Part shown: piece by piece, positions 1-64,000 of the stretch
How the letters are laid out: every line of letters begins with the position of its first letter
Position numbering within the stretch: position 1 is the stretch's first letter
Assembly (NCBI GenBank): GCA_030647005.1
Contig: JAUSKG010000034.1
Span: 4,050 to 68,049 of the forward strand
Length of the DNA stretch: 64,000 bases
Origin: a bacterium
Lineage (GTDB): Bacteria > Patescibacteriota > Patescibacteriia > JACPHY01
Direction: 5' to 3'
Notes under the pieces: model-generated
What the model was told of the DNA's origin: nothing
What the model saw: the letters and a program-made list of their open reading frames with translations, nothing else
Database searches by the model: none
Program-made: the position numbers and the translations under genes

Positions 1-897
1 TCGCCCCCGCTTTCCGGAAACGATCATGGAGAGCGGTGTTGCCATGACGAGCTGCGCGAGTGCCGCAGCCGCGTCCGTGAGCACCAGGGGCTCCTCGGGC
101 TGTCCGAGGCGCATCCCGAGCGTACGCATCCGGAACCCCGGGTGCGTCTCGTGGTGGCGCGAGTAGTACACGTACCGCACGAGCACATCCGGAAGGAAGG
201 TCACCTTGGGGATGTTTCCGTCTGGGAAGGCATGACGCGCGGTGGATGGATCGTGCGAACGTGCGAGCGCGTCGAGACCGCGCTGCGCATCGCAGCTCAC
301 GAGCAGGATGTGGAGGTACACGCTGAGCTCGCGCATCGCTGCGAGTTCTTCATCGCCCTCCGACCAACCCCGCGTGCGCACCTCTGCGTAGCTCGCGGTG
401 AGGTGCGCGATGAACCGCGCCGCCTCGGTGGCACCGAGGAGCATCTCCCACCACGCGTGGAGGTGCTCCCGCGTACGGTGCACGCGATGCACCCGTTGAT
501 CCGCGCTCGTGATGAGGAGTACCCGCGAGGTGCTCGCCATTATGAGCGGAAGGACGGCGTGGAGGTCCTGGATGTGCGACTCCATCGTCTGGCAGATATC
601 CCAGTGGAACACGTCGAGTCCCGTCTCGGGAACTGCCGCACGGAAGATGGCCGGAAACCCGTCGAGATCGCCGCAGTAGTGATGCGCGCCGCGCTCCATG
701 CGCAGGAGCGCGCGCTGCTTGCGACGATCACGCTCGATGAACCAGCAGTGTCCGATGGGGATGCCGAGCCGTGACCACACGCGACACTCGACACCATCTC
801 CACCGAGCGTCGCCACCGTGGCGCGCTCGGCATCGAAGTACGGCGCGAGCTGCGTGAGCACGGCATGCACACACCGCTCCTTCGTCACATTCCGCAT
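1..897 (-). CDS. hypothetical protein; C-terminal part runs off the window edge; absent from the ORF track
   Basis: Manual minus-strand translation from ATG (complement of 895-897). An AGAGGAGG Shine-Dalgarno lies 4 nt upstream. The frame stays open to position 1 with strong G/C third-position bias. N-terminus reads MRNVTKERCVHAVLTQLAPYFDAERATVATLGGDGVECRVW. The plus-strand ORF 142..774 is its Arg-rich antisense. Confidence 0.55.
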   Translation of the reverse strand, partial: MRNVTKERCVHAVLTQLAPYFDAERATVATLGGDGVECRVWSRLGIPIGHCWFIERDRRKQRALLRMERGAHHYCGDLDGFPAIFRAAVPETGLDVFHWDICQTMESHIQDLHAVLPLIMASTSRVLLITSADQRVHRVHRTREHLHAWWEMLLGATEAARFIAHLTASYAEVRTRGWSEGDEELAAMRELSVYLHILLVSCDAQRGLDALARSHDPSTARHAFPDGNIPKVTFLPDVLVRYVYYSRHHETHPGFRMRTLGMRLGQPEEPLVLTDAAAALAQLVMATPLSMIVSGKRGR

Positions 898-1063
898 GCG
901 TCCTCCTCTTTCGTTGTATTGTGAAAGACCAATACCTATCGCGCGCACCGTATCATGGCGGTATTTCCCTGTCAACCTCGCTACCATGGACTCCCTTGAC
1001 ACGGAGCGCACGCGGGGGTATCCTGAATGCGCAGTCCTTTCACCAATACGATGAGGAGGTGCC

Positions 1064-2518
1064 ATGACCGGACACGATGAGGGCGCGCAGCAACCACCAA
1101 CTGCCGCGCAGACCGCAACACGAACCATCACCTACAGCGACTTCATGGTGGCGCGCGACATGCTCCGTGAGCTCGTCGGAAATCAGTTCTCGGGCGAGAG
1201 CGCAGCATACGCGATCACCAAACGCTTCGATCGCCTCCTCTGGGTCATCGCGAAAGGCGATCCGCTCGATGATGCGATCGCGGAGCTTGCCGCCGCACTT
1301 GAAAACCTCGAGCACACACTCCGCGCGCAGCCGGAGGCCGAGCACACGGTGCCGACGCAACGCGCGGAGGACACCGTGGCCATCAACGATCTCCTCCGCG
1401 AGATCACCACGCTCACCCAGTCGCTCCGCGCCGCGCATGAGGACAACGCTGCAACGACGCAGACGCTCGAACGCGAACGTGCGCAACGCACAGAGCGTGA
1501 CCAGCTCGCGCTCGACGGTCTCCGGAGCACCACAGCGGCGATGCGCGATGAAGGGGCGCAGGTGGCGGGGAGCATCGCGCGGCTCACGCATCTCACCGCG
1601 ACGATCGCGGGTGCGCACGAGGCGCTCCAGTCCACGATCGCCGGCATGCACACCGCGGCGCACGGCGCAGATACGCCCGTCGGTATCCTGGAGCAGATGC
1701 GACTCGAAACTGCTGCGCGCGCTCGCGAGCGGTGGTGCATGGACGCGCATGATCGCATCGCCGAGATCGACGAGGCCATGGCTGCCCACCACAGCGAGCG
1801 CGATGTCCTCCAGGCGAAGCAGCGCACGCGGCGGCTCGATGCCGATGGCCTCGCACGGCTGGGATGGCTCGAGGCACGCATCGCGCAGCTCGAAGTCACG
1901 GCATCCTCCGTCCAGCACCTCGTGAAGCCCATCCAGAAGGAGGGAACACGAATCCGGGAGCGTCTCCACGCCATGGGACAGCTCGCGGAACAACTTCCGC
2001 TCGCAGAGCACCTCCCGGCACTCCCGCTATTCCCGGAGGAGCTGCCGGAGGATGCACGCGTGGCGGAGGCACCCGCACCGGAGCGTGCCACGCAGCCGAC
2101 CTCGGATGCGGGAACGGGTGACGATGAGCCGCTGCGCGAACCCACACCGGAGGACATCCTCGCGGTCAAGCTCACCGCCGTACTCATCGAGCGATGTGCG
2201 CAGGTCAACGAGGCACGAACGGGGAAGACATGGCTCCGCACGACCATCGGCAAAGTCCAACGGTGTGCACATACGAGCGGCATCCTCGCTGCGCATGGTC
2301 TCCAGAGGAAGCAATTCATGCTCGCCGTCGTCGGACTGCCCACGCGTGCCCTCGTGGATCGCTACCTCGCATGGAAAGGCAGTATGGGGAGAAACGTCAT
2401 CTCGAGCTGCTACACGCGGACGACGGAGCCCCTGCCGGACGAATGGAAGACGCTCCTCCGTGAAGAAGAAATCCTTGCATTCCTCGACGTATTCTACACG
2501 CCGCGAGAGCAGCCGTAG
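1064..2518 (+). CDS. hypothetical alpha-helical / coiled-coil protein
   Basis: 484-aa ORF with an AGGAGG SD 6 nt upstream of the ATG and strong GC3 bias. Composition is rich in A, E, L, R, Q, typical of a coiled coil. The overlapping minus-strand ORF 1040..2011 looks like antisense noise. Confidence 0.6.
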   Translation: MTGHDEGAQQPPTAAQTATRTITYSDFMVARDMLRELVGNQFSGESAAYAITKRFDRLLWVIAKGDPLDDAIAELAAALENLEHTLRAQPEAEHTVPTQRAEDTVAINDLLREITTLTQSLRAAHEDNAATTQTLERERAQRTERDQLALDGLRSTTAAMRDEGAQVAGSIARLTHLTATIAGAHEALQSTIAGMHTAAHGADTPVGILEQMRLETAARARERWCMDAHDRIAEIDEAMAAHHSERDVLQAKQRTRRLDADGLARLGWLEARIAQLEVTASSVQHLVKPIQKEGTRIRERLHAMGQLAEQLPLAEHLPALPLFPEELPEDARVAEAPAPERATQPTSDAGTGDDEPLREPTPEDILAVKLTAVLIERCAQVNEARTGKTWLRTTIGKVQRCAHTSGILAAHGLQRKQFMLAVVGLPTRALVDRYLAWKGSMGRNVISSCYTRTTEPLPDEWKTLLREEEILAFLDVFYTPREQP

Positions 2519-2528
2519 GCACAAGAGA

Positions 2529-2564
2529 ACCCCCCGGTCCCAAAGGGATCCGGGGGGTCTTTTC
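2529..2564. terminator. GC-rich hairpin with flanking T/A runs between convergent genes (bidirectional intrinsic-terminator-like)
   Basis: ACCCCCCGG-loop-CCGGGGGGT followed by CTTTTC. It lies exactly between the stop of the 1064..2518 gene and the stop of the 2563..4095 gene. Confidence 0.45.
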
Positions 2565-4095
2565 ATGCCTTGCGCTTCGCGAGGAGTGCGTGGCGATGCT
2601 TGCCGACGAACTCGCTCGCTTCTTCGCTGTTCCAGGGGTGCTGCGCCTGTCCGACCGCCGCGAGCATACTCATCGTGAGGTGCTCGAGGAGTGCGGCTTT
2701 TCCCGTGGGCAAGATACCGTAGCACGTGTTGAGAAGGATGAGGTGATCCTCGCTATTGCCGATCACCGCGAAGACGTGCGGTGCTGCGCGCGTGGAGCCA
2801 AAGAACCACGTCTGGTCGCCGACGTTCAGGGGAATGATGCGGCTGCCTTGCTTACGGTCACGACTGCCACCTCCACCACTTCCGCCGCCTCCACTTCCAC
2901 CGCCTCCACTTCCGCCATCACCACTTCCACCGCCACCACTTCCGCCATTACCACCCAAACCCTCGGGATTGCGGATAGGTGGCGAGGCGGTTGCCTTCCC
3001 CCATGCATGCTCGAACGCGGCGCGGATGTCGTGCGTGATGACCTCCGCCACCTTCGATCCGGCCATGATATCGGCGTCCTCGAGGAGTGCCTGCGCCTGC
3101 GGGGCAACCTCGGCCTGGAGGAGGTCTGCGATCTTCCTCCATGCCTTCCCCCTGAGGAACATATCGTGCAGCCCGCTGCGCGACGTGTCCTGCTGTTCCA
3201 GGAGTCCCGGGACGAAGATGTCGCCTCGGAGATCCGGACGGCCGAGCGGGTATGGCAGGTGCCGACCGAGTGCCGGACAGAATCCCACACGGAACCCCGT
3301 CTCTGCATCCACGAGCCAGATGCCGCTCCGCTCGCTCGCGGGGTCCGGAACGCGCTCGAGGTAGGCCTCGATGGCGGTATCCGGCACGGCGATCACGAGT
3401 GCGGACACGAGCGGTGGCGGGACGAACTTCTTCCCGCCGATGAGGAGCGTGCCGCAGCGATCACGCTTGCGTGGAAGCCAGGGTGCAACCGCATCTCGGA
3501 GCTCGTTGTGCGACCCGAAGACCGGGTTGTCCACGACGATGCAGGAGAATCGCCCGCGATGGCCCGCGTACGCACCGAGCTCCAACGCGTCGGGCTCGAA
3601 TGATTGCGGGAGCGCACCCGGCGGTGTCGTTGCCGCCGTTGGCGTGATGCGCCAGCACGTCACACGACCGGACACCGACGTGCGCGTGAAGACGGTGAAC
3701 CCCGTGTCGTAGCTATACCGATCGCGGCGCAGCGCGAACGCTGCGGTACGACCGATCCCCTTGTCCGATGCGCCACGGTATCTCCCGCGCTTTCCTTCCC
3801 GACGCTTCGCCCCGAGCGAGCAGAACCGATCGAAATCGGCCTGCGTGAAGCCGGTGCCGGAGTCAAAGCAGACGAGCGCGGACTCTCCCGTGAACGCGTG
3901 CCGCTTCTCGATGCTGAGCTCAACGTGGATCCGTGATGGCTCCCAGAGCTCCTGGGTCCCGCCGCCCATGCACGCCACCATCGCATTCCGAATGATCTCC
4001 ACGACGCACTTGCCCGGATCGGTGTACAGCTCTGCGCCGAGCGGTCCAACGAGCAGCTCGGCGGTTGCTTGAAAGAGAACCGGTGATACCTTCAT
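2563..4095 (-). CDS. GHKL-superfamily (HATPase_c / Bergerat-fold) ATPase with Gly/Ser-rich linker and C-terminal domain
   Basis: 510 aa with an SD GGTGAGGAG upstream. N-terminal Bergerat motifs are present: N-box EIIRNAMVAC, G1 FDSGTGF, G2 GASDKGIGRTAAFAL. A (GGSGG)n low-complexity linker sits near residue 385-415, followed by a ~90-aa C-terminal domain. Confidence 0.7.
   Translation of the reverse strand: MKVSPVLFQATAELLVGPLGAELYTDPGKCVVEIIRNAMVACMGGGTQELWEPSRIHVELSIEKRHAFTGESALVCFDSGTGFTQADFDRFCSLGAKRREGKRGRYRGASDKGIGRTAAFALRRDRYSYDTGFTVFTRTSVSGRVTCWRITPTAATTPPGALPQSFEPDALELGAYAGHRGRFSCIVVDNPVFGSHNELRDAVAPWLPRKRDRCGTLLIGGKKFVPPPLVSALVIAVPDTAIEAYLERVPDPASERSGIWLVDAETGFRVGFCPALGRHLPYPLGRPDLRGDIFVPGLLEQQDTSRSGLHDMFLRGKAWRKIADLLQAEVAPQAQALLEDADIMAGSKVAEVITHDIRAAFEHAWGKATASPPIRNPEGLGGNGGSGGGGSGDGGSGGGGSGGGGSGGGGSRDRKQGSRIIPLNVGDQTWFFGSTRAAPHVFAVIGNSEDHLILLNTCYGILPTGKAALLEHLTMSMLAAVGQAQHPWNSEEASEFVGKHRHALLAKRKA
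2866..2955 (-). repeat. 15-bp tandem repeat (about 6 units) encoding the (GGSGG)n linker of the GHKL ATPase
   Basis: Units CCACTTCC(G/A)CC(G/A)(C/T)C(T/A) are repeated head-to-tail on the plus strand. They translate on the minus strand as GGNGGSGGGGSGDGGSGGGGSGGGGSGGGGS. Confidence 0.8.
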
Positions 4096-4136
4096 GACGA
4101 CTCCTCACCTTCTTTAGGGTTTTCGGTTGTGACGAA

Positions 4137-5603
4137 CTACCGTCGTCCGCGAGCATCGCGTACCGTCGTGAGCGACGGGAGCAGGGTACGCAGCGTCTCT
4201 GCGACCTCGGGGACCACTTCCGGCCCCACGATGTCCGCATCGGTCAACTCGCCGATGGCAGCGAGATCTCGCATCGTAGTCACGATGATGCGACGCGCCC
4301 GTGCGTCCGGTTTCCAACCCGCGCGGCTCATCTGCTTGAGCCCGCGCATGATTGATGCGATGCCAACGAGGATGTCGTACGCACCGTCCGTGGGCGTGTG
4401 GTCGTCGGGCACCTCGACCGCGTCATCTACTCTTGCGGGAGGCCCGCCAATCTCCGCCGCGTGCGCGCGAGGCAATGCCTCGGTGAGCGCGTTGGCTACC
4501 GGAGACGCAGATTTGTCTTCATCTTCCAGCCACGCGATCGCCTTGTGCAACGCTTCGATCTGCTGCGGCCCCGGGAGCACCCGCCCCCGAATCCAGCTCA
4601 TGATCGAGTTCTGCGTGAGATCGGAGTGCTGCGCGACCGTCACCGGTGTCTCGCCGGACTGCTCATACGCAATGCAGAAACGCACGAGCAGAATCGCGAG
4701 GCGCTCACCCTGCGTTGACCGGTACCGAAGGTTCGGATGCGTCCCCTCCCCCAAAAACTGACTGATGCGCACCCAGGCAACACGACCGCGGGGGATGATC
4801 TGCCAGGCCTTCGGCATCGTCGGGCGATTCCTGATCATCTCCAGTGCCCGTGCGCACCCGTTATCGTGCAGTGCGTTGATCTCCACGTACGGAGTGCGCG
4901 TCAGGTAGTGGGCGACGCCGCAGAGCACGTCCGCGATATTCTCCACGCGGAGATGGATGCGCGCCTTTGCCGCCGCGCCGGACATGAGCACGTCCAGGCG
5001 CAGCTTCGATACGTTCGCCTGCTGGGCGAAAATTTCGGTCGTGAGGCCCGCGCCATCACGAATCGCACGCAGGACACCCGCGAGCACGGCCCGATCACCG
5101 ATGTCGTCGAGCGGACGGGGAAGCGGACTAAGGAATCGCATCCGTGCGCATTCCACCGCTCGCAGGATGTACCGCGGCTCGAACGCGTAGACCGTCAACT
5201 CCTCCACGCGCGCACGCTGACGATCACCCGGCACCTCACCGAAACGCTGCCATCGTCGCACCTGATAGTCGGGCACGCCGCAATGCTCTGCGAACCTCTC
5301 CGCGGACATCCGCTCGCGATCGAGGAACGCCGAGCAGTGCTCTTGCCAGGCACGATCGCAGTCCTCCGGAAGCGGCCCGTGCCGCTTCAGGTCGCGCAGG
5401 AGTCGGTCACGATACCGTTGCACCTTGTCCTGCATGCCGGGCCACTCTTTCTGGCGTTTGTGCTTCGTCCCGCGGTGCAACCACCCGTGCACGATCGTGG
5501 CGTACTTGAGATGCAGGAGCTCCTTGATCTGATCCTGCGTAACTCCCGGGTACTCGAGGCACTCCCGAATCAACGCACGAATCGGCTCGAATCCATCTTC
5601 CAT
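4137..5603 (-). CDS. DNA-binding protein with about four helix-turn-helix (XRE/Cro-like) modules
   Basis: Start chosen at MEDGFEP (GGAGGA SD 5 nt upstream); the track ORF begins 24 codons earlier. Four segments resemble HTH recognition helices: VTQDQIKELLHLKYATIVHGW, MSAERFAEHCGVPDYQVRRWQ, LTTEIFAQQANVSKLRLDVLMSG, VTVAQHSDLTQNSIMSWIRG. It lies 41 nt upstream of, and is co-oriented with, the GHKL ATPase gene. Confidence 0.6.
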   Translation of the reverse strand: MEDGFEPIRALIRECLEYPGVTQDQIKELLHLKYATIVHGWLHRGTKHKRQKEWPGMQDKVQRYRDRLLRDLKRHGPLPEDCDRAWQEHCSAFLDRERMSAERFAEHCGVPDYQVRRWQRFGEVPGDRQRARVEELTVYAFEPRYILRAVECARMRFLSPLPRPLDDIGDRAVLAGVLRAIRDGAGLTTEIFAQQANVSKLRLDVLMSGAAAKARIHLRVENIADVLCGVAHYLTRTPYVEINALHDNGCARALEMIRNRPTMPKAWQIIPRGRVAWVRISQFLGEGTHPNLRYRSTQGERLAILLVRFCIAYEQSGETPVTVAQHSDLTQNSIMSWIRGRVLPGPQQIEALHKAIAWLEDEDKSASPVANALTEALPRAHAAEIGGPPARVDDAVEVPDDHTPTDGAYDILVGIASIMRGLKQMSRAGWKPDARARRIIVTTMRDLAAIGELTDADIVGPEVVPEVAETLRTLLPSLTTVRDARGRR

Positions 5604-5671
5604 TGCTTCCTCCAGGTTTACTCGATTGTGCAAAGAGCACGGCTGCACCGTACCACGGCTCCCTACCGATG

Positions 5672-6133
5672 TCAAACCCCTCTCCGAGGGTCATTGCATG
5701 CTTGGAAATACGACGCAAACCACCACCCAATCACACCACCAATGATGAGGAGGTCTGCGATGTTAAACGCGGGGAACATGCTTGTGACGCTGAGATAATC
5801 CGTCACTCCGCCGAGAGCAATGCGCTCAGTGAGATTGGAGATCGCACCGAGGATGACGGCGAGGAGCAGCACATCAAATCGTCCCGTCGCCATGCGACGC
5901 CGCACCGCGTGGACAATGAGCGCAATGACAACCGCAACGCCCACCGGCCAAATGACCGCATTCGGGATCGGCAGCGAGAACGCGAGGACCTCATTCGTGC
6001 TCGGCATAAACCCCACCCACCCCGCGCGCGTCCCCCACGCAAAATGCTCCCCCACGGGGAGCATCTGACGTGCGACCATCTTCAACACGACATCCGTGGC
6101 AATGGCGACAGCAATCAACCCGCACGCAACCAT
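5672..6133 (-). CDS. lspA: lipoprotein signal peptidase (signal peptidase II)
   Basis: Polytopic membrane protein ~150 aa with the family-typical C-terminal motif FNIADLLIIGGVIGW. Start taken at MVACGLIAV. Confidence 0.75.
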   Translation of the reverse strand: MVACGLIAVAIATDVVLKMVARQMLPVGEHFAWGTRAGWVGFMPSTNEVLAFSLPIPNAVIWPVGVAVVIALIVHAVRRRMATGRFDVLLLAVILGAISNLTERIALGGVTDYLSVTSMFPAFNIADLLIIGGVIGWWFASYFQACNDPRRGV

Positions 6134-6187
6134 CCTTTTCTCAGTTCCCCATCTTACGTTCTGCATTCTGCGTTCATCGTTCTACGT

Positions 6188-6547
6188 TTATCCTCCCTTC
6201 TTCTCCGTCTTGCAGCGCACGCAGGAGCTGGAGGTTGGACGCGCGATCAGTCGCTTCTCTGGAATCTGCTCGTTGCAGTATCGGCACATCCCGTACGTGC
6301 CCGCGGCGATGCGCGAGAGCGCATTGTTCACATCGCGGAGCGCGTGGTCCAGTGCCTGCCCGAGGGACAGGTTGTCCGAGTACGTCGCAATTTCTGCGGC
6401 GTTCTCATCCTCACCGCGACCAAAGTCCTCAAACTTCCCGTAGCGTTTGAGCTCGAGTTCGAGTTCTTGCTTCCGCGTAAGCAATCTTTCCTCAATCGTC
6501 TTCAGGAGCCCCGTATCCATAGCAGTTGCTGTTGCGTGCATATCCAT
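6188..6547 (-). CDS. DksA/TraR-family C4-type zinc-finger protein
   Basis: N-terminal coiled-coil region (LLKTIEERLLTRKQELELELKRYGK) followed by CRYCNEQIP...CVRC (CxxC-x17-CxxC). Start assigned at MDMHATA. Confidence 0.7.
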   Translation of the reverse strand: MDMHATATAMDTGLLKTIEERLLTRKQELELELKRYGKFEDFGRGEDENAAEIATYSDNLSLGQALDHALRDVNNALSRIAAGTYGMCRYCNEQIPEKRLIARPTSSSCVRCKTEKKGG

Positions 6548-7131
6548 CCTTGGTGCTCCCGCACCAGCTTCGGAGGGAACATGCGAAACCACCCATCCCC
6601 ATCCCACCCCCTCAAAATGACGTGGAGGACCCACTCACAACAAGTGCTGTGAGATTTCTAGCATAGCGACTCGCAGAGGGACCGTCCAGTACGGAAAAAT
6701 GGCGCAAAAAGAAAGAGGCGCTTGGATGTGCGCCGCCGTTTTGATAGCGGTAATGATTTCAGCACAATCCTGCGCCTCTTGACGATCATTGGCCTTGGCT
6801 GTGTCCGCGGATCGCTGGCTCGGATGAACCCAGCCGAGGCACCGATCCGCGGAAACGAGCACGTACCAATATCGTTCTTGCACTTTGCTGAGAAGTGCGC
6901 CGCTCAACCATTCGCTGGGTGGCCACAAGTTGAAACGAGGGACTACACCCGTTGTGCTTTTGGTTTACCAACACTTGGCCCTATTCAGCATTCGGGCCGG
7001 TATGAGGAACAGTAGAGCGGAAGGAACTCCCGATGAGCGAGCACCGAACATGACATACCGACTGAAGCAATTCGCCTCACTCGGACTCTCCCAGGGAGAT
7101 CCCTACATGTGTTTCCCCTTCGTACTTATCC

Positions 7132-7160
7132 AATATACCAAGCGAACGGATTACAGTCAA
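7132..7160 (-). promoter_or_regulatory. sigma70-like promoter TTGACT-17-TATATT on the minus strand, facing the DksA-like gene
   Basis: 11 of 12 positions match the -35/-10 consensus, with 17-nt spacing. It lies inside the low-GC island about 580 nt upstream of the DksA/TraR start. It could also be a chance match in AT-rich DNA. Confidence 0.35.
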
Positions 7161-7333
7161 TCGAGCAATATAATGGGTCAAAAAATATCATTTTCGCTGT
7201 GTTGCAACAAAAAAAATGGAAGCTCGTTGCTGCGACACTTGGAAATCAACCACGATTGCTTGAGCTACTTTCGATTATCCACTGCAAAAAAACATTTTGT
7301 TATCAACAAGATCGCTCCGCTCAACAGAGCGCA

Positions 7334-8479
7334 TTATTCATTCCTTGGTTCAATCAATCCACAGATAGATACTTCGCTGAGCGATGCATAAAACATGCCA
7401 AGAACAACGACCTGTGGATGAACCATTGCCTGGAATGTCATCGCATCGCTTCCACGCATCGAACACGAGCGCGGGAGACGGAGGAGCGATTGCTCGCTGC
7501 TCGTGACGAGCTCCGGTCGGTTGGAGACGAGCACGCCATCCGCGTCTGCTCGCAGCGCGAGCACGGGAGCGTGCTGCGCGTCATACGCGATCATGGTCGT
7601 GCCGTCACGCTCGACGGTGATCGCCGATGCATCCGCGGTTGCCACCTGCGTGACGAACCCGTCGAGGAGCGCGGGGCGCAGCGCGGGTGCAATCATCGCA
7701 GCGGCGCGCGAGAGCGCATCGCTCGTGATATTCGCGGTATCCGCGCGCACCGCAATGGACTGCTCCCGCCAGTTCGCGTACACGTCTACGAACTGCTGCG
7801 TCGCGAGGAAGGAGGAGAACGGCTCCGGCATCATACGCAGTGGCACGCCGCTCGCGACGAGCGAGCCGTAGGTGAGCGGAGCCGACACGGTGATGATACG
7901 GCCGCGCGGAAATGGTTGCGCAAGATCGGCAGTACGAAGGAGTACGCCGTCGCGCGTGATGGTTCCCTGGAGCGCGATCGTCTCGGGGATACCTCCGTAC
8001 CCATCTGCTTGGATGCCGAGCACACTGAACAACTCTGGTGTACGGACAACTACGTTGAGTGGGCGGACATGCGGAGGACCAAGCTCACGACTAACCTCGC
8101 CGCGGAGATCACGCACGATGATCGGTGTTTGCCCAATGAATACGGGGTCTTTTGGTACGATTGGTGCAATACCAACCGTAGGGCCCCATAGGAAAATCGT
8201 CGCGCTGTCCGTTCCCAACTCCACACCAACCTCCTCCACCGACGGGTCCCCGATGATCTGCGCGAGGAGCGTGGCATCATCCCCACCCACGAGTACCGCG
8301 AGGTGATCCTGGAGCGCGCTCCGGACCCGCGGGGTGAGATGCGCATGCGCGTACACCGCAGCGCGTGCGGACACGTGCGGTGCGATGTGATCGCGATACG
8401 GGAACACTCGATGCCACTGGGTGGTGCCGATAGCAAGCGCAGCGCACGCGAGCACGAGCGCGAACACCGCCCTCTTCAT
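7334..8479 (-). CDS. secreted hypothetical protein (N-terminal signal peptide)
   Basis: Start chosen at MKRAVFALVLACAALAIGTTQW, which has a signal-peptide-like hydrophobic segment; the track ORF starts 79 codons earlier. The last ~20 codons extend into the low-GC island. Confidence 0.5.
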   Translation of the reverse strand: MKRAVFALVLACAALAIGTTQWHRVFPYRDHIAPHVSARAAVYAHAHLTPRVRSALQDHLAVLVGGDDATLLAQIIGDPSVEEVGVELGTDSATIFLWGPTVGIAPIVPKDPVFIGQTPIIVRDLRGEVSRELGPPHVRPLNVVVRTPELFSVLGIQADGYGGIPETIALQGTITRDGVLLRTADLAQPFPRGRIITVSAPLTYGSLVASGVPLRMMPEPFSSFLATQQFVDVYANWREQSIAVRADTANITSDALSRAAAMIAPALRPALLDGFVTQVATADASAITVERDGTTMIAYDAQHAPVLALRADADGVLVSNRPELVTSSEQSLLRLPRSCSMRGSDAMTFQAMVHPQVVVLGMFYASLSEVSICGLIEPRNE

Positions 8480-8619
8480 GTTTCGTGAGTGCCATGACCA
8501 TGTCATATATCTCCCAAGCACCATACCGCATGCACGCGTCACGAGAAAGCGGTGCTCCATGGTGGGGCACCGCTCATGATCGTGACGACCAATGCGCCGG
8601 TCTGGACAATCATCCTCGA

Positions 8620-8859
8620 TCAATCGCCCACGTAGAGCATCTCGAACCCGCAGATAGCGCACGACTGACCGGGCACGACGTACCCACCGACGCGCTCGAC
8701 CCCAGGATGGGGACACTGCTCCTCGAGCTTCGTGAGATCCGCTCGTGCACTACCAATGCTCCTGCGCAGTTCTCCGGCCTCCTTCTCATAGGCAGCGATG
8801 AGCGCCCGCAATGCCGCCGATTCGCACCGCATCTCCAGCTCGCTCTTCTTCTCGTCCAT
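8620..8859 (-). CDS. small hypothetical protein with C-terminal Cys pairs (zinc-ribbon-like)
   Basis: Start at MDEKKSELEM with a GGAGGTG SD. The C-terminus carries CPHPG...CAICG. Confidence 0.4.
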   Translation of the reverse strand: MDEKKSELEMRCESAALRALIAAYEKEAGELRRSIGSARADLTKLEEQCPHPGVERVGGYVVPGQSCAICGFEMLYVGD

Positions 8860-8926
8860 GATGCACCTCCACAACGAACGAACTGCTTTGATCCTCGCAT
8901 GCGCATGTGATCCTGTCAACCGAGCG

Positions 8927-9020
8927 CACCCCCTCTCGCTCCCCCTCAAGATGAGGGGGGAGGATCAGATAACACCCTTCCGGCTCTCCCCCTCATCTTG
9001 AGGGGAAGTAGGAGGGGGTG
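8927..9020. repeat. inverted pair of a 36-nt dispersed repeat (CACCCCCTCTCGCTCCCCCTCAAGATGAGGGGGAGG); third copy at 56907..56942
   Basis: Copies at 8927..8963 and 8985..9020 (opposite orientation); near-identical copy at 56907..56942. Each has a short internal hairpin CCCTCA-AGA-TGAGGG. Confidence 0.6.
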
Positions 9021-9137
9021 GTATTGAGCTTCTCGCTGCGAGTATCTCGCGACGAAAAGCTCGCTGTGCATCCGAGTACAACAGACGAAAGACGAACAGC
9101 CCACGCATGGTGCGCGGGCTGTTCGTCTGCAATCGCG

Positions 9138-11429
9138 TTATCGTCGTGGGGGACGCGGGCCGCTCCTGCGGGGGCCGCCACCGGGACCGTGGCGTGGCGG
9201 GCCGCTGTGGCCGCCGGGACGCGGACCACCGCGATCGAATCCGCCAACGGGACGCTCGGGTGCCGGTGGGAAGGTGAACTCCTCGCCGGCGCGCACGGCC
9301 TCCACGATCGAGAGGTTCACGCGGCCCATGTCGTCAATCTCCTTCACCTTCACGGGAACAATGTCGCCGACTTTCACGATATCCTCCACCTTGTTCACGC
9401 GGTACGGCGCGAGCTCGGAGATGTGCACCATGCCGTCGCGACCGGGGAGCACCTCGACGAATGCGCCGAAATCGAGAATCCGGACGACTGGCCCGTGGAA
9501 GATCTCGCCGGCCTCCACCTCACGGGTGAGGTCGCGAATCCACTTCTTCGCGCGCTCCATGCCATCCGCCGTCACCGCGGTGATGAAGATTTGGCCGGAC
9601 TGCTCGATATCAATCTCGCAGCCGGTCTTGTCGATGATCGCGTTGATAACCTTCCCACCTGGGCCAATGACCTCACGGATCTTCTCGGGGTTGATCTGGA
9701 TGGTCTCGACGCGCGGCGCGTACTGCGAGAGCTCTGCACGCGGCGCGGCAATGACCTCCGCCATGCTGTCGAGCACCTGGAATCGCGCTTCGCGTGCCTG
9801 GTCAATCGCCGCGTCACAAATCTCAAGCGCGAGGCCTTTCGTCTTGGTGTCCATCTGTACAGCGGTGATGCCGGCTCGCGTTCCCGCGATCTTGAAGTCC
9901 ATGCCGCCCTTGCCGTCCTCGAGGTCCTGGAGATCGGTGAGAACCTTCCAACGGCCGGTGTCATCGGATGCGAGGCCCATGGCGATGCCGGCGACGGGTG
10001 CCGTGATCGGCACGCCCGCATCCATGAGCGCGAGCGTTGAACCGCACGTGGAGCCCATGGAACTCGATCCGTTCGAGGACATGACCTCAGAGACAACACG
10101 GATGGTGTACGGGAACGACTCCTTCGACGGGATGACCGGCTCGAGCGCACGCTCGGCGAGCGCACCGTGCCCGATGTCGCGCCGACCCGGGCCGCGCATC
10201 GGCCGCGCCTCTCCCACCGAGAACGGCGGGAAGTTGTAGTGGTGCATGTAGCGCTTCTTCATGTCGTACTCCATCGTGTCGAGGATCTGCTCCATGCCAG
10301 GCGAGCCGAGTGTGACGGTCGAAAGCACGTGGGTCTGCCCGCGCTGGAAGAGCCCCGACCCGTGCGTGCGCGGGAGCAGCGCGACCTCCGAGTGGAGCGG
10401 TCGAATTTCGTTGAGCTTGCGGCCGTCAATGCGGTAGCCCTCGTCGAGAATGAGTCCCACGATAACCCGCTCAATGATCGGCTTGACGAGGCGACGGCAC
10501 TGCGGGAGGAGATCCTCGGCGACACCGCGCTCCACGAGATGCGCGTCGAGCTCATCAATGAGGTTCTTCACGAGCGCATTGCGATCTTGCTTGGTCTCCG
10601 CAATACCTGCCTTGAGCACCGTGCGAGCGCGCGCGGTGACGAACGTCTCCGTGACCGCCGCAGCCGCATCGAGGTCCGCCGCACCCGCAGCCGGCACCGG
10701 CAGTACCTTCTCCTTGCCGGCCTCCTCTTGAATCTTCCGCACGAGTGCAACGACGGGGCCAAGGTGCTTCGCGCCAAAACGGATGGCCTCCTTCATGATC
10801 GCCTCCGGAACCTCATTCGCGCCGGCCTCCACCATGATCACCTGCTCTGCAGTTCCGGCGATGACGAGGTCGAGGACGCTCTTGTCGCGCGCCGCGTACG
10901 TGGGGTTGATGACCCACTCCTGCCGCGTCACATCATCGTCCGATGCAATGCGTCCGATGCGAATCCCGCCGATGGGGCCATCCCACGGAATGTCGGAAAT
11001 CGCGAGCGCGATGGATGCCGCGGTGATACCGAGGACATCGGAATCGTTCTCCGCGTCCCAGGAGAGCGTCGAGATGACGACTTGAACATCGTTGCGAATC
11101 CCCTCCGGGAAGAGCGGTCGGATACAGCGATCAATGAGCCGTCCGGCGAGGATCGCCTCGTCCGTCGGCCTCCCCTCACGCTTAATGAAGCGCGATCCCT
11201 TGATTTTCCCCGCCGCGTAGAGCTTCTCCTCAAAGTCCACCATGAGCGGGAAGAAATCAATCCCCTCGCGCGTAGACGGCGAGAGCACCGCAGTCGCGAG
11301 GACAACGGTGTCACCGTAGCGCACGAGGCAGGCACCGTTTGCCTGTCCGGCGAGTTTCCCGAGCTCGACGGTGAGCGTTCGCCCACCCCATGGGAGCTCG
11401 TACGAACGAATCTGGTCAGCCATATACAT
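9138..11429 (-). CDS. pnp: polynucleotide phosphorylase / polyadenylase with Gly-Pro-Arg-rich C-terminal tail
   Basis: Two RNase PH domains, KH and S1 domains are recognisable (KWIRDLTREVEAGEIFHGPVVRILDFGAFVEV). Start taken at MYMADQ. C-terminus is GGFDRGGPRPGGHSGPPRHGPGGGPRRSGPRPPRR. Confidence 0.95.
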   Translation of the reverse strand: MYMADQIRSYELPWGGRTLTVELGKLAGQANGACLVRYGDTVVLATAVLSPSTREGIDFFPLMVDFEEKLYAAGKIKGSRFIKREGRPTDEAILAGRLIDRCIRPLFPEGIRNDVQVVISTLSWDAENDSDVLGITAASIALAISDIPWDGPIGGIRIGRIASDDDVTRQEWVINPTYAARDKSVLDLVIAGTAEQVIMVEAGANEVPEAIMKEAIRFGAKHLGPVVALVRKIQEEAGKEKVLPVPAAGAADLDAAAAVTETFVTARARTVLKAGIAETKQDRNALVKNLIDELDAHLVERGVAEDLLPQCRRLVKPIIERVIVGLILDEGYRIDGRKLNEIRPLHSEVALLPRTHGSGLFQRGQTHVLSTVTLGSPGMEQILDTMEYDMKKRYMHHYNFPPFSVGEARPMRGPGRRDIGHGALAERALEPVIPSKESFPYTIRVVSEVMSSNGSSSMGSTCGSTLALMDAGVPITAPVAGIAMGLASDDTGRWKVLTDLQDLEDGKGGMDFKIAGTRAGITAVQMDTKTKGLALEICDAAIDQAREARFQVLDSMAEVIAAPRAELSQYAPRVETIQINPEKIREVIGPGGKVINAIIDKTGCEIDIEQSGQIFITAVTADGMERAKKWIRDLTREVEAGEIFHGPVVRILDFGAFVEVLPGRDGMVHISELAPYRVNKVEDIVKVGDIVPVKVKEIDDMGRVNLSIVEAVRAGEEFTFPPAPERPVGGFDRGGPRPGGHSGPPRHGPGGGPRRSGPRPPRR

Positions 11430-11533
11430 GGGAGTTGAGCGCGCAATGCCCCTCAACTCATAAATGGGCTGACCGATAGACCCGAACACCAGAGGGTGCT
11501 CTCCGTCTAGCGGTCAGCCATTGATTACAATAC

Positions 11534-12076
11534 TCACGAGGCCGTCTCTCGTCCCGCGGTGGGACGTATCAACCGCCTCCGACCCTTCATGATAACGAAC
11601 TGCTTATCATTGAGGTCTGTGAATCCATCCGCGATGGTCTGCACCTTGCCCGACGTGGTCGGACGGAATCCGCAGACCTCCACGAGCCGTCCCTCGTGCT
11701 GGAGGTACTCGATGAGCGGAATGAAGTCACCATCGCCCGAGCAGAGCACCACGACATCCACGAGGTCCGCGATGCGAATCGCATCCACGGCGATACCGAC
11801 ATCCCAATCCGCCTTCTTCGCGCCGGATGCAAACTCCTGGAGGTCTTTCTCCTTCGCTTCGATGCCGAGGTTCGTGAGCGCATCAAAGAACGCCTGCTCG
11901 GTGCCGGACGAGCCGCGAATGACGTAGGCGATCGCGCGGACGAGCTTGCGTCCAGAGACCGCGGACTCCAGGATGGCCTTGAAGTTCGGGTTGCCGCCGA
12001 ACATGTGCTGCGCAGAGTGGTAGAGGTTCTGCGCATCAATGAACACCGCGACCCGTTGTTCCTCGTGTCTGATCAT
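11534..12076 (-). CDS. NYN-domain (LabA-like / DUF88) protein
   Basis: VAVFIDAQNLYHSAQ...DVVVLCSGDGDFIPLIEYLQHEGRLVEVCGF matches the NYN/PIN-like nuclease fold signature. It sits between rpsO and pnp. Confidence 0.7.
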   Translation of the reverse strand: MIRHEEQRVAVFIDAQNLYHSAQHMFGGNPNFKAILESAVSGRKLVRAIAYVIRGSSGTEQAFFDALTNLGIEAKEKDLQEFASGAKKADWDVGIAVDAIRIADLVDVVVLCSGDGDFIPLIEYLQHEGRLVEVCGFRPTTSGKVQTIADGFTDLNDKQFVIMKGRRRLIRPTAGRETAS

Positions 12077-12085
12077 GCGCGTGCG

Positions 12086-12484
12086 TTATGACGCATTGGC
12101 ACCGCGCACTTCCGGAACATTCCGGAGACCTGCGCCGTGCTTGATGGCCTGGTTCATGCGCTTCTTCGTGGCGCCAATGAGCGGCTCGGGTTCTGCACTC
12201 GCCGCTTCGACCGCGCTCTTCGTCTTGAGCTTGAGTCGCTTCGCGAGCTCATCGTGCGCCTCGGGATTCTCACGACCGAGGTACTTGAGGAGCCGACGAC
12301 GCTCCGAGACCTTCTTGAGGAGGCCGCGGCGGGACGAGAAGTCCTTCTTGTGGAGTTTGAGGTGATCCACGAGAAACCGAATCTCCTCCGTGAGGATCGC
12401 AATCTGTACCTGCGGGGAGCCGGTGTCACCCTCGTGCGTCTGGAACTTCTTGATGAGTCGCTCCTTGAACTTCTTGTCAACCAT
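12086..12484 (-). CDS. rpsO: 30S ribosomal protein S15 with ~40-aa C-terminal extension
   Basis: [69 protein letters not shown] is canonical S15. An extra tail [42 protein letters not shown] follows. Start is at the internal M of the track ORF. Confidence 0.9.
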
Positions 12485-12653
12485 AAACCGTGTCGCGAGT
12501 TGCCAAGCACCCGCCAATGGAGCGCGGTGCCGAGCAATCGCCAATGATTATTACCTGCGGCTAGCGTAGCACAGTGTCAGGAAAGAGCAAGAACCGGTAC
12601 GATTCGGTATAATTCCTCTACGACGCATCCTCGGAGCACCCTGCACACGGTGT

Positions 12654-13628
12654 ATGACCATCAAGTCCTTCCCCCTCCAACACGCAGTCCGGCAGTTCCT
12701 TGAGTACTGCGAGGTGGAGCGCGGTCGTGCGCCAGCGACGCTCACGATGTACGGGTTCGTGCTCGATCGATTCCTCGCGTTTGCCGCGAAGCGTGGGGCA
12801 AAATCCACGGAGGACATCACGATGGAGCTCGTGCGGGCCTTCCGCATGTGGCTCCACCGTCGGCCGGGCCGCGCGGCGGAGACGCTCACCATTGGGACAC
12901 AGAACCTCCACCTCGTCATCCTGCGCTCGTTCCTCAAGTTCTGCGTGAAGCGCGACATCGCATCGCTCGCGCCAGAGAAGATCGAGCTCCCCAAACAGAA
13001 CGAGCGGGAAGTGGCGTTCCTGGAGCCCGAGGAAGTAGAACGACTCCTCGCCGCGCCGCTCGCGGACGTGACGGAAGGTACACGGGGCACGGGACGCATC
13101 CTCCGCCTCCGCGATGCTGCGATCCTCGAAGTACTCTTCTCCACCGGCATGCGCGTGGGCGAGCTCGTGCGGGTGGAACGCGATGCCATCAACCTCAAAC
13201 GCGGCGAGTTCGCGGTGCACGGAAAGGGTGGGAAGGTACGCATCGTGTTCCTGTCGGACACCGCGACGGGCGCACTCAAACGCTACCTCGACGCGCGGCG
13301 CGATCCGTCGCCGTTCGTGTTCGTGCGGCACGATCGGGCAGTACGTCGCACGCCGGAGGAAGTGCGGTCACTCTCGGCGCGGAGCGTGGAGCGGCTCGTG
13401 GCGAAGTACGCGAGGGCAGCGGGAATCGTGAAGCACGTCCACCCACATACGCTGCGCCACAGTTTTGCGACGGACCTCCTCCGTGGCGGCGCGCAGCTCC
13501 GCGATGTCCAGGCCATGCTCGGCCACTCCTCCATCACGACGACCCAGATCTACACGCACGTCACCAACCGCCAGCTCCGCGCGGTGCACCAACGCCGCCA
13601 CCGACGACGCGCGACGCCCCGTGATTGA
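12654..13628 (+). CDS. tyrosine site-specific recombinase, XerC/XerD family
   Basis: An N-terminal SAM-like domain is followed by a catalytic domain with R...HPHTLRHSFATDLLRGGAQLRDVQAMLGHSSITTTQIYTHV (RHRY-type active site). Confidence 0.85.
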   Translation: MTIKSFPLQHAVRQFLEYCEVERGRAPATLTMYGFVLDRFLAFAAKRGAKSTEDITMELVRAFRMWLHRRPGRAAETLTIGTQNLHLVILRSFLKFCVKRDIASLAPEKIELPKQNEREVAFLEPEEVERLLAAPLADVTEGTRGTGRILRLRDAAILEVLFSTGMRVGELVRVERDAINLKRGEFAVHGKGGKVRIVFLSDTATGALKRYLDARRDPSPFVFVRHDRAVRRTPEEVRSLSARSVERLVAKYARAAGIVKHVHPHTLRHSFATDLLRGGAQLRDVQAMLGHSSITTTQIYTHVTNRQLRAVHQRRHRRRATPRD

Positions 13629-13680
13629 CAGGACGCACTGCACCTGCTACCATGGTGACAGCATCTTCCACGGAGGAACC

Positions 13681-14187
13681 ATGCAACTGGAGAAGCAGCT
13701 ACACATCGAGGGAGCCCACTACACCCTTGGGGGCAGAACCGAATATCTCACCATATCCGCCACGCAAAGCGATCACTGGGGGAGTCAGACCACCTCAACG
13801 CTCGTCCTAGACCTCACGACCTCCCTGCGATTTGGGATCCCTTGGAACGCCGGAGGCCTCCCGGACACCATCACGGTGCTGGTAGAACCCGTACCCTACG
13901 AGGGATTTCATGCCTTTCGTGACAGCGGCGGGCATACGAATGAGCTCCTCGCACTCGAACGACTCGTGTGGGAAGAGCTCGTGCAGGACCGCCCAACACT
14001 CCCGCCACACCGCGAGGTTCGTACCAACCGCGTTCTCCACATCGGCACATGGCATGCCAGCGGCGAGCCGCTCCGACTTCCGCGGTACACCCTCGCCCTG
14101 CTTCTCACCCCGAACGAATACCTCGCGTGCAAGAATCAAACACCCGGGACGCACTACCGCATCACGCTATCCCTCGTACACGCGTGA
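13681..14187 (+). CDS. hypothetical protein (paralog A of tandem pair)
   Basis: Start MQLEKQ with a GGAGGA SD. It shares its C-terminal motif (PGTHYRITLSLVHA vs PGTYYSVTITAPHQ) and overall pattern with the next gene. Confidence 0.5.
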   Translation: MQLEKQLHIEGAHYTLGGRTEYLTISATQSDHWGSQTTSTLVLDLTTSLRFGIPWNAGGLPDTITVLVEPVPYEGFHAFRDSGGHTNELLALERLVWEELVQDRPTLPPHREVRTNRVLHIGTWHASGEPLRLPRYTLALLLTPNEYLACKNQTPGTHYRITLSLVHA

Positions 14188-14202
14188 GCACCGCACCCGC
14201 AG

Positions 14203-14233
14203 ACACCCGCTCCCCTCCGGAGCGGGTGTTTCC
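14203..14233 (+). terminator. intrinsic-terminator-like hairpin (ACACCCGCTCC-CCTC-GGAGCGGGTGT + TTTCC), copy 1 of a duplicated module
   Basis: Perfect 11-bp GC stem immediately 3' of paralog A, followed by T residues. Identical hairpin at 14769..14796. Confidence 0.5.
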
Positions 14234-14242
14234 TTGAGGCAG

Positions 14243-14271
14243 TTGACAGGATACGGTGATCCAGCTACCAT
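14243..14271 (+). promoter_or_regulatory. putative promoter TTGACA-17-TACCAT upstream of paralog B
   Basis: Perfect -35 hexamer with 17-nt spacing to a TANNNT-type -10. It is ~28 nt upstream of the RBS and ATG at 14300. Confidence 0.3.
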
Positions 14272-14299
14272 GCTCACGGAGTCCTTTCGAGGAGAAAAC

Positions 14300-14755
14300 A
14301 TGGAACTCGCAAAGTACATGACCGTACACTCGGTGGAGTTAGGACAGCACCGGCAAGTCGTTCGACTGGAGCACCCTGAGCTGCCCGATACGCACTCGAT
14401 GCTCATCCACCACCCCGCGCACAGCCACTGCACGCTCCCGGATCACTTCTGGGTCCCGGACCGAAAAGCCCTGGTGACGCTCTCGACCTTCGTCGGCGAG
14501 GCCCCACACCAACGAGGTGCGGGTGGCCGGCACATCCTCGGGCTCAAGAGCATCACCTCTATCCATGCCGTCGAAGAACGCGCGGGTGAGCGCTGGACAC
14601 ACAAGCGCTGGACGATCCACGTCACGACGCTCGCGGGGCAAGAGTTTCCGAACTACACGTTCACGCTCCCGCTCACGGAGGCCGAGTGGTGCTCGTGTCT
14701 CGATCAACCACCGGGGACGTACTACTCTGTAACGATCACCGCGCCGCACCAGTAG
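14300..14755 (+). CDS. hypothetical protein (paralog B of tandem pair)
   Basis: Start MELAKYM with a GAGGAG SD; paralogous to 13681..14187. Confidence 0.5.
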   Translation: MELAKYMTVHSVELGQHRQVVRLEHPELPDTHSMLIHHPAHSHCTLPDHFWVPDRKALVTLSTFVGEAPHQRGAGGRHILGLKSITSIHAVEERAGERWTHKRWTIHVTTLAGQEFPNYTFTLPLTEAEWCSCLDQPPGTYYSVTITAPHQ

Positions 14756-14768
14756 CAGCTTTACACCG

Positions 14769-14796
14769 ACACCCGCTCCCCTCCGGAGCGGGTGTT
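14769..14796 (+). terminator. intrinsic-terminator-like hairpin, copy 2 of duplicated module
   Basis: Same ACACCCGCTCC-CCTC-GGAGCGGGTGT hairpin immediately 3' of paralog B. Confidence 0.5.
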
Positions 14797-14800
14797 GCCA

Positions 14801-14828
14801 TTGAACAGTATGTCGTGTATGCTACGGT
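14801..14828 (+). promoter_or_regulatory. putative promoter TTGAAC-16-TACGGT upstream of the tRNA-Arg/tRNA-His pair
   Basis: The -10-like TACGGT also occurs in the predicted promoter at 26710..26738. It is ~180 nt upstream of tRNA-Arg. Weak evidence. Confidence 0.25.
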
Positions 14829-15006
14829 GATGATGTGGTCCATGCCCGTTACCGGCGCATCGTCGCTCCCGCATCTGAACGCGAGCGAGCCGCAGGACGA
14901 GCGGGGGCAGAAGGGCTTTGCCCGACCCCCGCGAAGTCCGGAGACGAGCGACCTTGGCGTAGGGAAAAGAGGCCGAGAAAAACCGGGAGGTTTGTCTCGG
15001 AATGTT

Positions 15007-15078
15007 GCCCCCGTAGTTCAATGGATAGAACGCCGGACTTCTAAGCCGGCTATGGGAGTTCGATTCTCTCCGGGGGCA
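15007..15078 (+). tRNA. tRNA-Arg (anticodon TCT)
   Basis: Manual cloverleaf fold: acceptor GCCCCCG/CGGGGGC, D-arm GTTC-AATGGATA-GAAC, anticodon loop CTTCTAA, T-arm GGAGTTCGATTCTCC, discriminator A. No encoded CCA. Confidence 0.85.
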
Positions 15079-15100
15079 TAGGTGACAAGAAACACCGTAC

Positions 15101-15176
15101 GGCGGCCGTAGTTCAATGGTCAGAACACCGGGTTGTGGTCCCGGGGACGGGGGTTCAATTCCCCTCGGCCGCCCCA
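15101..15176 (+). tRNA. tRNA-His (anticodon GTG) with extra 5' G(-1) and encoded CCA
   Basis: G-1 followed by acceptor GCGGCCG/CGGCCGC. Anticodon loop TTGTGGT. T-arm GGGGGTTCAATTCCCCT. Discriminator C then CCA. Confidence 0.85.
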
Positions 15177-15215
15177 GCAAACACTCCGACGTAATGTCGG
15201 AGTGTTTGCTGTTGG
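15177..15215 (+). terminator. intrinsic terminator after the tRNA pair
   Basis: GCAAACACTCCGAC-GTAA-GTCGGAGTGTTTGC 14-bp stem, followed downstream by a T-rich run (TAGAATTTTTTT). Confidence 0.55.
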
Positions 15216-15695
15216 GCGTATAGAATTTTTTTCCCGTCCGTCATTGCGAGTCCGCGAAGTGACGCTCCTGCGTCATCTCGAGTGAGGTTTGACGAGCGAG
15301 AGACCCCACACTATCCATGAACCGTGTGAGATCCTTCGGTCGCAGATGCCCTCAGGACGACATCGGAACGTCGTCTCACCAGCAACAATCCCTTGTATCG
15401 TGTGAGATTGCTTCGCGGACTCGCAATGACGACAGAGGAGGTGGGAAGGTATGAGGTGAGCTGGTACAGCGAGCCGAGAGCAATCGGAATAGTACTGTCG
15501 CAAGCACGTCATTCGTCGAGCGAGTGGTAGATGGAGGCCGCGATGACGGAGGAGACCGCTGTGACAAGATGCCACGCCGCAATTTCGATGAGCATAGGTG
15601 ATGTCTCCATCGTAGTGCGGAGGCATGCAAGCGCACCAGTGGATAGCGGAGAAAAAAAGAGTGCACCCCCAACTTACGTTGGGGGTGCGTGGTAC

Positions 15696-17036
15696 TCAGG
15701 GAGACGCAGCATCGCGTGGATGCTGGCGCGTGTGGTCTGCGAGGAACCGCTCGCGGTCGAAGGTCGCGCCGACCCACGTGCAGACCTGCGCGATGTCCTC
15801 GCACGCGATGCCGAGGCAGACGCTCGCGCCCGGGGAGGGGGTGATCTCGTAGATGTCACCGTTCCCGACAATGCGTCCCTCGGCGTTGCTGAGCGCCATG
15901 GCCCGCGTATCAACGAGCTGTGGCCGTATGCCGCCCGCGCCACGCGCCCAGGTGAGGTCGCGCGACCGAAGCGTGGGCACGATCTTCTGCGCGGCGCGAA
16001 GGAAGATGCGCCTACCGAGCACCGGAATGAGCTCGATGGCTGCCATCCGCACGATGAAGGCGATGAGGTCTGGCCGGCAGAGCACCGCGACGTAGGAGAG
16101 GAGACCACGAATACTCCACACGATCGTCCGGAGAAAATCCCACGCGGTCTTGAGGCGGAACCGCTCGAGCACGGGGACCGCGAGCGCCGTGGGACCAAAG
16201 CGCGTCACACGCAGGTCGTGTACTTCTGGATCGCCGTGGATCGCCGCGAACGGGCGGGTGGGGTGCTGCATCGTATACACCTTGCCACGGAGGAGATGCG
16301 GAATGCGCGTCTGGAGGAACCGCCCCCGAATGGGGAGGATCTCGAGGTGCGCCGCGAGGCCCATCTCCTTCGCAAACCGGAGTGCGTGCGCGCCTGCGGC
16401 CACGATGACCGTGCGCGCGTGGATCGTGGCACGGCGCGTCGTGATGCGGAATCCATCCTCCTCGCGCGCGAGCGCGGTCACTGGCGTTGCGCGGAACACG
16501 TCCACCGCCGTCGTACTGCTCTTCCGCGCGAGGCGGACGAACGCCCGCGCGATACTCGCGAAGTCCACGATGTACCCATCGGTGGAGATGATCGCACGGA
16601 TGGCGCAGCGTGGAGAACGTCCCGCAATCACGCGTGGCTCAAACTGCGCGATCTCCTCGCGCCCGATGAGTCGGATGTCGGGGAAGAGATCATGGATGGC
16701 CTCATAGCGCGCGTTGAGCTGCGCGACTTCGTGCGCACCCACGGCGAGGAGCATCTTATGCCCCTTCCGGTACATCGCCGCATGCCCATACCGATCGAGA
16801 AACGCGGCGACGAGCTCTGCGGCATCCCGCACGCGCTCCGTCGTTGCCCGATCGAAGTTGGACTCGATGTCGCCGAAGTGCAGCGTCTGGGAGTTCGTTT
16901 GGGGGCTCGATGCGCCCGTGGCGATATCCTGTTCACGCTCGATGAGCGCGATGCGCTGCATGCTCGTGTAGCGGGATGCGACGTAGATGCTCGCAGTGCC
17001 GGTGTCACCAGCGCCGATGACTGCAAGATCGTACAT
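15696..17036 (-). CDS. FAD-dependent oxidoreductase (malate:quinone oxidoreductase / L-2-hydroxyglutarate oxidase-like family)
   Basis: Start MYDLAVIGAGDTGTASIY gives a Rossmann GxGxxG FAD-binding motif. An AGAGGAGG SD lies upstream. The track ORF extends 153 codons further into GC-rich noise. ~447 aa. Confidence 0.6.
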   Translation of the reverse strand: MYDLAVIGAGDTGTASIYVASRYTSMQRIALIEREQDIATGASSPQTNSQTLHFGDIESNFDRATTERVRDAAELVAAFLDRYGHAAMYRKGHKMLLAVGAHEVAQLNARYEAIHDLFPDIRLIGREEIAQFEPRVIAGRSPRCAIRAIISTDGYIVDFASIARAFVRLARKSSTTAVDVFRATPVTALAREEDGFRITTRRATIHARTVIVAAGAHALRFAKEMGLAAHLEILPIRGRFLQTRIPHLLRGKVYTMQHPTRPFAAIHGDPEVHDLRVTRFGPTALAVPVLERFRLKTAWDFLRTIVWSIRGLLSYVAVLCRPDLIAFIVRMAAIELIPVLGRRIFLRAAQKIVPTLRSRDLTWARGAGGIRPQLVDTRAMALSNAEGRIVGNGDIYEITPSPGASVCLGIACEDIAQVCTWVGATFDRERFLADHTRQHPRDAASP

Positions 17037-17131
17037 GGCACACTCCTCCTCTGGAGGGACAATCGAAGGAACCATGAACAACGCGGCACCGAGGCCGCTC
17101 GTTCCGATGCTCGCACGGATGTGCGACGCGG

Positions 17132-17776
17132 TCAAGCGCGCGGAAGGTTCACGCGGAAGAGGAGGATCGCGTAGGGCACGAGGGTGACCGCGGCGTAGAA
17201 GACGAGCGACGTGACGGCGAGCACGCGGAGGTCCTGGAGGAACCGCGGGAATGTCCGCTGGTAGCGCATCGAAAAGATCGATACGAGGAGCACGAGCCCG
17301 ATGAGCGCGTAGAGTATGATGAGGGGCGGCGACTCCACCGCCGTCCAGAGCGGACGCCCGTAGGCATGGAGGACGAGCATGAGCGGCGCAGCGATGAGCG
17401 CGGCGAGGTAGCCGCCCACCACCCAGCGCATGCGATCCAGGTGCATCGCGAACACTGCGAGGAGCACGAAGTTCACGAGCGTGTGGTAGAGCCACGAACC
17501 CTCAAACCCGACGAGTGTCGTGTCCACGATATCCAACCGATCGAACAGCCGCGCGGCGACGAGGAACGTCGTCGCGGTATGCACGGTGAAGAAGAGAACC
17601 CACCCGGTTCCGATGGACACGAGATACACAGCGGTCGCGTGCGGCATGACGAGCCCCACGGCGAGCACGAGTGCGCCGATCATGCACATGGTCACGTGTG
17701 CATCGCGCACGAACACGAGTCCAACAAATGCGATGACCGAAAGGAAGATGCCAATGAGGAGACGGACGAGGTGCAT
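17132..17776 (-). CDS. polytopic membrane protein, hypothetical
   Basis: 214 aa with ~6 hydrophobic helices; no recognisable catalytic motif. Confidence 0.45.
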   Translation of the reverse strand: MHLVRLLIGIFLSVIAFVGLVFVRDAHVTMCMIGALVLAVGLVMPHATAVYLVSIGTGWVLFFTVHTATTFLVAARLFDRLDIVDTTLVGFEGSWLYHTLVNFVLLAVFAMHLDRMRWVVGGYLAALIAAPLMLVLHAYGRPLWTAVESPPLIILYALIGLVLLVSIFSMRYQRTFPRFLQDLRVLAVTSLVFYAAVTLVPYAILLFRVNLPRA

Positions 17777-17832
17777 AGGCCCTCAGTATACCACCTCGAC
17801 ATGGAGCATGGGGTGGCCTATACTGGAGAAAG

Positions 17833-19443
17833 ATGGTCGCTGTCGAAACACCAAGTGATTCGTGGAAACGCGCACTCGGGCACCCCGTTCTCCAGGGGTG
17901 CGTTCTCATGGTGCTCGCGGTGATCATTGCGATCATCGTGCAGGTGCCCGGCCACTTCCCGGACCCCGACTCCTACTACCACGCCGGCATGGCGGAGCTC
18001 GCGGCGGAGGGGGTGTTCGAGCAGACGTTCCCGTGGCTCACGCTCACAAACTTCCCCGAGACCTTCGCAGACCTCCACTTCGTCTACCACCTCGTCCTCG
18101 TTCCATTCGTGAACATCTTTGGTACCGCAACGGGCCTCCGCATCGCAACGATCGCCGCGGTCGGGCTCCTCGCGATCACGTTCTCCGCACTCCTCCGCAC
18201 GCTCAACGTCCGCGGCGCGTTCTGGCTCACCGCGCTCCTCCTCGGGAGCTCGTCATTCATGCTCCGCGCGAACCTCGCAAAGTCCCAGGGGTTCGCGTTC
18301 ACTATTCTCTTCCTCGGCATGACCGCGGCAGCGAAGCGGTCGCACATCGGCATCTTCCTCGCCACGCTGTTCGCGACGTGGACCTCAAGCCACTGGCCTG
18401 TGCTCACCGTTGCGGTGTGCGCTTTTGCGCTCGCGCAGTGCGTCGTGGAGATCGTTGACGGCACCGCGCCCACGCTACGCATCGGCAAGCCGTTCCTCCG
18501 CATGTGCGGAATGATCCTCACCGCGCTCTGCGGCAATGCGGTCGCACTCATCGTCAACCCGTACTTTCCTGCGAACCTCACGATGGCGCGCGAGCAAATC
18601 CTGAACATCGCAGTCATCGGCGGCATCCCCGAGGCCATTCCCGGTGGCGAATGGGTGCCACTCTCCGTGATGGAGCTCGCCTCCGCGATCGGATTCCTCA
18701 TTCCGCTCCTCCTCATCGCCACGTACGGACTCATGGTGCTCATCATGCGGACGGTGCGTGGGACTGATGCGAACGGGCGACAGACGACCGCGTACGCGAT
18801 CGCGACCGCACTCCTCGCCGCGACGTTCTTCGCACTGACGCTCGGCGCGCGCCGCCACATCGAGTTCCTCACACCGCTCCTCATCGCCTTCATCGCCGTG
18901 GGTATCCAGCCGGCGGTCCAGTGGGCGTGGCCGCCGCGTGTCGCGATTGCCTGGCGGAGGCCGGGTGAGCTCCGACGCCCGCTCGCGACGATCATGCTCC
19001 TCGTCGCCATTGCGGGATTCACCGTGGGCGCCATCCGTGGCATCCGCGCGCAGCGCGAGCGCTTTGCCACCGGATACTCCGTGGAAACGCTCGCGGGCGC
19101 GAGCGCGTGGATTGCGGAGCACGCACCGGAAAATGCCATCATCTTCCACGCGGACTGGGATGATTTTCCCCTCCTCTTCTTCCATGACCGACGCCACCGC
19201 TACCTCGTGGGGCTCGACCCACGCTTCGCGTACTACCACAACCGCGAACGCTACCGCGAGCTCCTCGCCATTCGTGCGGGTGATATCCCCGATGGCCGCA
19301 TCGCGCAGCGCATCATCGCGGTGACGGATGCGTCCTACGCAATCGTCACCGCGGACCAACCCGAACTCACCGCGCTCCTCGATGCCGACCTCGACGCGAC
19401 GCAGGTCTACGGCGACGACGAAGCGCGTGTGTACGCATTGTAA
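17833..19443 (+). CDS. polytopic membrane protein, putative GT-C-type glycosyltransferase (PMT/ArnT-like)
   Basis: 536 aa with >10 TM helices. An early periplasmic-loop acidic motif PDPDSYYHAGMA resembles the DE/DxxY motif of the GT39/GT83 families. It sits in a glycosyltransferase cluster. Confidence 0.45.
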   Translation: MVAVETPSDSWKRALGHPVLQGCVLMVLAVIIAIIVQVPGHFPDPDSYYHAGMAELAAEGVFEQTFPWLTLTNFPETFADLHFVYHLVLVPFVNIFGTATGLRIATIAAVGLLAITFSALLRTLNVRGAFWLTALLLGSSSFMLRANLAKSQGFAFTILFLGMTAAAKRSHIGIFLATLFATWTSSHWPVLTVAVCAFALAQCVVEIVDGTAPTLRIGKPFLRMCGMILTALCGNAVALIVNPYFPANLTMAREQILNIAVIGGIPEAIPGGEWVPLSVMELASAIGFLIPLLLIATYGLMVLIMRTVRGTDANGRQTTAYAIATALLAATFFALTLGARRHIEFLTPLLIAFIAVGIQPAVQWAWPPRVAIAWRRPGELRRPLATIMLLVAIAGFTVGAIRGIRAQRERFATGYSVETLAGASAWIAEHAPENAIIFHADWDDFPLLFFHDRRHRYLVGLDPRFAYYHNRERYRELLAIRAGDIPDGRIAQRIIAVTDASYAIVTADQPELTALLDADLDATQVYGDDEARVYAL

Positions 19444-19457
19444 TCACGCACGCTCGG

Positions 19458-20312
19458 ATGCTCACCGTTATCCTCCCAGTACGGAACGAGGAGCCCATCA
19501 TCGCGGCAACCATCGAGCGACTCCTCACGTTCCTCCACGCGACGCTCCACGAGCCGTGGCGCGTTATCGTTGCTGACAATGCCTCGACGGACCGCACGCG
19601 CGATGTCGTGCGGGATGCGATAGTACACGATGGCACGCACCTCGCACTCCTCGAGCTCGATCGCCCGGGCAAGGGCCACGCGGTAATGAGCGCGTGGCGA
19701 AAAGCTGCAAGCGAAACAACAACGGCATGTCATTGCGAGCCGAATCCGAGAGGCGTGGCAATCCCGGTCATATCGGTACAAGGTGAAAGCCGGGTGCACT
19801 GCATGGCCGGGATTGCCACGTCGCGGACTCCTCGCAATGACAAACAAGGGAGTTTTGCAGAGGTCCCTCAAAATATCTTCCTCTTCCTCGATGCCGATCT
19901 CGCCACTGATCTTCGACACATCCCGGAGCTCATCGCCGCGGTGCGCAGTGGCGCGGACATCGCGGCGGCGTCGCGGTACCTCCCGGGATCGCAGACGCAC
20001 CGGAGCACCTTCCGCCACATCATCTCGCGTGCGAACGCGCTCCTCCTCCGGCTCCGGTTTGGACTCCGCATGACCGATGCGCCGTGCGGCGCGAAAGCGG
20101 TGAACGCTCGGGTGGTGCGCGACATCGTCCCGCTCATCCGGGACGACCAGTGGTTCTTTGATACGGAGCTCTGCATCCGTGCGCAGCGCGCCGGTTTCCG
20201 CATCGTTGAGATTCCGATCGCATGGCATGAACCGCGCGAGGGTGTTGCCATCGCGAAAGTCCTCAGGATCATTGTGCGCAACTGCCGGACGATCCTCCGC
20301 TCACCGCTATGA
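19458..20312 (+). CDS. GT2-family glycosyltransferase (polyprenyl-phosphate sugar synthase-like) carrying an in-frame palindromic-element insertion
   Basis: ILPVRNEEPIIAATIERL...IVADNASTDRT...GKGHA...FLFLDADL (DxD motif) is present. About 38 extra residues (TTACHCEPNPRGVAIPVISVQGESRVHCMAGIATSRTPRNDKQ) lie between the GKG and DAD motifs and are encoded by repeat copy 19729..19841. Confidence 0.8.
   Translation: MLTVILPVRNEEPIIAATIERLLTFLHATLHEPWRVIVADNASTDRTRDVVRDAIVHDGTHLALLELDRPGKGHAVMSAWRKAASETTTACHCEPNPRGVAIPVISVQGESRVHCMAGIATSRTPRNDKQGSFAEVPQNIFLFLDADLATDLRHIPELIAAVRSGADIAAASRYLPGSQTHRSTFRHIISRANALLLRLRFGLRMTDAPCGAKAVNARVVRDIVPLIRDDQWFFDTELCIRAQRAGFRIVEIPIAWHEPREGVAIAKVLRIIVRNCRTILRSPL
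19729..19841. repeat. MITE-like palindromic element copy A (GTCATTGCGAG...CTCGCAATGAC), inserted in frame in the GT2 gene
   Basis: Left arm GTCATTGCGAGCCGAATCCGAGAGGCGTGGCAATCCCGGTCAT; core ACAAGGTGAAAGCCGGGTGCACTGC; right arm ATGGCCGGGATTGCCACGTCGCGGACTCCTCGCAATGAC. The host ORF remains open across it. Confidence 0.85.
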
Positions 20313-22036
20313 CCGGCCGCACAATGCCGTTCCCCACCTGGAAAACGCTCGCACGCAGCGAGCGACGATTCGCGCTGCTCGTTGGACTCGCGCTCGTGGT
20401 CATCACCGGCCTGCCGCTCCTCTACGGCTGGAGCAACACGCCTCCGGATGCCACGTTCACCGGCCTCCAGTCCATCAACGTCGGGGACTTCTCGGTCTAC
20501 GCCTCATACATCGAGCAGGTACGCGAGGGACGCCTCCTCTTCGTCAATCGCTTCACGTCAGACCTGCCGCCATTCCCGCGCCTCCACGCGTTCTGGCTGG
20601 GTATGGGACTCATCGCGACGGTGCTCCACCTCCCCGCGATCGTGGCGTTCCATGCGGTACGCCTCGTCCTCATCATCCCGTTCGTCGCATTCCTCGCGGT
20701 GTTCGTCACGACGTTCATCGAGCGCGGCGCTGGCACCTGGAGCGCGTCCACGCTCCGGCGTATCGCACTCCTCGGCATCGCGTTTGCTGCGGGGTTTGGT
20801 GGCATCGTGCACGGACTCACCTCATACGCGACGCATGCACCGCCAGAGGAAGCGGGAGTCCTCATGGACTTGCTCGTCGCGGAGGCATTCCCGTTCACCG
20901 CGATGTACACGTCGCCGCACTTCATCGCATCGCTCTGGCTCCTCCTTGGCATCATCCTTTTGGGGTACCGTTACGCGCTGTCCGGCCACATCCGCGATGC
21001 CGTGCTCGCCGGCATCGCGGCACTCGCGCTCTTTCACATGCAGCCGTACTACGTCGTGACGATCTTCGGTGTACTCGCCGCATGGATCACCATCGAAACA
21101 ATCGTTGCGCGACGCATCCCGAAGCGCCTCGTGGCACTCACGGTGGTCGTACTCCTCATGGGTGCGCCAGCGATTGCGTACCAACTCTGGCTTATCCACG
21201 CAGACCCGATCACCGTGTGGCACCTTCGACAAAACATCCTCCCGATGCCGCGCTGGTGGGTCGTCCTCATCAGCTACGGCGCGCTCATTCCGCTCGCCAC
21301 TGCGGGAATCGTTCTACGTCTGCGCACGATGACACGCACCGATCGGCTCCTCATCGCGTGGCTCGTGGCGAATGTGGTCCTCCTTGTCACGCCGTTCCCA
21401 TGGCAGCGCAAGCTCAGCGAGGGATTTCAGGTTGCGCTCGTGCTCGCGGGTACGCCAGCGCTCGCGGCGATCCTCGCGACGCTGCGCGCGCACCTCCCGC
21501 AGCCCATCGCGCGGTACGGCTGGACGCGGCTCACGGGCGCGATCACCGCGATCGTCGTCTTCGCGCTGTCGCCAATCACCGTCGTTGGCGCGGACCTCCT
21601 CCGGTACGATCCGCGCAATGCACACACCCCCACATTCCTGTATTACTTCTTCTACCCGAATGCCACCATTGACGCAATGCACTGGATCCGCGCGCACGCG
21701 GACGAACGCGACGCGACCGTCGCGGCAAGTATTGATGGGTACTTTGTTCCGCGATACGCCGCGCGGCCCGTTGCGTACGGACACATGCACGAGACGACAA
21801 ACGCCACGGTGAAACGCGCAGCACTTCTGGATATCCTCATGGCGCGGATGTCACCCGCTGATGCACTGCTGCTCCTGCGCAATCTCAACGTCCGCTATTT
21901 TCTCGTCACCGATACCCATCGCGATGTATGGGTGCTCCATCCCACAGATCTCCCGGGGGTGCACCTCGCATACGCGAACGACGGCGCCGAGGTCTACGAG
22001 CTCGCGCCACCATCCACCGAAGAAACACCCCGATAA
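20309..22036 (+). CDS. polytopic membrane protein, hypothetical (possibly GT-C-like glycan transferase)
   Basis: 575 aa with >12 TM helices. Its start overlaps the stop of the GT2 gene (ATGA), suggesting translational coupling. Confidence 0.45.
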   Translation: MTGRTMPFPTWKTLARSERRFALLVGLALVVITGLPLLYGWSNTPPDATFTGLQSINVGDFSVYASYIEQVREGRLLFVNRFTSDLPPFPRLHAFWLGMGLIATVLHLPAIVAFHAVRLVLIIPFVAFLAVFVTTFIERGAGTWSASTLRRIALLGIAFAAGFGGIVHGLTSYATHAPPEEAGVLMDLLVAEAFPFTAMYTSPHFIASLWLLLGIILLGYRYALSGHIRDAVLAGIAALALFHMQPYYVVTIFGVLAAWITIETIVARRIPKRLVALTVVVLLMGAPAIAYQLWLIHADPITVWHLRQNILPMPRWWVVLISYGALIPLATAGIVLRLRTMTRTDRLLIAWLVANVVLLVTPFPWQRKLSEGFQVALVLAGTPALAAILATLRAHLPQPIARYGWTRLTGAITAIVVFALSPITVVGADLLRYDPRNAHTPTFLYYFFYPNATIDAMHWIRAHADERDATVAASIDGYFVPRYAARPVAYGHMHETTNATVKRAALLDILMARMSPADALLLLRNLNVRYFLVTDTHRDVWVLHPTDLPGVHLAYANDGAEVYELAPPSTEETPR

Positions 22037-22039
22037 CGT

Positions 22040-23335
22040 ATGCGCTTCCCATCTCCCATAAGAACAATAACCATCATCGTCCCGAGCTTCAATGAGATAC
22101 GCACCATCGCACGCATCTACGATGCGCTCGTACGCTTGCGCCTCGCGGTGGATAACAACGAGATTGAAAAAAGTATCCTTTTTGTTGACGATGGATCAAC
22201 TGACGGAACACGAGAGTGGATCACGCACACGCTTGCGGATGCCCGTTGTGACGGTTCGATTCGCCTCCTCACGCATCCGACAAACCGCGGCAAGGGTGCC
22301 GCCATCCGCACTGCGCTGGAACATGCACATGGGGACTACATCATCATCCAGGATGCCGATCTCGAATATGATCCGCAGGACATCCAGACACTCGTCACTG
22401 CAGCGCATCTGACTCATGCCCCCGCCATCTACGGGTCTCGCGACAAGGACATCGTGAATGCGTGCTCCAGTAAGACGTTCCTCTGGGGCAATCGCATACT
22501 CACCCTTCTGACAAACCTCCTGTTTCGACAACGTCTCACCGATGTTGAAACGTGCTATAAGCTCATCAATACGCAGCTCTATACATTCCTAGATCTCCGA
22601 GAGCACGGTTTTGGCACCGAAATCGAGGTGACGGCAAAAATCGCGACGCTCGGCATCACCATCCCGGAGGTTTCCATCACCTACACGCCGCGCTCGTACC
22701 ATGAGGGAAAAAAGATTCGTGTGCGGGATGGCGTTCGAGCAGTGCTATTACTCGTGAAGTACAGAGTGTCCGATCTCCATTACGGTCCTTTAGATCTCTG
22801 CATCCGCGCATGGCGGGAACGAGCGCTCTGGCGCGTCTTCGCGCCGCACGCATCCGCAACCGTACTCGATGTCGGTTGCGGACGACAAGCATCGCTCGCA
22901 TGGAAGTTGCGCACACGGGTTTCCACGTACACAGGCGTTGATCCTGATGTCCGTCCTGCACAGTACCGGAATGTCCGCATCCTCCGCACTCCAGCCGAGC
23001 AAATGGTGGCGCAATTGGACGGCGAGACATTTGACACCATCATTGCGCTTGCTGTCCTTGAGCATCTCGATGACCCGGATCATTTCCTACACGAATGCCG
23101 AACACTCCTCAAGAACAACGGATGCCTCATCCTCACCACTCCAACACCGCGAGCGCAACCCATACTCCACCTCCTTGCGTTCCTTCGCCTCATTGATGCC
23201 CATGAGATTGAGGAACATAAAACACTCTTCCATCCCCGCGAGCTCCACGAGATGCTCCGGCGAGCGGGATATTCCTCCGTCCGAGTACGGCCGTTCCTCT
23301 TTGGATACAACTGCTGCTATGTTGCAACGCGCTAA
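22040..23335 (+). CDS. bifunctional GT2 glycosyltransferase / class I SAM-dependent methyltransferase fusion
   Basis: N-terminus IIVPSFNEIRTI...FVDDGSTDGT...IIQDADLEYDP (GT2). C-terminus VLDVGCGRQ...LKNNGCLILTTP (methyltransferase motifs I and post-I). Confidence 0.7.
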   Translation: MRFPSPIRTITIIVPSFNEIRTIARIYDALVRLRLAVDNNEIEKSILFVDDGSTDGTREWITHTLADARCDGSIRLLTHPTNRGKGAAIRTALEHAHGDYIIIQDADLEYDPQDIQTLVTAAHLTHAPAIYGSRDKDIVNACSSKTFLWGNRILTLLTNLLFRQRLTDVETCYKLINTQLYTFLDLREHGFGTEIEVTAKIATLGITIPEVSITYTPRSYHEGKKIRVRDGVRAVLLLVKYRVSDLHYGPLDLCIRAWRERALWRVFAPHASATVLDVGCGRQASLAWKLRTRVSTYTGVDPDVRPAQYRNVRILRTPAEQMVAQLDGETFDTIIALAVLEHLDDPDHFLHECRTLLKNNGCLILTTPTPRAQPILHLLAFLRLIDAHEIEEHKTLFHPRELHEMLRRAGYSSVRVRPFLFGYNCCYVATR

Positions 23336-24653
23336 AGGATTCTTCGCACATCTCTCAACTCGCGCCGACCGGTACCTCCCCGGACTCTTCCGCAGGGGGA
23401 CACCTCCACGCATGTTCGTCGAGATCATCGTGCTCGCGGTCAGCATCCTGTCACTCTTCTTTGTGACGCTCCATACAAACTTCTCCATCACTTCACAACA
23501 ACAGTTCGCGCACCTCGCACAGTCGTTCCTCCAGGGTGTCGCCTATTTTCTCAATCCATTCTTTGACGCACCCGGAGAAACCCTCATTGATACGGTCTTC
23601 ATCCACGGACGGTACTACTGGCCACTGAGCCCACTTCCAGCGATCCTGCTCATGCCGTTTGTCCACGTTGCGAGTGTGTTCCATGGATTCTTCCTCCAGG
23701 GATATCTCCAATTCTTCCTCACACTGGGGATTTTCATGCTCTGCGTTTCCATCGCACGGCACTGGTCATACTCGCATCGAGATGCGCTGTGGCTCGCATT
23801 CGCATTTGTCTTTGCCTCAACGTACCACCTCGTTGCGTTCGTATCACACAGCTGGTACTTCGTTCAGGCCATCGCGGTGTTCTTTACACTCTTCGCAATC
23901 CAGGAATGGCTTGGCAGGAGACGGTGGTGGATGATTGGCATCGCGTGCGCACTCGTTTTTGCAAGTAGAGTGACTGCGGGTGTGGGCGTGCTCTTCTTCG
24001 TGGGCGATATCCTGTTCCAAAGCAGTCGTCTCCCATCCCGAAAACAGTACGTCTCCCTCGCACAGCTTCTCGTACCCATCTTCCTCGCGGGCGTGCTGCT
24101 CCTCGGATACAATGCTGTCCGCTTTGGGACGATATTCGAAAACGGCTACCGCTTAGCCAATGCGAGCACCGCAACCGCCGAGGACCGCTACGAGTTGCTG
24201 CACTACGGCCTCTTCCGTATCGAGAATATTCCGACGAATCTCTACTACTACTTCGTCAGGTCATTGGATCCTGTCACGCTTCCCATTGCAACGAGCTCCA
24301 GAAGAACGTACCACCTCACCGCACCGTACGTCACCGTCGGAGACCCGGGCGTGAGCTTCTTTGTGACGGCACCCATCTTCCTCTACCTGTTCTCAAGGAA
24401 AACGAGACAATCACTTCGCGAGGAGCGCTCGGTGCGCCTGGCGGCGATGACCGTTGTTCCCATCCTCCTGTTACTCCTCCTGTACTACTGGCCGGGATGG
24501 ACGCAGGTCGGACCGCGCTATATGCTTGACCTCCTTCCGTATCTCTTTCTCGTACTCCTTGCATCGTTCCACAACTACCGCCTCCCTGCTTTCGCAAGGA
24601 TCCTCATCATCTGCAGTGCTGCGCTCAACCTCTTTCTCACGATACATTTCTGA
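23319..24653 (+). CDS. polytopic membrane protein, hypothetical
   Basis: Start MLQRAKGFF overlaps the stop of the preceding gene. ~444 aa with many TM helices. The track ORF start at 22869 is an upstream extension inside the previous gene. Confidence 0.45.
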   Translation: MLQRAKGFFAHLSTRADRYLPGLFRRGTPPRMFVEIIVLAVSILSLFFVTLHTNFSITSQQQFAHLAQSFLQGVAYFLNPFFDAPGETLIDTVFIHGRYYWPLSPLPAILLMPFVHVASVFHGFFLQGYLQFFLTLGIFMLCVSIARHWSYSHRDALWLAFAFVFASTYHLVAFVSHSWYFVQAIAVFFTLFAIQEWLGRRRWWMIGIACALVFASRVTAGVGVLFFVGDILFQSSRLPSRKQYVSLAQLLVPIFLAGVLLLGYNAVRFGTIFENGYRLANASTATAEDRYELLHYGLFRIENIPTNLYYYFVRSLDPVTLPIATSSRRTYHLTAPYVTVGDPGVSFFVTAPIFLYLFSRKTRQSLREERSVRLAAMTVVPILLLLLLYYWPGWTQVGPRYMLDLLPYLFLVLLASFHNYRLPAFARILIICSAALNLFLTIHF

Positions 24654-24675
24654 AGGACATGACCGGCATCGTGCT

Positions 24676-26457
24676 CTAAGGTGCCGCCTCTACCTCGCGC
24701 AGCGGCCCGATGATGCGGTGCGTGATGCGCTCTGCGGGCGTGAAGAGTTCGAGCGGGGGTGCGGGGCCGTCCGCGCCGCGCGCGAGGAGGAACACGCCAT
24801 CGCGCTCCGCAGCAACGCGGAACCCGCCATCCTCGAGAAGACGCGCCAACCGTGCTGGCGCGTCCGCGGCGTAGGGCTTGGTCCAGGAAACGTGGAGGAG
24901 CGCGGTGTACTCCTCCGCCATGTCCGCAATGACTGCGAGGACGTGCGTCGTTTGGGACGGAAGCACATACGGCGCGAACGCGTACTGCTGCTGGCCGAGT
25001 GCAGCGTTCGGGAGGTACGTCGTGCCGCGACGCGCGGCGACGCGCGTGATGACGGACGCGCTCGCGGAGATGACCGCGTTGTCGGGTACTGCGGCGAGGA
25101 GCACATCCGTGGCCTGCGCCTGCACGCGCTGCGTATCCGTTGCACCGAAGACCGCGGCGCGTGCGATGCCTGGGAATGGGCCGAGAAGAAACGCGACGGC
25201 GATATATGCGCTCACGCCAAGCATCATCGCAGCGCGGTGTGGGAGCGGGAACCAGTGTCCGAAGAATGTAGCGACGCGGCCTCCATACCACCCCCCTGTA
25301 TCCCCCCTCTGGAAGAGGGGGGAGCGGAGTGTGGCGAGCACGAGCGCGGGGACAAAGAGGAGCCCGTAGTGCATCTGCACCATGAGGTTGGAGCCGCCGC
25401 TCGCCGTGAGGAGCACCTGGGCCGCCGGCGGCAACGCGAGGAGAAACCACGCGGGCGCGAGGAACGGAAGGAACAAAAACGGAAGAAGAAGCCCGAGTAC
25501 GAAATCGAGATTCGAGAGACGCAGGAGGTGCTGCGCAACGAGCACGGGATGTCCAATGGTGTTCACGATCACCTCACCGAACGACTCGCCGAGCCATCCG
25601 TAGTACACGAGGAACGGGTACGCGCCCGCCGGACTATGTACTGCCGCGATGCGCGTTGCGATGGAGAACCACGCGATGCCCAGGAGGAGAGGTAAGAGCA
25701 TCCAGTACCACTTCTTGCTGTCATTGCGAGGAGTCCGCGACGCGGCAATCCCGGTCATAGGGGTTACGCAACGGTCACGCGCATTGGCCGAGATTGCCAC
25801 GCCTCGCGGACTTGGCTCGCAATGACAGAGGCGTGAGGAGAAGGAGGAAAATCGTAAAACAATCGCCACCACCCCAAACATCATCGCGATGAGCGCGATG
25901 TCCTCCCGTACGAACAGCGCGAGTATGAGAAACAGGATGAACGGCAAGAAGCGACGTTGCAGGAAAAAGTACCCCGCACTCAAAAGGAGAACGGGCGCGA
26001 ACGCGAGCGCGTGGAACTCGAAGAGTGCGGCGTTCCAAAACAGCGGATTCCCGAGCCAGAGCGCGGTGAGGAGCAGTGACCATCGTGACCGACGGAGCAA
26101 CGCGTACACTGGCACCGCAGTGAGTCCGAGCACGAGTGCCTGCACGATGACGAGGAGCCGCGCATCCGACCACACCCGGAAGATCGGTATGAGCAAGAGT
26201 AGCACGGGCTCCACGTGATCACCGAGGTAGCTGTGCTGCTGGATGTCCGACCACCACCCATTGCCGGCCGCGAGGTTCGCGAGCACGTTCGTGTAGATCG
26301 CGAGGTCGAGCCCGTTGTAGAGCAGGTACCGATACTTGAAGAAACCCACCGCGCTCACCGCGAGCGTGAAGAGCGCGATCATGCCCGCGAGCGCGAGGCG
26401 GCGCAACGTGATGGTCATCCATGGAGCATCTGCATCATGTTGATGAGGTTGTGTCAT
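24676..26457 (-). CDS. DUF2079-like polytopic membrane protein with in-frame palindromic-element insertion
   Basis: 593 aa, N-terminal half multi-TM. The internal segment CHCEPSPRGVAISANARDRCVTPMTGIAASRTPRNDSKK is encoded by repeat copy 25720..25826. Confidence 0.5.
   Translation of the reverse strand: MTQPHQHDADAPWMTITLRRLALAGMIALFTLAVSAVGFFKYRYLLYNGLDLAIYTNVLANLAAGNGWWSDIQQHSYLGDHVEPVLLLLIPIFRVWSDARLLVIVQALVLGLTAVPVYALLRRSRWSLLLTALWLGNPLFWNAALFEFHALAFAPVLLLSAGYFFLQRRFLPFILFLILALFVREDIALIAMMFGVVAIVLRFSSFSSRLCHCEPSPRGVAISANARDRCVTPMTGIAASRTPRNDSKKWYWMLLPLLLGIAWFSIATRIAAVHSPAGAYPFLVYYGWLGESFGEVIVNTIGHPVLVAQHLLRLSNLDFVLGLLLPFLFLPFLAPAWFLLALPPAAQVLLTASGGSNLMVQMHYGLLFVPALVLATLRSPLFQRGDTGGWYGGRVATFFGHWFPLPHRAAMMLGVSAYIAVAFLLGPFPGIARAAVFGATDTQRVQAQATDVLLAAVPDNAVISASASVITRVAARRGTTYLPNAALGQQQYAFAPYVLPSQTTHVLAVIADMAEEYTALLHVSWTKPYAADAPARLARLLEDGGFRVAAERDGVFLLARGADGPAPPLELFTPAERITHRIIGPLREVEAAP
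25720..25826. repeat. MITE-like palindromic element copy B, inserted in frame in the DUF2079-like gene
   Basis: GTCATTGCGAGGAGTCCGCGACGCGGCAATCCCGGTCAT ... ATTGGCCGAGATTGCCACGCCTCGCGGACTTGGCTCGCAATGAC. Confidence 0.85.
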
Positions 26458-26477
26458 AGGTCGCGCTGACGATGGAC

Positions 26478-26499
26478 GGGAGGGGGTAAACCCCTCCCC
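26478..26499. repeat. GC hairpin repeat GGGAGGGGGTAAACCCCTCCCC (copy; others at 40624..40650 and 60682..60708)
   Basis: Perfect 9-bp stem with TAAA loop, directly abutting MITE copy C. Confidence 0.5.
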
Positions 26500-26508
26500 T
26501 ACGGTGCT

Positions 26509-26625
26509 GTCATTGCGAGGAACGAGTCAGCGAGAGACGCGGCAATCCTGGTCGTGCAGGGTACCCGACTTTCACCTTGTACTGGTATAACCGGGATTGC
26601 CGCGTCGCCGACTCCTCGCAATGAC
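26509..26625. repeat. MITE-like palindromic element copy C (intergenic, full length with core)
   Basis: Termini GTCATTGCGAGG...CTCGCAATGAC. The core GTACAAGGTGAAAGTCGGGTACCCTGCAC is present in reverse orientation. Confidence 0.85.
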
Positions 26626-26709
26626 AGAAGTGTGGTTGTGGTGCAGAGTCCATTTTACTGTTAACTGAGCATTAATCTTGATATTCTCCATCAAACTGTC
26701 AAACCCTAT

Positions 26710-26738
26710 TGACAATGTAGCATATTTCTGCTACGGTG
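26710..26738 (+). promoter_or_regulatory. putative promoter TTGACA-17-TACGGT upstream of the lipoprotein operon
   Basis: Perfect -35, 17-nt spacer, TANNNT-type -10. It lies in a locally AT-richer stretch ~125 nt upstream of the 26866 start. Confidence 0.35.
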
Positions 26739-26865
26739 AGACATCCTGATGCGTCAGAATGGAGCATTGGGAATGGCACCTTTCCAAGTACCAACACCCA
26801 TATTGTAGCGCGTGAGATACCTCGTCACGTCATCCCTCGGGATAACGGAGAAAGGAGCAACGGAG

Positions 26866-27336
26866 ATGTTCACGATTCAACCACACACCATCGTGGTGAC
26901 TTGCATCGCAGTGCTCATTGGGAGTGCGTGTGGCACCACGCGGATCGTCTCGCCGCAAGCGGCGAACGGGTACGCGGAGTTCCATTCGGACTCCGGGTAC
27001 TTCCCCTCAACCGAAAACCCGGGTGCGCAATGGAAGCTGCTCGCGGCCGGTATCCGCGACATCGAGTGGGCGCGCGCGGATGCCGCATACGTGCAGTCCC
27101 TGCGACTCGTCGGCGCGGAGATGGCATCCAGCCAGCACCAATTCGCGGATGTCTACGCGTCCATCGGCATCCTCGCCGACCACATCCGTGGACTCCAGGC
27201 GAACGGACAGGCGATGGGCCTCCCCACGCAGGACGCGCAGCTCGTCCAAACGCTCACGGAGTGCGCGACGGGAACATGGTCTGACGTCTGCGCGCAACTC
27301 GCGCAGGAGTTCGAGCGAAGCGAGGCGGCGCGATGA
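26866..27336 (+). CDS. putative lipoprotein, hypothetical
   Basis: Start MFTIQPHTIVVTCIAVLIGSACGT (lipobox-like LIGSAC) with an AAGGAG SD. The track ORF starts 18 codons upstream. Confidence 0.5.
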   Translation: MFTIQPHTIVVTCIAVLIGSACGTTRIVSPQAANGYAEFHSDSGYFPSTENPGAQWKLLAAGIRDIEWARADAAYVQSLRLVGAEMASSQHQFADVYASIGILADHIRGLQANGQAMGLPTQDAQLVQTLTECATGTWSDVCAQLAQEFERSEAAR

Positions 27337-27881
27337 TGCGATTCATGGTCATTGTCGTCTTCCTCCTCACGGCGTGCGGGACCGCAAACCAGCAGGAACT
27401 CACGAAGCTCCGCCTGCAGCTCGCTGGCATCCAAGCCCGGAACGCCACGCTCACGGCGCAGCTCGCACAGCGGCCGGCTCCTGCGCAGACCGCGACCGAG
27501 CTCCACACACGTCCGCCGCTCCGCGGGGACATTGACTCGCGCGAGGAGTTTTGTACGGGGGCGATGTGCCTGGAGGTGTGGAACGGCTCAACGTTCCCCA
27601 TCACCGAGCTGTTCGTGGACAATCGGCCGGTCGAGCTCCACTCACACCGCGGACCCATCCTCTGGCCCAAGAGCAGAGTATACATCTTGCTCCACCGCCC
27701 GGGGTTGCACACCATCCAGGCAACACTCACGAACGCCGTGCACGTTCCGGGCGGTGCAATTCCAACCGGCGTGAAGGTTGGCGAGTGCCACGGACGTCGC
27801 CAGGTTCCGCTCACCATGGATGAAAATCTTGGCGTTGCGCGTGTACGACTTGGCCAAGGCACCTGCAATTTCGTCCAGTAA
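27333..27881 (+). CDS. putative lipoprotein, hypothetical
   Basis: MMRFMVIVVFLLTACGT (lipobox LLTAC). Its start overlaps the upstream stop (ATGA). Confidence 0.5.
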   Translation: MMRFMVIVVFLLTACGTANQQELTKLRLQLAGIQARNATLTAQLAQRPAPAQTATELHTRPPLRGDIDSREEFCTGAMCLEVWNGSTFPITELFVDNRPVELHSHRGPILWPKSRVYILLHRPGLHTIQATLTNAVHVPGGAIPTGVKVGECHGRRQVPLTMDENLGVARVRLGQGTCNFVQ

Positions 27882-27945
27882 ATTATACCGTAGGATAGAA
27901 GACACCCCCCAATCTCGGGGGGTGTCTCTTCATGCATAACCGTAG

Positions 27946-28338
27946 CTATCCACTCGTTGCTGTTCTCACGCGACTCAAAACGAACGCTGAGATTGCAAAA
28001 GCGGCGAGCGTGACTACCAACCCAATGAGTGCGCGACTGAAGGTCTCCTTCGCCTTGGTCACTTTGGTCTCTTCGCTCCCTGCGGTCATCCAGAGGAATC
28101 CGCCATACACCACGAGTCCAAAGAAGATAATACTAACGAGCTGGAGCAACCCGTTGACGATCCGTGTGACAAGGATGATAGGCGAGGAGGGATCGGTAAT
28201 GTATCCGGCACCAAGACCGATCTGCTGACGCTGTTCCTTGATATCGTCTTTAAGGGATGCCACCGCGATAGAGGGAAGAACCGCAAACACCGCGCACCAC
28301 ACGAAGATGTTCGCGCAGACCGTCCGTATCATCCGCAT
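27946..28338 (-). CDS. TrbC/VirB2-like (T4SS-type) pilin-family small membrane protein, paralog 1 of 7
   Basis: Signal peptide, then a TM helix with the conserved motif VVYGGFLWMTAGSEETKVTKAKE, then a second TM helix. Confidence 0.65.
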   Translation of the reverse strand: MRMIRTVCANIFVWCAVFAVLPSIAVASLKDDIKEQRQQIGLGAGYITDPSSPIILVTRIVNGLLQLVSIIFFGLVVYGGFLWMTAGSEETKVTKAKETFSRALIGLVVTLAAFAISAFVLSRVRTATSG

Positions 28339-28390
28339 TCCCAGATGTGTGTGCTGTGGTGCGTGCATACGTCAGGAGGTTGCTGCAGCA

Positions 28391-28777
28391 CTACACCACG
28401 CCAGACGCAGCGACAAGACGGTCAATGATGAAGAAGGAGAGCGACCATGCGGCGAGTACGATTGCCAAACCAATAATGGAGCGGCGAATCGTCTCCTTTG
28501 CCTTCTCAACCTGCGGTGCCTCTCCGCGCGCGGTCATCCAGAGGAAACCCGCGTAGACCATTTGCACGAAAAAAATGACACCAAGCAATGAGATGGCGGC
28601 CATGACGATCTGGCCAATGAATACCGCCAGGGAAAACTTGTCCGTGATCACGCCTCCCCACCCAGCTTCCGCTCCTACGTCTTGCAGGCGTTCCAGTATC
28701 GAACCAGCATACACACGCACGGGCACCATACCGAACATCACCAGTGCAAGCAGAAAGTGCCGTAGGTGTTTCCGCAT
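28391..28777 (-). CDS. TrbC/VirB2-like pilin-family small membrane protein, paralog 2
   Basis: Motif MVYAGFLWMTARGEAPQVEKAKE. Start at the internal MRKHLRHF. Confidence 0.65.
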   Translation of the reverse strand: MRKHLRHFLLALVMFGMVPVRVYAGSILERLQDVGAEAGWGGVITDKFSLAVFIGQIVMAAISLLGVIFFVQMVYAGFLWMTARGEAPQVEKAKETIRRSIIGLAIVLAAWSLSFFIIDRLVAASGVV

Positions 28778-28778
28778 A

Positions 28779-29165
28779 CTACGAGATCCCCGAAGCGGCC
28801 TCAATGGCCTGCACGACAAAGTACGCAATCGCATACGCGCCGAGTGTGATTGCAAGTCCGATAATGGCGCTGGTGATGGTCTGCTTCGCCTTCTCGATCT
28901 GCGGGGAATCCCCGCGTGCGGTCATCCAGAGAAATCCGCCGTAGATCATGAGCACAAAGAATATCACGCCTACGAGCGAAAGGCCGGTGAGGATGATATC
29001 CGCGATAACAAAATCAATGTCTGTCTGAGCTCTCCGTGTAACATCGAGTTCTAAAAACTTCTTGAGTGCCTCATCAAACACACCCGCCGCTCGCGCGACG
29101 ACTGGCTGCACGATGAGTACCGCCCCCGTGACGATCCCGATGCCGTAGCGCGTTATGGTGCGCAT
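28779..29165 (-). CDS. TrbC/VirB2-like pilin-family small membrane protein, paralog 3
   Basis: Motif MIYGGFLWMTARGDSPQIEKAKQ. Confidence 0.65.
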   Translation of the reverse strand: MRTITRYGIGIVTGAVLIVQPVVARAAGVFDEALKKFLELDVTRRAQTDIDFVIADIILTGLSLVGVIFFVLMIYGGFLWMTARGDSPQIEKAKQTITSAIIGLAITLGAYAIAYFVVQAIEAASGIS

Positions 29166-29169
29166 ACGC

Positions 29170-29625
29170 TCACGCAAAAATGCTCAGTACGAACGCCGTT
29201 GCGGCGAAGGCGAGGCCGATGATGATGATGCCGATGATGGCGGCCTTAATGATGTCCTGGGCCTTCTTCACCTGGTCGGGCGCGCCCTGGGCGGTCATCC
29301 AGCGGATACCGGCGTAGATCATGAGGATGAGGAACGCGACGCCGACGAGCGAGAGTACGTTGTAGATGACAGCACCAACGATGACCTCGAGCGGACGCGC
29401 TTCACCGAGCACCGCCTTTGCTGCGCTATCCTTAAGCCCACACTCCGCGAGACAACGCGCGGAAAGCGTTGCGCGAGCTGCTTCTCCCGCTGCGCCTAGC
29501 TCCGGACAGGTGCACGGTGCTACAGATACAGAAGCTTGAGCGGAGACAGCAGGCGGCAAGAACACCGTCGCGCCAAGCGTGGCGAGGAGTACTGCGGTGG
29601 CGATGGCGGTTGCGCGAACACGCAT
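29170..29625 (-). CDS. TrbC/VirB2-like pilin-family small membrane protein, paralog 4 (Cys-containing N-region)
   Basis: Motif MIYAGIRWMTAQGAPDQVKKAQD. Cys-containing segment CTCPELG...CLAECG. Confidence 0.6.
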   Translation of the reverse strand: MRVRATAIATAVLLATLGATVFLPPAVSAQASVSVAPCTCPELGAAGEAARATLSARCLAECGLKDSAAKAVLGEARPLEVIVGAVIYNVLSLVGVAFLILMIYAGIRWMTAQGAPDQVKKAQDIIKAAIIGIIIIGLAFAATAFVLSIFA

Positions 29626-29650
29626 AGCGGGAACGTTTTTGGAGAGCGAG

Positions 29651-29682
29651 GAACGCGCCCCGATCTTGATCGGGGCGCGTTC
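29651..29682. terminator. perfect palindromic hairpin between pilin paralogs 4 and 5
   Basis: GAACGCGCCCCGATC / GATCGGGGCGCGTTC. There is no clear T-run, so it may be a terminator or a processing site. Confidence 0.3.
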
Positions 29683-29708
29683 CGATCGCGCGATACGAAA
29701 CGGTGATC

Positions 29709-30131
29709 TTAGGTCGTCGCAGTGACGAGGGAGTTGATGACGAACTTGGCGATGGCGAATGCGGAGAGGATGATCGCAAGGCCGATGATGCCGGAGAAGA
29801 TGAGCTGCTTCGCCTTGGTCACCTTGGTCTCTTCACCGCCTGCGGTCATCCAGAGGAATCCGCCCGCGAGGATGATGACAACTGCAACGATGCCCAGGAG
29901 TCCCATGGCGACGTTGATGATCGAGGCAACCGTCGAACGGACATCGCGCGTGCCGAGCTGGATCGTGTTCCCGACCTCATTGATGCCAATGTCAAGTGTG
30001 CCGACGGCACCGACTGCATGCGGCAACATGAGTGCCGTTGCAGCTCCGGCGGCGACCGCAGTGGCGGCAACCTTCCGGAGAGTACTCCGATTGCGCAGTG
30101 ATGCGATGTGCATAGAAGCGATACGTGGCAC
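29709..30131 (-). CDS. TrbC/VirB2-like pilin-family small membrane protein, paralog 5
   Basis: Motif IILAGGFLWMTAGGEETKVTKAKQ. Confidence 0.65.
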   Translation of the reverse strand: MPRIASMHIASLRNRSTLRKVAATAVAAGAATALMLPHAVGAVGTLDIGINEVGNTIQLGTRDVRSTVASIINVAMGLLGIVAVVIILAGGFLWMTAGGEETKVTKAKQLIFSGIIGLAIILSAFAIAKFVINSLVTATT

Positions 30132-30215
30132 TGAGCCGATTCGGGCGAGCTCCTGGAGATCGCGGGACGACGACGCGTGCCTGTTAACAATGCGTGGTTA
30201 TGATGGAACCAATAC

Positions 30216-30584
30216 TCACGAAGCAGACCCCAGTCGCGAGATGATGAAGGTGGTGACGGCGTATGCGGTGAACATGACCGCAATCCCGAGCACCGCCCAC
30301 ACCATGACATCCCTCCCTTTCTTCACTCTTTCAGGACTCCCGGCAGAGGTCAACCACAGGAACCCGCCGTAGATGAACATGAGGAGCGCGATGGAGCCCA
30401 CGAGCCCAAATCCCGCACGAATGACGTTCCCGATGAGCACCGCGATGGACGACGTACCGATCGGGTTCTCGAGGGACGTTGTACTCGCGGTTGTGCCCGC
30501 TGCATGAGCCGCAACAGGAACGAGTGCCGCCACCGCCATCATCCACAGCACTTTCGCACGCATCCACAGAATCATATGCAGCAC
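30216..30584 (-). CDS. TrbC/VirB2-like pilin-family small membrane protein, paralog 6
   Basis: Motif FIYGGFLWLTSAGSPERVKKGRD. Confidence 0.65.
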   Translation of the reverse strand: MLHMILWMRAKVLWMMAVAALVPVAAHAAGTTASTTSLENPIGTSSIAVLIGNVIRAGFGLVGSIALLMFIYGGFLWLTSAGSPERVKKGRDVMVWAVLGIAVMFTAYAVTTFIISRLGSAS

Positions 30585-30639
30585 ATTCTTAGTATACCAT
30601 GAACTCTACGTGGCTGTGTACAAGTGTCACAATGGGGGC

Positions 30640-30734
30640 GTAGCGGAAACCTTTAGGTTTCCATCCGCCTACCCGCGACCAATCCGCCTACAACGAACGG
30701 CCGGATGGAGGCCTGAAGGCCTCCGCTACACCAT
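30640..30734. repeat. structured ~95-nt repeat, copy 1 (two internal hairpins closed by an outer GTAGCGG/CCGCTAC stem); second copy at 55689..55764
   Basis: GTAGCGGAAACC-TTTA-GGTTTCC ... GGAGGCC-TGAA-GGCCTCC-GCTACACCA. The second copy carries the compensatory change GGAGGTC/GACCTCC. Confidence 0.5.
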
Positions 30735-30757
30735 ACAGCTCGCACCTGGTATCGGTA

Positions 30758-30804
30758 TGACCGGGATTGCCGCGTCGCTCGCGGACTCGCTCCTCGCAAT
30801 GACA
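30758..30804. repeat. solo right arm of the MITE-like element (copy D)
   Basis: ATGACCGGGATTGCCGCGTCGCTCGCGGACTCGCTCCTCGCAATGAC. Confidence 0.7.
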
Positions 30805-30821
30805 GGGGGGGGGTGATCAAC

Positions 30822-31391
30822 TCACTCCGTCTTTGGCAGCGTGGACCACTCTACTGCCCAGTCACCAGTGAAGAGCTTCGCGGGCGTGGTTGCTCCAAGC
30901 TGGCCGGTGAGCGCGCCGAGGATGGTGTTCACGAGGAGCCACGCGCCAAAGATGATGACGATGCCGATCGTCGCGTGGACGAGCGTCTCGCGCCCCTTCT
31001 TTACCTGCTCCGCGCTGCCGGCTGAGGTCACCCAGAGAAACCCGCCGATCGTGAACATGAGGAGCGCGAGCGATCCGGAGATGCCGAAGATAAACTTGGA
31101 AACCTGCACGACGATGACCACGAAGTCCGCGAGCACGCAGTTCCCGTAGCAGAAGCAGTTCGCGCTCGTGAAGAGTATCGGTCGCGGATTCTCCTCGGTG
31201 GGCGCATCGAACCGCGCGCGGCACTGCCCCGTCGGCTCGCTCGCGTTCACCCACTCGCCCTCCGTATTCTGCACCGCGACGGTCGCGCGCTTCCGATCCG
31301 TATCCACGCCCTGCGCCCACACCGCGAGCGGCGCGACGACGAGCGTCGCGAGCGAAGCAATCACCGCAAGCGTCAGCAGGCGTCGCAGCAT
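30822..31391 (-). CDS. TrbC/VirB2-like pilin-family membrane protein, paralog 7 (extended Cys-rich N-region)
   Basis: Motif MFTIGGFLWVTSAGSAEQVKKGRE, preceded by an ~80-aa region with CRARFDAPTEENPRPILFTSANCFCYGNC. Start MLRRLLTLAV. Confidence 0.6.
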   Translation of the reverse strand: MLRRLLTLAVIASLATLVVAPLAVWAQGVDTDRKRATVAVQNTEGEWVNASEPTGQCRARFDAPTEENPRPILFTSANCFCYGNCVLADFVVIVVQVSKFIFGISGSLALLMFTIGGFLWVTSAGSAEQVKKGRETLVHATIGIVIIFGAWLLVNTILGALTGQLGATTPAKLFTGDWAVEWSTLPKTE

Positions 31392-31405
31392 ATGAGATTT
31401 CTCCA

Positions 31406-31428
31406 CTCGCGGACTCGGTCGAAATGAC
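31406..31428. repeat. solo terminus of the TCATTTCGAG-subfamily palindromic element
   Basis: CTCGCGGACTCGGTCGAAATGAC. Confidence 0.45.
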
Positions 31429-31441
31429 GTTCTAGGCATCA

Positions 31442-32911
31442 TCACAGCGTCTGCTGAATCTTCTGCGCGGCGAGCTGGAGCGCGCGGTTGATTTCAATGG
31501 TATCCGAATACGCATCGCGGACGAGCTGCACGAACGCCTGCTCCGCACCCTCCGCGTTCTTTCCATGGTACCACGTCCGCGCGGTGAGGAGCTGGTTTGC
31601 GAACACCTTGAGGTCAACGTCCTGCTGCTGCTCGCCCACGAGCGATCGCAGTGCGGTGGGACGCTTGGCCTGCTCGAGGAACCGACGCGTCACCTGCGGC
31701 TGCGTCGTGATGTAGGTGAGGAAGTCCCACGTCTCGTTCGGGGCACTCGTGCGCTCGGAGACCGCCTGGAGCCAGAAATCCGCGTAGGTAATTGCCGCAC
31801 CCTGTCCACCCGGCACGACATCACTCCCGATAACGCTCCCGGTCTGCGGGTCTACGGCGGCGGCAATGTGTGGCACCGCACTCACCGAGAGATTCAACTG
31901 CGGTGCGCGGCTGCGGATGATCGGACGGTGGTAGCTGTAGCCAAAGAAGTACGCCACCTTCCCCTGGAGGAACGCCTCAAGCGCGTCGGGCTGGTCATCG
32001 TTCCACGAGTAGACGAGCTTGTTCGGGTTGGCGAAATCCGCGTAGTACGCGAGCGCGTCTGCCGCCGGCAGCGACGTGCGTCCCGTGATGCCCGCCGGTA
32101 GGAGGTGGAACGACGGCACGCCGCGCGCGATCATCTGCGTCCCGTTCTGCATCATGAGGAGCGAGAGGATATCGAACGACCGCGGGACGTTCCCCATCGT
32201 CCCGAGCGCGACGCCGGACTGGAGGATCGCGCCATCCGCAGCGACGCGCGTGAGACGCGGCACCTGCTGCTGGAGTTCTGCCCAGGTCTTTGCAGGCACC
32301 GGAATACCCCCCGCGTTCAAGAGGTCACGGTTCGCGTAGAGCACGAGCGTATCCACGTAGAGTGGCAGACCGTAGACGGCATCTCCCCCCTCGCGCGGGA
32401 GCACGACATCCGACACGACGACGTCCAGGAAGAGGTCGCGGAGCGTCTGCGGGTTGGGCGTGGTTGTCGCGCGGAGCTCGCCCACCTGCTCCTTGCGCAC
32501 TGTACCCGTGAGCGTGACAAACGGCATGGTGACGACGGACGGCGCGGGGAGGAGCTTCGACTGGTACCGCCGCGTCCACGTCGCGGGAATCGAGATGATG
32601 TCCGGTCCGGCGAAGTCGCCCTCGGAAAGCGCGTCGAGGAGTGCGGTCTCATACTCATCGAGCCGGAGCTTCCGGTAGGTGATCTGCACATGCGGGTGAA
32701 TCTGCCGGTACGCGTCAATGAGCGGGCGCACGTCATCGCTCGTCTCATTGACCCCCCACCAGACAAGATTGACCGGCCGAAGCCGCGCTGCGACCTCCTG
32801 CGGAATCGCGTCCCGCACGCACCCGGCGCCAAGGAACACTACGGACACGGCGATGAGCGCAATCGCACGGAGCCGTGACCAGCTGCCTCTTTGTTCTTGT
32901 CTGTGTTGCAT
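31442..32911 (-). CDS. extracellular solute-binding protein (ABC-transporter SBP family-1-like), probable lipoprotein
   Basis: Start MQHRQEQRGSWSRLRAIALIAVSVVFLGAGC (lipobox). ~490 aa with periplasmic-binding-protein-like composition. The track ORF extends 16 codons into the upstream repeat. Confidence 0.55.
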   Translation of the reverse strand: MQHRQEQRGSWSRLRAIALIAVSVVFLGAGCVRDAIPQEVAARLRPVNLVWWGVNETSDDVRPLIDAYRQIHPHVQITYRKLRLDEYETALLDALSEGDFAGPDIISIPATWTRRYQSKLLPAPSVVTMPFVTLTGTVRKEQVGELRATTTPNPQTLRDLFLDVVVSDVVLPREGGDAVYGLPLYVDTLVLYANRDLLNAGGIPVPAKTWAELQQQVPRLTRVAADGAILQSGVALGTMGNVPRSFDILSLLMMQNGTQMIARGVPSFHLLPAGITGRTSLPAADALAYYADFANPNKLVYSWNDDQPDALEAFLQGKVAYFFGYSYHRPIIRSRAPQLNLSVSAVPHIAAAVDPQTGSVIGSDVVPGGQGAAITYADFWLQAVSERTSAPNETWDFLTYITTQPQVTRRFLEQAKRPTALRSLVGEQQQDVDLKVFANQLLTARTWYHGKNAEGAEQAFVQLVRDAYSDTIEINRALQLAAQKIQQTL

Positions 32912-32920
32912 ACTAAGTGT

Positions 32921-33036
32921 GTCATTGCGAGGAGTCCGCGACGTGGCAATCCCGGTCATCGGCGCACCAATCCGACAACAACAGTATACGCATCCTTCCG
33001 GTGATGACCGGGATTGCTTCGTGGACTCGCAATGAC
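32921..33036. repeat. MITE-like palindromic element copy E (variant core)
   Basis: GTCATTGCGAGGAGTCCGCGACGTGGCAATCCCGGTCAT-CGGCGCACCAATCCGACAACAACAG...-ATGACCGGGATTGCTTCGTGGACTCGCAATGAC. Its core resembles copy G. Confidence 0.85.
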
Positions 33037-33062
33037 ATGGTCATGAGGTTTTGCAAAATGGG

Positions 33063-33932
33063 CTACGCTAATGTCTTCTTCAGGAATCGTCGAAAATCCT
33101 TCTTGAGCTCCGGGTGCTTGAGCGCGAGTGCGACGTTCGCCGAGAGGAACCCGAGCGGGTTGCCGCAGTCGTACCGATCGCCGTCAATCTCACGCGCGAA
33201 AATTGGGATGCTGCGGTCGAGTGCGGTGATGAACGCATCTGCGAGTCGGATCTCACCGCCCTTCCCCGCGCGCTGGCGCGTGAGGATCCGGAGGACGTCC
33301 GGCGTGACGACATACCGTCCAATAACCGCCAAGCGCGACGGCGCGTCCGCGGGGTGGGGCTTCTCGACGAACGTTTCAACAGCATGGACGCGATCGCCCG
33401 CGGGCGTTCCCGCGATGACACCATACTGGTGTGTCTCGCGCCGCGGAACCTGCGTCACAGCGATGACCGATCCACCGTACGCGTCGTGGGTATCTATGAG
33501 CTGCGCGATCCCCGGGCGTTCCGCGACGATCATGTCGTCGCCAAAGAGCACCGCGACCGGCTCGTCCGCGTCCACGAACGGGAGCGCGGAGAGGATGGCG
33601 TGACCGTCGCCGAGCGGCTTGGACTGGCGGACGAACGCGAACGAGGCGAGCTGACCGATCCGCGCGACTTCCTTGAGGAGTGCGCGCTTGCCCTGCTGCT
33701 CCAGGCGGTACTCGAGCTCGAAGTTGCGGTCGAAATGGTCCTCGATGGCGCGTTTGCCGATGGCGGTGACAAAAATAATCTCGCGGATGCCCGCCGCCAC
33801 CGCCTCCTCCACGATGTGCTGAATAATCGGACGATCAACGACGGGCAGCATCTCCTTCGGCTGCGCTTTCGTCGCGGGCAGGAATCGCGTGCCGAGTCCG
33901 GCGACAGGAATGATGGCCTTGCGGATGGACAT
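33063..33932 (-). CDS. galU: UTP--glucose-1-phosphate uridylyltransferase
   Basis: MSIRKAIIPVAGLGTRFLPATKAQPKEMLPVVDRPIIQHIVEEA is canonical GalU. ~289 aa. Confidence 0.9.
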   Translation of the reverse strand: MSIRKAIIPVAGLGTRFLPATKAQPKEMLPVVDRPIIQHIVEEAVAAGIREIIFVTAIGKRAIEDHFDRNFELEYRLEQQGKRALLKEVARIGQLASFAFVRQSKPLGDGHAILSALPFVDADEPVAVLFGDDMIVAERPGIAQLIDTHDAYGGSVIAVTQVPRRETHQYGVIAGTPAGDRVHAVETFVEKPHPADAPSRLAVIGRYVVTPDVLRILTRQRAGKGGEIRLADAFITALDRSIPIFAREIDGDRYDCGNPLGFLSANVALALKHPELKKDFRRFLKKTLA

Positions 33933-34026
33933 GGAGCGTATGTGACGAAATGCGGGGAGCTCGTGTGTCCCCATCCTCTATGGTATAGTATAGCGCAAAG
34001 GAGACCCCGCGCACGAGTCGCTCATC

Positions 34027-34947
34027 ATGCACGCCCACCCTATGCCGTCGATCCTCCCATTTGATCGTCACCAGGAGCCGAAACCGGAGCGGACACGCCG
34101 TGAACGCCCGGCCGCACGCGGCAATGACATCGCCGCAGAACTCGAAGAAATCCTCGGCATCGCCGAGCTCACGGAGCCCGACATTGATGCCGTGGATATC
34201 GTTCCGCCCGGGTTTGACGTCACACTGACGGAGCGCGAACGGGACGACGCGGAGGACACGACGCTGACCGACGCGGCGGAAGCGATCGAACCAACGGAGA
34301 TCACACCGCCCAACGCCGGAACGAGCATCCACAAGGCGCGCGAGGCAAAGGAGTTTGCCGAACGGCTCCAGGCGTGGGAGCACCACGGCCCGACGATGCT
34401 CGCGCAGACCGCAAAGGGGTACGAACGCATCCTCCGCGAGCTGAGCGCGGGGACGGCGGTCGAACCGCAAAAAATCTCAAACATCCAGGGCAGACGCGAT
34501 GCGTTCACGCGCGCGAAGGACATGGACGATGCGGCGACGATGGAGCGCATCATCGCCGAGGATCGCGCGTTCAAGCAGCTCGCGATTGCCGCGCTCGAAA
34601 TGGTGCGCGGCCAGGTGGAGCGGAGTCCCATCCCGGAGTCCACGCTCACCGAGTGGGAGCGCATGGGCACCGGCGAGCTCGAGGCCATCCGCGACATGTA
34701 CGCGAAGGGTGTCACGAAGCACGAGGACCGCGTGAAGCGTTCAACGATGCAGCCGGCGGAGATCTCCCGCGCGTACAACCTCCGCGAGACCTTCGTGCGC
34801 GCGCACGCGACGAACCAGGCGCGACTCGCCGCGATCGTCCTCGAGGACGACGCGTGGTACAAGCGCGCGGCACTCGATGCGATCAACGATATCCTCGCGA
34901 AGCGACTGCTCGATGCGAGCGACCGCGCGCTGCCGCTCGCGAGCTAA
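34027..34947 (+). CDS. hypothetical acidic protein
   Basis: 306 aa, D/E-rich, with plausible codon bias. The overlapping minus-strand ORF 34068..34886 is Ser/Ala-rich antisense. Confidence 0.45.
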   Translation: MHAHPMPSILPFDRHQEPKPERTRRERPAARGNDIAAELEEILGIAELTEPDIDAVDIVPPGFDVTLTERERDDAEDTTLTDAAEAIEPTEITPPNAGTSIHKAREAKEFAERLQAWEHHGPTMLAQTAKGYERILRELSAGTAVEPQKISNIQGRRDAFTRAKDMDDAATMERIIAEDRAFKQLAIAALEMVRGQVERSPIPESTLTEWERMGTGELEAIRDMYAKGVTKHEDRVKRSTMQPAEISRAYNLRETFVRAHATNQARLAAIVLEDDAWYKRAALDAINDILAKRLLDASDRALPLAS

Positions 34948-34957
34948 AACGATCTTC

Positions 34958-34983
34958 GGCGCTCCCGCGCCAGCTTCGGAGGG
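34958..34983 (+). repeat. 26-nt dispersed repeat GGYGCTCCCGCRCCAGCTTCGGAGGG (copy)
   Basis: Immediately 3' of the 34027..34947 stop. Other copies at 6552..6577, 36188..36211 (reverse) and 40661..40682 (reverse). Confidence 0.5.
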
Positions 34984-35045
34984 ACAAACCAGAAACACAG
35001 AGAAACGACCCCGCGAGAGCGGGGTCGTCTGTTGGATGTGCCATC

Positions 35046-35540
35046 CTACGGCACCATGCGGAGGCGCGAGCGCCGCTGCGCGCGATCGTAGCACTCCGCG
35101 AGTCGTCGCTGGAGCACCACCGACTCGCGCACGAGGTGCTCCGGCGCGTAGCCGAACACGAGGATCGCGGCGATCGTGCTCTCGTGGCACTCCACCATAC
35201 CGGCGATCACCTGCGTCACCATCTCCGCGCCCTCGCACCCATCGGCATCGAAATACGCGGTGATGCATTCCCGAATGGGCTGCTCGAGATCGCGCACCAA
35301 CATGCCTTCACGCACCGCGACGCAGATGCGATCGCACAGGAACGAACCCGCGGTGAGACGTGTATGGAGATCACACTCGAGCGCGGCGGCGTAGAGCAGG
35401 AACGATTCGTTCGCCGGAAAACATCGGATCCCCATCTGCAGACACTGGAGCGCATCACGGTATGCGCCGCGTCTCCGATGAGTGGAGGCGAGCTCGAAAA
35501 GCTCCGCTGCGCGCTGCGCGAGATAAATGACGACTCCCAT
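35046..35540 (-). CDS. hypothetical protein (helical; paralogous to 35709..36107)
   Basis: Start MGVVIYLAQRAAELFE with a GAGGAGG SD. Shares an ...AYRDALQCLQMGI... type pattern with the neighbouring gene. Confidence 0.45.
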   Translation of the reverse strand: MGVVIYLAQRAAELFELASTHRRRGAYRDALQCLQMGIRCFPANESFLLYAAALECDLHTRLTAGSFLCDRICVAVREGMLVRDLEQPIRECITAYFDADGCEGAEMVTQVIAGMVECHESTIAAILVFGYAPEHLVRESVVLQRRLAECYDRAQRRSRLRMVP

Positions 35541-35708
35541 GCACGACCTCCTCTCTGGAAAGGTGCGCCACCACCGTAGCACTGTTTGTTCCGTGGTGTC
35601 AAGGGCTCGTACAAAGTAAAACCCTCGAGTGGGCTCGAGGGTGAGCAAGCGGTGCCGCAGGATGGGCGATGGACAGGAGGGACGATGGAAATGGAGGGCG
35701 ATGGACGG

Positions 35709-36107
35709 CTACGTGGAAACGATCCTGAGTGGCCGCACTGCTGCGATGACGGTGCAATGGGACGCGAACGTCCCATCGGTGGGCGGGAGCGTGTGCTCGA
35801 CATCCTCAAGGAGGCGGGTGATGAGCTCCTCACGGAGCTGGCATGCGCGGCGTATGCCAAAATCGTCCTTCGGTGCCACGCGCTGCGCGAATGCAATGAG
35901 CTCCTGCGTGTCGAGCACCTCGGGTGCGGGCCGGATGGCCCAAGCGAGGTCTGCTGCGGCGATCGCCATTTGTGCTGCTGCAAGGTGCTTGCCATCTTCC
36001 AGGAGAAGTTCCGCAAGTTTGCGGTGCACGGTGCGGTAGTCAAGGGATCCCGCAGCAATCGCGCCACGGAGTCGTATGATCTCCGCCGTGCGCAATCGTT
36101 CGTGCAT
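35709..36107 (-). CDS. hypothetical protein (helical; paralogous to 35046..35540)
   Basis: GGAGGA SD 8 nt upstream. 132 aa. Confidence 0.45.
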   Translation of the reverse strand: MHERLRTAEIIRLRGAIAAGSLDYRTVHRKLAELLLEDGKHLAAAQMAIAAADLAWAIRPAPEVLDTQELIAFAQRVAPKDDFGIRRACQLREELITRLLEDVEHTLPPTDGTFASHCTVIAAVRPLRIVST

Positions 36108-36187
36108 GGACTGTTTCCTCCATTAAAAGGGCTATGCCACCACCGTACCGTGCCGTCCGAAATGTGTCAAGGATGGACCGTACTCGT

Positions 36188-36211
36188 CTCCGAAGCTGGT
36201 GCGGGAGCACC
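36188..36211 (-). repeat. 26-nt dispersed repeat copy, reverse orientation, immediately 3' of the DUF5667-like gene
   Basis: CTCCGAAGCTGGTGCGGGAGCACC on plus, which is GGTGCTCCCGCACCAGCTTCGGAG on the minus strand. Confidence 0.5.
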
Positions 36212-36223
36212 AAAAATTACGGG

Positions 36224-38893
36224 CTACGGCACGAGCGCGGCAATAACTTTGAGGGGTGCGAGGATGCCGAGCGGTGATGCGGGTGCGTGCTGCTCGCCAG
36301 CGTTTGGTCCTGGACCGGGACCGCCAGCCGGGCCGCGTGCATCCGGTGCATCGAATGAACGCGGGGGCTCGGGGCGACTTCCGTCCCCGCGGCCCTCGAT
36401 GAACCGCTCGAACGGAACCTCGCGGCGCATCTCGACGGGCTGCTGCGGTTCCGATGGACGGAATCCCCGGAGGTCGTCCTTTCGCATACGCGGTTCCGGC
36501 GGGGCGACGAACGAATCAAACTTTTGCGGCTCATCGCCGACGGGTCTCGCCGGAACGGCTGTCTCCACGTCGTGACGCGGTTCCGGTGGGGGGCTCGCGT
36601 CGCCCTCACCCTGTGGTCGGAAGAGCATCGGCTTCCCGTTCGGTCCCATGAGCGGTTGTCCATCAGACCCAACCCCATTGGGACGGAAATCGTTGCCGAA
36701 ACTCGGCCGCCCATCGGGCGTGAACGGCAGGTACGGACGCGACGGATCGTGCGGCTGCTCGCCGGAGAGCTCCTCACGCTTCTCCTCGATGAGCGCGCGG
36801 AATCGCTCCGATGCACCTGGCGACGGCGGGGAAGTGGGGTCCGTACCAAACTGCTCGGGCATGCGCCCCTCGCGGCGAAACTCGGCTTCGAGAGCGCCAT
36901 CGCGCTCCCGGAACTCGAATGGCGGTGCACCGTCGAGCGGCTTTGGTGCGCGATCAAACCCTGGCGTACCAAACGAACCCGGTGCAAACTCCGGCGGCAC
37001 GCCCTCGCCCTCAATCGCGCGGTGGAAATCCTCCCGACGGCGCTTGAACTCCTCCATGGCCTCGGGCGGGAGTCCCATGTCTTCCGGAATATCCCCCTCC
37101 GTACCCTCGAACGCCTCTCGCATCTTCACTTCGAGTTCCATCCGTCGCTCCGCACCCTTCCGCATGAGCTCCTCGCGCTGCTCGCCGATCCTCATGAAGA
37201 ACGATGGATCGCCTGCCTCGAACTGCTGTTTGAGATTCGGGTCAAGCTCAATGGCCTCCTTGATGTGCCCGAGGATCTCGGGATTCTCGAGGTCGTTGAG
37301 GTGCTCCTGGAATCGCTGACGCTGCACCGCGATGGCGCGGTCAATGCCGAGTCCGGGAACGCCGCGCGCACGCAACCCCTCCAGTACTTCGAGCGACTGC
37401 GGGGCGCTCGTGTCCACGAACCGATCGAGGAACTGCTCACCGCCCTCGCGGAACTGACGCTCAAACTGCGCCGTGCCCTCGCGCTCCAATCCCTGGACGA
37501 ACGCGCGCTGCTCCGGCGTGAGTTTCTCCTCCAGTTTCTGCAGCAGGATGAAATCCGTGGGCTCCGGATTCTCGCGGAGCTTCCGCATGAGCTGCTGCGC
37601 TTCACCGGCGACCGCCTCTGCCGCTTCACCCGTTGCGGTCGTCGTACCGGCGAATTGCGCTTTGAACTTTTCGATGGATGTATCTTCACGCCGCTCGATC
37701 TCCGCGCGCACCTCCGGCGGCACGAAATGCTTGAACTGCTCAGCGACACGCACGGCTGTCGTGTCACCCTCCTCGAACCTGCGGAGGAGGTGCTCGCGCG
37801 CACCCTCGCTCGCTCCGGAGAACTCCGTGTTGAACTTCTCCACGGCCTTCGCCTTCATCGCGTCAATCTGTTTGAGGAATGCCGGCGGGAGGTCTCGCGT
37901 CGTGCGCACGTCGTCGAGAATCTCGAAGTGCCGCACCGCATCGCCGGACAAATGTTCAACGTAGTTGCCGAAGCGTTCAGGATCCTCCTCGATCTGCTCA
38001 GCCATGCGGGACACCGCGTGCTCCTGCGCCGCGCGGATGGCCTCGCGGGCCTGCTCCGGCACCTGCTGCTCGAGTTGCTTGAGGACCTCGACGCTCTTGA
38101 AGTTCCTGAACTCGCCACCACGCTGGTTCTCGAGCGCGCGCTCGAATCGCCCGCGGAGGAGCGAGGGATCATCAACGCCGCCCATGACACCTCCCACGTG
38201 CTCGAGGATACCATCGCGACGCTCGGCGATCTGCGCACGGAACTCCTCCGGCGCGTACTCGGCAATGCGCTCCATCGCCTTCTGCTGCGTGAACGAGGTA
38301 TTCGCGACGCGATCGAGGAACCGCTCCACCGCTTCCGGATCGCGATCCTTCCGCTCGCGGAGCTGCTGTGCATCTGCCGCGATCTCCCGCATCCCATCCT
38401 GCGCCTGACGCATGGCACGCTCCACGTCAGCGAACGCACCTGCGTCGCCGCCGCGATCTTCCGCGAGCTTCTGCGCGTCCGCGAGCTCCTGGTTGGCGTA
38501 CTGAAACTTGCGCTCGGCCTTCTTGACCGGATTGAACGTCATCGCGGTCCGAAACCCGCGCCAGAGCCGCTTTGATGCATAGAGCGGGCTGTCCTGGAGC
38601 ACGCGCGCATCCGTAGCACCGAGGTCTGCCGCGCTGACCTCGGCATCGCTCGTCACCGCTTCGGGAATGTCCGCAGTCGCCGCCTCCTCGAGTGCGGCAT
38701 CAACGGCGGCCTCGACCGCTGCGCTCTCATCCGCCGTCTCCGCCGCCGGAGCATCCGGCTCCTGTGCGTGCGCAGGCGGAGCAACCACCGTCAGGCCAAT
38801 AAAAAACGCTACGGCGAGCGTCGTAGCGAAAACGAGGAGCGCGCCCGAACTCGTGTGGAGGCCGCCTGCGTATACGTCGCGAGTTCCCTGCAT
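36224..38893 (-). CDS. DUF5667-like secreted / membrane-anchored helical protein with Pro/Glu-rich C-terminal half
   Basis: N-terminal TM or signal segment, then DSPLYASKRLWRGFRTAMTFNPVKKAERKFQYANQELADAQKL, the DUF5667 signature common in CPR genomes. 889 aa, highly charged, with a Pro-rich tail. Confidence 0.6.
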   Translation of the reverse strand: MQGTRDVYAGGLHTSSGALLVFATTLAVAFFIGLTVVAPPAHAQEPDAPAAETADESAAVEAAVDAALEEAATADIPEAVTSDAEVSAADLGATDARVLQDSPLYASKRLWRGFRTAMTFNPVKKAERKFQYANQELADAQKLAEDRGGDAGAFADVERAMRQAQDGMREIAADAQQLRERKDRDPEAVERFLDRVANTSFTQQKAMERIAEYAPEEFRAQIAERRDGILEHVGGVMGGVDDPSLLRGRFERALENQRGGEFRNFKSVEVLKQLEQQVPEQAREAIRAAQEHAVSRMAEQIEEDPERFGNYVEHLSGDAVRHFEILDDVRTTRDLPPAFLKQIDAMKAKAVEKFNTEFSGASEGAREHLLRRFEEGDTTAVRVAEQFKHFVPPEVRAEIERREDTSIEKFKAQFAGTTTATGEAAEAVAGEAQQLMRKLRENPEPTDFILLQKLEEKLTPEQRAFVQGLEREGTAQFERQFREGGEQFLDRFVDTSAPQSLEVLEGLRARGVPGLGIDRAIAVQRQRFQEHLNDLENPEILGHIKEAIELDPNLKQQFEAGDPSFFMRIGEQREELMRKGAERRMELEVKMREAFEGTEGDIPEDMGLPPEAMEEFKRRREDFHRAIEGEGVPPEFAPGSFGTPGFDRAPKPLDGAPPFEFRERDGALEAEFRREGRMPEQFGTDPTSPPSPGASERFRALIEEKREELSGEQPHDPSRPYLPFTPDGRPSFGNDFRPNGVGSDGQPLMGPNGKPMLFRPQGEGDASPPPEPRHDVETAVPARPVGDEPQKFDSFVAPPEPRMRKDDLRGFRPSEPQQPVEMRREVPFERFIEGRGDGSRPEPPRSFDAPDARGPAGGPGPGPNAGEQHAPASPLGILAPLKVIAALVP

Positions 38894-39029
38894 AGATGTG
38901 GTCGCCGGGACGATCGCGCGGTGCGCTATCCCCAGGCAGTGATGTTTGTCTTTCCTCTAGTATACCACACTTTCCCCGTCAAGACGAAGAACATGAAGAG
39001 CGGACTCCGTGAGGAGTCCGCTCGAATCG

Positions 39030-39404
39030 TCATGCATTGCTCGGCGTGGGCGGTGCGCGCAACGCTGCGAGCTCGCACGCACGCCTCAGGCGCGGTGCCT
39101 CATCAAACCCGAAGAACCGCGTGTGGGGGTGCCGCGCCACGAGCGCGCTGAGAATCCGCTGCTCGTCGCTCACGAGCCGCGAGATAGCGACTGCGGCACG
39201 ACGATCGTAGTCGTTGCACTCGGCGATGCGCTTGCGCATACGACAGCGGCGCAGTGCGGGCAGCAGGCGTACGAAATCCTCGCTGAACCACGTCGCGATC
39301 TCGTCCTCCGTCACCGCGCCGGCGAGATCGAACAGTCGCTCGAGCACCGCTTCTTCCACTTCGGTGAGCGGGGGGTCATCCCGCGTCGTTGCACTCTGGA
39401 ACAT
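39030..39404 (-). CDS. hypothetical protein
   Basis: GGGAGG SD; 124 aa. Confidence 0.4.
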   Translation of the reverse strand: MFQSATTRDDPPLTEVEEAVLERLFDLAGAVTEDEIATWFSEDFVRLLPALRRCRMRKRIAECNDYDRRAAVAISRLVSDEQRILSALVARHPHTRFFGFDEAPRLRRACELAALRAPPTPSNA

Positions 39405-39453
39405 GGTCCACCTCCCTCTGGAAAGGACAGCCCCGTCTCCTCAGAGCGTACTC

Positions 39454-39705
39454 CTACCCGTTCCCGATCGGGAGTGTGGAGAAGTAGCCGAGATCGAAGA
39501 ATAGCTCGATGAACGGCGCGCAGAGGAGCAGCGCGAGCATGGCGATGATACCGACCGCGTTGACCGCGATGATCGGAGCGATCACCAGGAAGAGGAACCG
39601 CTCGGGCCCATCCTCTTTTGACCAGTACCGCCGCACCCAGTAGATCTCCCACGCTACCAGTGCCCACACCCATGTGAAGATACCAAACATCGCAAACCAC
39701 GACAT
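39454..39705 (-). CDS. small membrane protein, hypothetical
   Basis: 83 aa with two hydrophobic helices. Confidence 0.4.
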   Translation of the reverse strand: MSWFAMFGIFTWVWALVAWEIYWVRRYWSKEDGPERFLFLVIAPIIAVNAVGIIAMLALLLCAPFIELFFDLGYFSTLPIGNG

Positions 39706-39790
39706 GGTGCCTCCCTTGTTCCTCAGGGAACCTGCGGTAAAGTCCGCAGTGTCAACCGTAGCACATCACACGCGCGGTGTCAATCGTTGC

Positions 39791-40069
39791 GGCATTGCGA
39801 GGGAGTCCACGATTCTCTGTCATTGCGAGGAGTCCGCGACGTGGCAATTCCGGTCATACCAGCACAAAGGTGAAAGCCGGGTGCACTGCATGACCGGGAT
39901 TGCTTCGATCGGGGACTCCTCGCAATGACAGCGATGGAGTGCCATGTTCCTTTCATTGCGAGGAACGAGTCCGCGAGTGACGCGGCAATCCCGGCCATGC
40001 CGTGTACAAGGTGAAAGCCGGGTGCACTGCATGACCGGGATTTCCACGTCGCGGACTCCTCGCAATGAC
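39791..40069. repeat. tandem cluster of MITE-like palindromic elements: partial arm (39791..39817) plus two full copies (39819..39929, 39953..40069)
   Basis: Both full copies have GTCATTGCGAGG...CTCGCAATGAC termini and the core AAGGTGAAAGCCGGGTGCACTGC. They are separated by 23 nt of unique sequence. Confidence 0.85.
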
Positions 40070-40074
40070 AGCGC

Positions 40075-40545
40075 TCACCGAATGCGCAGCGTGGCTTTCA
40101 GCGATTGGAGCCGCGCGTAGAACCCGCTCGTGTGGATGGAATCCAGGCCGAGGCGCACGCTGTCGTAGTGGTGGACCCACTCGTGGAGGAGCGTGTCGAG
40201 GAACGTCTTTGCCGCGAGGAGCTGGCCGCGCACGGCGGTACGATTGGTGATGTATACGTAGCGCGTTGCCGGTTTGTAGTACCCGTACTGCTTGAACACC
40301 GTCCGCCCGCCGCGCTTCTTGTGGTACTGGTGCGCGTCGGATATCGTCACGCGGGCGATGATGTCCATCGCCGCCCCGTCGCACAGCGCGTCGCACAGCT
40401 CTTGTGCGACGCGCTGCCGATGTTCGGTCTCCAGAGGTCCCGTGAGGATCTGCTTCGCGAGTGCGCGCGCCTCCCGTGATGCGCGGAAGTCCACCTCCCG
40501 AATCCGATTGCTCGCCACGTAGTTGCGCTGAGACGCCATACTCAC
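40075..40545 (-). CDS. SprT-like zinc-metalloprotease-domain protein
   Basis: C-terminal region TFLDTLLHEWVHH contains HExxH in a SprT-like context. 156 aa. Confidence 0.45.
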   Translation of the reverse strand: MSMASQRNYVASNRIREVDFRASREARALAKQILTGPLETEHRQRVAQELCDALCDGAAMDIIARVTISDAHQYHKKRGGRTVFKQYGYYKPATRYVYITNRTAVRGQLLAAKTFLDTLLHEWVHHYDSVRLGLDSIHTSGFYARLQSLKATLRIR

Positions 40546-40682
40546 GCGGGCGGGTATAAAACCCGCCCCTACGCCGTTACTTCGGAGGGGAGGAGTTCAT
40601 TCCATCGTCGCGTTATGCGTCTCCGTAGGGGAGGGGTTTACCCCCTCCCATCCGGGCTCCCCCTGAAGCTGGCGCGGGAGCG
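40546..40682 (-). repeat. composite repeat: GCGGGTATAAAACCCGC hairpin + GGGAGGGGGTAAACCCCTCCC hairpin + 26-nt repeat, reverse orientation; overlaps the 3' end of the giant ORF
   Basis: The same ordered pair of hairpins recurs at 60682..60784. The 26-nt element lies at 40661..40682. Confidence 0.5.
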
Positions 40683-43600
40683 TCAAAGAACGCGCGATGT
40701 CGGCCCATGCGGATGGGATGATGGCGGTGATGCCGACTGATTCCGGTGCGTCTGCGACCGCTACGACATCCGTCTCGCGGGCATCGGAGGTTTTGGGGGA
40801 TGACGGCTCCACGATGATCTGCACGGTGTCCGCCGCTGATGCGCCACCGTTGTCCACGACTTCGAGGATGACGGACGTCGTTCCAATCGGCGCGGCGTAC
40901 TCCAGCTGCGCGCCGGAGCCGATGTACTCCCGACCGACGCGCCAGCGCAAGCGCGCGATGGACCCGTCTGCATCACGCGAGCGCGATCCATCGAGGGTGA
41001 CGGTGACCACTCCGTCGCCATCGTCATCGCGCACGGTTTGATCTTCGCCCGCGTGTGCAACCGGCATCGTATTGAGCCCAACCATGCTGCGCCAGGCACT
41101 CAGCACCGCGCGGTTGTTCAGCTCATCGAGCTCCGCGATGGCATCGTTCGGGTCAACGGTGAGCTCGAGGATCGCCGCGCCTTCCGGTGGGGTGGTCGCG
41201 TAGACGCCGAGCGGCCGCGGGAGGCCGACGGTGTCCGGAATCGCGGACGTCATCTGGAACCGCCAGTCCGGTTCGAGGGCATCCTGCGTGCGCAGGTAGT
41301 GCTGCCCAAGCGGCAGCCCGCTCCCACCCCGCCACTGGAGCCGCCAGGTGAACGCGGGACTGATCACACCACCGCGATTCGTGAGGATGATGCGGAGCGC
41401 GCCGCTCTCGTCCACGCTGAGGTCGAGGATGGCAAGATCCACCGGACGATCCGGCTCGAACACCGCGAGCGTCGTGCGGGCCTGTGCCTCCCGCCCGTCG
41501 GCATCGCGTACCTGCACGGTGGCGGCAATGAGCCCGCCGGCATCGAACCGACGCTGGATGGTCGGCGAAGCACCAACGACGCCGTCTGCAAAACGCCAGG
41601 AGACCGTGTACGGCTTGCGACCGCCGGTGATCGCCGCGTGGTAGGTTGCGGAGAGCGGCGCGGGACCGGATGCCGGATCAACCGTCGCCGTCACCGCGAG
41701 CGGCGCGACGCGCACCACCGGCGTGCGCTCCGCGACTGGCGCGATATCCGGTGTGATGACTCCTGCCTCCTTCGGGCTGCTCGGTTCCTCAGGCACATCC
41801 GTCACCAGCTCGGGCTCGTCAACGATGGTCGGCTCGCGTGGAGGCACTGCGGGTTCCGGTATGCGACCCTCGGCCTCCTCGGGAATGGTGATCGTGACGT
41901 CATTGTCGGACTCGTTCACCTCAACAATTGCGTTTGGCCCATCCACGGTGATGAGGAGCTCCACCGCCCCGCTCGGCACGGTGCGCAGGAATTGCGGGAA
42001 GGTCTGCCCCGCGCCGCTCCCACGGTGCGGGAAGAACGTCGCGCCGAGGTCACCTGCGAAGGTAATCGTCTGTGGATCTCCGGGCGCGAACGCTTGCGCG
42101 GGCGCATCGTGCCAGAACCGCACCGCACCTACGGACAGCCCAAGCGTGTCGGTCCAGGTGAACCAGTACGACAACGGTACGCCGATGTCACCGATTGCCG
42201 CGCCATCGTTCACGACCGTGACGGTGACGGCGCGGGCGTCGTCCGCATACGTCGCGGACACGGCGCGAAGGTTGGGGAGCGGCGGCTGCTCCGCCTGCAC
42301 ACTCGCCACCGGAACCGGGAGCGTCGCGACGTTGTTGAGCTCATGCTGCTCGGCAATGCGACCATCACCGTCCGCGACGATGCGCAGGTGTGTGGCGCCC
42401 GCTGGCGGGTGCGCGAGGAATACCGCGAGATTCTCCGTCCGATGTCGCGTGAAGATGAGGAGGAACCGCTCGCGGTAGGTGACGGAGAGTAGGCCGGTCC
42501 CGAGCGACTTCGCATCGCCTGCGGCGAGCGCGTGGAGGGTGAGTGTACGCACCGCACCAAGAGGAACCACACGGTCATCCACCCACGCGAGCTGGAGCGT
42601 GGACGACGGTGCCTCCGCGTCCCCGTCATTGCGCACGACGAACGCGAGCGTACCATCTTCCTCCCACGCTGCGGAGGACAGCAGGAGGTCCGGGAGTGCG
42701 GCCGCACCTACCTGCGTCGCGCCAGTGAGCGCACCGAGTATCGTGCCGACGGTATCCCGCGCGCGCGATGCGATGCGCGTCGCCGTCTCCGCGGGCAGAC
42801 GCGCAATCGTGAGGGTCACCTGTTTGCAGTTGTTCGACTCATCGGACTCCGCGATCTCCTTATTGACATCTATGCACACCTCGAACGCGTGGTTGCCGGA
42901 CGTGGCCTCCCAAGCGTCGGCCCACGTGATGGTTCCTTCCGCCGCCTTCGCGAGCGTCGGGAGTGCCTCCGTGGACGGGAAGGCATCCGGAACACCGTCA
43001 TTGTTCAAATCCACAACCAACCACGCAGTCGTCGCCGCAACATCCGCCGATCCGCTATTCCGGATCGTCGCCGTAAACGACACCGCCTGCCCGGTCATCG
43101 GCACGGCAGGTGACGCAACGACACGCACCATCACGAGGTCCGGCCCGATGGTGACCGGTTCTGGTTCGGGTTCCGGCTCGGGTTCTGGTTCCGGTTCCGG
43201 CTCTGGTGCCACGACCGGGCGCGTGAGCACGCGGGCATTATTCTGCTCGTTGGCTTCTGTCACCGCGTCCTTCGGATCCACCACGATGCGCAACTGCATC
43301 GCGTGCACGGGAGGCGCGGCGATGAAGTTTGCGTAGTATCCGGTCCAACCAATGGTCCCCAGGTCTTTCGCCGCGCCGCGGGAGAGCCCCATGAAGTCCC
43401 GCGTCTCTTCCGCAAGAACGGTGCCATCACGATCGAGCCATGCAATCGTCGCACTCGTACCCACCGTGCGCACGGCACCGTCATTACGCACGACGAGTCG
43501 TAGTCCCGCATCCGTCAGTGCGGCATCGGCAATGGCGAGATCGGCGACCCCGAGCGGCCATCGGTCCGACGTAAGACGATTGTTGTCTTCGCGCTCCTCT

Positions 43601-46600
43601 GCGATCCGGTTGTCCGGGTCCACGATGAGCTCGATACCTGCGGCACCTGTTGGCGGATCGAGCACGTACTCACCAAACGGCCGCGGTGTCCCCGTCCGAT
43701 CACCGACGTCGCTCATCATGGCGTAGAAGCTCCCCGCGCGCTGCGCATCGTGCGGCTGGCGGTACGGTGGTACAGCAATGCGCGCACCGGAGGCGTCCAA
43801 CCACGCGAGCTCCCACGTGTACGCCGGCGCGGGAACTGTTCCCTCCACTTGCATGTTCACGATGAGTCGCTCGTCGTCGGTCACGCTGATGAGATTCGCC
43901 TTGAGATCCGACAGCGGCGCACCGGCAAAGGGAACATCGAAGGTATTGTTCGATTCGTCCGCTTCCGTCAGCTTGCCCGCCGGATCAACCGTAAACCGAA
44001 TCTGCGTTGCACCCGCGGGCGGGTCCTTGAAGAACTGCACCTCGGGGCCGTAGCCGGAGTCCTTGTACGCGAAGAGGAGCTGGTAGCGGTGGAGAAACTG
44101 CTTCTGGAGACCGTCACCGCGACCGATGTACGGCGCGCCAAGGAGCGTACCGGAAGCATCGGCCCACTGCATAGACCAGAAGAACACGGGTGATGCAATC
44201 TCGCCGACGTTGCGGACATCGAGTCCATAGATATCACCGTCGGCATTCGTGAAGAGCTTGGGGACACCGGTGATCGTGAGATCCGGCAGCGCGCTCCGGT
44301 CCGGACGATCGAAGGTCACGCGGTTGTTCTCCTCGTTCTTCTCCGCGATTGCATGATCCGGATCCATCGTCACGCGGAGCGTGCGCGCCGCATCCGGCGG
44401 CGATGCGAGCAGCTCGCCCGCGCGACCCACACCGCGTTCGATGATGATCGAACGGCCACTGCGCGAGGAGAGCTGCGGCCCGTCCACGCGGACCGACGCG
44501 CCCACGACCGTGCCTTCCGCATCGAGCCACGCGAACTCCCACACGAATGCCTGGACGTCCTGCTTCCCCTTGTTCCAGAGCGTCGCCGAGAAGCTGTCCA
44601 TGCCCAGCGCAGGTTCGCCGAACTCGAGATCGGGCTGCTGCACGATGACGAGTGCCGCGCGCGCGGTGTTATTCTGCTCATCGTGCTCGCGGAGCACATG
44701 CTCAGGATCAGCGGTGATCTCCAGCCCGCTCGCGTTCGCTGGCGGATCGGCGAGGAGGCCCGCCAAGGGTGTCTGCTCCTGTGCGAGACCGGTCGCGGTC
44801 CACAGAGGTGACGTGAGCGTGGTGGTTGCTGCGGTGAACGTCCGCGATGCACCAGATGCGAGCGCGGCGGTGTCCAACCAGTACCGACCGTACGAACCGG
44901 CAAAGTGCACTGCGATGCGGATGCGTCCCTCACGATCTCCGGCGGGCGCGTCGCCGACATTCGTCACCGTGAACGTCGCGCCGTCGCGCGTGACGGCAAC
45001 GTCGCGCACAACGAGGTCTGCGAGTTTCCGTCGCGCAGCAACGTCCGCGCTGTTGTTCTCCTCCGAGGACTCCGCGATGGCATTGCCCGCATCAATCGTC
45101 ACGCGGAGTGCCGCAGCCCCCGTCGGCGACAACGCGAGCGAGCGCTCATCGTACCCGTACCCGTCGTAGCGCAAGGTGCGAACTTCGGTGGCCCCGGGGC
45201 TGAGGAAGCCCGTCCCGCGGGTGACGGTCGGCGTGCCGAGTACCCCGCCGGCGGCATCCACCCACTGGAGCGTGAGCGTGGCGGGCGTGGCGCGCGCTGC
45301 ACCACGATTTGCGATGGTGATACGGAACGTGTCGCCGCTCGCCTCGATGCCGGTTGCTGCGGCAACGAGCTGGAGGTCCGGCAGCGGGAGCGGCAGGGTG
45401 ACGATGTTGTGCTCCTCATCCCGCTCGGGAATTGCATCCGTCACATCTGCCGTGATGCGGAGTGCGGTTGCGGTGCTCGGTCGCTGCTGGAGGAACTGCG
45501 CGAGCGATTGGCTCGATGGTTGGGGACGATGATTGGCGTAGGCGAAGGAGAGCATCGTATCGGCCGCGCTCATGCGCGCGGATGTTCCAGGTGCAATGGG
45601 GAGCATCGTGAGGACGCGCTCGCCGCCGGGAATGGGAGTGCCGCTGCCGTCCAGCCAGAGGAGGCCGACGGAGACATCACCGCCCGTGATGCCCGGCCCA
45701 TCGTTCACCACCGCGAACGTGAGCGATGCATCCACGAGGTGCGCGTCCGCAATGCGGAGATCGGCGCGCGGACGTTCGAGGAGCACCGCGTTGTTCCCGT
45801 CGTTCGTCTCGCGAATCACATGGTCCGGATCGAGCGTGAGGTGGAGGTGCGTCGCATCGCGCGGTGGCATCCGGAGCACCTCGGTGAGGGCGATCGTCGA
45901 GACCTGCGTGCGACCCCACCACCCGCCCCGGAACTCGTACGACACCTGCACATCACGCGCATGGAGTGTGATGCGTCCACCCGCGACGATCGGCGCGAGG
46001 TCCACGAAGTAGCGCTGGCCCGTCGCCTGCCGATCTGCCGTGCGCCACACGATGTCCGCGCGCACGCGCGCGCCATCCGTTGCGCCTGCGCCGTCATTCT
46101 GCACGGTGAAGACGAGATCGTCCGCGGTGAGCGATGCACCCACGATGGTGAGGTCTGCGAGTGCGGATGGTTGCGGCGGGGGCGGCGGGAGCGCGGGTGC
46201 GTCGAGCACCGCGATGTTGTTCAACTCATCGGACTCGTCGAGCGTCCCTGCGCTGTCGAGTGCGACCCGAAGGAATGCCGCGCCATCCGGTCGGTCGGTG
46301 AGGAACGCGGCGAGCGACTGTGTCTCCATGCTCCGGAGCAGACCGCTCCGGTAGGATACCGTGGACGTTGCCGAAGAGATGCCGGTCGTCGCACCGGCAT
46401 CGAGTGCGGGGTACGCGATGGAGCGTGGGGAACCGAGCGGTTGGCGTTCCCCGTCCAACCACTGGAATGCGACGTGGAATGCACTCCCGATGCGCGTCGT
46501 GCCGATGTTGGAGACCCGTGCCGCAAACGCACCGGCATCACCGCCGACAAAACCCGCTTCCGTGATGGCGAGGTCGGGGAGCGGGAGGTGCACGACCGCC

Positions 46601-48618
46601 GCGTTGTCGTCTCGTGTCTCCTCGAGGAGTACCGCACCCGCATCGAGCGCGATGCGAAACTGCGTCGCGCCCGCCGGACGGTTGACGAGGTACGTCGCGA
46701 GCGGTTCATCGTGTGCAGTCGAGAACATGCGACCGGTGGTGTAGGACGCGACGGCGTGCGCGGAGCGTAGGGTGACCCGCTCGAACGGCGCAACGTGTTC
46801 CACCGCAATGGAGCGCGGCGCACCGAGGCGCCCACCCGCAGCGTCGAGCCACTGGAGCTCGATGGCAAACGGCGTCATGATGACGGTCGCGCTGGTGTTG
46901 TGGTACGAAAAGGTGAGCGCGCCATCGGCAATGGTGGGTGCGATGATCTGGAGATTGGGGAGTGCAAACGGGATCGCAAGCGTATTGTTCTCCTCGTTCG
47001 CCTCGGCAATCGCACCTCCTTCGTCAAGGACCATCTGGAGCAGGGTTGCATCCGCCGGACGATCGGCGAGAAACGCGCTCAGCAACAACGGCTCCGCGCG
47101 CTTGAACATGCGCCCACGCGTCCGCTCGACGGTCGTTGTTGCCGCGTCCACAAACGTGGAGGAGCCGGCAGCACTGCCGACGCGCACCATCGCAACGGCA
47201 TCCTGCACCGCACCCTCCGCGTTCACCCATTGGAACAGTACTTGGTACGCATCAGCAATCGTACCGCCGACGTTGCGGTACACCATCATCGCACGTTCCG
47301 GCGTGATGTCGTAGGACTCAGCAATGAGATCGGGCTGTGGTTCGGGTTCCGGCTCAGACACATCCTCTGGTGGTGGCGCAATCGGCTCGCCATCCTCAGG
47401 AGGGAGGAGCACGACGTCATCGGGCGTTTCCAAAAGAGGTGGCGACACCACAACCGGCACGTCTTCAGGCGCGGCAACGATCTCCGGCCCGCAGCTGCAA
47501 CAGAACAACCCATCGCTGCCATTGCGCGTCGTGATGGTGTGCAGGGTGCCACACGCCTGCGCACACTGATCGTAGGAGGTAAACTCGTCCGGTTCGCACG
47601 CAACGACGCACGCGTAGCACGTCGCCGCGGTCGTCGCGTCACGAACGCAACGCTCGTTCGCGTCACCGCACATTCCACCACAAGTATCATTGGTGAATCC
47701 CGGGCACGATGGTGCTTGTGGCACTTCCGATGGCGACACCGGAACGGGAGTGACGGTCGGCGTACCGCTTGCCGGACGCAATCGCGCAGCGACCCGTCCA
47801 AAAAAACCACGCGGCGGATCGGGAGCCGGCACGGCAACACCGACGAATGCCGGGGCTGCTGCTTCCACTCCCGGGGCCGCAACCGCATCGGGGACGGATG
47901 GTGCCGGAGCAAAAGCATCCTGTTCTGGCACGCCCGAGACAACAGGGATCGTGCGTTCGAGCACTCGCTCGGGAGCGGGTGTCACCACCGGCACCGCATC
48001 AACTCCACCACTCGATACGCGCGCAGGCGGAGCGAACGGAGCTGGCGTGGAGACGGGGACGGGAACCGGCGCGGGTGGCGCGGTCGCGGTGGGTGCGGAT
48101 TCCGGTTGCGCAAGAGCCGGTGTTGGCACGGATGCGAGACGATCGAGAATCTGTTCGGCGATGACCGAGCGATCCGCATCGCCGCCCTGTTCCGGTGCGG
48201 TGAGCTGCGCCGCGATGGACGTAAACACCCGGGTCTGCTGCGCGAGCTGCGTCGTCACCGCCGCATCAATCGCATCGGCGGTGCCATCCACTCCCGATAC
48301 ATCGGCCTGCTCCTGCGCGAGCTGCACATATCGCTGCGCGATCACCTGCACGACGAGCACACGCTCCGGTGCGCGCTCCGCGATCACCTGCGCCTCCTCC
48401 ACCTTCTCCTGTGCGTAGCGGAGCGCACGCGCGGCCTTCTTCTCCGGATTGATCGTCAGCGCGAGCGCGACGCGCTCGAACGTGAGATCGAAGAAATAAA
48501 AACGGCTCGCCGGCGTGAGGCCGGCAGCCGCGTGTGCTGCGCTCGGGACGAGCAATACGAACGCTGCGATGAACGTCAGCACTGCCTGTCGCGCGCGCAC
48601 GACGGTGAGCTTATCCAT
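40597..48618 (-). CDS. giant surface protein (~2670 aa): DUF5667-like N-terminus, Pro-rich and Cys-rich segments, about 14 CARDB-like repeats, (PE)n linker, PKD-like domains
   Basis: Start MDKLTVVRARQAVLTFIAAFVLLVPSAAHAA (signal/TM) then TINPEKKAARALRYAQEKVEEAQ (DUF5667-like). The Cys cluster is CPGFTNDTCGGMCGDANERC...CYACVVACEPDE. ~110-aa repeats each carry VxNxGxxxA...W.D..G patterns. A PEPEPEPEPEPEPEP linker follows. The PKD-like domain includes TATVDPASGPAPLSATYHAAITGGRKPYTVSWRFADG. The last ~30 codons read through dispersed repeats, so the true stop may be earlier. Confidence 0.75.
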   Translation of the reverse strand: MDKLTVVRARQAVLTFIAAFVLLVPSAAHAAAGLTPASRFYFFDLTFERVALALTINPEKKAARALRYAQEKVEEAQVIAERAPERVLVVQVIAQRYVQLAQEQADVSGVDGTADAIDAAVTTQLAQQTRVFTSIAAQLTAPEQGGDADRSVIAEQILDRLASVPTPALAQPESAPTATAPPAPVPVPVSTPAPFAPPARVSSGGVDAVPVVTPAPERVLERTIPVVSGVPEQDAFAPAPSVPDAVAAPGVEAAAPAFVGVAVPAPDPPRGFFGRVAARLRPASGTPTVTPVPVSPSEVPQAPSCPGFTNDTCGGMCGDANERCVRDATTAATCYACVVACEPDEFTSYDQCAQACGTLHTITTRNGSDGLFCCSCGPEIVAAPEDVPVVVSPPLLETPDDVVLLPPEDGEPIAPPPEDVSEPEPEPQPDLIAESYDITPERAMMVYRNVGGTIADAYQVLFQWVNAEGAVQDAVAMVRVGSAAGSSTFVDAATTTVERTRGRMFKRAEPLLLSAFLADRPADATLLQMVLDEGGAIAEANEENNTLAIPFALPNLQIIAPTIADGALTFSYHNTSATVIMTPFAIELQWLDAAGGRLGAPRSIAVEHVAPFERVTLRSAHAVASYTTGRMFSTAHDEPLATYLVNRPAGATQFRIALDAGAVLLEETRDDNAAVVHLPLPDLAITEAGFVGGDAGAFAARVSNIGTTRIGSAFHVAFQWLDGERQPLGSPRSIAYPALDAGATTGISSATSTVSYRSGLLRSMETQSLAAFLTDRPDGAAFLRVALDSAGTLDESDELNNIAVLDAPALPPPPPQPSALADLTIVGASLTADDLVFTVQNDGAGATDGARVRADIVWRTADRQATGQRYFVDLAPIVAGGRITLHARDVQVSYEFRGGWWGRTQVSTIALTEVLRMPPRDATHLHLTLDPDHVIRETNDGNNAVLLERPRADLRIADAHLVDASLTFAVVNDGPGITGGDVSVGLLWLDGSGTPIPGGERVLTMLPIAPGTSARMSAADTMLSFAYANHRPQPSSQSLAQFLQQRPSTATALRITADVTDAIPERDEEHNIVTLPLPLPDLQLVAAATGIEASGDTFRITIANRGAARATPATLTLQWVDAAGGVLGTPTVTRGTGFLSPGATEVRTLRYDGYGYDERSLALSPTGAAALRVTIDAGNAIAESSEENNSADVAARRKLADLVVRDVAVTRDGATFTVTNVGDAPAGDREGRIRIAVHFAGSYGRYWLDTAALASGASRTFTAATTTLTSPLWTATGLAQEQTPLAGLLADPPANASGLEITADPEHVLREHDEQNNTARAALVIVQQPDLEFGEPALGMDSFSATLWNKGKQDVQAFVWEFAWLDAEGTVVGASVRVDGPQLSSRSGRSIIIERGVGRAGELLASPPDAARTLRVTMDPDHAIAEKNEENNRVTFDRPDRSALPDLTITGVPKLFTNADGDIYGLDVRNVGEIASPVFFWSMQWADASGTLLGAPYIGRGDGLQKQFLHRYQLLFAYKDSGYGPEVQFFKDPPAGATQIRFTVDPAGKLTEADESNNTFDVPFAGAPLSDLKANLISVTDDERLIVNMQVEGTVPAPAYTWELAWLDASGARIAVPPYRQPHDAQRAGSFYAMMSDVGDRTGTPRPFGEYVLDPPTGAAGIELIVDPDNRIAEEREDNNRLTSDRWPLGVADLAIADAALTDAGLRLVVRNDGAVRTVGTSATIAWLDRDGTVLAEETRDFMGLSRGAAKDLGTIGWTGYYANFIAAPPVHAMQLRIVVDPKDAVTEANEQNNARVLTRPVVAPEPEPEPEPEPEPEPEPVTIGPDLVMVRVVASPAVPMTGQAVSFTATIRNSGSADVAATTAWLVVDLNNDGVPDAFPSTEALPTLAKAAEGTITWADAWEATSGNHAFEVCIDVNKEIAESDESNNCKQVTLTIARLPAETATRIASRARDTVGTILGALTGATQVGAAALPDLLLSSAAWEEDGTLAFVVRNDGDAEAPSSTLQLAWVDDRVVPLGAVRTLTLHALAAGDAKSLGTGLLSVTYRERFLLIFTRHRTENLAVFLAHPPAGATHLRIVADGDGRIAEQHELNNVATLPVPVASVQAEQPPLPNLRAVSATYADDARAVTVTVVNDGAAIGDIGVPLSYWFTWTDTLGLSVGAVRFWHDAPAQAFAPGDPQTITFAGDLGATFFPHRGSGAGQTFPQFLRTVPSGAVELLITVDGPNAIVEVNESDNDVTITIPEEAEGRIPEPAVPPREPTIVDEPELVTDVPEEPSSPKEAGVITPDIAPVAERTPVVRVAPLAVTATVDPASGPAPLSATYHAAITGGRKPYTVSWRFADGVVGASPTIQRRFDAGGLIAATVQVRDADGREAQARTTLAVFEPDRPVDLAILDLSVDESGALRIILTNRGGVISPAFTWRLQWRGGSGLPLGQHYLRTQDALEPDWRFQMTSAIPDTVGLPRPLGVYATTPPEGAAILELTVDPNDAIAELDELNNRAVLSAWRSMVGLNTMPVAHAGEDQTVRDDDGDGVVTVTLDGSRSRDADGSIARLRWRVGREYIGSGAQLEYAAPIGTTSVILEVVDNGGASAADTVQIIVEPSSPKTSDARETDVVAVADAPESVGITAIIPSAWADIARSLTLPRQLQGEPGWEGVNPSPTETHNATME

Positions 48619-48637
48619 AGCGTATTTTTCATCTCCA

Positions 48638-49468
48638 TCATAGCACACGCGAGAGAAGAGCGGCGATAATCGTGAGCATGCCGATGACGATGACGAACAC
48701 GCCGAGGTTCACGCGACGGGTGAACGCCATGAACGCGTGGATCGTCGCAATCCCGAACGCAAACGAGGTGAGGAGGCCCCAGAGCAGCGTCGCATCGAAC
48801 GGTGCGCCGTTGCGGAGCAGCACGAGGTTCCCCGCAAACACGATGGGGATGGACATGAGGAACGACAGGCGGAGCGCCTGCTGCCCATCGAACTTCCGGA
48901 GGAGGAGCGCCATGATCGTGAGGCCGGAGCGCGAGAGCCCGGGGAGCACCGCAAATCCCTGCATGACCCCGAGGAGCACCGTGTCGAACAGCGTGATCCG
49001 TTGACGCGGCACCGCCGCGGCCTGCCGCTTGCGCGCGGACAGGAGCATGGCGCCCGTGGCGATGAGGAACACCCCGATCGCACCCACGATCACCCGAATC
49101 GTCGCCGCGCCGCTCGTGGAGCCAATCACCTGGATCGCGCGGCCAAACCCCTCGAGGAGCACGAGCCCGAGCGCACCGGAGATGAGCGTTGTCCCGATGA
49201 GGAACCAGAGCAGGTCTCGAGACGCGCCTCGCTCCCGACGCGTAATGACACGCCCGAGCTCCCGCAGGAGCTCGCCGACATCCCGCCGGAAGTACACGAT
49301 GGCCGCAACCATCGTCCCAAAGTGGAGCATGAGTGCCACGTCAATGGACTCCCGCACATCCGTGTGGCCAAAGAGCACCGTGCGCGCGAGCACGATCATC
49401 CCGTCCGAGGAGATCGTGATCCACTCCGTCATTCCCTGAATGGCACCGAGCACGAGTGCTTCGAGCAT
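48638..49468 (-). CDS. uppP: undecaprenyl-diphosphate phosphatase (BacA/UppP)
   Basis: GAIQGMTEWITISSDGM and PGLSRSG motifs are present. 276 aa with 8 TM helices. Confidence 0.9.
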   Translation of the reverse strand: MLEALVLGAIQGMTEWITISSDGMIVLARTVLFGHTDVRESIDVALMLHFGTMVAAIVYFRRDVGELLRELGRVITRRERGASRDLLWFLIGTTLISGALGLVLLEGFGRAIQVIGSTSGAATIRVIVGAIGVFLIATGAMLLSARKRQAAAVPRQRITLFDTVLLGVMQGFAVLPGLSRSGLTIMALLLRKFDGQQALRLSFLMSIPIVFAGNLVLLRNGAPFDATLLWGLLTSFAFGIATIHAFMAFTRRVNLGVFVIVIGMLTIIAALLSRVL

Positions 49469-49523
49469 AGGAATTCATCTGTAAGATTCCCTCGCGTTGT
49501 TTTACACGCTGCATCTCCCTCTC

Positions 49524-49675
49524 GTCATTTCGAGCGGAGTGAGCGCGCGGGCGAACGAAGCCGAGAAATCTCACGTTCTATGGGAAAACTTCACACCAGA
49601 GAGATCTCTCCGCTCTCTGTTGCGGAGCCTGCCCTGAGCGAGTCCGCGAGTCGAACGGGGTCGAGATGACGAAAC
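49524..49675. repeat. palindromic element of the TCATTTCGAG subfamily (intergenic, 152 nt)
   Basis: GTCATTTCGAGCGGAGTGAGCG...GAGAAATCTC...GAGATCTCTC...GGTCGAGATGACGAAAC. Its termini are related to the GTCATTGCGAG family. Confidence 0.7.
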
Positions 49676-49833
49676 ATATTGGATTAGGATATCCATCCTA
49701 CCACAGACGCTTGACAACCGGACGACAACCTGGTACCTTGCATGTAGCGATGCGCAGCGCGCATCGGCTGGAACTCGGCTCATTCCAACAGTGCTACCGC
49801 GATGCGGTGGCACAGAGCGAAAGGATGGAACCC

Positions 49834-51555
49834 ATGGCAGAGCCATGCAGGTACGCAGCACCCGATTCCTACACCGACCTCACGGAGGCCCTCCGCGAGC
49901 GCCCCTGGCGGCCGCCGCATGACGCACAGAGACGCGAGCGCCCCAGCGGACTCACGGAGTTCTTCGCGCGATTCGCAGACCCGCAGACGAGCGAAATCGA
50001 GTCGTGCGATCTCATCGAGCGCATTGACATCACCGCGGACGCTGCGGGGAGAAATCTCTCCACCATGACGGGACGCAACCTGCGCCTCGCCATCGTGGAG
50101 TTCCTCTGCGACATCGGCAGCGAACTACCGAACTCCAGGGAGTCGGGCCTGACGCGCGGGATCGCGCGCAAGACGCTCGCAACGCGCATTGCGCCGATCC
50201 TCGTGCAGGGGACGGAGCACCTCCAGACACTCGTGACGCTCGCTTCGTTCTACAGCGCGCAACCGTTTGCCGGGAGTGGCCGCGTGTACGTCTCGGAGCT
50301 CTCCGAACCGGAGCAGCGCATCGTCTGCGACATGCTCGAGCGTGCGTACGAAGAGCTGCGGCGGCACTACCGCCACCCCTCCTCGGATACAAACGTCGAG
50401 GCAGACGCTTTCCACGCCATGCGCTGGCTCAATACGCTCTTCTCCTCCCAGCGCTGGTGGGACTCCCTCGCGCATGTGCGCGCCATCGAGGCGGTCCCTG
50501 ACCTCTACAGCGCGGTGCAGAGCATCGCACGATACCACCTCCCGCCACTGCAGTTCCCGTGGTGGGAAGTCGAGCTGCTCCGTCGCAATGGCCAGCTCAC
50601 GGACCATGCGTTCATCGCGTCCCATCATGAAGACCTCCGTGATGACCTCGTTGCCCTCCTCATCGCAACCAGCCAATGCGAGGTCATCGGCAGGCTCGCT
50701 GCGATGCTCGTGTCCGATATAGAGGATGTGCACCCGGGCATCATCACCGGCACCGCGCCACCATCGGAGACGCCTCCGCGCATCGAATCGGGAGAGCACC
50801 CGCACGCGGTCGCCGAGCCGCCCGCACTCCTCCCGCCCACGTTCGAGGAACGCATGGCGCTCTGGACGGAAAACCTGCCGCCGCTCGTCACCGAGCTCCG
50901 CGCGCTCCTCGATGACGAGGCGTTCGCGCGATGCGTGAACTACGCTGTGGACGCTCGCTCGGGCTTTCGTCGCCACGAGCTCACCGCGCTCACGTCGCTG
51001 AAAATCATCGCGTGGTCCCGCCTGACGGACTACGCGTACGCATGGCCTGCGTTTCTCCGGCTCCTCCAGGAAGACGCATTGAACAACGACTTCTGGTACG
51101 ATGCGTGGAGGCTCAAGTGGCTCGATGTTGCGGGCTTCGCATCGCGCGTCACACTGAGCGAGGAGCGCCTCGCCTTCGCCGCCACGTTCCTCGCTTCGAC
51201 GCACAGCACGGCATCGCCACTGGACCTCCTCGCGACCTACGCGACGCTCACCGAAATCGTCGGGAAGGAGGAGCTCGACCGACGCGTGCCGGAAGTCGCT
51301 GCGGTTGTCGCCGCATCCTGGGACGACATCGCGGAAACGGTCCTGGCACTGGTGCCCGTGAGTTCTTTCGTCGCGGCGGGCAATGCCATGTGCGTGCAGC
51401 CCGCCGGCAGCACCGCCATCACCATCGCTCCCGCTGTCTGGACGGTGGTCCGAGAACAATACCAAAAGGCCCTCCATCCGAAACGCACGCTCGACCTCCT
51501 CCAAGCATCGGCCATCCTCCGGGCCGCCCACTACCTCACCGTGACGCGCACGTAG
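49834..51555 (+). CDS. hypothetical helical protein (paralog 1 of tandem pair)
   Basis: Start MAEPCRY, 9 nt after an AAAGGA SD. Shares blocks with the next gene: LRERPWR, FADPQTS/FADFRTS, IVEFLCDIGSE/IIAFLTDIGCES, LERAYEELRRHYR/LERVYHELREHRR, HVRAIEAVPDLY/RVRAVTAVPLLY. Confidence 0.5.
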   Translation: MAEPCRYAAPDSYTDLTEALRERPWRPPHDAQRRERPSGLTEFFARFADPQTSEIESCDLIERIDITADAAGRNLSTMTGRNLRLAIVEFLCDIGSELPNSRESGLTRGIARKTLATRIAPILVQGTEHLQTLVTLASFYSAQPFAGSGRVYVSELSEPEQRIVCDMLERAYEELRRHYRHPSSDTNVEADAFHAMRWLNTLFSSQRWWDSLAHVRAIEAVPDLYSAVQSIARYHLPPLQFPWWEVELLRRNGQLTDHAFIASHHEDLRDDLVALLIATSQCEVIGRLAAMLVSDIEDVHPGIITGTAPPSETPPRIESGEHPHAVAEPPALLPPTFEERMALWTENLPPLVTELRALLDDEAFARCVNYAVDARSGFRRHELTALTSLKIIAWSRLTDYAYAWPAFLRLLQEDALNNDFWYDAWRLKWLDVAGFASRVTLSEERLAFAATFLASTHSTASPLDLLATYATLTEIVGKEELDRRVPEVAAVVAASWDDIAETVLALVPVSSFVAAGNAMCVQPAGSTAITIAPAVWTVVREQYQKALHPKRTLDLLQASAILRAAHYLTVTRT

Positions 51556-51775
51556 CGTCCCACACCCCCGCGCTCCGACATCACGTCGGAGCGCTTCTCA
51601 TTTGGACACGCAGCACTTGACGATACCGCGCCGTCGTGCTACGATCTCGCTGGTGATGCGCATGGGGCGCATCACACCGCACGCTGCCCAACGAGGGCCG
51701 CGCGCGGCGTTCATTGCACATGCTCCTAGGCACTGCCCGAGAACGGCGATGCGGAGAAGGAGCGAGGAGCGCACC

Positions 51776-53188
51776 ATGAGTACTCGAGTTGAGGGTTGGA
51801 TCGAAAAGGTACTACGCGAACGGCCGTGGCGCAATGCGCAGCAGGGTCGGCGCGCAGCTGGCGAGGGTCTCATATACCTGTTCAGCGAGTTCGCCGACTT
51901 CCGCACGTCGGGACATGCCGCGCGCGGACTCGTACAGGGCGTCGTACTCGCGACCGGCGAGCACGGGAGATGGGCGCGGCGCGACACACAGGAGGGTAGG
52001 GACGCTCGCGAAGCAATCATCGCGTTCCTCACGGACATCGGGTGCGAGAGTCCCCTGAAAGGACCGGAACATGATGAAGACGTGCGTCGGACGGCGCGCC
52101 TGACGCTCGCGAAGCACGTATGCCCGCTCATCGCCCGTCCGTCCGATGTTTTTGGGCAAGGACCGCAACCAGAGAACCTCGGGACGCTCACACGACTCGT
52201 CGCGTTCTACGGTGCACTCGCGTGCGAGGGAGGACTCCCGCGAGACGACGGTGGTTGGGGGCATGAGCTCACCGGCAAGAACCTCCGAAACGTCCTGGAG
52301 TGCCTCGAGCGCGTGTACCACGAGCTCCGCGAGCACCGGCGCGAAGACGTCCCCACGTCCCCTGCCGAATCTCGCGAGGTGATGCTTGCTTGCTGGGAAC
52401 TCGACGAGCTCCTCGTGGACCGCGCCTGCTGGGACATCCTCTCGCGCGTTCGTGCGGTGACCGCCGTTCCACTGCTGTACGCTGCACTCCTACGGCTCTC
52501 CTCCACGCCGGAGGACACGAGCACTCCCGTCCGAGTCGCGCCGTCGCTCCTATTCAACTGGTCCGATATCGAGCACCTCCGACACGACGGAATACTCAAG
52601 GACCGCAGTATCGCACAGACTTTGCGTGTGGTGCTCCACCACGACATCGTCGCGATCATGCAGGTGACCGGATCATCCCTCGATCCGGACGCCGACCAGC
52701 AGCTGCTCGCGCACCACGGTGACGTGCTCCGGGGTCTCCGGCAGCTCCTCCTCGAGCTCACCGCGACGTTCGTGCGCGAGATCGAGACCGCGTGCCCGGG
52801 CGTGCTCTCCGACATCGCGCCGCCACCCGAGGCGCCGGCCCGCAGCGATCCCCCAGAAATGGGGAGCGCCACGGGTGCGTGCGACGCCATCATCGAGCAG
52901 CTCAAGGATATGGTCCTGCGGCACACGCGCGACACCCGCGCGCTCAACACCGCGTTCCACCAGGGCGACCGCACCAACGAGGAGCTCCAAACGTGGTCGG
53001 ACCAGCTCAAAGAGCTCCGACTCACGGCGCAGACCCAGCTCAACACCCTACTCGAGCTCCCCTGGGGCGGCGAGCGCGCTCGCTACATCGCGTTTCTCCG
53101 TGAGCTCCCGGAAGAGATCCTCACGCAAGGTGCGAAGACCATGATCCGCGCGGACGACACCGCGCCACACGAAACGCCCGCAGGATGA
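51776..53188 (+). CDS. hypothetical helical protein (paralog 2 of tandem pair)
   Basis: Start MSTRVEGWIEKVLRERPWR with an AGGAGCGAGGAG SD. The track ORF starts 58 codons upstream. Confidence 0.5.
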   Translation: MSTRVEGWIEKVLRERPWRNAQQGRRAAGEGLIYLFSEFADFRTSGHAARGLVQGVVLATGEHGRWARRDTQEGRDAREAIIAFLTDIGCESPLKGPEHDEDVRRTARLTLAKHVCPLIARPSDVFGQGPQPENLGTLTRLVAFYGALACEGGLPRDDGGWGHELTGKNLRNVLECLERVYHELREHRREDVPTSPAESREVMLACWELDELLVDRACWDILSRVRAVTAVPLLYAALLRLSSTPEDTSTPVRVAPSLLFNWSDIEHLRHDGILKDRSIAQTLRVVLHHDIVAIMQVTGSSLDPDADQQLLAHHGDVLRGLRQLLLELTATFVREIETACPGVLSDIAPPPEAPARSDPPEMGSATGACDAIIEQLKDMVLRHTRDTRALNTAFHQGDRTNEELQTWSDQLKELRLTAQTQLNTLLELPWGGERARYIAFLRELPEEILTQGAKTMIRADDTAPHETPAG

Positions 53189-53368
53189 CCGGCCTCCTCC
53201 CGCGCTCCTGAACTCCCCTCACGATTGACGCCCCGATCCCAACGGATCGGGGCGTTCTCCATGACGGGGACGCACCTTGACCATCGCGCCCATCACTGAT
53301 ACGGTGGAACGTGGTGCGTCGAATGGCGCATCCGCGTTCGTTCACAACACAATCTGAGGAGGTGTACC

Positions 53369-54133
53369 GTGGAACGCGAGAGCAGAAAAGTATTCCTGGC
53401 GAGCGCACTCGGAGCGGGCGTCGGCTCGCTCGTGGCGCTCGAGGTACAGGTAGCACTCTGGTGGATCGGCATCATCGCGGGTGGCGCCGTCGGCTACCTC
53501 TCCTACGAGTGGCGCACCGTCGTCGCGACGGCACCGCGCGCGTGGCGCGACGCGAAGGCATGGAGGTCGCCCGCGGACTTCTGGGTCGTGTTCCCGCTCG
53601 CGATGCTCATCGGCACCTCGATGACGGCACTCCTCATCATGGGCATGGTGGGAATGCTGGCCGTAAGCAGCGTCATCTCCGGTGAACTTTCCTGGTGGAC
53701 GACACCCATGGGAACTGTTGATGGCGCGATCCGCACGATGGTCTGTGGCGCGATCCTGTCGTCCATCTTCGGGCTCATCATCGCACTTGACCCCGTCGCA
53801 AACCGCGATCACGAACTCCGCATCCTCCGAACACCGACGGCAAAAAGGATGCTCTGGTACGTATTCCCACCGATCTTCCTCTGCTACCACCTCCCAAAGT
53901 TCGTACTCCGTGAGTGCGCCGCTGCCGTCCGCTTCCTCGCGCGCTTCATCCGCGAGCTCTCCATCCGCATCTTCTCGGAGCGACGACTCACCTGCGGCGT
54001 GTGCGTGATGCTCGGCGCGGCCGCGGGGCACTTCTTCGGCTTCGTGCTCATCGGCGCGTTCGCCGGCGGCATCTTCGGCCTCGCAACCCACGAGCTCATC
54101 GCCCGTCGCGTGCTGCGGGTGAATGCTCGCTGA
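53369..54133 (+). CDS. polytopic membrane protein, hypothetical (GTG start)
   Basis: GAGGAGG SD 6 nt before the GTG. ~6 TM helices. Confidence 0.45.
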   Translation: MERESRKVFLASALGAGVGSLVALEVQVALWWIGIIAGGAVGYLSYEWRTVVATAPRAWRDAKAWRSPADFWVVFPLAMLIGTSMTALLIMGMVGMLAVSSVISGELSWWTTPMGTVDGAIRTMVCGAILSSIFGLIIALDPVANRDHELRILRTPTAKRMLWYVFPPIFLCYHLPKFVLRECAAAVRFLARFIRELSIRIFSERRLTCGVCVMLGAAAGHFFGFVLIGAFAGGIFGLATHELIARRVLRVNAR

Positions 54134-54164
54134 ACAACAACCACGGCAACGAGAGGAGCAATCC

Positions 54165-54893
54165 ATGATCCAAACGACAACCTCGCAGCAGATCATCGAG
54201 GAGAACGAGGAACGCCTGCTCGCGTGCATGCCGGAGGACGCACTTCTCGATGCAGTGAACAACTACCTCCTCCGAGAGCAAGCGCGGTACACGGAGGAGC
54301 GCGCGATGCCGATAACGGCCGCTCAACGGTACGTCCGAAAGCAACTCGAACCCGAGATCGTGGCGCGGTTCGGCGATGTCGGACGTGCGGCCATTCGGTA
54401 CATCGTGCAAGCCGTGGGCATGGTCGAACGGGGCCTTCAGCCCACGATCGTAGAGGTCATCGCCGAGAGCTCCCTCGCGCGAAAAGAAATCCTCCAGTCC
54501 TGGCTCGGCGTGCTCCACGCCATCGCGACGGAGACCCCCAACACGATCTCCGGAACCATCGGGCTCGACGCGCTCCTCTTTCCGGAAGGTGACGACACCG
54601 AACCGCTCAGCGGCCCGGTGCTCGGCGCGGCCCACGATGCGTACCCGCACGCGCACACCTGGCGCGCTGTGCTCCTCACGGCCACCCAGCACTGCACGCT
54701 CGACCACGAAGCTGTGCTGCGCGTCTGGCAACTGTTCGCGCACAACTGCACGGTCATGATCGCAGAACACGAGCAGCGCAACCCGCAGAGCGGCGGCTTC
54801 CTCCTCCATCGCACCACCACCCACGAGTACGCGCTGCGCTACCACGCGGAGCGCAGCCGCTGCGCCCTCCACTGGCGCGTCTACCGTCCCTGA
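54165..54893 (+). CDS. hypothetical protein
   Basis: Start MIQTTTSQQ with a GAGAGGAG SD. 242 aa. Confidence 0.45.
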   Translation: MIQTTTSQQIIEENEERLLACMPEDALLDAVNNYLLREQARYTEERAMPITAAQRYVRKQLEPEIVARFGDVGRAAIRYIVQAVGMVERGLQPTIVEVIAESSLARKEILQSWLGVLHAIATETPNTISGTIGLDALLFPEGDDTEPLSGPVLGAAHDAYPHAHTWRAVLLTATQHCTLDHEAVLRVWQLFAHNCTVMIAEHEQRNPQSGGFLLHRTTTHEYALRYHAERSRCALHWRVYRP

Positions 54894-55035
54894 ACACCCA
54901 AACGCCTCGCTGGCCCACCGGCCACCGAGGCGTTTTCCTTTGCGTGCAAACCGCCTACGCGACGTTTGACAAACGTCGCAGGATGTGGTATCGTGATGTC
55001 ATCATCATGCAACACGCACACTGGAAAGGAGGTGC

Positions 55036-55392
55036 ATGATGCCGTTCATCGAAGTACGAAACTGGCCGTGTCACAAGACGGAGGAATGGCAGATGAGCAT
55101 GGCAAACGCACTCCGCAGTGCAGCCGTGGAGGCTGCAGTGCCGGGCATCACGGCACCACATCTCGTCACGGTCACATTTGGCGGGAGCGCGCTGATGGCA
55201 CTGCCCGACAACCAGACGGTCGGCATCATCGTGGACTTCCTCTTCGAGAAACCGGATCGCACGAAGGACGTCCTCAACCGACTCGCGGAGTGCCTCCACA
55301 TCGCCGCACGAGAGTACTTCCGTGATAGCTGGCGGATCGAAGTCATCGTCCGCCCCTTCAACACCGAGACCGGCGCGTACCGCACCGACTAG
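55036..55392 (+). CDS. hypothetical protein
   Basis: AAGGAGG SD; 118 aa. Confidence 0.4.
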   Translation: MMPFIEVRNWPCHKTEEWQMSMANALRSAAVEAAVPGITAPHLVTVTFGGSALMALPDNQTVGIIVDFLFEKPDRTKDVLNRLAECLHIAAREYFRDSWRIEVIVRPFNTETGAYRTD

Positions 55393-55475
55393 CTATCGGT
55401 GGCGCCACTCCACTCGCAACACGAAACGCCCGCGATCGCACCATGCGACTCGCGGGCGTTTTCCTTTCTGCAAAA

Positions 55476-55563
55476 ACGGAGGGGGAGGGATTCGAACCCT
55501 CGATACCCTTGCGGGTATACAGGTTTTCGAGACCTGCTCCTTCAACCTCTCGGACACCCCTCC
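55476..55563 (-). tRNA. tRNA-Ser (anticodon CGA), type II with long variable arm
   Basis: Reverse complement folds as acceptor GGAGGGG/CCCCTCC, D-arm, anticodon loop CTCGAAA, long variable arm CCTGTATACCCGCAAGGGTATCGAG, T-arm GAGGGTTCGAATCCCTC, discriminator G. Confidence 0.85.
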
Positions 55564-55688
55564 ATCCTTGGCGCTATCGCGCCAGCTTCGGTCACAGGAC
55601 AAGCATAGCGTAGCGCATTGCGTCGCGGGAATCAACTCATGGAGAGACCGTTGAAAAAGTCCGAACATGCACCATCTGCCTGTCCGAT

Positions 55689-55764
55689 GTAGCGGAAACC
55701 TTTAGGTTTCCACGTACAGCGCGAGACGGATGGAGGTCTGAAGACCTCCGCTACACCATTTTTT
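55689..55764. repeat. structured repeat copy 2 (shorter variant, ends in T-run)
   Basis: GTAGCGGAAACC-TTTA-GGTTTCC...GGAGGTC-TGAA-GACCTCC-GCTACACCATTTTTT. Confidence 0.5.
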
Positions 55765-55772
55765 CAACGGTC

Positions 55773-57133
55773 TCACGGAGAGAATTCACGCGTAGGCACA
55801 AGCGGGAGCGTGCCGAGGGCGAGGAGGGTCCAGAACTGGATGGCGAGGTCGTTCTTGAATGTGGGGATGTCCACGAGGCCGAAGATGAGCAGTGCACACA
55901 TCGCTGCGATGATGGACGCGGAGCGCCACGTTGCGAACGCGCGGGTGAAGAACACGATGAGGAGCACGAGGAAGATGAGGAGCCCGAGGAGCCCGAGCTC
56001 TGACCACACGGCGAGGAGGAGATTATGCGGATACACGAACGTCTCGACATCCTGCTTCTCCTTGTACTGCTGGATGGCGATGGGGTAGCCAGCGAGTCCG
56101 GCACCGCGGACGGGATGGTCGGCAAGGAGCCCCCACATCTCGCGGTACTGCGAGAGCCGCACGCTGCCAGACCACTGCTGGAACGTGAGCTTCTGCCACA
56201 CCGTACTCCCGTCCCGCGGCCGCTCGGGCTGGAACGGCAGCCATGCGGTGATGAGGAGGCACGCCGCAACCCACCCAACGACAATCGTCACCGCAATCCC
56301 GCGCGCATGTCGCGCGACGAACGACTTCCACACTTTGAACGCGACGAGCGCGATGAAGCCCGCGACGACCGCAACCATTGCCCCCGCGCCTCTCGTGAAG
56401 AACACCGCCGCAATCGCCGCGATGCCGACGAGGAACAGGAAGATGAGCGCGAGCACGGAGTGCACGATGCTCTGTTCCCCCACCTCTTCTAGAGGGGGGG
56501 TGTTCGCCGCCGCGTAATCGCCACCATCCCGAACGCGAGCGGCACGAGCGGCGCGAGGTACAACCCCACCGCATTCGGGTATCCGAACACGCTCGTCACG
56601 CGCCGCGTCGCGACATCGAACCACGGGAACGGAATCCCGTAGCCGCTCCAGTGCTGCCAGATCGCCACTCCCGCAACGCCCGCTGCGCCAACGAGGATCG
56701 GCAATACGATGGTGCGGAGCGGACTGAAAATGTTGAGTGCCCGAATCACAAAATACGCCAACACCGGCTCCACGATGTACGCCTTCCAGATACCCCACGC
56801 CGCCGCCCCCGCATCCGACCACATCGCCGCGAGCAACCCCGCGACAACCCAGAGCACCGCGAGCACGACCATGCGATCCGCAAACGGCGACGCCGCCGCT
56901 ATAGTCCTCCCCCTCATCTTGAGGGGGAGCGAGAGGGGGTGTCCCCCCCGCCCACACCCCAGCACCACCACCGCCAATACCAACACCATTCCTTCCAACA
57001 GCGTCATCGGAATCCCAAGCACCTCGAACCGCACGAGGTACGTCGGCAGCAACGCGAGGAGTACCCCGAGTGCAAGACGGGGGCGATACCAGGCAACAGC
57101 GGCGTAGGGGAGGAGCGCGAGGGCGTAGGGCAT
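55773..57133 (-). pseudogene. O-antigen ligase / Wzy_C-family membrane protein split by a -1 frameshift in a G7 homopolymer (possible phase-variable gene or sequencing error)
   Basis: The N-terminal half (frame A, 56489..57133) ends ...GMVAITRRRTPPL*. The C-terminal half (frame B) has the Wzy_C/WaaL signature RLSQYREMWGLLADHPVRGAGLAGYPI...YPHNLLLAVWSELGLLGLL. The two frames meet at the tract GGGGGGG 56495..56501. Adding one G would fuse them into a single ~450-aa ORF. Start ATG is 1 nt after the upstream flippase stop. Confidence 0.6.
56907..56942. repeat. 36-nt dispersed repeat copy 3 (inside the N-terminal part of the O-antigen ligase-like gene, encoding HPLSLPLKMRG)
   Basis: Identical, bar one G, to copy 1 at 8927..8963. 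Confidence 0.55.
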
Positions 57134-57134
57134 A

Positions 57135-58673
57135 CTACGACGCGCGGAACGCGACGACCATCCGGCGCGTCCATGGAATAAGGAGTACGGCCGCACCGTA
57201 CGCGATCACCCCGAGTGCTACGCGCGGGATGATGTGCCACGCGGGAACCGCGAGGACGGCGAGCGCCATGAGACCGGAGGCGAGGAGCGCGGCGACGGGG
57301 ATGCGGAGGTCCAGGCGCACTGCGGACGTACGGCGCACGACGGCGAACGTCGCAACGGCGATAGCGATCTCGGACGCGACGGTCATCCACGCAGCGCCCC
57401 AGTACGAGTAGCGCGGGATGAAGACGAAGTAGCCGATGAGCGTGACCGCGGCCACTGCAGCGTACCCCCAGAGCATCGCACGCTGCCGCTCGAGCGCGAC
57501 GATCGCGTAGCCGAACGGCTGGCCGAGGAAGATGCCCAGGAGCGCGAGCGACAGCACGCCGAGAATCGGACCGGACACCGCGAAGTCGCTCCCCGCCACG
57601 AACGCCATGATCGGCGTGCCCAGTGCCAGGGCACCCGCGGCGAGCGGGAATCCGAGGAACGCGAGCCCGTCGAACACGCGCTGGAGGCGATGCCGGAACG
57701 CCGCGCGATCACCCGTTGCCCACGCCGCCGCGAGGAGCGGGAGCACGAGCCCCATGACGAGGTGCGGGAACTGCGTGACGACATCGAGGAGGCGGTACGG
57801 CGCGGCGTAGATGCCCACCTCCTCCTCCGGCCGCACGAACGAGAGGATGACGGTGTCCGCGCGGAGGTAGACGAGGTTGAAGATGATGGAGAGCGCGACG
57901 GGCCAGCTCTTCGTCAGGATGCGCTTCCAGAGCGGGAAGTCGAACGCGAGCCGGACGCGCACGATGCGCTGCGCGGCGATGAACGTGATGGCGAACATCG
58001 CAACGTTGCCGATGACCGTCGCCCACACCATCGGGAGGATACCCATCCCCCGCCACGCGGCGAACGCGACGCCCGCCGTGAGCAGCGCGCGACCCGCGAC
58101 ATCCGCGATAGCCGGCCAGACCATCCGCTGCGCCACCTGGAACGGTGCCAAGAGAATCTGGTGGAGCACGATGCCGAGGAACGAGAACGTCGCCGCCGCG
58201 ATGCCGACGCGCACCACGGGATCGTACACGGGAATGACGAAAGCCACCGCCGCAGCCGCCGCGAACACCACAACCGCCACGGTGAGGCGCATGGTGAAGA
58301 TGTTGGAGAGCAGGACCGCTCGTTCGTCATTTCGACCGAGCGAATCCGATGCGGTCGCGGAGAAACCTCGTTCCGCCGCGGAGATCTCTCGACTCGAATA
58401 CTCGCTCGAGATGACGAAAGAAGAGGAATCACTCGCTCGAGATGACGAGGAGGAGAGCCGTCCCAACTCGCTCGGCGCGAGGACATTCAACCCCAAATCC
58501 ACCGCAACGCCGAAGAGCTGGAGATATGCCATGATCGTGGCGTACTTCCCGTACCCCGCGAGGCCGAGCGCGCGCGTGATAATCGCGATCGCCGCTACCC
58601 CAAACGCAATCCCCGCGAGCTTCCCCGCGAGCTGGATGCCGGACTGCGAAATGATCCGCCGTGTCATGGTCAT
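57135..58673 (-). CDS. Wzx-like oligosaccharide flippase / polysaccharide biosynthesis protein (MOP superfamily) with Ser-rich in-frame insertion
   Basis: 512 aa with ~14 TM helices and flippase-like composition. An inserted ~45-aa Ser-rich segment SSSSSRASDSSSFVISSEYSSREISAAERGFSATASDSLGRNDER is encoded by a TCATTTCGAG-subfamily palindromic element. Confidence 0.6.
   Translation of the reverse strand: MTMTRRIISQSGIQLAGKLAGIAFGVAAIAIITRALGLAGYGKYATIMAYLQLFGVAVDLGLNVLAPSELGRLSSSSSRASDSSSFVISSEYSSREISAAERGFSATASDSLGRNDERAVLLSNIFTMRLTVAVVVFAAAAAVAFVIPVYDPVVRVGIAAATFSFLGIVLHQILLAPFQVAQRMVWPAIADVAGRALLTAGVAFAAWRGMGILPMVWATVIGNVAMFAITFIAAQRIVRVRLAFDFPLWKRILTKSWPVALSIIFNLVYLRADTVILSFVRPEEEVGIYAAPYRLLDVVTQFPHLVMGLVLPLLAAAWATGDRAAFRHRLQRVFDGLAFLGFPLAAGALALGTPIMAFVAGSDFAVSGPILGVLSLALLGIFLGQPFGYAIVALERQRAMLWGYAAVAAVTLIGYFVFIPRYSYWGAAWMTVASEIAIAVATFAVVRRTSAVRLDLRIPVAALLASGLMALAVLAVPAWHIIPRVALGVIAYGAAVLLIPWTRRMVVAFRAS
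58314..58408. repeat. TCATTTCGAG-subfamily palindromic element inserted in frame in the flippase gene
   Basis: GTCATTTCGACCGAGCGAATCCG...GAGAAACCTC...GAGATCTCTC...CGCTCGAGATGACGAAAG. Same architecture as the intergenic copy 49524..49675. A second partial right terminus lies at 58418..58441. Confidence 0.65.
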
Positions 58674-59022
58674 AATCCCAAAGCTTGAGGAGCACCTCCA
58701 TTCTATGGTATACTGATACTAGGTGCTAGTTCGAGTTCGCTCGGTTGAGCGAAACGGAATGCGACCCGCTCCAAAGCATTGAGCGAGTTGCTCCGAAAAA
58801 ACCAACAGCCACACCAACATGGGTATCCCCGACCTCGCGCAGCGCGTCGGTGGCCTCGAGCCGAACGCTGACGCGACTTTCACCACCGGACAGCTCACCT
58901 TTGCCGATCTCACGGGCGGCGCGTCCGCGCAGTTCGTTGGTGCCGGTAGCACGCTCGTGAACGCCGCGTCGGTCTCGCGTGCATGCCGCATCGAAATCGG
59001 ATGGAAGACGTGCCGGAAGCAG

Positions 59023-60597
59023 ATGCCTATGGCTCCTCAGCGTGGCGCAACGCTCGCAGCGTCCGCGGCAACCATTGCCGTGGCGCTTGTTTGTGTCCTG
59101 GCAGTATCGTACTGGCTCACGCTCATCGAGCGCCGCATTGATGCATCCATGAGCACGCGCGAAGCCGTCCACACGATCCTTGGCATTGAGACCGCGTATG
59201 CCGCAGGCGAGCGCGCGCCGCTCCTCATTCGCTCGCACCACATGCCTGTCACGATCACTGCGGGCGACACCGTGAACCTCTCCCTCGGATTCAAGAACGA
59301 GAGCACGTTTACCTGGAAGCGCGGCATGGGTTCCACCGCGATCCTCGAACGACTCACGCCGAACGCGCCCAGCCGGCTCATGGCGGACAACTGGATTGAT
59401 ACGATGCGCGCGACATTCCAGGATGAGGACGCCCTCGCCATTGGATCACTCGCGCTCTTCACCGCGTCGTTCCGCGCGCCGATGGAGGCGGGGACGTACA
59501 CGGACACCTTCGTCCTCCGCACGCTCGATGGTCGCACGCTCGATGGATCGGAGACCGAGGTGACGATGGTCGTCACGCCGTCGCTCTCCATCACCACCGC
59601 GCAGACCTCAATCCCGCAGGACGCGACCGCCCCATCCACCATCCTCGCCGCCGCAGGCACCGATGGTACCGATCCGTTCTTCGTTGCCGAGATCATTCGC
59701 TACCCCGAGGAGCCCAAAATTCGCGTGGGTATTGAGTACATGGAGCCAAAGGAGAGCGTCTGGTTCCCGCACGTTGTCACCTCCAAGAGTGCCTTCCGTG
59801 TGATCGAGGAGAGCGGCAACGAGGTCCTCGTGGCAAAAGCAAACGAGAGCGTCGCGGTGGACTACAAGCCGTCCGATGGCACCTACCGCCTCAAGTACGG
59901 CACGGATTGGTACACGCTCGACGAGCCGCTCCGATTCATTCCGGTGGAGAGCGGCGCGCTCATGCAGCTCCCCTACTACACGGATAAGCTCTCCTGGGAG
60001 GGCAACACCGCGGACAACATCTTCCGCGGCATTCTCGAGGTACGGTACGTCCCGCACACGGATCGGCTCTGGGCGATCAATGAGCTTGGCCTTGAGGACT
60101 ACCTCCGCGGTCTCGTCGAGACGAGCGACTCGGCACACCCCGAGTTCCACAAAGCCCAGGTGGTGGCCGCGCGCTCGTTCGCGCTCTACCACATCGAGCA
60201 GGGCGGCAAGTACCCGAAGGGCGAGTTCATCCTGCGCAACGATGCGCGTGATCAGGTATACCGCGGCGAGAACGCGGCACAGCGACGGCCGCGCCTCACG
60301 GAGGCCGTCGCAGCAACACGCGGCATCGTGGTGACGTACGGCGGCGATGTCGCCGTCACACCGTACTTCGCGCAGTCGAACGGCGCCACGAAGGGCTGGC
60401 ACGAGGTTTGGGGCGGTGCCACGAAGGGCTGGCTCACCGGCGTGTCCGATCCGGTCTGCGCCGGCAAGCGCGAACTCGGCCACGGCGTGGGCCTCGCCCA
60501 GCGCTGCGCCATGGAGCTCGCCAACCAGGGCTGGGTCTGGCAGTCCATCCTCCACCACTACTACCAGGGCATCCAGCTCCGAAAGATCTACGAGTAG
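59023..60597 (+). CDS. SpoIID/LytB-domain protein (peptidoglycan-active)
   Basis: Start MPMAPQRGATLAASAATIAVALVCVLAV (TM anchor). C-terminal half has AHPEFHKAQVVAARSFALYH...RNDARDQVYRGENAAQ...VVTYGGDVAVTPYF, typical of SpoIID/LytB. Confidence 0.7.
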   Translation: MPMAPQRGATLAASAATIAVALVCVLAVSYWLTLIERRIDASMSTREAVHTILGIETAYAAGERAPLLIRSHHMPVTITAGDTVNLSLGFKNESTFTWKRGMGSTAILERLTPNAPSRLMADNWIDTMRATFQDEDALAIGSLALFTASFRAPMEAGTYTDTFVLRTLDGRTLDGSETEVTMVVTPSLSITTAQTSIPQDATAPSTILAAAGTDGTDPFFVAEIIRYPEEPKIRVGIEYMEPKESVWFPHVVTSKSAFRVIEESGNEVLVAKANESVAVDYKPSDGTYRLKYGTDWYTLDEPLRFIPVESGALMQLPYYTDKLSWEGNTADNIFRGILEVRYVPHTDRLWAINELGLEDYLRGLVETSDSAHPEFHKAQVVAARSFALYHIEQGGKYPKGEFILRNDARDQVYRGENAAQRRPRLTEAVAATRGIVVTYGGDVAVTPYFAQSNGATKGWHEVWGGATKGWLTGVSDPVCAGKRELGHGVGLAQRCAMELANQGWVWQSILHHYYQGIQLRKIYE

Positions 60598-60681
60598 GAA
60601 GCATCGCGACGAAAAACCACCGGAAACTCCATCCGGTGGTTTTTCTGATGCTCGACCCATGACGGCGCGTCGGTGCGGAAC

Positions 60682-60784
60682 GGGAGGGGGTAAACCCCTC
60701 CCCTACGGGGTACGCGCAACGCAAGGAGGATGAGATGCCCAATCGCCACGGGAATCGCGTAGGGGCGGGTTTTATACCCGCCCG
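60682..60784 (+). repeat. composite hairpin repeat copy (GGGAGGGGGTAAACCCCTCCCCTACGG ... GCGTAGGGGCGGGTTTTATACCCGCCCG)
   Basis: Same two hairpins in the same order as the reverse-oriented copy at 40546..40650. Confidence 0.5.
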
Positions 60785-60833
60785 TCCGGATGGCCCAAAA
60801 ACAGCGTAGGCCTAGGATATTCTATGTGCCTCT

Positions 60834-60867
60834 GTCATTTCTCGCTAGCGGACTCGCTCGAAATGAC
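60834..60867. repeat. mini palindromic element GTCATTTCTCGCTAGCGGACTCGCTCGAAATGAC
   Basis: Carries only the TCATTTC...GAAATGAC termini around a short core. Confidence 0.5.
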
Positions 60868-61061
60868 AAAGAAAAAAGGTTGGAATCACACAATAGTAAC
60901 GATCTCCATGAGTTCTACGGTTGCATATTTGCTCCGTTGAGCCAAGCACTTGACAATCTGCCAAAAATATGGTCTACTGATTAGTCCCGCTGCACTGCTG
61001 CAGCGTGGTCCGTGCCGGATTGCGGCGCGCTTTCCCAATCGAACAGATAGAGGAGTCCGAG

Positions 61062-62489
61062 ATGAGAATCATGCTCGCTTGTGTTCTCGCGGTGGCAGGT
61101 GGCTGCGCCGCGGTCGGCACGCAACACGTAGCAAACAACACCGGAAGCTGCGACATCGTTGTGGCGATCGCGGCGGACGGGCGCAGTGCGCTGTACAAGG
61201 ATCTGAGCGCCGAAGGCGGAACGGATGCGGTCGGCAACAACGTGTGCGTCGGCGAGGTGAGCGTCGCCTGGGACGCGAGCTACGAGGCCCGCGCCCAAAC
61301 GCTCGATTCCGCGGAGCTCCGCTCCGCGATCGCCGAGTCCGTCGCCGCGTACCGCGAAGTCCTCGCGGCGAACACGGGGCACCTCCACGAGATGCACGCG
61401 CTGGACATCGGGATCGCCATGTGTCGCTTCGAGAGCTACACCACCGATCGCGCCCAATCCACGGGCTCGATGAAGCGCGTGCGCACCGCCGTGGCCACCG
61501 GTAGCGGGGACCTCGGCGGACCCGGATACCTCGCCCTGTTGCTCAATCGCGCGGTGGCGCTGCACGATGTGGATGCCGCGCAATCGTTAGCGACGCTGTT
61601 CCACGAACAGGCCGTCGCGGTGCATGGCGCGCACACCAACTACGCGCACCCGGGGGCCTGCGCCCGGGTCGCGGAGTCCGCGTATCGCAATGAGCTGCAG
61701 ACCCTCCTGCGGAGCGGGCGCGAAACCCTCGTGCCGGAGATCATGCCGCAATTCGCGTTCCTCCTCGGCAACATGCCGTGGCACATCTCGCAGAACGACA
61801 TCGTCGAGCAAGTCATCAGCGAGAAGCTCCGCGCGCTCGACTTCGCCGCGGTGGATCGCATCGCCGCCGCCATGGGCGTGGAACACGCTTCCATGGCCGG
61901 CCTCGCCGAGGCCGCGCTCAGGGAAGCGTACCGCCACGCGTTCATCGAGCGCGACCTCTCCGAGCGTCCCGCGAATGTCGTCGCCATCGGGGAGCACTAC
62001 GGCTTCGACGAACGGTCGTACTCCTGGGCGCGGACGTACGGCTACGCCGATGCCGCGAACGCGCGATGGGCATCCATCGAAGCCGTCCTCCCGGACCTCC
62101 CGCATGAGAGTCGCGTGGAGGTTGCGAACGACCGCATCGTTGGCGAGCGATGGAGCAGAAGCATCACCGTGGACACGCTACGCGAAGTACACCGCTTCAT
62201 GCAACTCGCCGGCGTGACGGTTCCGGATGTACGTTTCAACCTCGCCATGGCACTCATCGGCAGCGTCGAGGCGGAGAACGAGAACCTCGAACTCGCCGTC
62301 GCGTACGCGGCGCAGCACATGGGCGTCACGCCGGATCAACTCTGGAACGAGGACACATGTACGCGCTTCGCTCCGGAAGAGAATACGGTGAGGACTGGCG
62401 CATGGGAGCTGCGCTGCGGTGACGCACTGGAACGCGCCCGTCGCAGCGCCCGCCTGCACCCCGAAAAGATCGTCCCGCTCCCGCTCTGA
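61062..62489 (+). CDS. putative lipoprotein, hypothetical
   Basis: Start MRIMLACVLAVAGGCAAV (lipobox VAGGC) with an AGAGGAG SD. ~475 aa. Confidence 0.5.
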   Translation: MRIMLACVLAVAGGCAAVGTQHVANNTGSCDIVVAIAADGRSALYKDLSAEGGTDAVGNNVCVGEVSVAWDASYEARAQTLDSAELRSAIAESVAAYREVLAANTGHLHEMHALDIGIAMCRFESYTTDRAQSTGSMKRVRTAVATGSGDLGGPGYLALLLNRAVALHDVDAAQSLATLFHEQAVAVHGAHTNYAHPGACARVAESAYRNELQTLLRSGRETLVPEIMPQFAFLLGNMPWHISQNDIVEQVISEKLRALDFAAVDRIAAAMGVEHASMAGLAEAALREAYRHAFIERDLSERPANVVAIGEHYGFDERSYSWARTYGYADAANARWASIEAVLPDLPHESRVEVANDRIVGERWSRSITVDTLREVHRFMQLAGVTVPDVRFNLAMALIGSVEAENENLELAVAYAAQHMGVTPDQLWNEDTCTRFAPEENTVRTGAWELRCGDALERARRSARLHPEKIVPLPL

Positions 62490-62549
62490 GGGAGCACCAA
62501 AAACGCCCCAGCACCATCACGGTGCTGGGGCGTTCTCTTGCGCCATCGC

Positions 62550-63119
62550 TCACGGGGTGGTCACCGGAGGTGGCGGCATCGCGTCGCTGTGGTGGAACCG
62601 CCGATCAACATCCGCCATCTCCAGGATGAACGTGCGAACCGCGTTGGGGTCGGGGACATCTTCGAGTAAGAACCGCTCGGTTGCAGCGGCGGTCTGCACG
62701 TGGACGTTGCCGTAGTTGAAGAACGTGGGGAACACGCCGCGCACGTCTGTCGTGACGTCCTGCACGCGCCAGAGGTCGAGCTCGGCAACGGTCCGCGCGA
62801 AGAGCCCGTGCTGCTCCATGGAGACGAGCCGATCGTTCGTGATGACCCAGAGGTCCAGCTCGTAGTCAATGAACATCGTGAAGAAGACGAGCCACATCGA
62901 GAGCTCGAACGCGCCAAAACCCAGCACGAGCGCGGGGTACGCCACGGGGTGCGCGAGGATTGCCGGAACGTTCACGCGGAGAAAGACGAACAGCCCGAAG
63001 GGGATCGCGGCGAGCGCGGCCCAGACGATCACGCGCTTGAGGAGCAAGAGCCAGTGCCGCCGGAGCTCGAGGACGCGCGTCTCGTATGCCTTCTGATGGA
63101 TGAGTGTTGAGATGTTCAT
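62550..63119 (-). CDS. membrane protein, possibly bacterial PH (bPH_2/DUF304-like) domain
   Basis: Start MNISTLIHQKAYETRVLELRRHWLLLLKRVIVWAALAAIPFGLFVFL: two TM helices followed by a soluble domain. The track ORF extends into repeat copy G. Its start overlaps the upstream stop (ATGA). Confidence 0.4.
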   Translation of the reverse strand: MNISTLIHQKAYETRVLELRRHWLLLLKRVIVWAALAAIPFGLFVFLRVNVPAILAHPVAYPALVLGFGAFELSMWLVFFTMFIDYELDLWVITNDRLVSMEQHGLFARTVAELDLWRVQDVTTDVRGVFPTFFNYGNVHVQTAAATERFLLEDVPDPNAVRTFILEMADVDRRFHHSDAMPPPPVTTP

Positions 63120-63373
63120 AGCGAGATGCGTGACGGCGCGCGGAGCGTCAGACCCTGGAGCAGTGGCCGTGACCAGTCCACATCGCGCAGGAGCGTGAAC
63201 GTGCCCCACATGACGACGGATACTCCGGCCAGAAAGAGGAAGAGGGCGACGTAGTTGCGCGTGCCATACGTCCCGAACTTCACCATGTGCCAGATCGCGG
63301 CGAGCGCGAGCACGCCGAAGAGTACGAGGAAGCCGTAGAAGAGGTAGAGGAGATGGATGAGGGTGAGGGTCAT
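63116..63373 (-). CDS. small membrane protein, hypothetical
   Basis: Start MTLTLIHLLYLFYGFLVLFGVLALAAIW. ~85 aa. Confidence 0.4.
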   Translation of the reverse strand: MTLTLIHLLYLFYGFLVLFGVLALAAIWHMVKFGTYGTRNYVALFLFLAGVSVVMWGTFTLLRDVDWSRPLLQGLTLRAPSRISL

Positions 63374-63386
63374 AAAACAATCCTGT

Positions 63387-63520
63387 GTCATTGCGAACCG
63401 AGTCCGCGAGGTGTGGCAATCCCGGTCATCAGCAGACCCATCCGACAACAACGGCACGCGCATTCGTCCTGTGATGACCGGGATTGCCGCGTCGCTCGCG
63501 GACTCACTCCTCGCAATGAC
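63387..63520. repeat. MITE-like palindromic element copy G (variant core, as copy E)
   Basis: GTCATTGCGAACCGAGTCCGCGAGGTGTGGCAATCCCGGTCAT-CAGCAGACCCATCCGACAACAACGG...-ATGACCGGGATTGCCGCGTCGCTCGCGGACTCACTCCTCGCAATGAC. Confidence 0.85.
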
Positions 63521-63539
63521 AGAAGCAAGAGGATTCGCT

Positions 63540-64000
63540 TTAGAGGAGCGTTGCTACTCCAGCGGGAATGGGGATACCGAGGTGCTCGTACGCGCGCGGG
63601 GTTGCGATGCGGCCGCGGGGGGTGCGGTCGAGGAAGCCGAGCTGGAGGAGGAAGGGTTCGTAGACCTCCTCGATGGTCGCGGCCTCCTGATTGGTGGCGG
63701 CGGCGATCGTGGAGAGGCCGACGGGACCGCCGGCGAACTTCTCGATGATGGTGGTGAGGATGGTGCGGTCGAGCGCGTCGAGGCCGAGCGCGTCCACCTC
63801 GAGCTGCGCGAGTGCCGCGTGCGCGAGTGCGAGCTGCACCTGCCCATCGCCCTTCACCTCCGCGTAGTCACGCACGCGCTTGAGGAGGCGATTCGCGATG
63901 CGCGGCGTTGCGCGCGCACGCTTCGCGAGCTCATCGCGCGCATCGGTGGCGAGGCGCACACCAAGGATGCGTGCGGAGCGTTCGAGGATCGCGGCGATCT
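63540..64000 (-). CDS. ruvB: Holliday-junction branch-migration helicase RuvB (C-terminal part; 5' end beyond the window)
   Basis: ...[45 protein letters not shown]...[28 protein letters not shown] is canonical RuvB C-terminus. The frame stays open to position 64000. Confidence 0.85.

Follow-up and report, generated by a model that had tools for sequence, protein, structure and literature searches.

Within the window (the whole stretch of DNA that was analysed, 64,000 nt, from an uncultured Uhrbacteria-like bacterium of the CPR), the gene for a GT2 glycosyltransferase carries a palindromic element through which its reading frame stays open. The features of this locus are as follows, with the strand given where one applies.

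19458..20312, forward strand: host gene, a GT2 polyprenyl-phosphate-type glycosyltransferase of 284 aa whose reading frame stays open across the element
19728..19842: palindromic element of 115 nt, an inverted dimer without an ORF, read in the host frame as CHCEPNPRGVAIPVISVQGESRVHCMAGIATSRTPRND (hairpin; nhmmer E 3e-33)
19728..19739, forward strand: left terminus T5, TGTCATTGCGAG, with the GTCATT leader (arm pairing; 12-mer recurrence)
19754..19771, forward strand: inner-left arm with the box CGTGGCAATC (arm pairing)
19803..19820, forward strand: inner-right arm with the box GATTGCCACG (arm pairing)
19831..19842, forward strand: right terminus T3, CTCGCAATGACA (arm pairing; 12-mer recurrence)

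The initial annotation had recognised a palindrome inside this ORF, and the palindrome is indeed present, with limits at 19728-19842 (115 nt) instead of the 19729-19841 (113 nt) first given. Its two inverted arms surround a variable loop, and each runs from (T/C)GTCATTGCGAG through a few positions of variable sequence to CGNNGCAATC. The outer arms are 100% complementary and the inner 18-nt arms, 19754-19771 and 19803-19820, are 94% complementary. The element folds as a single hairpin, with a dG of -75 kcal/mol (z -8.4) as RNA and -39.7 kcal/mol (z -8.2) as DNA, and none of 200 shuffles equalled its stability in either form. The terminal 12-mer, allowing up to two mismatches, occurs 26 times in the window compared to 7.3 +/- 2.8 expected, a count that none of 100 shuffles reached. 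No stop codon interrupts the termini in any of the three entry frames (CHCE, VIAS and SLRG), and on exit the LAMT and RND frames are open while the third has a TGA. At gathering thresholds, Rfam identified only three tRNAs in the window and no known ribozyme, intron or riboswitch. Look-alikes of miRNA precursors came up in a permissive Rfam scan, all of them sub-threshold, and we discarded these as reflecting a generic long hairpin. A profile of the insert peptide, which at 41 positions is underpowered, gave three matches among 1.84 billion representative proteins, one of them to itself.

The host ORF matches PF00535 (E 8e-18) as two stretches, and its product is identical to the NCBI MAG protein P0001. 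Beyond this domain, the protein has the GT-A fold and a DxD motif, conserved as DAD, that characterize the GT2 class. The top fold matches of its AlphaFold model are ArnC, DPMS and GtrB (E 1e-14 to 1e-10), in agreement with the original assignment to DPMS-like enzymes. The ORF had been described as open across the element, and it does encode a GT2 that keeps each of the 46 columns found invariant in 23 orthologues, D145/D147 among them. The distance from the GKG motif to DAD is 74 residues; it is 21 for 70 of 100 homologues, while Uhrbacteria orthologues free of the insert have 23-33. The usual spacing had been put at about 15 residues, slightly below the norm of about 21, but the argument drawn from it stands.

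The nearest orthologues of the window GT2 are GT2s from Candidatus Uhrbacteria, which share the same 536-540-aa gene upstream. Most of these do not have the inserted segment and are ~240 aa long, compared to 284 for the window protein, and the extra residues are encoded exactly by the multi-copy palindromic repeat. The orthologue comparison that had been proposed as a refuting test thus favors an insertion over an ancient feature of the lineage. The AlphaFold model has a pTM of 0.81, with pLDDT >90 on both sides of the insert, and residues 93-124 are unstructured in it (pLDDT <50), forming a disordered excursion between the helix 72-90 and the strand 140-144. Taken together, the insert-free orthologues, the conserved synteny and the structural model confirm that the element is an insertion, and that it lies in a disordered loop at the protein surface, immediately ahead of the DxD motif. 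An empty-site allele was not found, so the insertion boundaries are approximate. With ~38 extra disordered residues ahead of the DxD strand, the enzyme as modelled has probably retained its activity. In five orthologues the same loop holds other inserts. Across different Uhrbacteria it is the site of three distinct hairpin families, and no insert is conserved among the orthologues.

Both junctions between gene and element were recovered at 100% identity in an independent Logan assembly of run SRR13727527. The Logan contigs stop at 19757 and resume at 19815, and the inner 57 nt of the element, and hence the reading frame, come from the MAG assembly alone. This single source, together with the variable length of related copies, leaves some room for the idea that the GT2 gene is inactivated, or that its in-frame state is an assembly accident and the open frame fortuitous. 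Furthermore, the chance of an in-frame, stop-free insertion is not negligible (~1/3 times the fraction of stop-free frames), and a hairpin of this stability within the mRNA could impede translation. However, every invariant GT2 position is kept, the fold is confidently predicted on either side of the insert, both junctions are independently verified, other inserts are tolerated at this loop in orthologues, and a second in-frame case lies 5 kb away, all of which make inactivation or accident unlikely.

A nucleotide profile found seven full copies of the element in the window, including the one in the GT2 gene, plus one half copy and one diverged copy. Most copies are intergenic. The remaining copies and the second host gene are listed here.

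15239..15431: diverged 193-nt relative with CGTCATTGCGAG termini, directly downstream of tRNA-Arg and tRNA-His (profile match)
24676..26457, reverse strand: second host gene, a DUF2079 membrane protein of 593 aa with an in-frame element at 25719-25827 (PF09852, E 7e-49)
25719..25827: in-frame copy in the DUF2079 gene, 109 nt, read CHCEPSPRGVAIS...GIAASRTPRND (profile match)
26508..26626: copy of 119 nt with an inverted loop of type A, located upstream of the DUF2079 gene (profile match)
30721..30804: intergenic half copy consisting only of the right arm and its terminus (E 3e-11)
32920..33037: copy of 118 nt, loop type B, overlapping the annotated start of the reverse-strand ORF 31442-32959
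39818..39930: copy of 113 nt with a loop of type A, the first member of an intergenic tandem pair (profile match)
39951..40070: copy of 120 nt with a loop of type A, the second member of this intergenic pair (profile match)
63386..63521: copy of 136 nt between a bPH_2-domain ORF and ruvB, loop type B (profile match)

The seven full copies are 71-88% identical and have loop subfamilies in common; whole elements, loops included, are shown to have been copied within this genome. Two more in-frame cases had been counted in the window by the initial annotation. The copy at 25719-25827 is a clean one, and the DUF2079 orthologues P0245, P0246 and P0249 do not have the inserted segment. The likely other, at 32920-33037, overlaps only the annotated N-terminus of a solute-binding-protein ORF, 31442-32959 on the reverse strand, which has a more plausible start 16 codons downstream of the annotated one; this copy probably sits in the 5' leader of the gene. 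GTAG-tagged REP-like hairpins, a RAYT-associated class, are also present in the window.

Beyond the window, the termini TGTCATTGCGAG/CTCGCAATGACA together with inner GCAATC/GATTGC boxes are found across many bacterial phyla, where the element pattern matches at least 120 stretches, and the TGTC-ATTGC...GCAAT-C positions are invariant both in the window copies and across phyla. In-frame hosts in other lineages include UvrB, MnmA and a PLP-dependent enzyme, among others, and one DUF2079 orthologue carries the same element family in a different loop. Tolerated in-frame insertion of these elements is general. About 2.1 of the six frames are open per element, and the lengths of intragenic elements (115, 109, 129, 105, 106, 110 and 134) leave no constant remainder modulo 3. 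Target-site duplications are absent from 141 copies, in which flank identities of 1, 2 and 3 nt occur 19, 10 and 2 times, at the level of chance, and the same copies have no conserved target motif except for a weak preference for C at -1 and G at +1 that extends the palindrome. A full-text literature search for GTCATTGCGAG or CTCGCAATGAC returned unrelated primer matches only, and the repeat class, which is very widespread, is apparently unnamed.

Across 123 loci, the one family that recurs next to the elements is GIY-YIG. As a test set we took 80 metagenome loci solely for their 95-aa GIY-YIG nuclease, by similarity to four such proteins, all of them from loci that carry the element; the candidate nuclease homologues scored numbered more than 8,000. 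Termini are present in 59 of these 80 loci. They lie within ~160 bp upstream of the GIY-YIG gene in 52 of 73 loci, and 54 of 75 have them within ~150 bp downstream; 47 of the 80 loci have termini on either side of the gene. Their density is 1.33 per kb, compared to ~0.004 per kb in a hand-made random-sequence estimate. Complete end-box-ORF-box-end units of 358-442 bp occur in 17 of the 80 loci, with the inner-right box 0-12 nt past the stop codon of the ORF. The 95-aa single-domain nuclease that they encode is assigned to PF01541 and has only weak, generic GIY-YIG matches in NCBIfam; the nearest solved structures are UPF0213 proteins, at E 1e-7 only. Its catalytic residues Y8/Y19/E66 have a spacing identical to that of Y6/Y17/E64 in SsnA of N. 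meningitidis (NMV_0044/NMB0047). This spacing and the 95-aa length lend indirect support to a putative place of the nuclease in the Ssn clade, CDD cd10448 (GIY-YIG_unchar_3). With profiles built from 4 and from 113 sequences, the 64-kb window and its known flanks yielded no GIY-YIG gene of this family. Because the same ends bracket a GIY-YIG ORF in complete units elsewhere, the window copies look like ORF-less derivatives of a GIY-YIG-bearing unit.

The reading we favor, at a probability of about 0.7, is that a non-autonomous, ORF-less mobile hairpin copy was inserted in a permissive surface loop of a functional GT2. The gene would have survived because the length of the insert keeps it in frame and no stop codon occurs in the frame that is read. 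We hypothesize that the GIY-YIG protein, as the putative cognate partner, recognizes the GTCATT...AATC motifs when the DNA is single-stranded, in the way that SsnA recognizes NTS, and we assume that it promotes the copying of ORF-bearing and ORF-less forms alike. Purifying selection might then purge most intragenic insertions and leave those in tolerant loops. To our knowledge, strand-transfer activity has not been described for any GIY-YIG nuclease.

One of the closest published parallels is provided by the NTS/SRM repeats, which are tied to Ssn (SsnA) GIY-YIG single-strand nucleases and whose mobility has only been speculated on (Chenal et al. 2025, PMC11893778). That system is defined in part by a site-specific cut in single-stranded DNA beside the repeat. 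Like NTS (CGTCATTCCCGCGMAVGCGGGAATCYRG), the element arms open with a (C/T)GTCATT leader and end in ...AATC followed by a pyrimidine (PMC11893778), and the bases that SsnA critically requires correspond to the invariant TC-ATTGC...GCAAT-C of the element (PMC11893778). As in the SRM leader, an oriented GTC and an ATT precede the palindrome and a C directly follows it. In both systems inverted repeats flank a 94-95-aa single-domain GIY-YIG gene on both sides, in an IS-like layout, with the Tyr/Tyr/Glu spacing of SsnA, and the repeats are found in many phyla in hundreds of copies; this flanking of the gene is seen in the superfamily and not within the window.

There are also differences. The published SRM pattern, HGTCWYN(0-2)YYVSBRHN(0-5)WNVSBRGN(0-2)RNCYNB, has no match in the window and one in the 80 GIY-YIG loci, whereas the variant pattern HGTCATTGCGAG-N0-50-CGNNGCAAYC has 12 matches in the window and 153 in 51 of the 80 loci. 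The core of the element is ATTGC...GCAAT with a long variable insert, in contrast to ATTCCCGC...GCGGGAAT in NTS/SRM. In the published system each repeat unit of 20-50 nt forms a hairpin of its own. In the element, stable pairing instead joins one end to the other, and the window half-units do not fold alone (median z +0.47, none below -2, compared to -3.8 to -5.5 for the NTS control), although ~25-27% of the units in the superfamily do fold strongly with an NTS-like geometry. The repeats described here occur in CPR, Chloroflexota, Cyanobacteria, Bacteroidota and Firmicutes; by contrast, the NTS/SRM paper deals mainly with Pseudomonadati and does not describe ORF-less dimers as elements or in-frame insertions (PMC11893778). 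The locus points to a large sister class of repeats, spanning these five host groups, that the published SRM pattern misses.

In-frame insertion of a hairpin is, as a type of event, already known from Rickettsia. The Rickettsia palindromic elements (RPE) are said to have been described by Ogata et al. in 2000 as selfish DNA lying in frame within genes. The element behaves in the same way, as a palindromic repeat in frame at fold-compatible positions of coding genes, and the RPE-like behavior first attributed to it is an apt description, with a further parallel in the literature on CGTC-tagged REPs (PMC3733652). RPE-4 and RPE-6 have been placed among these REPs, as dimers in frame within genes (Di Nocera et al. 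2013, PMC3733652), and CGTC-tagged REPs were reported without a dedicated transposase (PMC3733652). Like RPE and CGTC-REPs, the elements are palindromic, often have the dimer architecture, and add tens of residues in frame at tolerated positions of unrelated genes, with uvrB and truB as shared hosts (both seen in L029). The (C/T)GTCATT leader is shared with CGTC-REPs and NTS/SRM, and a terminal (C/T)GTC tag with RPE and CGTC-REPs. In the window, all seven full copies have TGTC as this tag, and CGTC is confined to the diverged copy at 15239-15431. The core sequence and the ~115-nt size with a variable loop set the element apart from both RPE and CGTC-REPs. Four element-encoded peptides gave no match in NCBIfam at E up to 10, in a release presumed to hold the TIGRFAM RPE models, and on that presumption there is no membership in the RPE family at the sequence level; the host phylum, Patescibacteria/CPR, also differs. 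The resemblance to RPE may reflect kinship.

REPINs are REP doublets that go with RAYT transposases as partners (Bertels and Rainey 2011; Nunvar et al. 2010; both as cited in PMC3733652 and PMC8266576). Like these, the element is a non-autonomous inverted doublet of a short repeat that forms a ~100-nt hairpin and lacks a target-site duplication, and its single-copy partner gene is flanked by the repeats. It might therefore be a REPIN-type doublet mobilized by a RAYT (HUH/Y1) transposase, with an incidental GIY-YIG association, an idea to which the coexistence of GTAG-tagged hairpins of the RAYT-associated class in the window lends something. We think this improbable. The tag is TGTC/CGTC and not GTAG, no RAYT flanked by CGTC repeats appears in Di Nocera et al. 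(PMC3733652), no Y1 transposase recurs next to the elements in the 123 loci, and the partner gene, bracketed by the termini in 47 of 80 loci, is a GIY-YIG nuclease and not an HUH/Y1 transposase.

An origin as a classical MITE, an IS deletion derivative mobilized in trans by a DDE transposase that recognizes the 12-nt terminal inverted repeats, is similarly hard to sustain. Small size, perfect 12-nt terminal inverted repeats and multiple copies are as expected for MITEs such as Correia, ERIC, RUP and Nezha, for which occasional in-frame ORF fusions are on record (PMC10969869). However, unlike classical MITEs, the elements are without target-site duplications, their flanks being at chance level, and the analysis turned up no DDE-transposase IS as their parent; no transposase family recurs beside them in the 123 loci, and the only gene seen between the same termini is the 95-aa GIY-YIG nuclease. 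That the insert was instead co-opted and kept by positive selection, its hairpin regulating translation or mRNA stability or its peptide giving the enzyme a new property, is very improbable: different hairpin elements have been captured repeatedly at the same surface-glycan enzyme loop in related lineages, and a role as RNA elements is often argued for REPs (PMC3733652), but the inserts at this loop are unrelated in sequence and predicted to be disordered, as would be expected of tolerance more than of function, most copies lie between genes, and no insert is conserved across orthologues.

Returning to the mobile hairpin copy that we favor, a broader version of this reading can be put forward only tentatively, and we would not bet on it at even odds. 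The (T/C)GTCATT-tagged hairpins of the GTCATTGCGAG class, and by extension NTS/SRM and the CGTC REP/RPE, might be the ends of a distinct mobile element of ~360-440 bp whose sole gene is the 95-aa GIY-YIG single-strand nuclease, with no transposase. The ORF-less dimers would be its non-autonomous forms, and in gene-dense CPR genomes they would recurrently create new disordered loops, at the same permissive sites repeatedly. ORF-bearing and ORF-less forms with identical ends are the signature of an autonomous/non-autonomous pair, which makes the mobility hypothesis testable. In small, gene-dense CPR genomes several hairpin families land repeatedly in the same protein loops, and such repeated capture may help to explain odd insertions in CPR proteins, while complicating annotation and assembly. 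For the GT2 itself the message is modest, that of a probably active enzyme with an extra loop predicted to be disordered; one tryptic peptide predicted to span its insert junctions is GVAIPVISVQGESR.

The palindrome in the GT2 glycosyltransferase ORF 19458-20312 is near-perfect and covers 115 nt (19728-19842), rather than the 113 nt (19729-19841) given in the initial annotation, which had correctly recognized both the palindrome and the open frame across it. The outer arms, TGTCATTGCGAG and CTCGCAATGACA, are 100% complementary and the inner 18-nt arms, CGTGGCAATCCCGGTCAT and ATGGCCGGGATTGCCACG, 94%, and a single hairpin is predicted for the element both as RNA (dG -75 kcal/mol, z -8.4) and as DNA (dG -39.7 kcal/mol, z -8.2). 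PF00535 is matched in two stretches of the encoded protein, and an identical protein has been deposited from a MAG. The nearest non-identical relatives are Candidatus Uhrbacteria GT2s (44-63% identity, mostly ~240 aa), and synteny between these orthologues and the window is kept, with an upstream gene of 536-540 aa. As anticipated, most of the orthologues lack the segment, and a short linker takes the place of the window protein's TACHCEPNPRGVAIPVISVQGESRVHCMAGIATSRTPRNDKQ. The spacing from GKG to DxD is 74 residues in the window GT2, 23-33 in insert-free Uhrbacteria orthologues and 21 in 70 of 100 homologues; it is indeed abnormally long, although the usual value is 21 and not the ~15 originally proposed. 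The window protein retains all 46 of the 46 invariant alignment columns, including D145 and D147. In its AlphaFold model (mean pLDDT 85, pTM 0.81) the GT-A core is confident, and residues 93-124, which score below pLDDT 50, are flanked by helix 72-90 and by strand 140-144, the strand running into the DAD motif. Structure comparison ranked ArnC, dolichyl-phosphate mannose synthase and GtrB highest, in agreement with the fold suggested initially. These comparisons show insertion of the element into a GT2 loop that is predicted to be disordered, with the reading frame preserved in the MAG assembly, the sole source for the inner 57 nt that decide the frame.

An independent Logan assembly (run SRR13727527) reproduced both gene/element junctions exactly and was broken inside the element: one contig (L207) ends at 19757 and another (L206) begins at 19815, each matching the window at 100% identity. 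A third contig of the same organism (L205) ends in a hairpin repeat at about window position 8956. All three contigs end inside hairpin repeats; the elements are assembly break-points, and short-read assemblies will therefore often miss intragenic copies or split genes.

The 12-mer terminus matches the window 26 times against 7.3 +/- 2.8 expected, a strong excess, and a nucleotide profile recovered seven full copies, one half copy and one diverged relative:

15239-15431, diverged relative, 193 nt, with CGTC-type ends (CGTCATTGCGAG)
19728-19842, full copy, in the GT2 ORF
25719-25827, full copy, in a DUF2079 ORF
26508-26626, full copy
30721-30804, half copy
32920-33037, full copy, overlapping the start of a solute-binding protein
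39818-39930, full copy, in tandem with 39951-40070
39951-40070, full copy, in tandem with 39818-39930
63386-63521, full copy

The window copies are 71-88% identical and have whole loops in common within two subfamilies, which shows that the element is multi-copy and copied as a unit. The diverged relative lies ~60 nt downstream of a tRNA-Arg(TCT)/tRNA-His(GTG) pair (region 15006-15431) and is preceded by a perfect hairpin with 16-nt arms (15175-15211). The half copy immediately adjoins a T4SS_pilin-domain protein gene (PF18895; 30822-31445, -). The tandem pair, preceded by a terminal fragment (39790-39815), is directly downstream of ORF 40075-40545 (-); this small cluster (39790-40070) resembles those beside GIY-YIG genes elsewhere.

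Searching species-representative genomes with the pattern TGTCATTGCGAG-N80-110-CTCGCAATGACA gave at least 120 matching stretches, and the matches listed include Chloroflexota, many CPR lineages, Bacteroidota, Firmicutes, Proteobacteria, Cyanobacteria, Planctomycetota and others. The copies have a common modular layout: the left 12-nt terminus (T5), an optional small GC-rich hairpin, an inner-left box CGNNGCAATC, a variable loop, an inner-right box GATTGCNNCG, an optional small hairpin and the right terminus (T3). We looked for a target-site duplication at the copies and for a target motif at the insertion sites and found neither, which argues against a DDE-type MITE.

Just one protein family recurs next to the elements, a 95-aa GIY-YIG protein (PF01541) whose gene is bracketed by element termini. 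In an independent test on 80 metagenome loci, chosen only for encoding this subfamily, termini were present in 59, within ~160 bp upstream of the gene in 52 of 73 assessable loci, within ~150 bp downstream in 54 of 75, and on both sides in 47, showing that element ends and gene are physically associated. Complete units (T5, inner-left box, ORF, inner-right box, T3) occur in 17 loci, span 358-442 bp and have the inner-right box starting 0-12 nt past the stop codon; the ~115-nt elements thus have exactly this architecture minus the ORF. No gene of the 95-aa subfamily was found in the window or its known flanks. Around some GIY-YIG genes (L092 25-199 and 701-879; L167; L174) the termini come nested or in multiple copies, three T5 and then three T3 at ~22-25 nt spacing, a pattern suggestive of repeated self-insertion or of ends duplicated in a staggered way.

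Previous work described NTS/SRM hairpin repeats flanking ssnA, with the NTS being CGTCATTCCCGCGMAVGCGGGAATCYRG (Chenal et al. 2025, PMC11893778). SsnA, a 94-aa GIY-YIG protein, requires ssDNA for binding to the repeat and cleaves a few nucleotides upstream, and the authors noted that NTS-ssnA-NTS resembles an insertion sequence (PMC11893778). Like NTS/SRM, the window element arms have a GTCATT leader and an AATC-pyrimidine tail, the positions most critical for SsnA (PMC11893778), and the 95-aa nuclease has the same size and Tyr/Tyr/Glu spacing as SsnA. However, the published SRM pattern has no match in the window and one in the 80 GIY-YIG loci; a variant pattern made for the element repeats has 12 and 153, respectively. 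Unlike the NTS, window half-units do not fold alone (median z +0.47); about a quarter of superfamily half-units do so with NTS-like geometry.

The initial comparison with Rickettsia palindromic elements (RPEs) as in-frame insertions is supported. RPE sequences end in CGTC, and RPE-4 and RPE-6 belong to the CGTC-tagged REPs (Di Nocera et al. 2013, PMC3733652). Such repeats form dimers, occur in frame within genes, uvrB and truB among them, and "lack a dedicated transposase" (PMC3733652). The hosts of our family likewise include UvrB and TruB, both on one 4.4-kb contig (L029) from a MAG labelled Gammaproteobacteria: one copy is in frame in UvrB, and the other makes a single continuous frame out of TruB and a neighbouring cytidylyltransferase-like ORF (2528-3790, +). 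Further in-frame copies lie in an MnmA domain (Candidatus Staskawiczbacteria, L089), a PLP-dependent enzyme (Candidatus Magasanikbacteria, L099), and Wzy- and SNase-domain proteins. Element-encoded peptides matched no NCBIfam model. In-frame MITE fusions are also a recognised phenomenon (PMC10969869), and this type of event is already known; new here are the repeat class and its pairing of ORF-bearing and ORF-less forms, a variant of the SRM/Ssn and CGTC-REP/RPE kind. We propose that the nuclease would recognise the motifs on ssDNA and promote the spread of both forms, that selection may filter intragenic insertions down to tolerant loops, and that the frames used by intragenic copies would be stop-free. 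The element is open to entry in any of the three frames and to exit in two of the three, and 14 of 17 embedded candidates leave it in the ...RND frame.

Two further in-frame cases had been claimed in the window, one of which holds: the copy at 25719-25827 lies within a DUF2079 membrane protein of 593 aa, where the element is read in the frame used in the GT2 (CHCEPSPRGVAIS...GIAASRTPRND), and orthologues P0245, P0246 and P0249 lack the segment. The copy at 32920-33037 was rejected as a clean internal insertion, since it only overlaps the annotated start of the solute-binding protein, which has a better start further downstream. A DUF2079 orthologue on the contig of GT2 orthologue P0007 has a genuine 129-nt same-family copy in a different loop, read LSLRG...PRND.

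Five orthologues carry other inserts at the GT2 loop and, where DNA was at hand, these were hairpins of two unrelated families: a C-rich type, CACCCCCTCTCNCTCC, in P0003 (L001 3261-3276) and a GTAG-tagged type, GTAGGGGCGG...CCGCCC, in frame in P0007 (L002 3313-3338). Counting the element, three families have thus independently struck the same permissive loop. Both hairpin families are also repeated in the window. The C-rich/G-rich-armed family (CACCCCCTCTCNCTCC...GGAG..GGGGGTG) has an intergenic copy at 8927-9020 and a short partial copy (56907-56941) inside ORF 56489-57196 (-). A Wzy_C (O-antigen-ligase-like) gene at 55773-57196 (-) is apparently divided between two overlapping frames (56489-57196 and 55773-56957); a frameshift, a pseudogene or misassembly close to a hairpin remnant might account for this. 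Two identical GTAG-tagged 25-nt hairpins, GTAGGGGCGGGTTTTATACCCGCCC, of the RAYT-associated REP class, are intergenic at 60759-60783 (+) and 40548-40572 (-). The giant ORF 40597-48648 (-; 2,683 aa) contains many ~100-residue repeated modules ending "...E.NE.NN..." and presumably encodes a CPR-typical surface protein.

Follow-up and report, generated by a model that had tools for sequence, protein, structure and literature searches.

The window, the whole 64-kb stretch of DNA analyzed here, comes from a CPR bacterium and carries on its minus strand an intact gene (24676..26457) for a 593-amino acid polytopic membrane protein of the DUF2079 family. The original prediction placed an in-frame 107-nt palindromic insertion in this ORF, with translation reading through it, and the sequence bears this out. 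The quoted peptide, CHCEPSPRGVAISANARDRCVTPMTGIAASRTPRNDSKK, is found exactly, as residues 211–246 (36 residues) encoded by the element at 25720..25826 (minus strand) in the HCE...RND frame. The family assignment of the host also held, with a match to PF09852 at E 6.6e-49 (167.7 bits compared with a cutoff of 28.2) that spans nearly the full profile (positions 4–458 of 459). The ORF remains open despite the insert. Tryptic peptides predicted from the insert include GVAISANAR and CVTPMTGIAASR.

The repeat at 25720–25826 is a nested palindrome. Its perfect 11-nt terminal inverted repeats, GTCATTGCGAG and CTCGCAATGAC, lengthen in this copy to 13 nt (CTGTCATTGCGAG/CTCGCAATGACAG, at 25718–25828), and this outer pair is 100% complementary, with the left arm (CT)GTCATTGCGAG at 25718..25730 and the right arm CTCGCAATGAC(AG) at 25816..25828. 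The left arm has a TGTC head, which corresponds to the CGTC/TGTC tag, and the TGA of the right arm closes one frame on each strand. The inner, or subterminal, repeat GGCAATCCCGGTCAT lies at 25744..25758 and includes the family motif GCAATC; within it, GGCAATCC (25744–25751) forms an inverted repeat with GATTGCC at 25792..25798, a partner that is degenerate in the DUF2079 copy. A second TGA is present in ATGACCGGG, the reverse complement of GGCAATCCCGGTCAT, and closes another minus-strand frame. Across the family, the element consists of two inverted arms, each with YGTC-ATTGCGAG at its head and GCAATC at its end; written out, the arm takes the form YGTCATTGCGAG...GCAATCC. The termini are identical throughout, (Y)GTCATTGCGAG...CTCGCAATGAC(R), with a pyrimidine at flank position −1 in 143/151 copies (C in 84 and T in 59, followed by GTC; TGTC in the DUF2079 copy) and a purine at +1 in 144/151.

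The minus-strand RNA of 25718–25828 is predicted to fold into a hairpin with a minimum free energy of −69.1 kcal/mol (z = −9.0), and its value of −0.60 kcal/mol per nt falls within the span covered by the intergenic copies. Covariation is seen in the inner stem immediately interior to GCAATC/GATTGC, where fractions of 0.86 and 0.70 are paired compared with 0.48 and 0.42 when the partners are permuted. Single arms of the window copies folded no better than shuffled sequences (z −0.4 to −0.5); the arm's own stem is a 5-bp ATTGC/GCAAT pairing that begins with ATT, encloses an irregular interior of 12–30 nt, and is followed by a CC tail. The 107-nt segment is likely to belong to a widespread family of selfish palindromic repeats, as a copy that carries no gene, and the whole element folds as one long hairpin.

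Further copies are scattered through the window. With at most one mismatch allowed, the terminal 11-mer occurs 20 times compared with 2.2 ± 1.3 in shuffled sequence (0/100 shuffles reach 20), and nine copies or part-copies of the repeat are present. A sister copy of 113 nt (19729..19841, plus strand) lies in frame within a GT2 gene (19458–20312). Intergenic copies occupy 26509..26625 (117 nt, 51 nt upstream of the DUF2079 start codon), 15240..15430 (191 nt, adjoining two tRNA genes), and 32921..33036 (116 nt, between an SBP gene and an NTP_transferase gene); two more sit in tandem at 39819–39929 and 39952–40069, with a lone left-end fragment ahead of them at 39791–39801, and the right half of a copy is found in an intergenic region at 30740..30803, followed by a run of G. 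The ninth copy, of 134 nt at 63387..63520, overlaps a bPH_2 gene (62550–63419, minus strand) only at its annotated 5′ end; an ORF that would read through it (63287–63748) is without family support, and the copy is probably intergenic. Three inserted peptides had been anticipated, of which those in DUF2079 and GT2 are confirmed and the third is not. Only two of the nine copies are inside ORFs, compared with approximately 91% ORF coverage of the window (P ~2e-6), and this depletion is a signature of purifying selection in which only harmless insertions remain.

The original prediction had noted, correctly, that both hosts read the element in the same frame, and had taken this to point to selection for a translatable frame or to a tolerated peptide. 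The GT2 insert, CHCEPNPRGVAIPV...GIATSRTPRND, interrupts a PF00535 domain, and its deletion in silico produced a contiguous GT2 match covering profile positions 1–165 of 168 instead of 1–80. Both genes carry the element in a common polarity, with the 18-nt-linker arm first, and in a common frame, HCE...RND. If every open frame is assumed to be equally likely, the chance that both hosts use HCE>RND is approximately 1/2 × 1/3 = 1/6: the DUF2079 copy is stop-free in two of six frames, and in one of the three in the gene's orientation, while the GT2 copy is stop-free in three of six.

Selection acting on the family to keep one frame translatable, which would let copies live in genes, should leave that frame poorer in stops. 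In 157 copies, interior stops per copy were 0.63 in the frame closed by the terminal TGA, compared with 0.63 and 0.62 in the potentially open frames. Open frames numbered 2.31 of 6 per copy compared with 1.39 ± 0.07 in mononucleotide shuffles, which on its face favors such selection; we dropped this excess as evidence because closed and open frames are equal in stop frequency, and it reflects composition plus stem structure rather than frame-specific selection. Stops are present in four of the six frames of the DUF2079 copy and in all six of the 191-nt copy. The original prediction had named the use of other frames by other in-gene copies as its own refuting check; in other genomes, the verified in-gene copies, among them those in a DUF2079 ortholog and the neighboring GT2 gene, indeed used VIA>RND, SLR>RND, and VIA>LAM. 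All three left-end frames occur within genes elsewhere, and the lengths of in-gene copies cover all three modulo-3 classes. At the right end, 11/12 Pfam-supported in-gene copies finish in ...RND and 1/12 in ...LAM, in a small sample of 12 from 9 genomes or contigs. We kept this bias as a trend only, and not as peptide-level selection, given the non-independence of the copies, the sample size, and the mixture of ...ND and ...MT endings among in-gene dimers in the published CGTC-1 table (PMC3733652). The shared frame and polarity in the window and the RND majority are what selection for a translatable frame would predict; set against the even distribution of stops, the use of other frames elsewhere, and the strong depletion of copies from ORFs, they leave that explanation quite unlikely. 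The in-gene frame and its match to GT2 most likely arise because only frame-keeping, stop-free insertions survive. With the element's own stop codons and purifying selection both at work, a frame shared between hosts should not be taken as a sign of adaptation, and the read-through is not evidence that the repeat evolved for translation.

The position of the insert in the host protein is consistent with the alternative of a tolerated peptide. Removal of the insert in silico left the Pfam score unchanged (167.9 compared with 167.7 bits). In the AlphaFold model, residues 212–245 are coil with pLDDT < 50 between helices 187–211 and 246–274, in agreement with the proposal that the insert might occupy a loop. 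Orthologs from Ca. Uhrbacteria (41–48% identity) have from a few to approximately 70 unalignable residues at the insert point, which identifies the site as a hypervariable loop, and none of the orthologs compared has the insert at the same site. A fold search with the AlphaFold model returned weak GT-C matches (ALG12 and STT3, E ~0.009; ArnT, E 0.2; TM-scores 0.3–0.4), which we treat only as a lead toward a GT-C-like fold for the host protein. The same repeat family is present in another loop of a DUF2079 ortholog and in its GT2 neighbor (L121, 3345–3471 and 6956–7055, frame SLR>RND), and the loops of further DUF2079 orthologs hold other palindromes. The variable loops of this putatively GT-C-like membrane protein are struck independently across lineages.

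The same observations bear on whether the insert has been recruited as a functional DUF2079 loop, for example, a cytoplasmic interaction or regulatory loop, or whether the mRNA hairpin pauses translation to aid membrane insertion. The intact ORF, the undecayed hairpin, the repeated occurrence of palindrome-derived segments in ortholog loops, and the Arg/Lys-rich composition of the insert (7 K+R compared with 3 D+E), as expected of a cytoplasmic loop, could all be read in this way. A recent insertion explains the undecayed hairpin equally well, however, and the insert is predicted to be disordered, adds nothing to the family profile, is not shared at this site by orthologs, and has its counterpart in the unrelated GT2 domain, where the same peptide is encoded. 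We therefore consider recruitment very unlikely.

Another possibility is that the segment is not translated as part of the protein, because the gene has recently become a pseudogene or is split, or because the transcript loses the element. An in-frame ATG in the element (the ATGACC motif, read as MTGIA) could restart the C-terminal half. The full-length Pfam match and the retention of 48 columns that are invariant in a 12-sequence alignment argue against decay of the gene, and all 12 Pfam-supported in-gene copies are stop-free with their downstream domains in frame, in a screen that favored read-through. Only tRNAs reached the Rfam gathering score in the window, and the best result of a relaxed Rfam search on the element was a chance miRNA match (E = 1.1), with no introns or ribozymes. 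An untranslated segment is therefore highly improbable. Judging from the open frame, the insert is presumably translated and neutral, and the −69 kcal/mol mRNA hairpin would merely be tolerated. The reading that we favor, with good but not complete confidence, is a tolerated passenger peptide that has survived purifying selection.

The repeat family extends far beyond the window, to at least 120 genome loci in many phyla, 120 metagenome loci, and 44 viral-contig stretches. Pfam-supported in-gene copies elsewhere are found in UvrB, UvrC, TruB, an ABC ATPase, a histidine kinase, an Eco57I methylase, Wzy_C, and a phage portal protein; read-through ORF candidates from viral contigs and GC-rich sequences were left out of this set, as long ORFs often arise spuriously at 61–70% GC. 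At four loci (L133, L143, L162, and L221), a GIY-YIG gene (PF01541, E 1e-13 to 2e-17) lies between GAAGCAATC and GATTGCTTC, and two of three loci picked from the protein alone (L247 and L255) show the same arrangement of termini and nuclease. The nested nuclease is approximately 95 amino acids long, sits in the loop of the palindrome, and has the catalytic spacing Tyr-11-Tyr-47-Glu; at these six loci, GIY-YIG was the only type of gene found between the termini. A profile search detected no Ssn-like gene in the 64-kb window.

Small size, terminal inverted repeats, high copy number, and a long hairpin are also features of classical miniature inverted-repeat elements (MITEs) derived from DDE-transposase insertion sequences and of RAYT-mobilized REPINs, and the doublet architecture resembles that of REPINs. 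An origin of either kind, independent of Ssn, was weighed on several grounds. No target-site duplication was found, as direct repeats of 1 to 8 nt in the flanks of 151 copies were at or below chance, and the classical MITE reading was dropped after this negative result. The head of the element is YGTC rather than GTAG, and the GIY-YIG nuclease is the sole gene between the termini at the six loci. A crude HUH/Y-motif screen of 1.6 Mb of loci recovered no RAYT-like ORF, a weak result given that fewer than one was expected by chance. Taken together, we give very little credence to a MITE or RAYT-mobilized origin. In comparison with the Correia/NEMIS, ERIC, and Nezha MITEs, which are likewise small, have terminal inverted repeats, and are occasionally in frame in genes, the element described here differs in having neither a target-site duplication nor a related DDE insertion sequence. 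With REPINs, it shares inverted repeat doublets, the long hairpin, the lack of target duplication, and many non-autonomous copies with a proposed single-copy mobilizer. REPINs, however, are described as lineage-specific and vertically inherited, whereas the element here keeps identical termini in different phyla and in viral contigs; it also lacks the GTAG head, and no RAYT was found.

Palindromic elements in frame within genes were reportedly described in Rickettsia by Ogata and colleagues in 2000. Like those Rickettsia palindromic elements (RPEs), the repeat studied here is a short palindromic selfish sequence that lies in frame in otherwise intact genes, often those for repair or RNA modification, and adds a loop-like peptide; the common terminal GTCATT...AATGAC produces peptides ending in ...ND. 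The stem is ATTGCGAG/GCAATC here compared with ATTCCCGC or ATTCCGTGG in RPEs, the host is a CPR bacterium, and the hairpin is formed by the whole element rather than by each arm. Eight element-encoded peptides in several frames matched no NCBIfam model, the RPE domains included, at E values up to 10, in which the element again differs from RPEs.

Two RPE families belong to a broader class, with RPE-4 equivalent to CGTC-4 and RPE-6 to CGTC-1 (Di Nocera et al., 2013; PMC3733652). These repeats have a CGTC tag, with TGTC or CCTC variants allowed, an 8–9 bp stem that starts from AT, a 4–5 nt loop, and a CCA-like tail; TGTC variants and head-to-head dimers with 20–100 bp spacers are described, as are in-frame intragenic copies in genes that include uvrABC, truB, and aminoacyl-tRNA synthetase genes. 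Five phyla were reported, with no transposase known for the class (PMC3733652). The repeat in the window has the YGTC tag, a stem beginning with AT, a CC tail after the second stem half, outward-facing tags, and a 20–100 bp spacer, and most of its copies are intergenic, while some lie in frame within ORFs. It differs in the arm, whose ATTGC/GCAAT base spans only 5 bp and whose interior is irregular, compared with the 8–9 bp stem and 4–5 nt loop of the class, and in a spread well beyond the five phyla; moreover, ATTGCGAG is absent from both the text and the intragenic-repeat table of PMC3733652. A literature search by element sequence returned only unrelated primer matches.

The closest parallel to the nuclease-carrying loci is the NTS-ssnA-NTS architecture, in which single-strand DNA is cleaved next to a hairpin (Chenal et al., 2025; PMC11893778). 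The published catalytic residues are Y6, Y17, and E64, NTS copies are rarely in genes (2%), and the recognition motif (SRM) is HGTCWYN(0-2)YYVSBRHN(0-5)WNVSBRGN(0-2)RNCYNB (PMC11893778). In both systems, a single-domain GIY-YIG gene, here of approximately 95 amino acids, lies between inverted CGTC-headed hairpin repeats, the catalytic spacing is the same, and gene-less copies number in the hundreds. The arms described here nevertheless fail the degenerate SRM, which matched nothing in either the window or the representative arms (0 matches), whereas a canonical NTS used as a positive control did match. Other differences are that the gene is enclosed in the loop of a single nested palindrome, which has an additional 11-bp stem on the outside, and that this window is without a nuclease gene.

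From these comparisons, a history of the insertion can be proposed. In a CPR bacterium resembling Candidatus Uhrbacteria, a copy would have inserted into the DUF2079 gene at the segment corresponding to the hypervariable loop between two transmembrane helices. An insertion within a gene would persist only if it kept the host frame and met no stop codon; as one of the three frames in the DUF2079 orientation is stop-free, the observed frame would be the product of this filter, and the 36 inserted residues would form a passenger loop. The short copies may be miniature derivatives of the nuclease-carrying elements, and an Ssn-like nuclease encoded elsewhere in the genome would be their mobilizer. 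More broadly, and tentatively, nested palindromes of the GTCATTGCGAG type may constitute a separate class of GIY-YIG (Ssn-like) mobile element, found across phyla, that the published SRM misses; we regard this as a real possibility that falls somewhat short of probable. Its autonomous form would be approximately 370–480 nt with the nuclease in the hairpin loop, and gene-less derivatives of approximately 110 nt would proliferate in genomes that range from those of CPR bacteria to those of Bradyrhizobium, Helicobacter, and phages, repeatedly building new loops in DUF2079, GT2, UvrB/UvrC, and portal proteins.

In-frame palindromic insertion has been known since the RPEs of Rickettsia, and the insertion is in itself ordinary; its occurrence here indicates that streamlined CPR genomes also undergo this process. 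The link to GIY-YIG nucleases may outweigh the insertion in importance. Identical termini that enclose a GIY-YIG gene across phyla make the proposed mobility of hairpin repeats by Ssn directly testable and offer a new, widespread substrate. If the link is correct, the CGTC-type repeats, which were without a dedicated transposase in the 2013 account, would gain a concrete mobilizer, and the element would stand as a bacterial transposable element of a new type, one that leaves no target duplication.

The open reading frame at 24676..26457 (minus strand, 593 aa) continues through the 107-nt palindromic element at 25720-25826 and contains exactly the peptide quoted in the original prediction; residues 211-246 are element encoded. 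The host is a true DUF2079 member, as proposed (PF09852, E 6.6e-49, profile positions 4-458 of 459), and the closest relatives (41-48% identity) come from Candidatus Uhrbacteria, a CPR lineage. The 11-nt termini of this copy, GTCATTGCGAG and CTCGCAATGAC, are perfectly complementary, and complementarity reaches 13 nt in CTGTCATTGCGAG/CTCGCAATGACAG (25718-25828); GGCAATCCCGGTCA (25744-25757) and GAGATTGCC (25790-25798) form an inner inverted repeat. The calculated mRNA-sense fold is -69.1 kcal/mol, compared with -37.4 +/- 3.5 for shuffled sequences (z = -9.0). The neighborhood (17833-24653) is an envelope-glycosylation gene cluster containing a GT2, a fusion of GT2 with a methyltransferase (22040-23335), and several large polytopic ORFs that match no Pfam family (17833-19443, 20309-22036, and 22869-24653). 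Elsewhere in the window, 40597-48648 (minus strand) is a single 2,683-aa ORF.

The position of the insert was judged from an alignment with eleven orthologues, which placed it between the invariant R-E-D motif, together with its helix, and the helix that follows (W..P.LLG..WF). The orthologues vary here from a few to approximately 70 unalignable residues. The AlphaFold model (built from a shallow alignment; mean pLDDT 66.7) shows residues 212-245 as coil with pLDDT below 50, flanked by helices 187-211 and 246-274, placing the insert in a loop. Because this loop is Arg/Lys rich (7 K+R versus 3 D+E), the positive-inside rule suggests that it faces the cytoplasm. In structure comparisons, the model gave weak matches to GT-C glycosyltransferases (ALG12 and STT3, E ~0.009; ArnT, E 0.2). 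The Pfam score was the same after deletion of the 36 insert residues, and, together with the length variability of the loop, this supports the interpretation of the insert as a tolerated peptide.

DUF2079 genes carry such insertions in other lineages too. In an Uhrbacteria-like contig (L121), the DUF2079 orthologue P0006 contains a 127-nt copy with perfect termini (3345-3471), and the adjacent 850-aa GT2 gene contains a 100-nt copy (6956-7055). Both are read in the frame SLR...RND, named for the peptides encoded at the left and right ends, and both the loops and the frame differ from those in the window; the family has thus been struck independently. Unrelated palindromes also lie in frame in variable loops of other DUF2079 orthologues (L266 840-950, L121 4196-4245, and L267 916-957), and insertion of repeats into DUF2079 loops seems to recur.

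Within the window, the terminal 11-mer occurs 20 times with at most one mismatch, compared with 2.2 +/- 1.3 in shuffled sequences, and there are nine copies or part-copies of the element. Besides the DUF2079 copy, these lie at 15240-15430, 19729-19841, 26509-26625, 30740-30803 (right half only), 32921-33036, 39819-39929, 39952-40069, and 63387-63520. Only two of the nine are within ORFs, versus ORF coverage of about 91% (P ~2e-6). The copy at 19729-19841 is in frame within a GT2 gene (ORF 19458-20312, PF00535), and its in silico deletion extends the domain match from half a domain (1-80 of 168) to a contiguous 1-165 of 168. The third inserted peptide of the original prediction is not supported: copy 63387-63520 does no more than overlap the beginning of a bPH_2 gene as annotated, and no protein family supports an ORF running through it. 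Only 51 nt separate the copy at 26509-26625 from the DUF2079 start codon downstream; this copy presumably occupies the promoter or 5' leader of that gene. At 39791-40069, a solo left-end fragment (GGCATTGCGAG) precedes a tandem pair of full copies 22 nt apart. The pair and the GT2 copy have a central segment in common, which is inverted in copy 26509-26625. Immediately after the right-half fragment come an A and nine consecutive G (30740-30813).

A genome pattern scan, using one genome per species, found complete copies with identical 11-nt termini at no fewer than 120 loci (at least L001-L120) in very many phyla. Hosts among the matches listed include Bradyrhizobium and other Alphaproteobacteria, Chloroflexota, Bacteroidota, Legionellales, three Helicobacter species, a Rickettsia endosymbiont, Atribacterota, Brocadiia, Clostridia, and several CPR lineages. 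Metagenomes supplied at least 120 loci (L122-L241), and a viral collection supplied 44 stretches on predicted viral contigs (L268-L311). The element is approximately 85-135 nt long, and its architecture is constant even at 30-37% genome GC: (Y)GTCATTGCGAG, a variable linker (often a small hairpin), (G/C)GWRGCAATC, a variable center, GATTGCYWCG, a linker, and CTCGCAATGAC(R). Positions just inside the inner GCAATC/GATTGC motifs covary (0.86 and 0.70 paired versus 0.48 and 0.42 with permuted partners), and the degree of structure is equal in in-gene and intergenic copies. Among 151 copies used for flank statistics, no target-site duplication was found; position -1 is a pyrimidine in 143 and position +1 a purine in 144. 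No Rfam family matched the element, and no NCBIfam model, RPE domain models included, matched the encoded peptides.

The original prediction offered selection for a translatable frame as the other explanation of the insert. Because the right terminus, AATGAC, closes one frame per strand with a TGA, no more than four frames can be open, and the ATGACCGGG motif of this subfamily adds a second TGA in another frame. Two of six frames are open in the DUF2079 copy, only one of them in the orientation of the gene, and three of six in the GT2 copy. Both genes do use the same frame, HCE...RND, with the arm carrying the 18-nt linker first, but this coincidence has a chance of ~1/6 if open frames are equally likely. 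Across 157 copies, 2.31 frames are open per copy versus 1.39 in mononucleotide shuffles. However, the internal control that decides the matter was negative: interior stops number 0.63 per copy in the frame closed by the terminal TGA and 0.63 and 0.62 in the possibly open frames. Frame selection is therefore not supported.

Other left-end frames are also used elsewhere, as expected without a frame constraint. Pfam-supported in-gene copies are read VIA>RND in a histidine kinase (L081), UvrB and TruB (L106 782-889 and 3182-3313), UvrC (L155 10121-10204), and a phage portal protein (L192); SLR>RND in an ABC ATPase (L077) as well as the L121 pair; HCE>RND in an Eco57I methylase (L119); and VIA>LAM in Wzy_C (L064). 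An AspRS gene terminates seven codons into a copy (L102 1744-1852). The portal protein, with its copy at 3905-4006, is of SPP1 type, and the same UvrC also carries a canonical VIPAKAGI...AGMT repeat that splits its GIY-YIG domain. At the right end, 11 of 12 Pfam-supported in-gene copies finish in ...RND at a codon boundary and only one in ...LAM, although the two frames are stop-free about equally often. Both kinds of ending are present in the CGTC-1 table (PMC3733652). The RND excess may reflect a preference for a hydrophilic peptide.

Some copies enclose a gene. An ORF of ~95 aa encoding a GIY-YIG protein (PF01541, E 1e-13 to 2e-17) lies exactly between GAAGCAATC and GATTGCTTC, within copies having the usual outer termini, at L133 1812-2181, L143 1670-2088, L162 1725-2110, and L221 401-882; four more loci have the ORF with one terminus. 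When the GIY-YIG protein alone was the starting point (~8,000 close homologues), two of three independent genomic contexts showed the same nesting: L247 (Aerophobetes, ~970-1350) and L255 (Thermodesulfobacteriota, ~955-1380). These units occupy very short operon gaps, separating S-methyl_trans from Pterin_bind (methionine-synthase modules) in L247 and an ABC ATPase gene from that of its permease in L255. The third context, L242, has four tandem right arms (GGATTGCCACGCTACGCTCGCAATGAC, period ~42 nt, ~800-960) directly upstream of the GIY-YIG gene, which lacks a left arm of its own. In the GIY-YIG protein, the spacing Tyr-11-Tyr-47-Glu is identical to that published for the catalytic residues Y6, Y17, and E64 of the 94-aa single-strand DNA nuclease SsnA. 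The nested unit appears to be the form of the repeat that carries a gene.

In-gene insertion of palindromic repeats is familiar from the Rickettsia palindromic elements (RPEs). CGTC-tagged repeats, with TGTC variants, were defined by Di Nocera et al. (2013) as having AT at the stem start and a CCA tail; most are head-to-head dimers with 20-100 bp spacers, and they are mostly intergenic, with some in frame in uvrA, uvrB, uvrC, truB, and tRNA synthetase genes (PMC3733652). Families CGTC-1 and CGTC-4 are RPE-6 and RPE-4, respectively, and a dedicated transposase was concluded to be "apparently" lacking (PMC3733652). Chenal et al. (2025) found small GIY-YIG genes (ssnA) bordered by CGTC-headed hairpin repeats (NTS) in various phyla, showed that the gene product cleaves single-stranded DNA beside the hairpin, and likened the NTS-ssnA-NTS unit to an insertion sequence (PMC11893778). 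The present element is of the kind described in these two studies, and UvrB, TruB, UvrC, and AspRS are gene classes given for intragenic CGTC/GTAG repeats in 2013. It differs in that the degenerate Ssn-related motif (PMC11893778) does not fit its arms, a single arm in the window genome has no significant folding of its own, and the 64-kb window holds no nuclease gene of the nested GIY-YIG kind.

In the most likely scenario, the DUF2079 gene received, at a loop where length differences are tolerated, a copy of a YGTC-headed, Ssn-associated nested palindrome with no gene of its own. Insertions causing a frameshift or stop codon would have been lost; the present copy preserved the frame and met the single open phase, and for that reason would persist as a predicted disordered passenger loop. 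The phenomenon is already known from Rickettsia RPEs and CGTC/GTAG repeats in genes; the host lineage and the host protein are new.

Follow-up and report, generated by a model that had tools for sequence, protein, structure and literature searches.

What do seven consecutive, divergent genes for small membrane proteins encode in the chromosome of an ultra-small, Uhrbacteria-like member of the Patescibacteria, and are they interchangeable variants or a set with distinct roles? The genes lie on the minus strand of a 64-kb stretch of DNA (hereafter the window), at positions 27946-31445 if the longest ORFs are taken and 27946-31391 after correction of the starts, those of P2, P3 and P7 having been shortened because their longest ORFs overlap the upstream gene. 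All seven products exceed the gathering score (26.6 bits) of the Pfam T4SS_pilin model PF18895, with 27.5-39.6 bits and E-values of 5.5e-10 to 3.2e-6, and chance is excluded by the fact that a profile made from the seven paralogs recovers exactly seven matches in the window. These genes encode small VirB2-like membrane proteins of the T4SS_pilin family, in agreement with an earlier note on this DNA that described seven tandem TrbC/VirB2-type pilin-like genes; the TrbC/VirB2 model itself (PF04956) is matched only below threshold, at 13-15 bits against a gathering score of 27.9, with weak matches for P6 and P7, and many homologs of the array proteins bear precomputed PF04956 matches. All seven also align over the two-helix core to the 80-residue NCBIfam model of the Mbov_0395 family, a pilin-like conjugal transfer protein of Mollicutes ICEs (NF045849; E = 7e-8 to 1e-3), at 18-32 bits, where the curated cutoff is 40 bits; unlike the array, that Mollicutes protein is single-copy and borne on an ICE. 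The patescibacterial origin proposed in the same note is borne out by relatives, which are Uhrbacteria, Magasanikbacteria and Falkowbacteria MAGs, and by CPR-typical DUF5667 proteins encoded nearby.

Tandem arrays of divergent VirB2-like pilin genes in Patescibacteria were published between 2023 and 2025, with 441 arrays of 2-11 genes known from 383 assemblies (PMC12102498), and the present array is an ordinary further example. It shares with them the PF18895 family, the tandem divergent paralogs, the chromosomal location and the lack of a nearby relaxase. Its seven genes show a paralog-to-paralog local identity of 29-57%, counted over the conserved part only, against a mean of 25% and a maximum of 54% in the published arrays (Quinonero-Coronel et al. 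2025, PMC12102498).

Behind a hydrophobic N-terminal Sec-type signal, which ends at an AxA-type site, each of the seven proteins has two long hydrophobic helices; this upholds the signal and helix architecture described earlier. A core loop of the form G-G-F-L-W-x-T...K-K/A-K, with variants, is common to all, but it is less uniform than had been claimed: GGFLWMT is exact only in P1, P3 and P5, and is replaced by AGFLWMT in P2, AGIRWMT in P4, GGFLWLT in P6 and GGFLWVT in P7. The invariant columns of the core and second helix across the paralogs are G, W, T, K, G and A. The motif is found within the seven ORFs only, with no non-coding copies in the window, so the possibility raised earlier that it is a repeat-derived artefact can be set aside.

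For the first gene of the array, P7 (30822..31391; 189 aa; 39.6 bits with PF18895), an identical NCBI protein of 189 aa (MDO8463580.1, named 'pilin') confirms the start. The P7 product comprises a signal peptide, a ~60-aa ectodomain with four Cys residues (C..C.C.GNC; C57, C79, C81 and C85), two TM helices (predicted at 87-121 and 127-162 in an AF2 model with a mean pLDDT of 74) and a C-terminal tail, GDWAVEWST; the Cys motif and tail are kept in at least 10 homologs, and also in the ortholog from the related locus L081. The second gene, P6 (30216..30584; 36.0 bits), encodes 115-122 aa depending on whether it starts at the ATG at 30563 or the GTG at 30584, and has a short Ser/Thr-rich ectodomain and best matches to gene 2 of other arrays. 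P5, the third (29709..30131; 134-140 aa; 32.8 bits), is modeled by AF2 as a helical hairpin (residues 58-90 and 95-133; pLDDT mostly 80-92). P4, the fourth (29170..29625; 151 aa; 29.4 bits), again has a four-Cys ectodomain (C38, C40, C58 and C62), so that the extra Cys segments reported for paralogs 4 and 7 are both real, and its variant motif AGIRWMTAQG is retained in the L081 ortholog. The remaining genes are P3 (28779..29165; 128 aa; 27.5 bits), whose ATG lies 4 nt past the P4 stop; P2 (28391..28777; 128 aa; 32.8 bits), whose ATG lies 1 nt past the P3 stop; and P1 (27946..28368; 130-140 aa, from an ATG at 28338 or 28368; 32.3 bits).

To place this divergence, we compared the array with 56 related species-level genomes bearing tandem arrays of 3-12 such genes. 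Gene order is kept: among 47 arrays, gene 1 pairs with gene 1 in 27 and gene 2 with gene 2 in 18, with an overall positional orthology of Spearman 0.64 (p = 1.6e-39), and orthologs retain the traits specific to each paralog. No other paralog is as conserved or as widespread as P5, which has reciprocal orthologs in 48 arrays and an identity of 80% to gene 3 of L081 and of 59-71% in distant genomes. Between the same genome pairs, in which P5 orthologs are 59-80% identical, PNPase shows 54-56% and GalU 47-50% identity; the P5-type pilin matches both in conservation. Positional orthology, the retained paralog-specific traits and the conservation of P5 together point to an old paralog set of fixed order, whose divergence is ancient and maintained rather than ongoing. 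The description of the array as a diversifying set in the earlier note is not supported by this comparison.

The spacer between P5 and P4 holds a stem-loop on the minus strand (29650..29683), a perfect inverted repeat with arms of 16 nt (29650-29665 and 29668-29683; 100% complementary) that folds as RNA at -39.2 kcal/mol (z = -5.0) and occurs once in the window. The hairpin had been noticed before, yet its significance was understated, as it is a conserved feature of these arrays: of 48 arrays, 31 (65%) have an equivalent stem-loop behind the P5 ortholog, as against 21 of 276 other junctions (8%; Fisher p = 1.3e-17). It likely marks P5 as the major subunit. No U-tract follows the hairpin in the sequence, which makes a terminator role uncertain; from its place after the P5 gene it probably attenuates transcription or stabilises the 3' end of the mRNA. 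Directly after the P1 stop, a terminator scan picked out a GC-rich stem-loop with a T-rich tail on the minus strand (27899..27928; -25.3 kcal/mol, z = -4.3). It constitutes a terminator-like end of the array and, lying between the array and a convergent lipoprotein gene, is placed to serve both strands.

Upstream of the array are two further minus-strand genes identified with Pfam, namely that for a sugar-type solute-binding lipoprotein of the SBP_bac_1/8 type (31442..32911), which is separated from P7 by 50 nt and has oligosaccharide- and maltose-binding proteins as its nearest solved relatives, and that for a GalU-like nucleotidyltransferase (33063..33974; NTP_transferase). On the other side are two small plus-strand ORFs with lipoboxes (26812-27336 and 27333-27881). 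Two lipoproteins and a solute-binding lipoprotein had correctly been listed as neighbors, but the last is a conserved partner rather than a casual one: of 41 informative arrays, 33 have an SBP homolog immediately upstream in the same orientation, and in 25 related loci no more than 182 nt separate the SBP gene from the end of a GalU homolog upstream of it. The array is part of a conserved module of galU, the SBP lipoprotein and the pilins, with galU as its first gene, away from virB4. The published accounts of such arrays (PMC12102498, PMC10633639) make no mention of the conserved paralog order, the stem-loop after P5 or the SBP linkage; our comparison adds this ordered, old paralog set, the post-P5 stem-loop and the galU-SBP-pilin module.

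As stated earlier, no T4SS or T4P ATPase is encoded nearby: the 64-kb window has no T4SS gene, no VirB4-, VirD4- or PilB-type ATPase and no ORF of at least 450 aa with a Walker A motif, and a Pfam scan of its 40 larger ORFs finds no T4SS or T4P ATPase family. Within ~10 kb of related arrays, the Walker-A ORFs of at least 450 aa include no T4SS gene and are FtsK, FtsH, PilB-like, SMC, UvrA and ABC-F proteins. What ties the array to a T4SS is therefore the family name and the example of the Saccharibacteria, among which Southlakia epibionticum ML1 has a predicted pilin series that is essential (Wang et al. 2023, PMC10633639; PMC12857230). That series lies inside the T4SS cluster, whereas the present array and those of the ABY1-type relatives that were examined are unlinked from virB4. 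Of 3,035 Patescibacteria assemblies, 2,417 have VirB4, and pilin genes are away from virB4 in ~40% of assemblies with both (PMC12102498).

Our preferred reading, held with slightly better than even confidence, is that the array supplies a set of pilins with distinct roles to a T4SS encoded elsewhere in the genome. The seven two-helix proteins, of a VirB2/TrbC-like family typical of Patescibacteria, would be exported by Sec, processed by signal peptidase and first inserted into the cytoplasmic membrane; machinery of the Patescibacteria type (VirB4, TrsD, VirB3/PrgI and VirB6) would then extract them and build a heteromeric surface filament or conduit where the bacterium meets its host cell. The genes are an ancient, order-conserved set, with what would be distinct roles, rather than interchangeable variants, and make up one unit with galU and the orphan sugar-type binding lipoprotein. 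The stem-loop after P5 would favour the P5 transcript over those of the genes behind it, with P5 as the probable major subunit; P7, with its Cys-rich ectodomain and aromatic C-tail, and P6 are conserved 'head' types and likely minor or specialised subunits, and P4 to P1 are part of a 'tail' group varying in copy number between genomes. At ~20 related loci, giant proteins have an N-terminal T4SS_pilin module with Ig-like, TIG and lectin domains behind it, implying that the C-terminus of the module faces outward. No pilus built from such proteins has been seen in any Patescibacterium, and PMC12857230 calls one possible; sequence searches of the PDB find nothing.

The likeness to VirB2/TrbC/TraA pilins (PF04956) lies in the small pro-pilin with a long leader (~36 aa in P5), the two hydrophobic helices with a short basic loop between them and the termini predicted to be outside. 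In contrast to those of diderm T4SSs, the array proteins miss the PF04956 gathering score, are longer when mature (94-163 aa) and belong to a monoderm organism without adjoining virB genes. By inference, the arrangement also recalls pap/fim chaperone-usher and type IV pilus operons in its abundant conserved subunit gene, stoichiometry-setting stem-loop and specialised paralogs in fixed order; the array is not homologous to these, its proteins lack a class III (prepilin peptidase) signal, and the window encodes neither an usher or chaperone nor PilB/PilT.

The same neighborhood could instead reflect an envelope complex independent of a T4SS, in which the pilin-like proteins act with the co-transcribed SBP lipoprotein, and perhaps with GalU-dependent glycans and flanking GT-C-like membrane proteins, to make a structure for the surface or for uptake, or a scaffold anchored in or to the membrane, with no need of VirB4; we regard this as unlikely. 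Consistent with it are the SBP and GalU linkage, the lack of an ABC permease or ATPase beside the SBP gene in the window, the lack of T4SS genes near the arrays, the generic helical hairpin fold, and the DUF2079 or related polytopic membrane proteins encoded directly downstream in several loci. Moreover, pilin modules are also N-terminal anchors of giant adhesin-like proteins. Nevertheless, the homologous Saccharibacteria series is essential together with the T4SS cluster around it (PMC10633639), and pilin genes are near virB4 in 1,135 of 1,948 assemblies (PMC12102498); gene neighborhood by itself does not demonstrate a physical complex, and the linkage to galU, a housekeeping gene, may be only historical.

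An improbable alternative is a variation cassette, i.e., alternative surface subunits differentially expressed or exchanged to suit host strains or evade recognition, in line with the earlier note and as proposed for Patescibacteria arrays (PMC12102498) by analogy with the multi-copy virB2 of Bartonella and Anaplasma, which are likewise tandem, divergent VirB2 paralogs in host-dependent bacteria. The highly divergent ectodomains and the variable number of tail-group genes in arrays of 3-12 genes would suit it, and differential expression could be permitted by the hairpin together with an internal promoter-like site, a candidate sigma-70-like match to consensus only, just ahead of P6 on the minus strand (30591..30620; TACACA, 18-nt spacer, TATACT, upstream TG). 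However, while the Bartonella and Anaplasma copies are thought to give antigenic or host-range variation, here the paralogs form orthologous lineages that keep their order and identity from genus to genus, an argument for fixed and distinct roles, and housekeeping genes evolve at least as fast as the P5-, P6- and P7-type genes. Furthermore, at 63-79% over 61-125 nt the DNA identity among copies falls short of what frequent gene conversion would need, neither an invertible element nor a silent-cassette structure is seen, and the sole recombinase found, a XerC/D-like one, is encoded 15 kb away.

It is highly improbable that an unrelated family of small membrane proteins (holins, bacteriocin-immunity proteins or transporter fragments) has been misnamed pilin: although the fold search yields only generic, non-discriminating helical hairpins (top match ATP synthase subunit c, E = 0.55, with VirB2 and TraA absent from the first 50 matches) and Pfam matches to DctQ and NMN_transporter occur weakly below threshold, neither Pfam nor NCBIfam gives a holin or immunity match, the independent TrbC/VirB2 and Mollicutes ICE pilin-like models agree, if weakly and below cutoff, the window has no phage context, and structure-based annotation in S. 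epibionticum identifies pilin subunits within the T4SS cluster (PMC10633639). The 237-nt spacer between P7 and P6 carries, on the minus strand, one arm of a dispersed palindromic repeat (30757..30801), which is present at no fewer than eight sites in the window.

The array consists of seven consecutive minus-strand ORFs (27946-31445), and every product passes the gathering score of the Pfam T4SS_pilin model PF18895 (26.6 bits) with whole-protein scores of 27.5-39.6 bits, which confirms the array of seven T4SS-pilin-like genes described in the earlier note. The same domain is carried by all the closest homologs, and a profile of the seven paralogs has exactly seven hits across the 64 kb. Because three genes would run into their upstream neighbor if read from the longest-ORF start, alternative starts were inspected. 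In transcription order, and all on the minus strand, the genes are P7 (30822-31391, 189 aa), P6 (30216-30563 or -30584, 115-122 aa), P5 (29709-30113 or -30131, 134-140 aa), P4 (29170-29625, 151 aa), P3 (28779-29165, 128 aa), P2 (28391-28777, 128 aa) and P1 (27946-28338 or -28368, 130-140 aa). An identical NCBI protein of 189 aa (MDO8463580.1, "MAG: pilin [bacterium]"), encoded on an 82-kb contig, confirms the start of P7, and P4, P3, P2 and P1 are tightly packed, with P4-P3 and P3-P2 gaps of 1-4 nt. When all seven paralogs were scored against PF04956 (TrbC/VirB2), only P6 (13.4 bits) and P7 (14.6 bits) gave matches, both below the gathering score of 27.9 bits, and canonical TrbC/VirB2 membership is thus not reached; the scores against NF045849 (Mbov_0395 pilin-like conjugal transfer protein), 18.5-32.1 bits, likewise lie under its curated cutoff of 40 bits. 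On these profile comparisons we regard the assignment to the T4SS_pilin family as solid. With seven adjacent genes sharing 29-57% local identity, the locus is an array in the published sense of at least two pilin genes, in tandem or one gene apart, that are highly divergent from each other (PMC12102498).

The window encodes PNPase, S15, an NYN protein, LspA, BacA, three tRNAs, a XerC/D-like recombinase and CPR-typical DUF5667 proteins, and has a G+C content of about 63%. It is chromosomal; an origin from a mobile element is ruled out by the PNPase, S15, tRNA, LspA, BacA and GalU genes. In agreement with the earlier note, no VirB4, VirB6, VirB11 or PilB/PilT is encoded nearby: a Pfam scan of the window's 40 larger ORFs found none of these and no VirD4, and no window ORF of at least 450 aa has a Walker A motif, although Pfam could still miss a divergent VirB3 or VirB6. 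Taking a T4SS cluster to be virB4, accompanied by TrsD, VirB3/PrgI or VirB6, at a distance of up to about 20 CDS from the pilin genes, the 64-kb window contains none.

The neighbors named in the earlier note, two lipoproteins and a solute-binding lipoprotein, were recovered on the downstream and upstream sides of the array, respectively. Downstream are two convergent lipoprotein ORFs, followed by a DUF2079 membrane protein. Upstream, on the same strand, a gene for a sugar-type lipoprotein of the SBP_bac_1/8 type (SBP, 31442-32911), whose closest solved relatives are oligosaccharide- and maltose-binding proteins, stops 50 nt short of P7 and is itself preceded by a GalU-like gene (33063-33974, same strand). 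To place this arrangement, we ran a core alignment of four paralogs against one genome for each GTDB species and recovered 306 relatives. The best 80 of these loci come from Uhrbacteria, Magasanikbacteria, Falkowbacteria and unnamed Patescibacteria MAGs, and 56 loci hold tandem arrays of 3-12 pilin ORFs. Several MAG records among these loci are titled "uncultured Gammaproteobacteria bacterium", yet their gene content clearly belongs to Patescibacteria. In 33 of the 56 arrays, the first pilin gene has an SBP homolog (31-76% identity) directly 5' of it on the same strand, often abutting or overlapping; of the other 23, 15 are truncated within 400 nt upstream and say nothing on this point, and eight, with more than 3.5 kb of upstream sequence, constitute a second, SBP-less type. 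GalU ends at most 182 nt upstream of SBP in 25 loci. Thus galU, SBP and the pilin genes are conserved as one module on a single strand (31442-33974 in the window, plus 33 related loci). Of the closest informative genomes, GCA_030646955.1 (L081) has DUF5667, NTP_transferase, SBP and four pilin genes in the same order as the window, and the GalU of Uhrbacteria RIFCSPHIGHO2_02_FULL_57_19 is 67% identical to that of the window.

The SBP-less arrays have as neighbors PGI, an oxidoreductase, RNase J, a PBP and ORFs of about 545 aa. The latter, in divergent orientation and without Pfam match, are shared directly upstream by SBP-less arrays (minus strand, locus coordinates: L015 5720-7366, L059 7177-8820, L068 6104-7732 and L067 1632-3284, where L001-L081 are our handles for the related loci). 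For unannotated neighbors, NCBIfam gave no useful match.

The linkage to SBP brings up an alternative, namely that the pilin-like proteins belong to an envelope or uptake complex that works with SBP independently of any T4SS. The examined flanks of the related arrays hold no T4SS genes; the ORFs of at least 450 aa with Walker A motifs, considered as candidates for VirB4, are FtsK, FtsH, PilB-like T2SSE, SMC, UvrA and ABC-F proteins. Next to SBP, the window has no gene for an ABC permease or ATPase. We consider such a complex unlikely, though it is the strongest of the rival explanations. A Pfam-confirmed PilB-like T2SSE ATPase gene is present about 5 kb downstream of the array in L009 (10021-11769), after ftsH, and one in L065 (9251-11044) is surmised from its size and position; both are probably coincidental neighborhoods with type IV pilus genes.

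The earlier note viewed the paralogs as a diversifying set, and the comparison with related arrays contradicts this. The best match of P7, the first gene, is the first gene in 27 of 47 arrays, and that of P6 is the second gene in 18 of 47; P5 matches genes 1-4, and the window's genes 4-7 match late positions elsewhere. Position in the window's array correlates with position in the relatives (Spearman 0.64, p = 1.6e-39), even with many arrays cut by contig ends. P5 is 59-80% identical to its orthologs vs 29-47% to its own array neighbors, in genome pairs whose PNPase and GalU proteins are 54-56% and 47-50% identical. Paralog-specific traits are also kept in the orthologs, namely the C..C.C.GNC motif and aromatic C-terminal tail in P7 and, in P4, the GIRWMTAQG variant; hence, judged from the sequences, the paralogs diverged before these genera separated, and this divergence has persisted. 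For dN/dS, synonymous sites are saturated at the amino-acid identities of 30-80% seen among the paralogs and against the L081 orthologs. We consider a variation cassette unlikely, somewhat less probable than the uptake complex. DNA identity between the copies is 63-79%, which offers no substrate for frequent gene conversion and led us to reject a recombination cassette.

The palindromic hairpin that the earlier note placed between paralogs 4 and 5 is a perfect 16-bp palindrome at 29650-29683 (minus strand), 26 nt past the P5 stop. As RNA it folds with -39.2 kcal/mol (z = -5.0); it occurs once in the window and no U-tract follows it. For each internal pilin gene of the related arrays, we folded the 90 nt past its stop and set the result against shuffles. 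Strong structure (z < -3) is found 3' of 31 of the 48 reciprocal-best P5 orthologs (median z = -4.5), against 21 of 276 other junctions (median z = -0.09; Fisher p = 1.3e-17), and the same test gave no such enrichment for orthologs of the other six paralogs. The stems after P5 orthologs differ in sequence and range in G+C from 0.19 to 0.68, indicating that the structure rather than the sequence is conserved. In fimbrial operons of the pap/fim type, stoichiometry is set by a stem-loop that follows the gene of the major subunit; by analogy with this placement, we infer that P5 probably encodes the major subunit. Other signals in the array include a GC-rich hairpin with a T-rich tail after P1 (about 27899-27928) and a sigma-70-like match with an extended -10 just 5' of P6. 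The 237-nt P7-P6 spacer is not significantly more structured than shuffles over its full length (z = -1.7). Within it lies a composite hairpin (30640-30735, minus strand) with two nested stem-loops, GGAGGCC-UUCA-GGCCUCC and GGAAACC-UAAA-GGUUUCC, inside a closing stem GUAGCG...CGCUAC; an Rfam comparison gave no match.

Each of the seven proteins starts with a Sec-type signal, basic at first and then hydrophobic, that ends in an AxA-like site. After it come a variable ectodomain of about 17-60 residues and a long hydrophobic helix ending in G-G-F-L-W-x-T; a short loop in which Lys is conserved leads to another hydrophobic helix and a short tail. Hydropathy and AF2 secondary structure agree with the PF18895 architecture, in which a signal peptide precedes two hydrophobic helices with a short charged loop between them, and AlphaFold models from homolog alignments are confident helical hairpins (P5: H58-90 and H95-133, pLDDT mostly 80-92). 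The Cys-containing segments reported earlier in paralogs 4 and 7 are present, with four ectodomain Cys in each. PDB searches with profiles of 7 and 33 sequences returned only noise in place of solved relatives, and the fold search was uninformative as structural confirmation of a pilin fold since a helical hairpin is non-discriminating. Type IV pilins of the PilA kind have a class III signal peptide, a prepilin-peptidase site G/(F,M)TLxE and a single N-terminal hydrophobic helix; the paralogs instead have AxA-type Sec signals and two TM helices, with no Pfam N_methyl/pilin match. The hallmark of TrbC/VirB2 proteins is polymerization into an extracellular T4SS pilus, with leader cleavage and, in some members, cyclization. 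That the paralogs are a misnamed unrelated family is very improbable, for neither Pfam nor NCBIfam gives a significant match to holins or any other unrelated family.

On balance we lean toward the paralogs being subunits that would form a heteromeric VirB2-like surface filament, with P5 as its major subunit, assembled by a T4SS encoded elsewhere in the genome, the array being co-organized with galU and the orphan sugar-binding lipoprotein gene. Patescibacteria depend on host cells, from which they take material. The T4SS and its unusual series of pilins are essential in the sole genetically tractable species. The pilin-array phenomenon is already published, and the array here is another example rather than a new type of system. 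In a PF18895 and PF04956 search of 3,035 Patescibacteria genomes, Quinonero-Coronel et al. (PMC12102498) found virB4 in 80% of assemblies, VirB2-like pilins in 1,948 virB4-positive assemblies (near virB4 in 1,135) and 441 arrays of 2-11 genes with a mean identity of 25%, for which they proposed host-range versatility as speculation. Wang et al. (PMC10633639) reported the pilin series of Southlakia epibionticum as essential; a 2025 review calls pilus formation an "intriguing possibility" (PMC12857230). The conserved paralog order, the P5-type stem-loop and the SBP linkage are not mentioned in this cited literature. The comparison thereby gives the arrays a testable structure, namely paralogs in fixed order, a conserved downstream stem-loop that marks the probable major subunit, and a conserved partnership with SBP and galU; order, stem-loop and SBP linkage could guide subunit tagging, imaging and depletion in cultivable relatives.

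In about 20 other loci the tandem array is replaced by a pair of giant ORFs of about 600-900 aa and 2,000-3,460 aa, for instance L032 7667-9766 (700 aa) and 9770-20152 (3,461 aa), with further pairs in L006, L007, L019, L030, L035, L036, L043, L045, L046, L057, L061, L062, L071, L074-L076 and L080. The giant ORFs start with an N-terminal T4SS_pilin module followed by Ig-like (Big_5, Big_7), TIG and lectin-type Laminin_G_3 domains, and from this domain order look like adhesins anchored by the pilin module. A bolder proposal, which we hold to be quite doubtful, is that in ABY1-type Patescibacteria the galU/SBP/pilin array is a self-contained organelle module conserved across genera: a heteropolymeric VirB2-like filament with a P5-type major subunit, specialized P7-type (Cys-rich) and P6-type subunits and giant pilin-anchored adhesins as alternative tips would serve host-carbohydrate capture or import. 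If true, a pilus of T4SS ancestry would cooperate in a monoderm with a substrate-binding protein, and the canonical T4SS genes might be absent from its neighborhood. The window itself encodes two large DUF5667-headed proteins on the minus strand, at 36224-38956 (910 aa) and 40597-48708 (2,703 aa), neither with a pilin module; the larger, with CARDB/PKD repeats, is probably a CPR-typical giant surface protein.

Large polytopic membrane proteins also flank the array (17779-19443, 20231-22036, 22869-24653 and 24676-26457), one with DUF2079 and three without Pfam match, as does a GT2 glycosyltransferase (19284-20312). In other genomes, pilin arrays are directly followed by homologs of several of these proteins, and the cluster could be a candidate for envelope or pilin glycosylation. 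Finally, a dispersed palindromic repeat of about 110-130 nt, with the arm ...CATTGCGAGGAGCGAGTCCGCGAGCGACGCGGCAATCCCGGTCAT, occupies at least eight sites in the window (19754/19803, 25741, 26538/26587, 30757, 32942/33004, 39840/39890, 39981/40031 and 63412/63474), with 14 arm matches against 0.2 expected; the P7-P6 spacer holds one arm. Two copies, at 25741 and 19754, fall within long ORFs, those of DUF2079 and GT2, respectively, and the repeat generates spurious peptide motifs (e.g., MTGIA.SRTPRND) at the 5' ends of longest ORFs.
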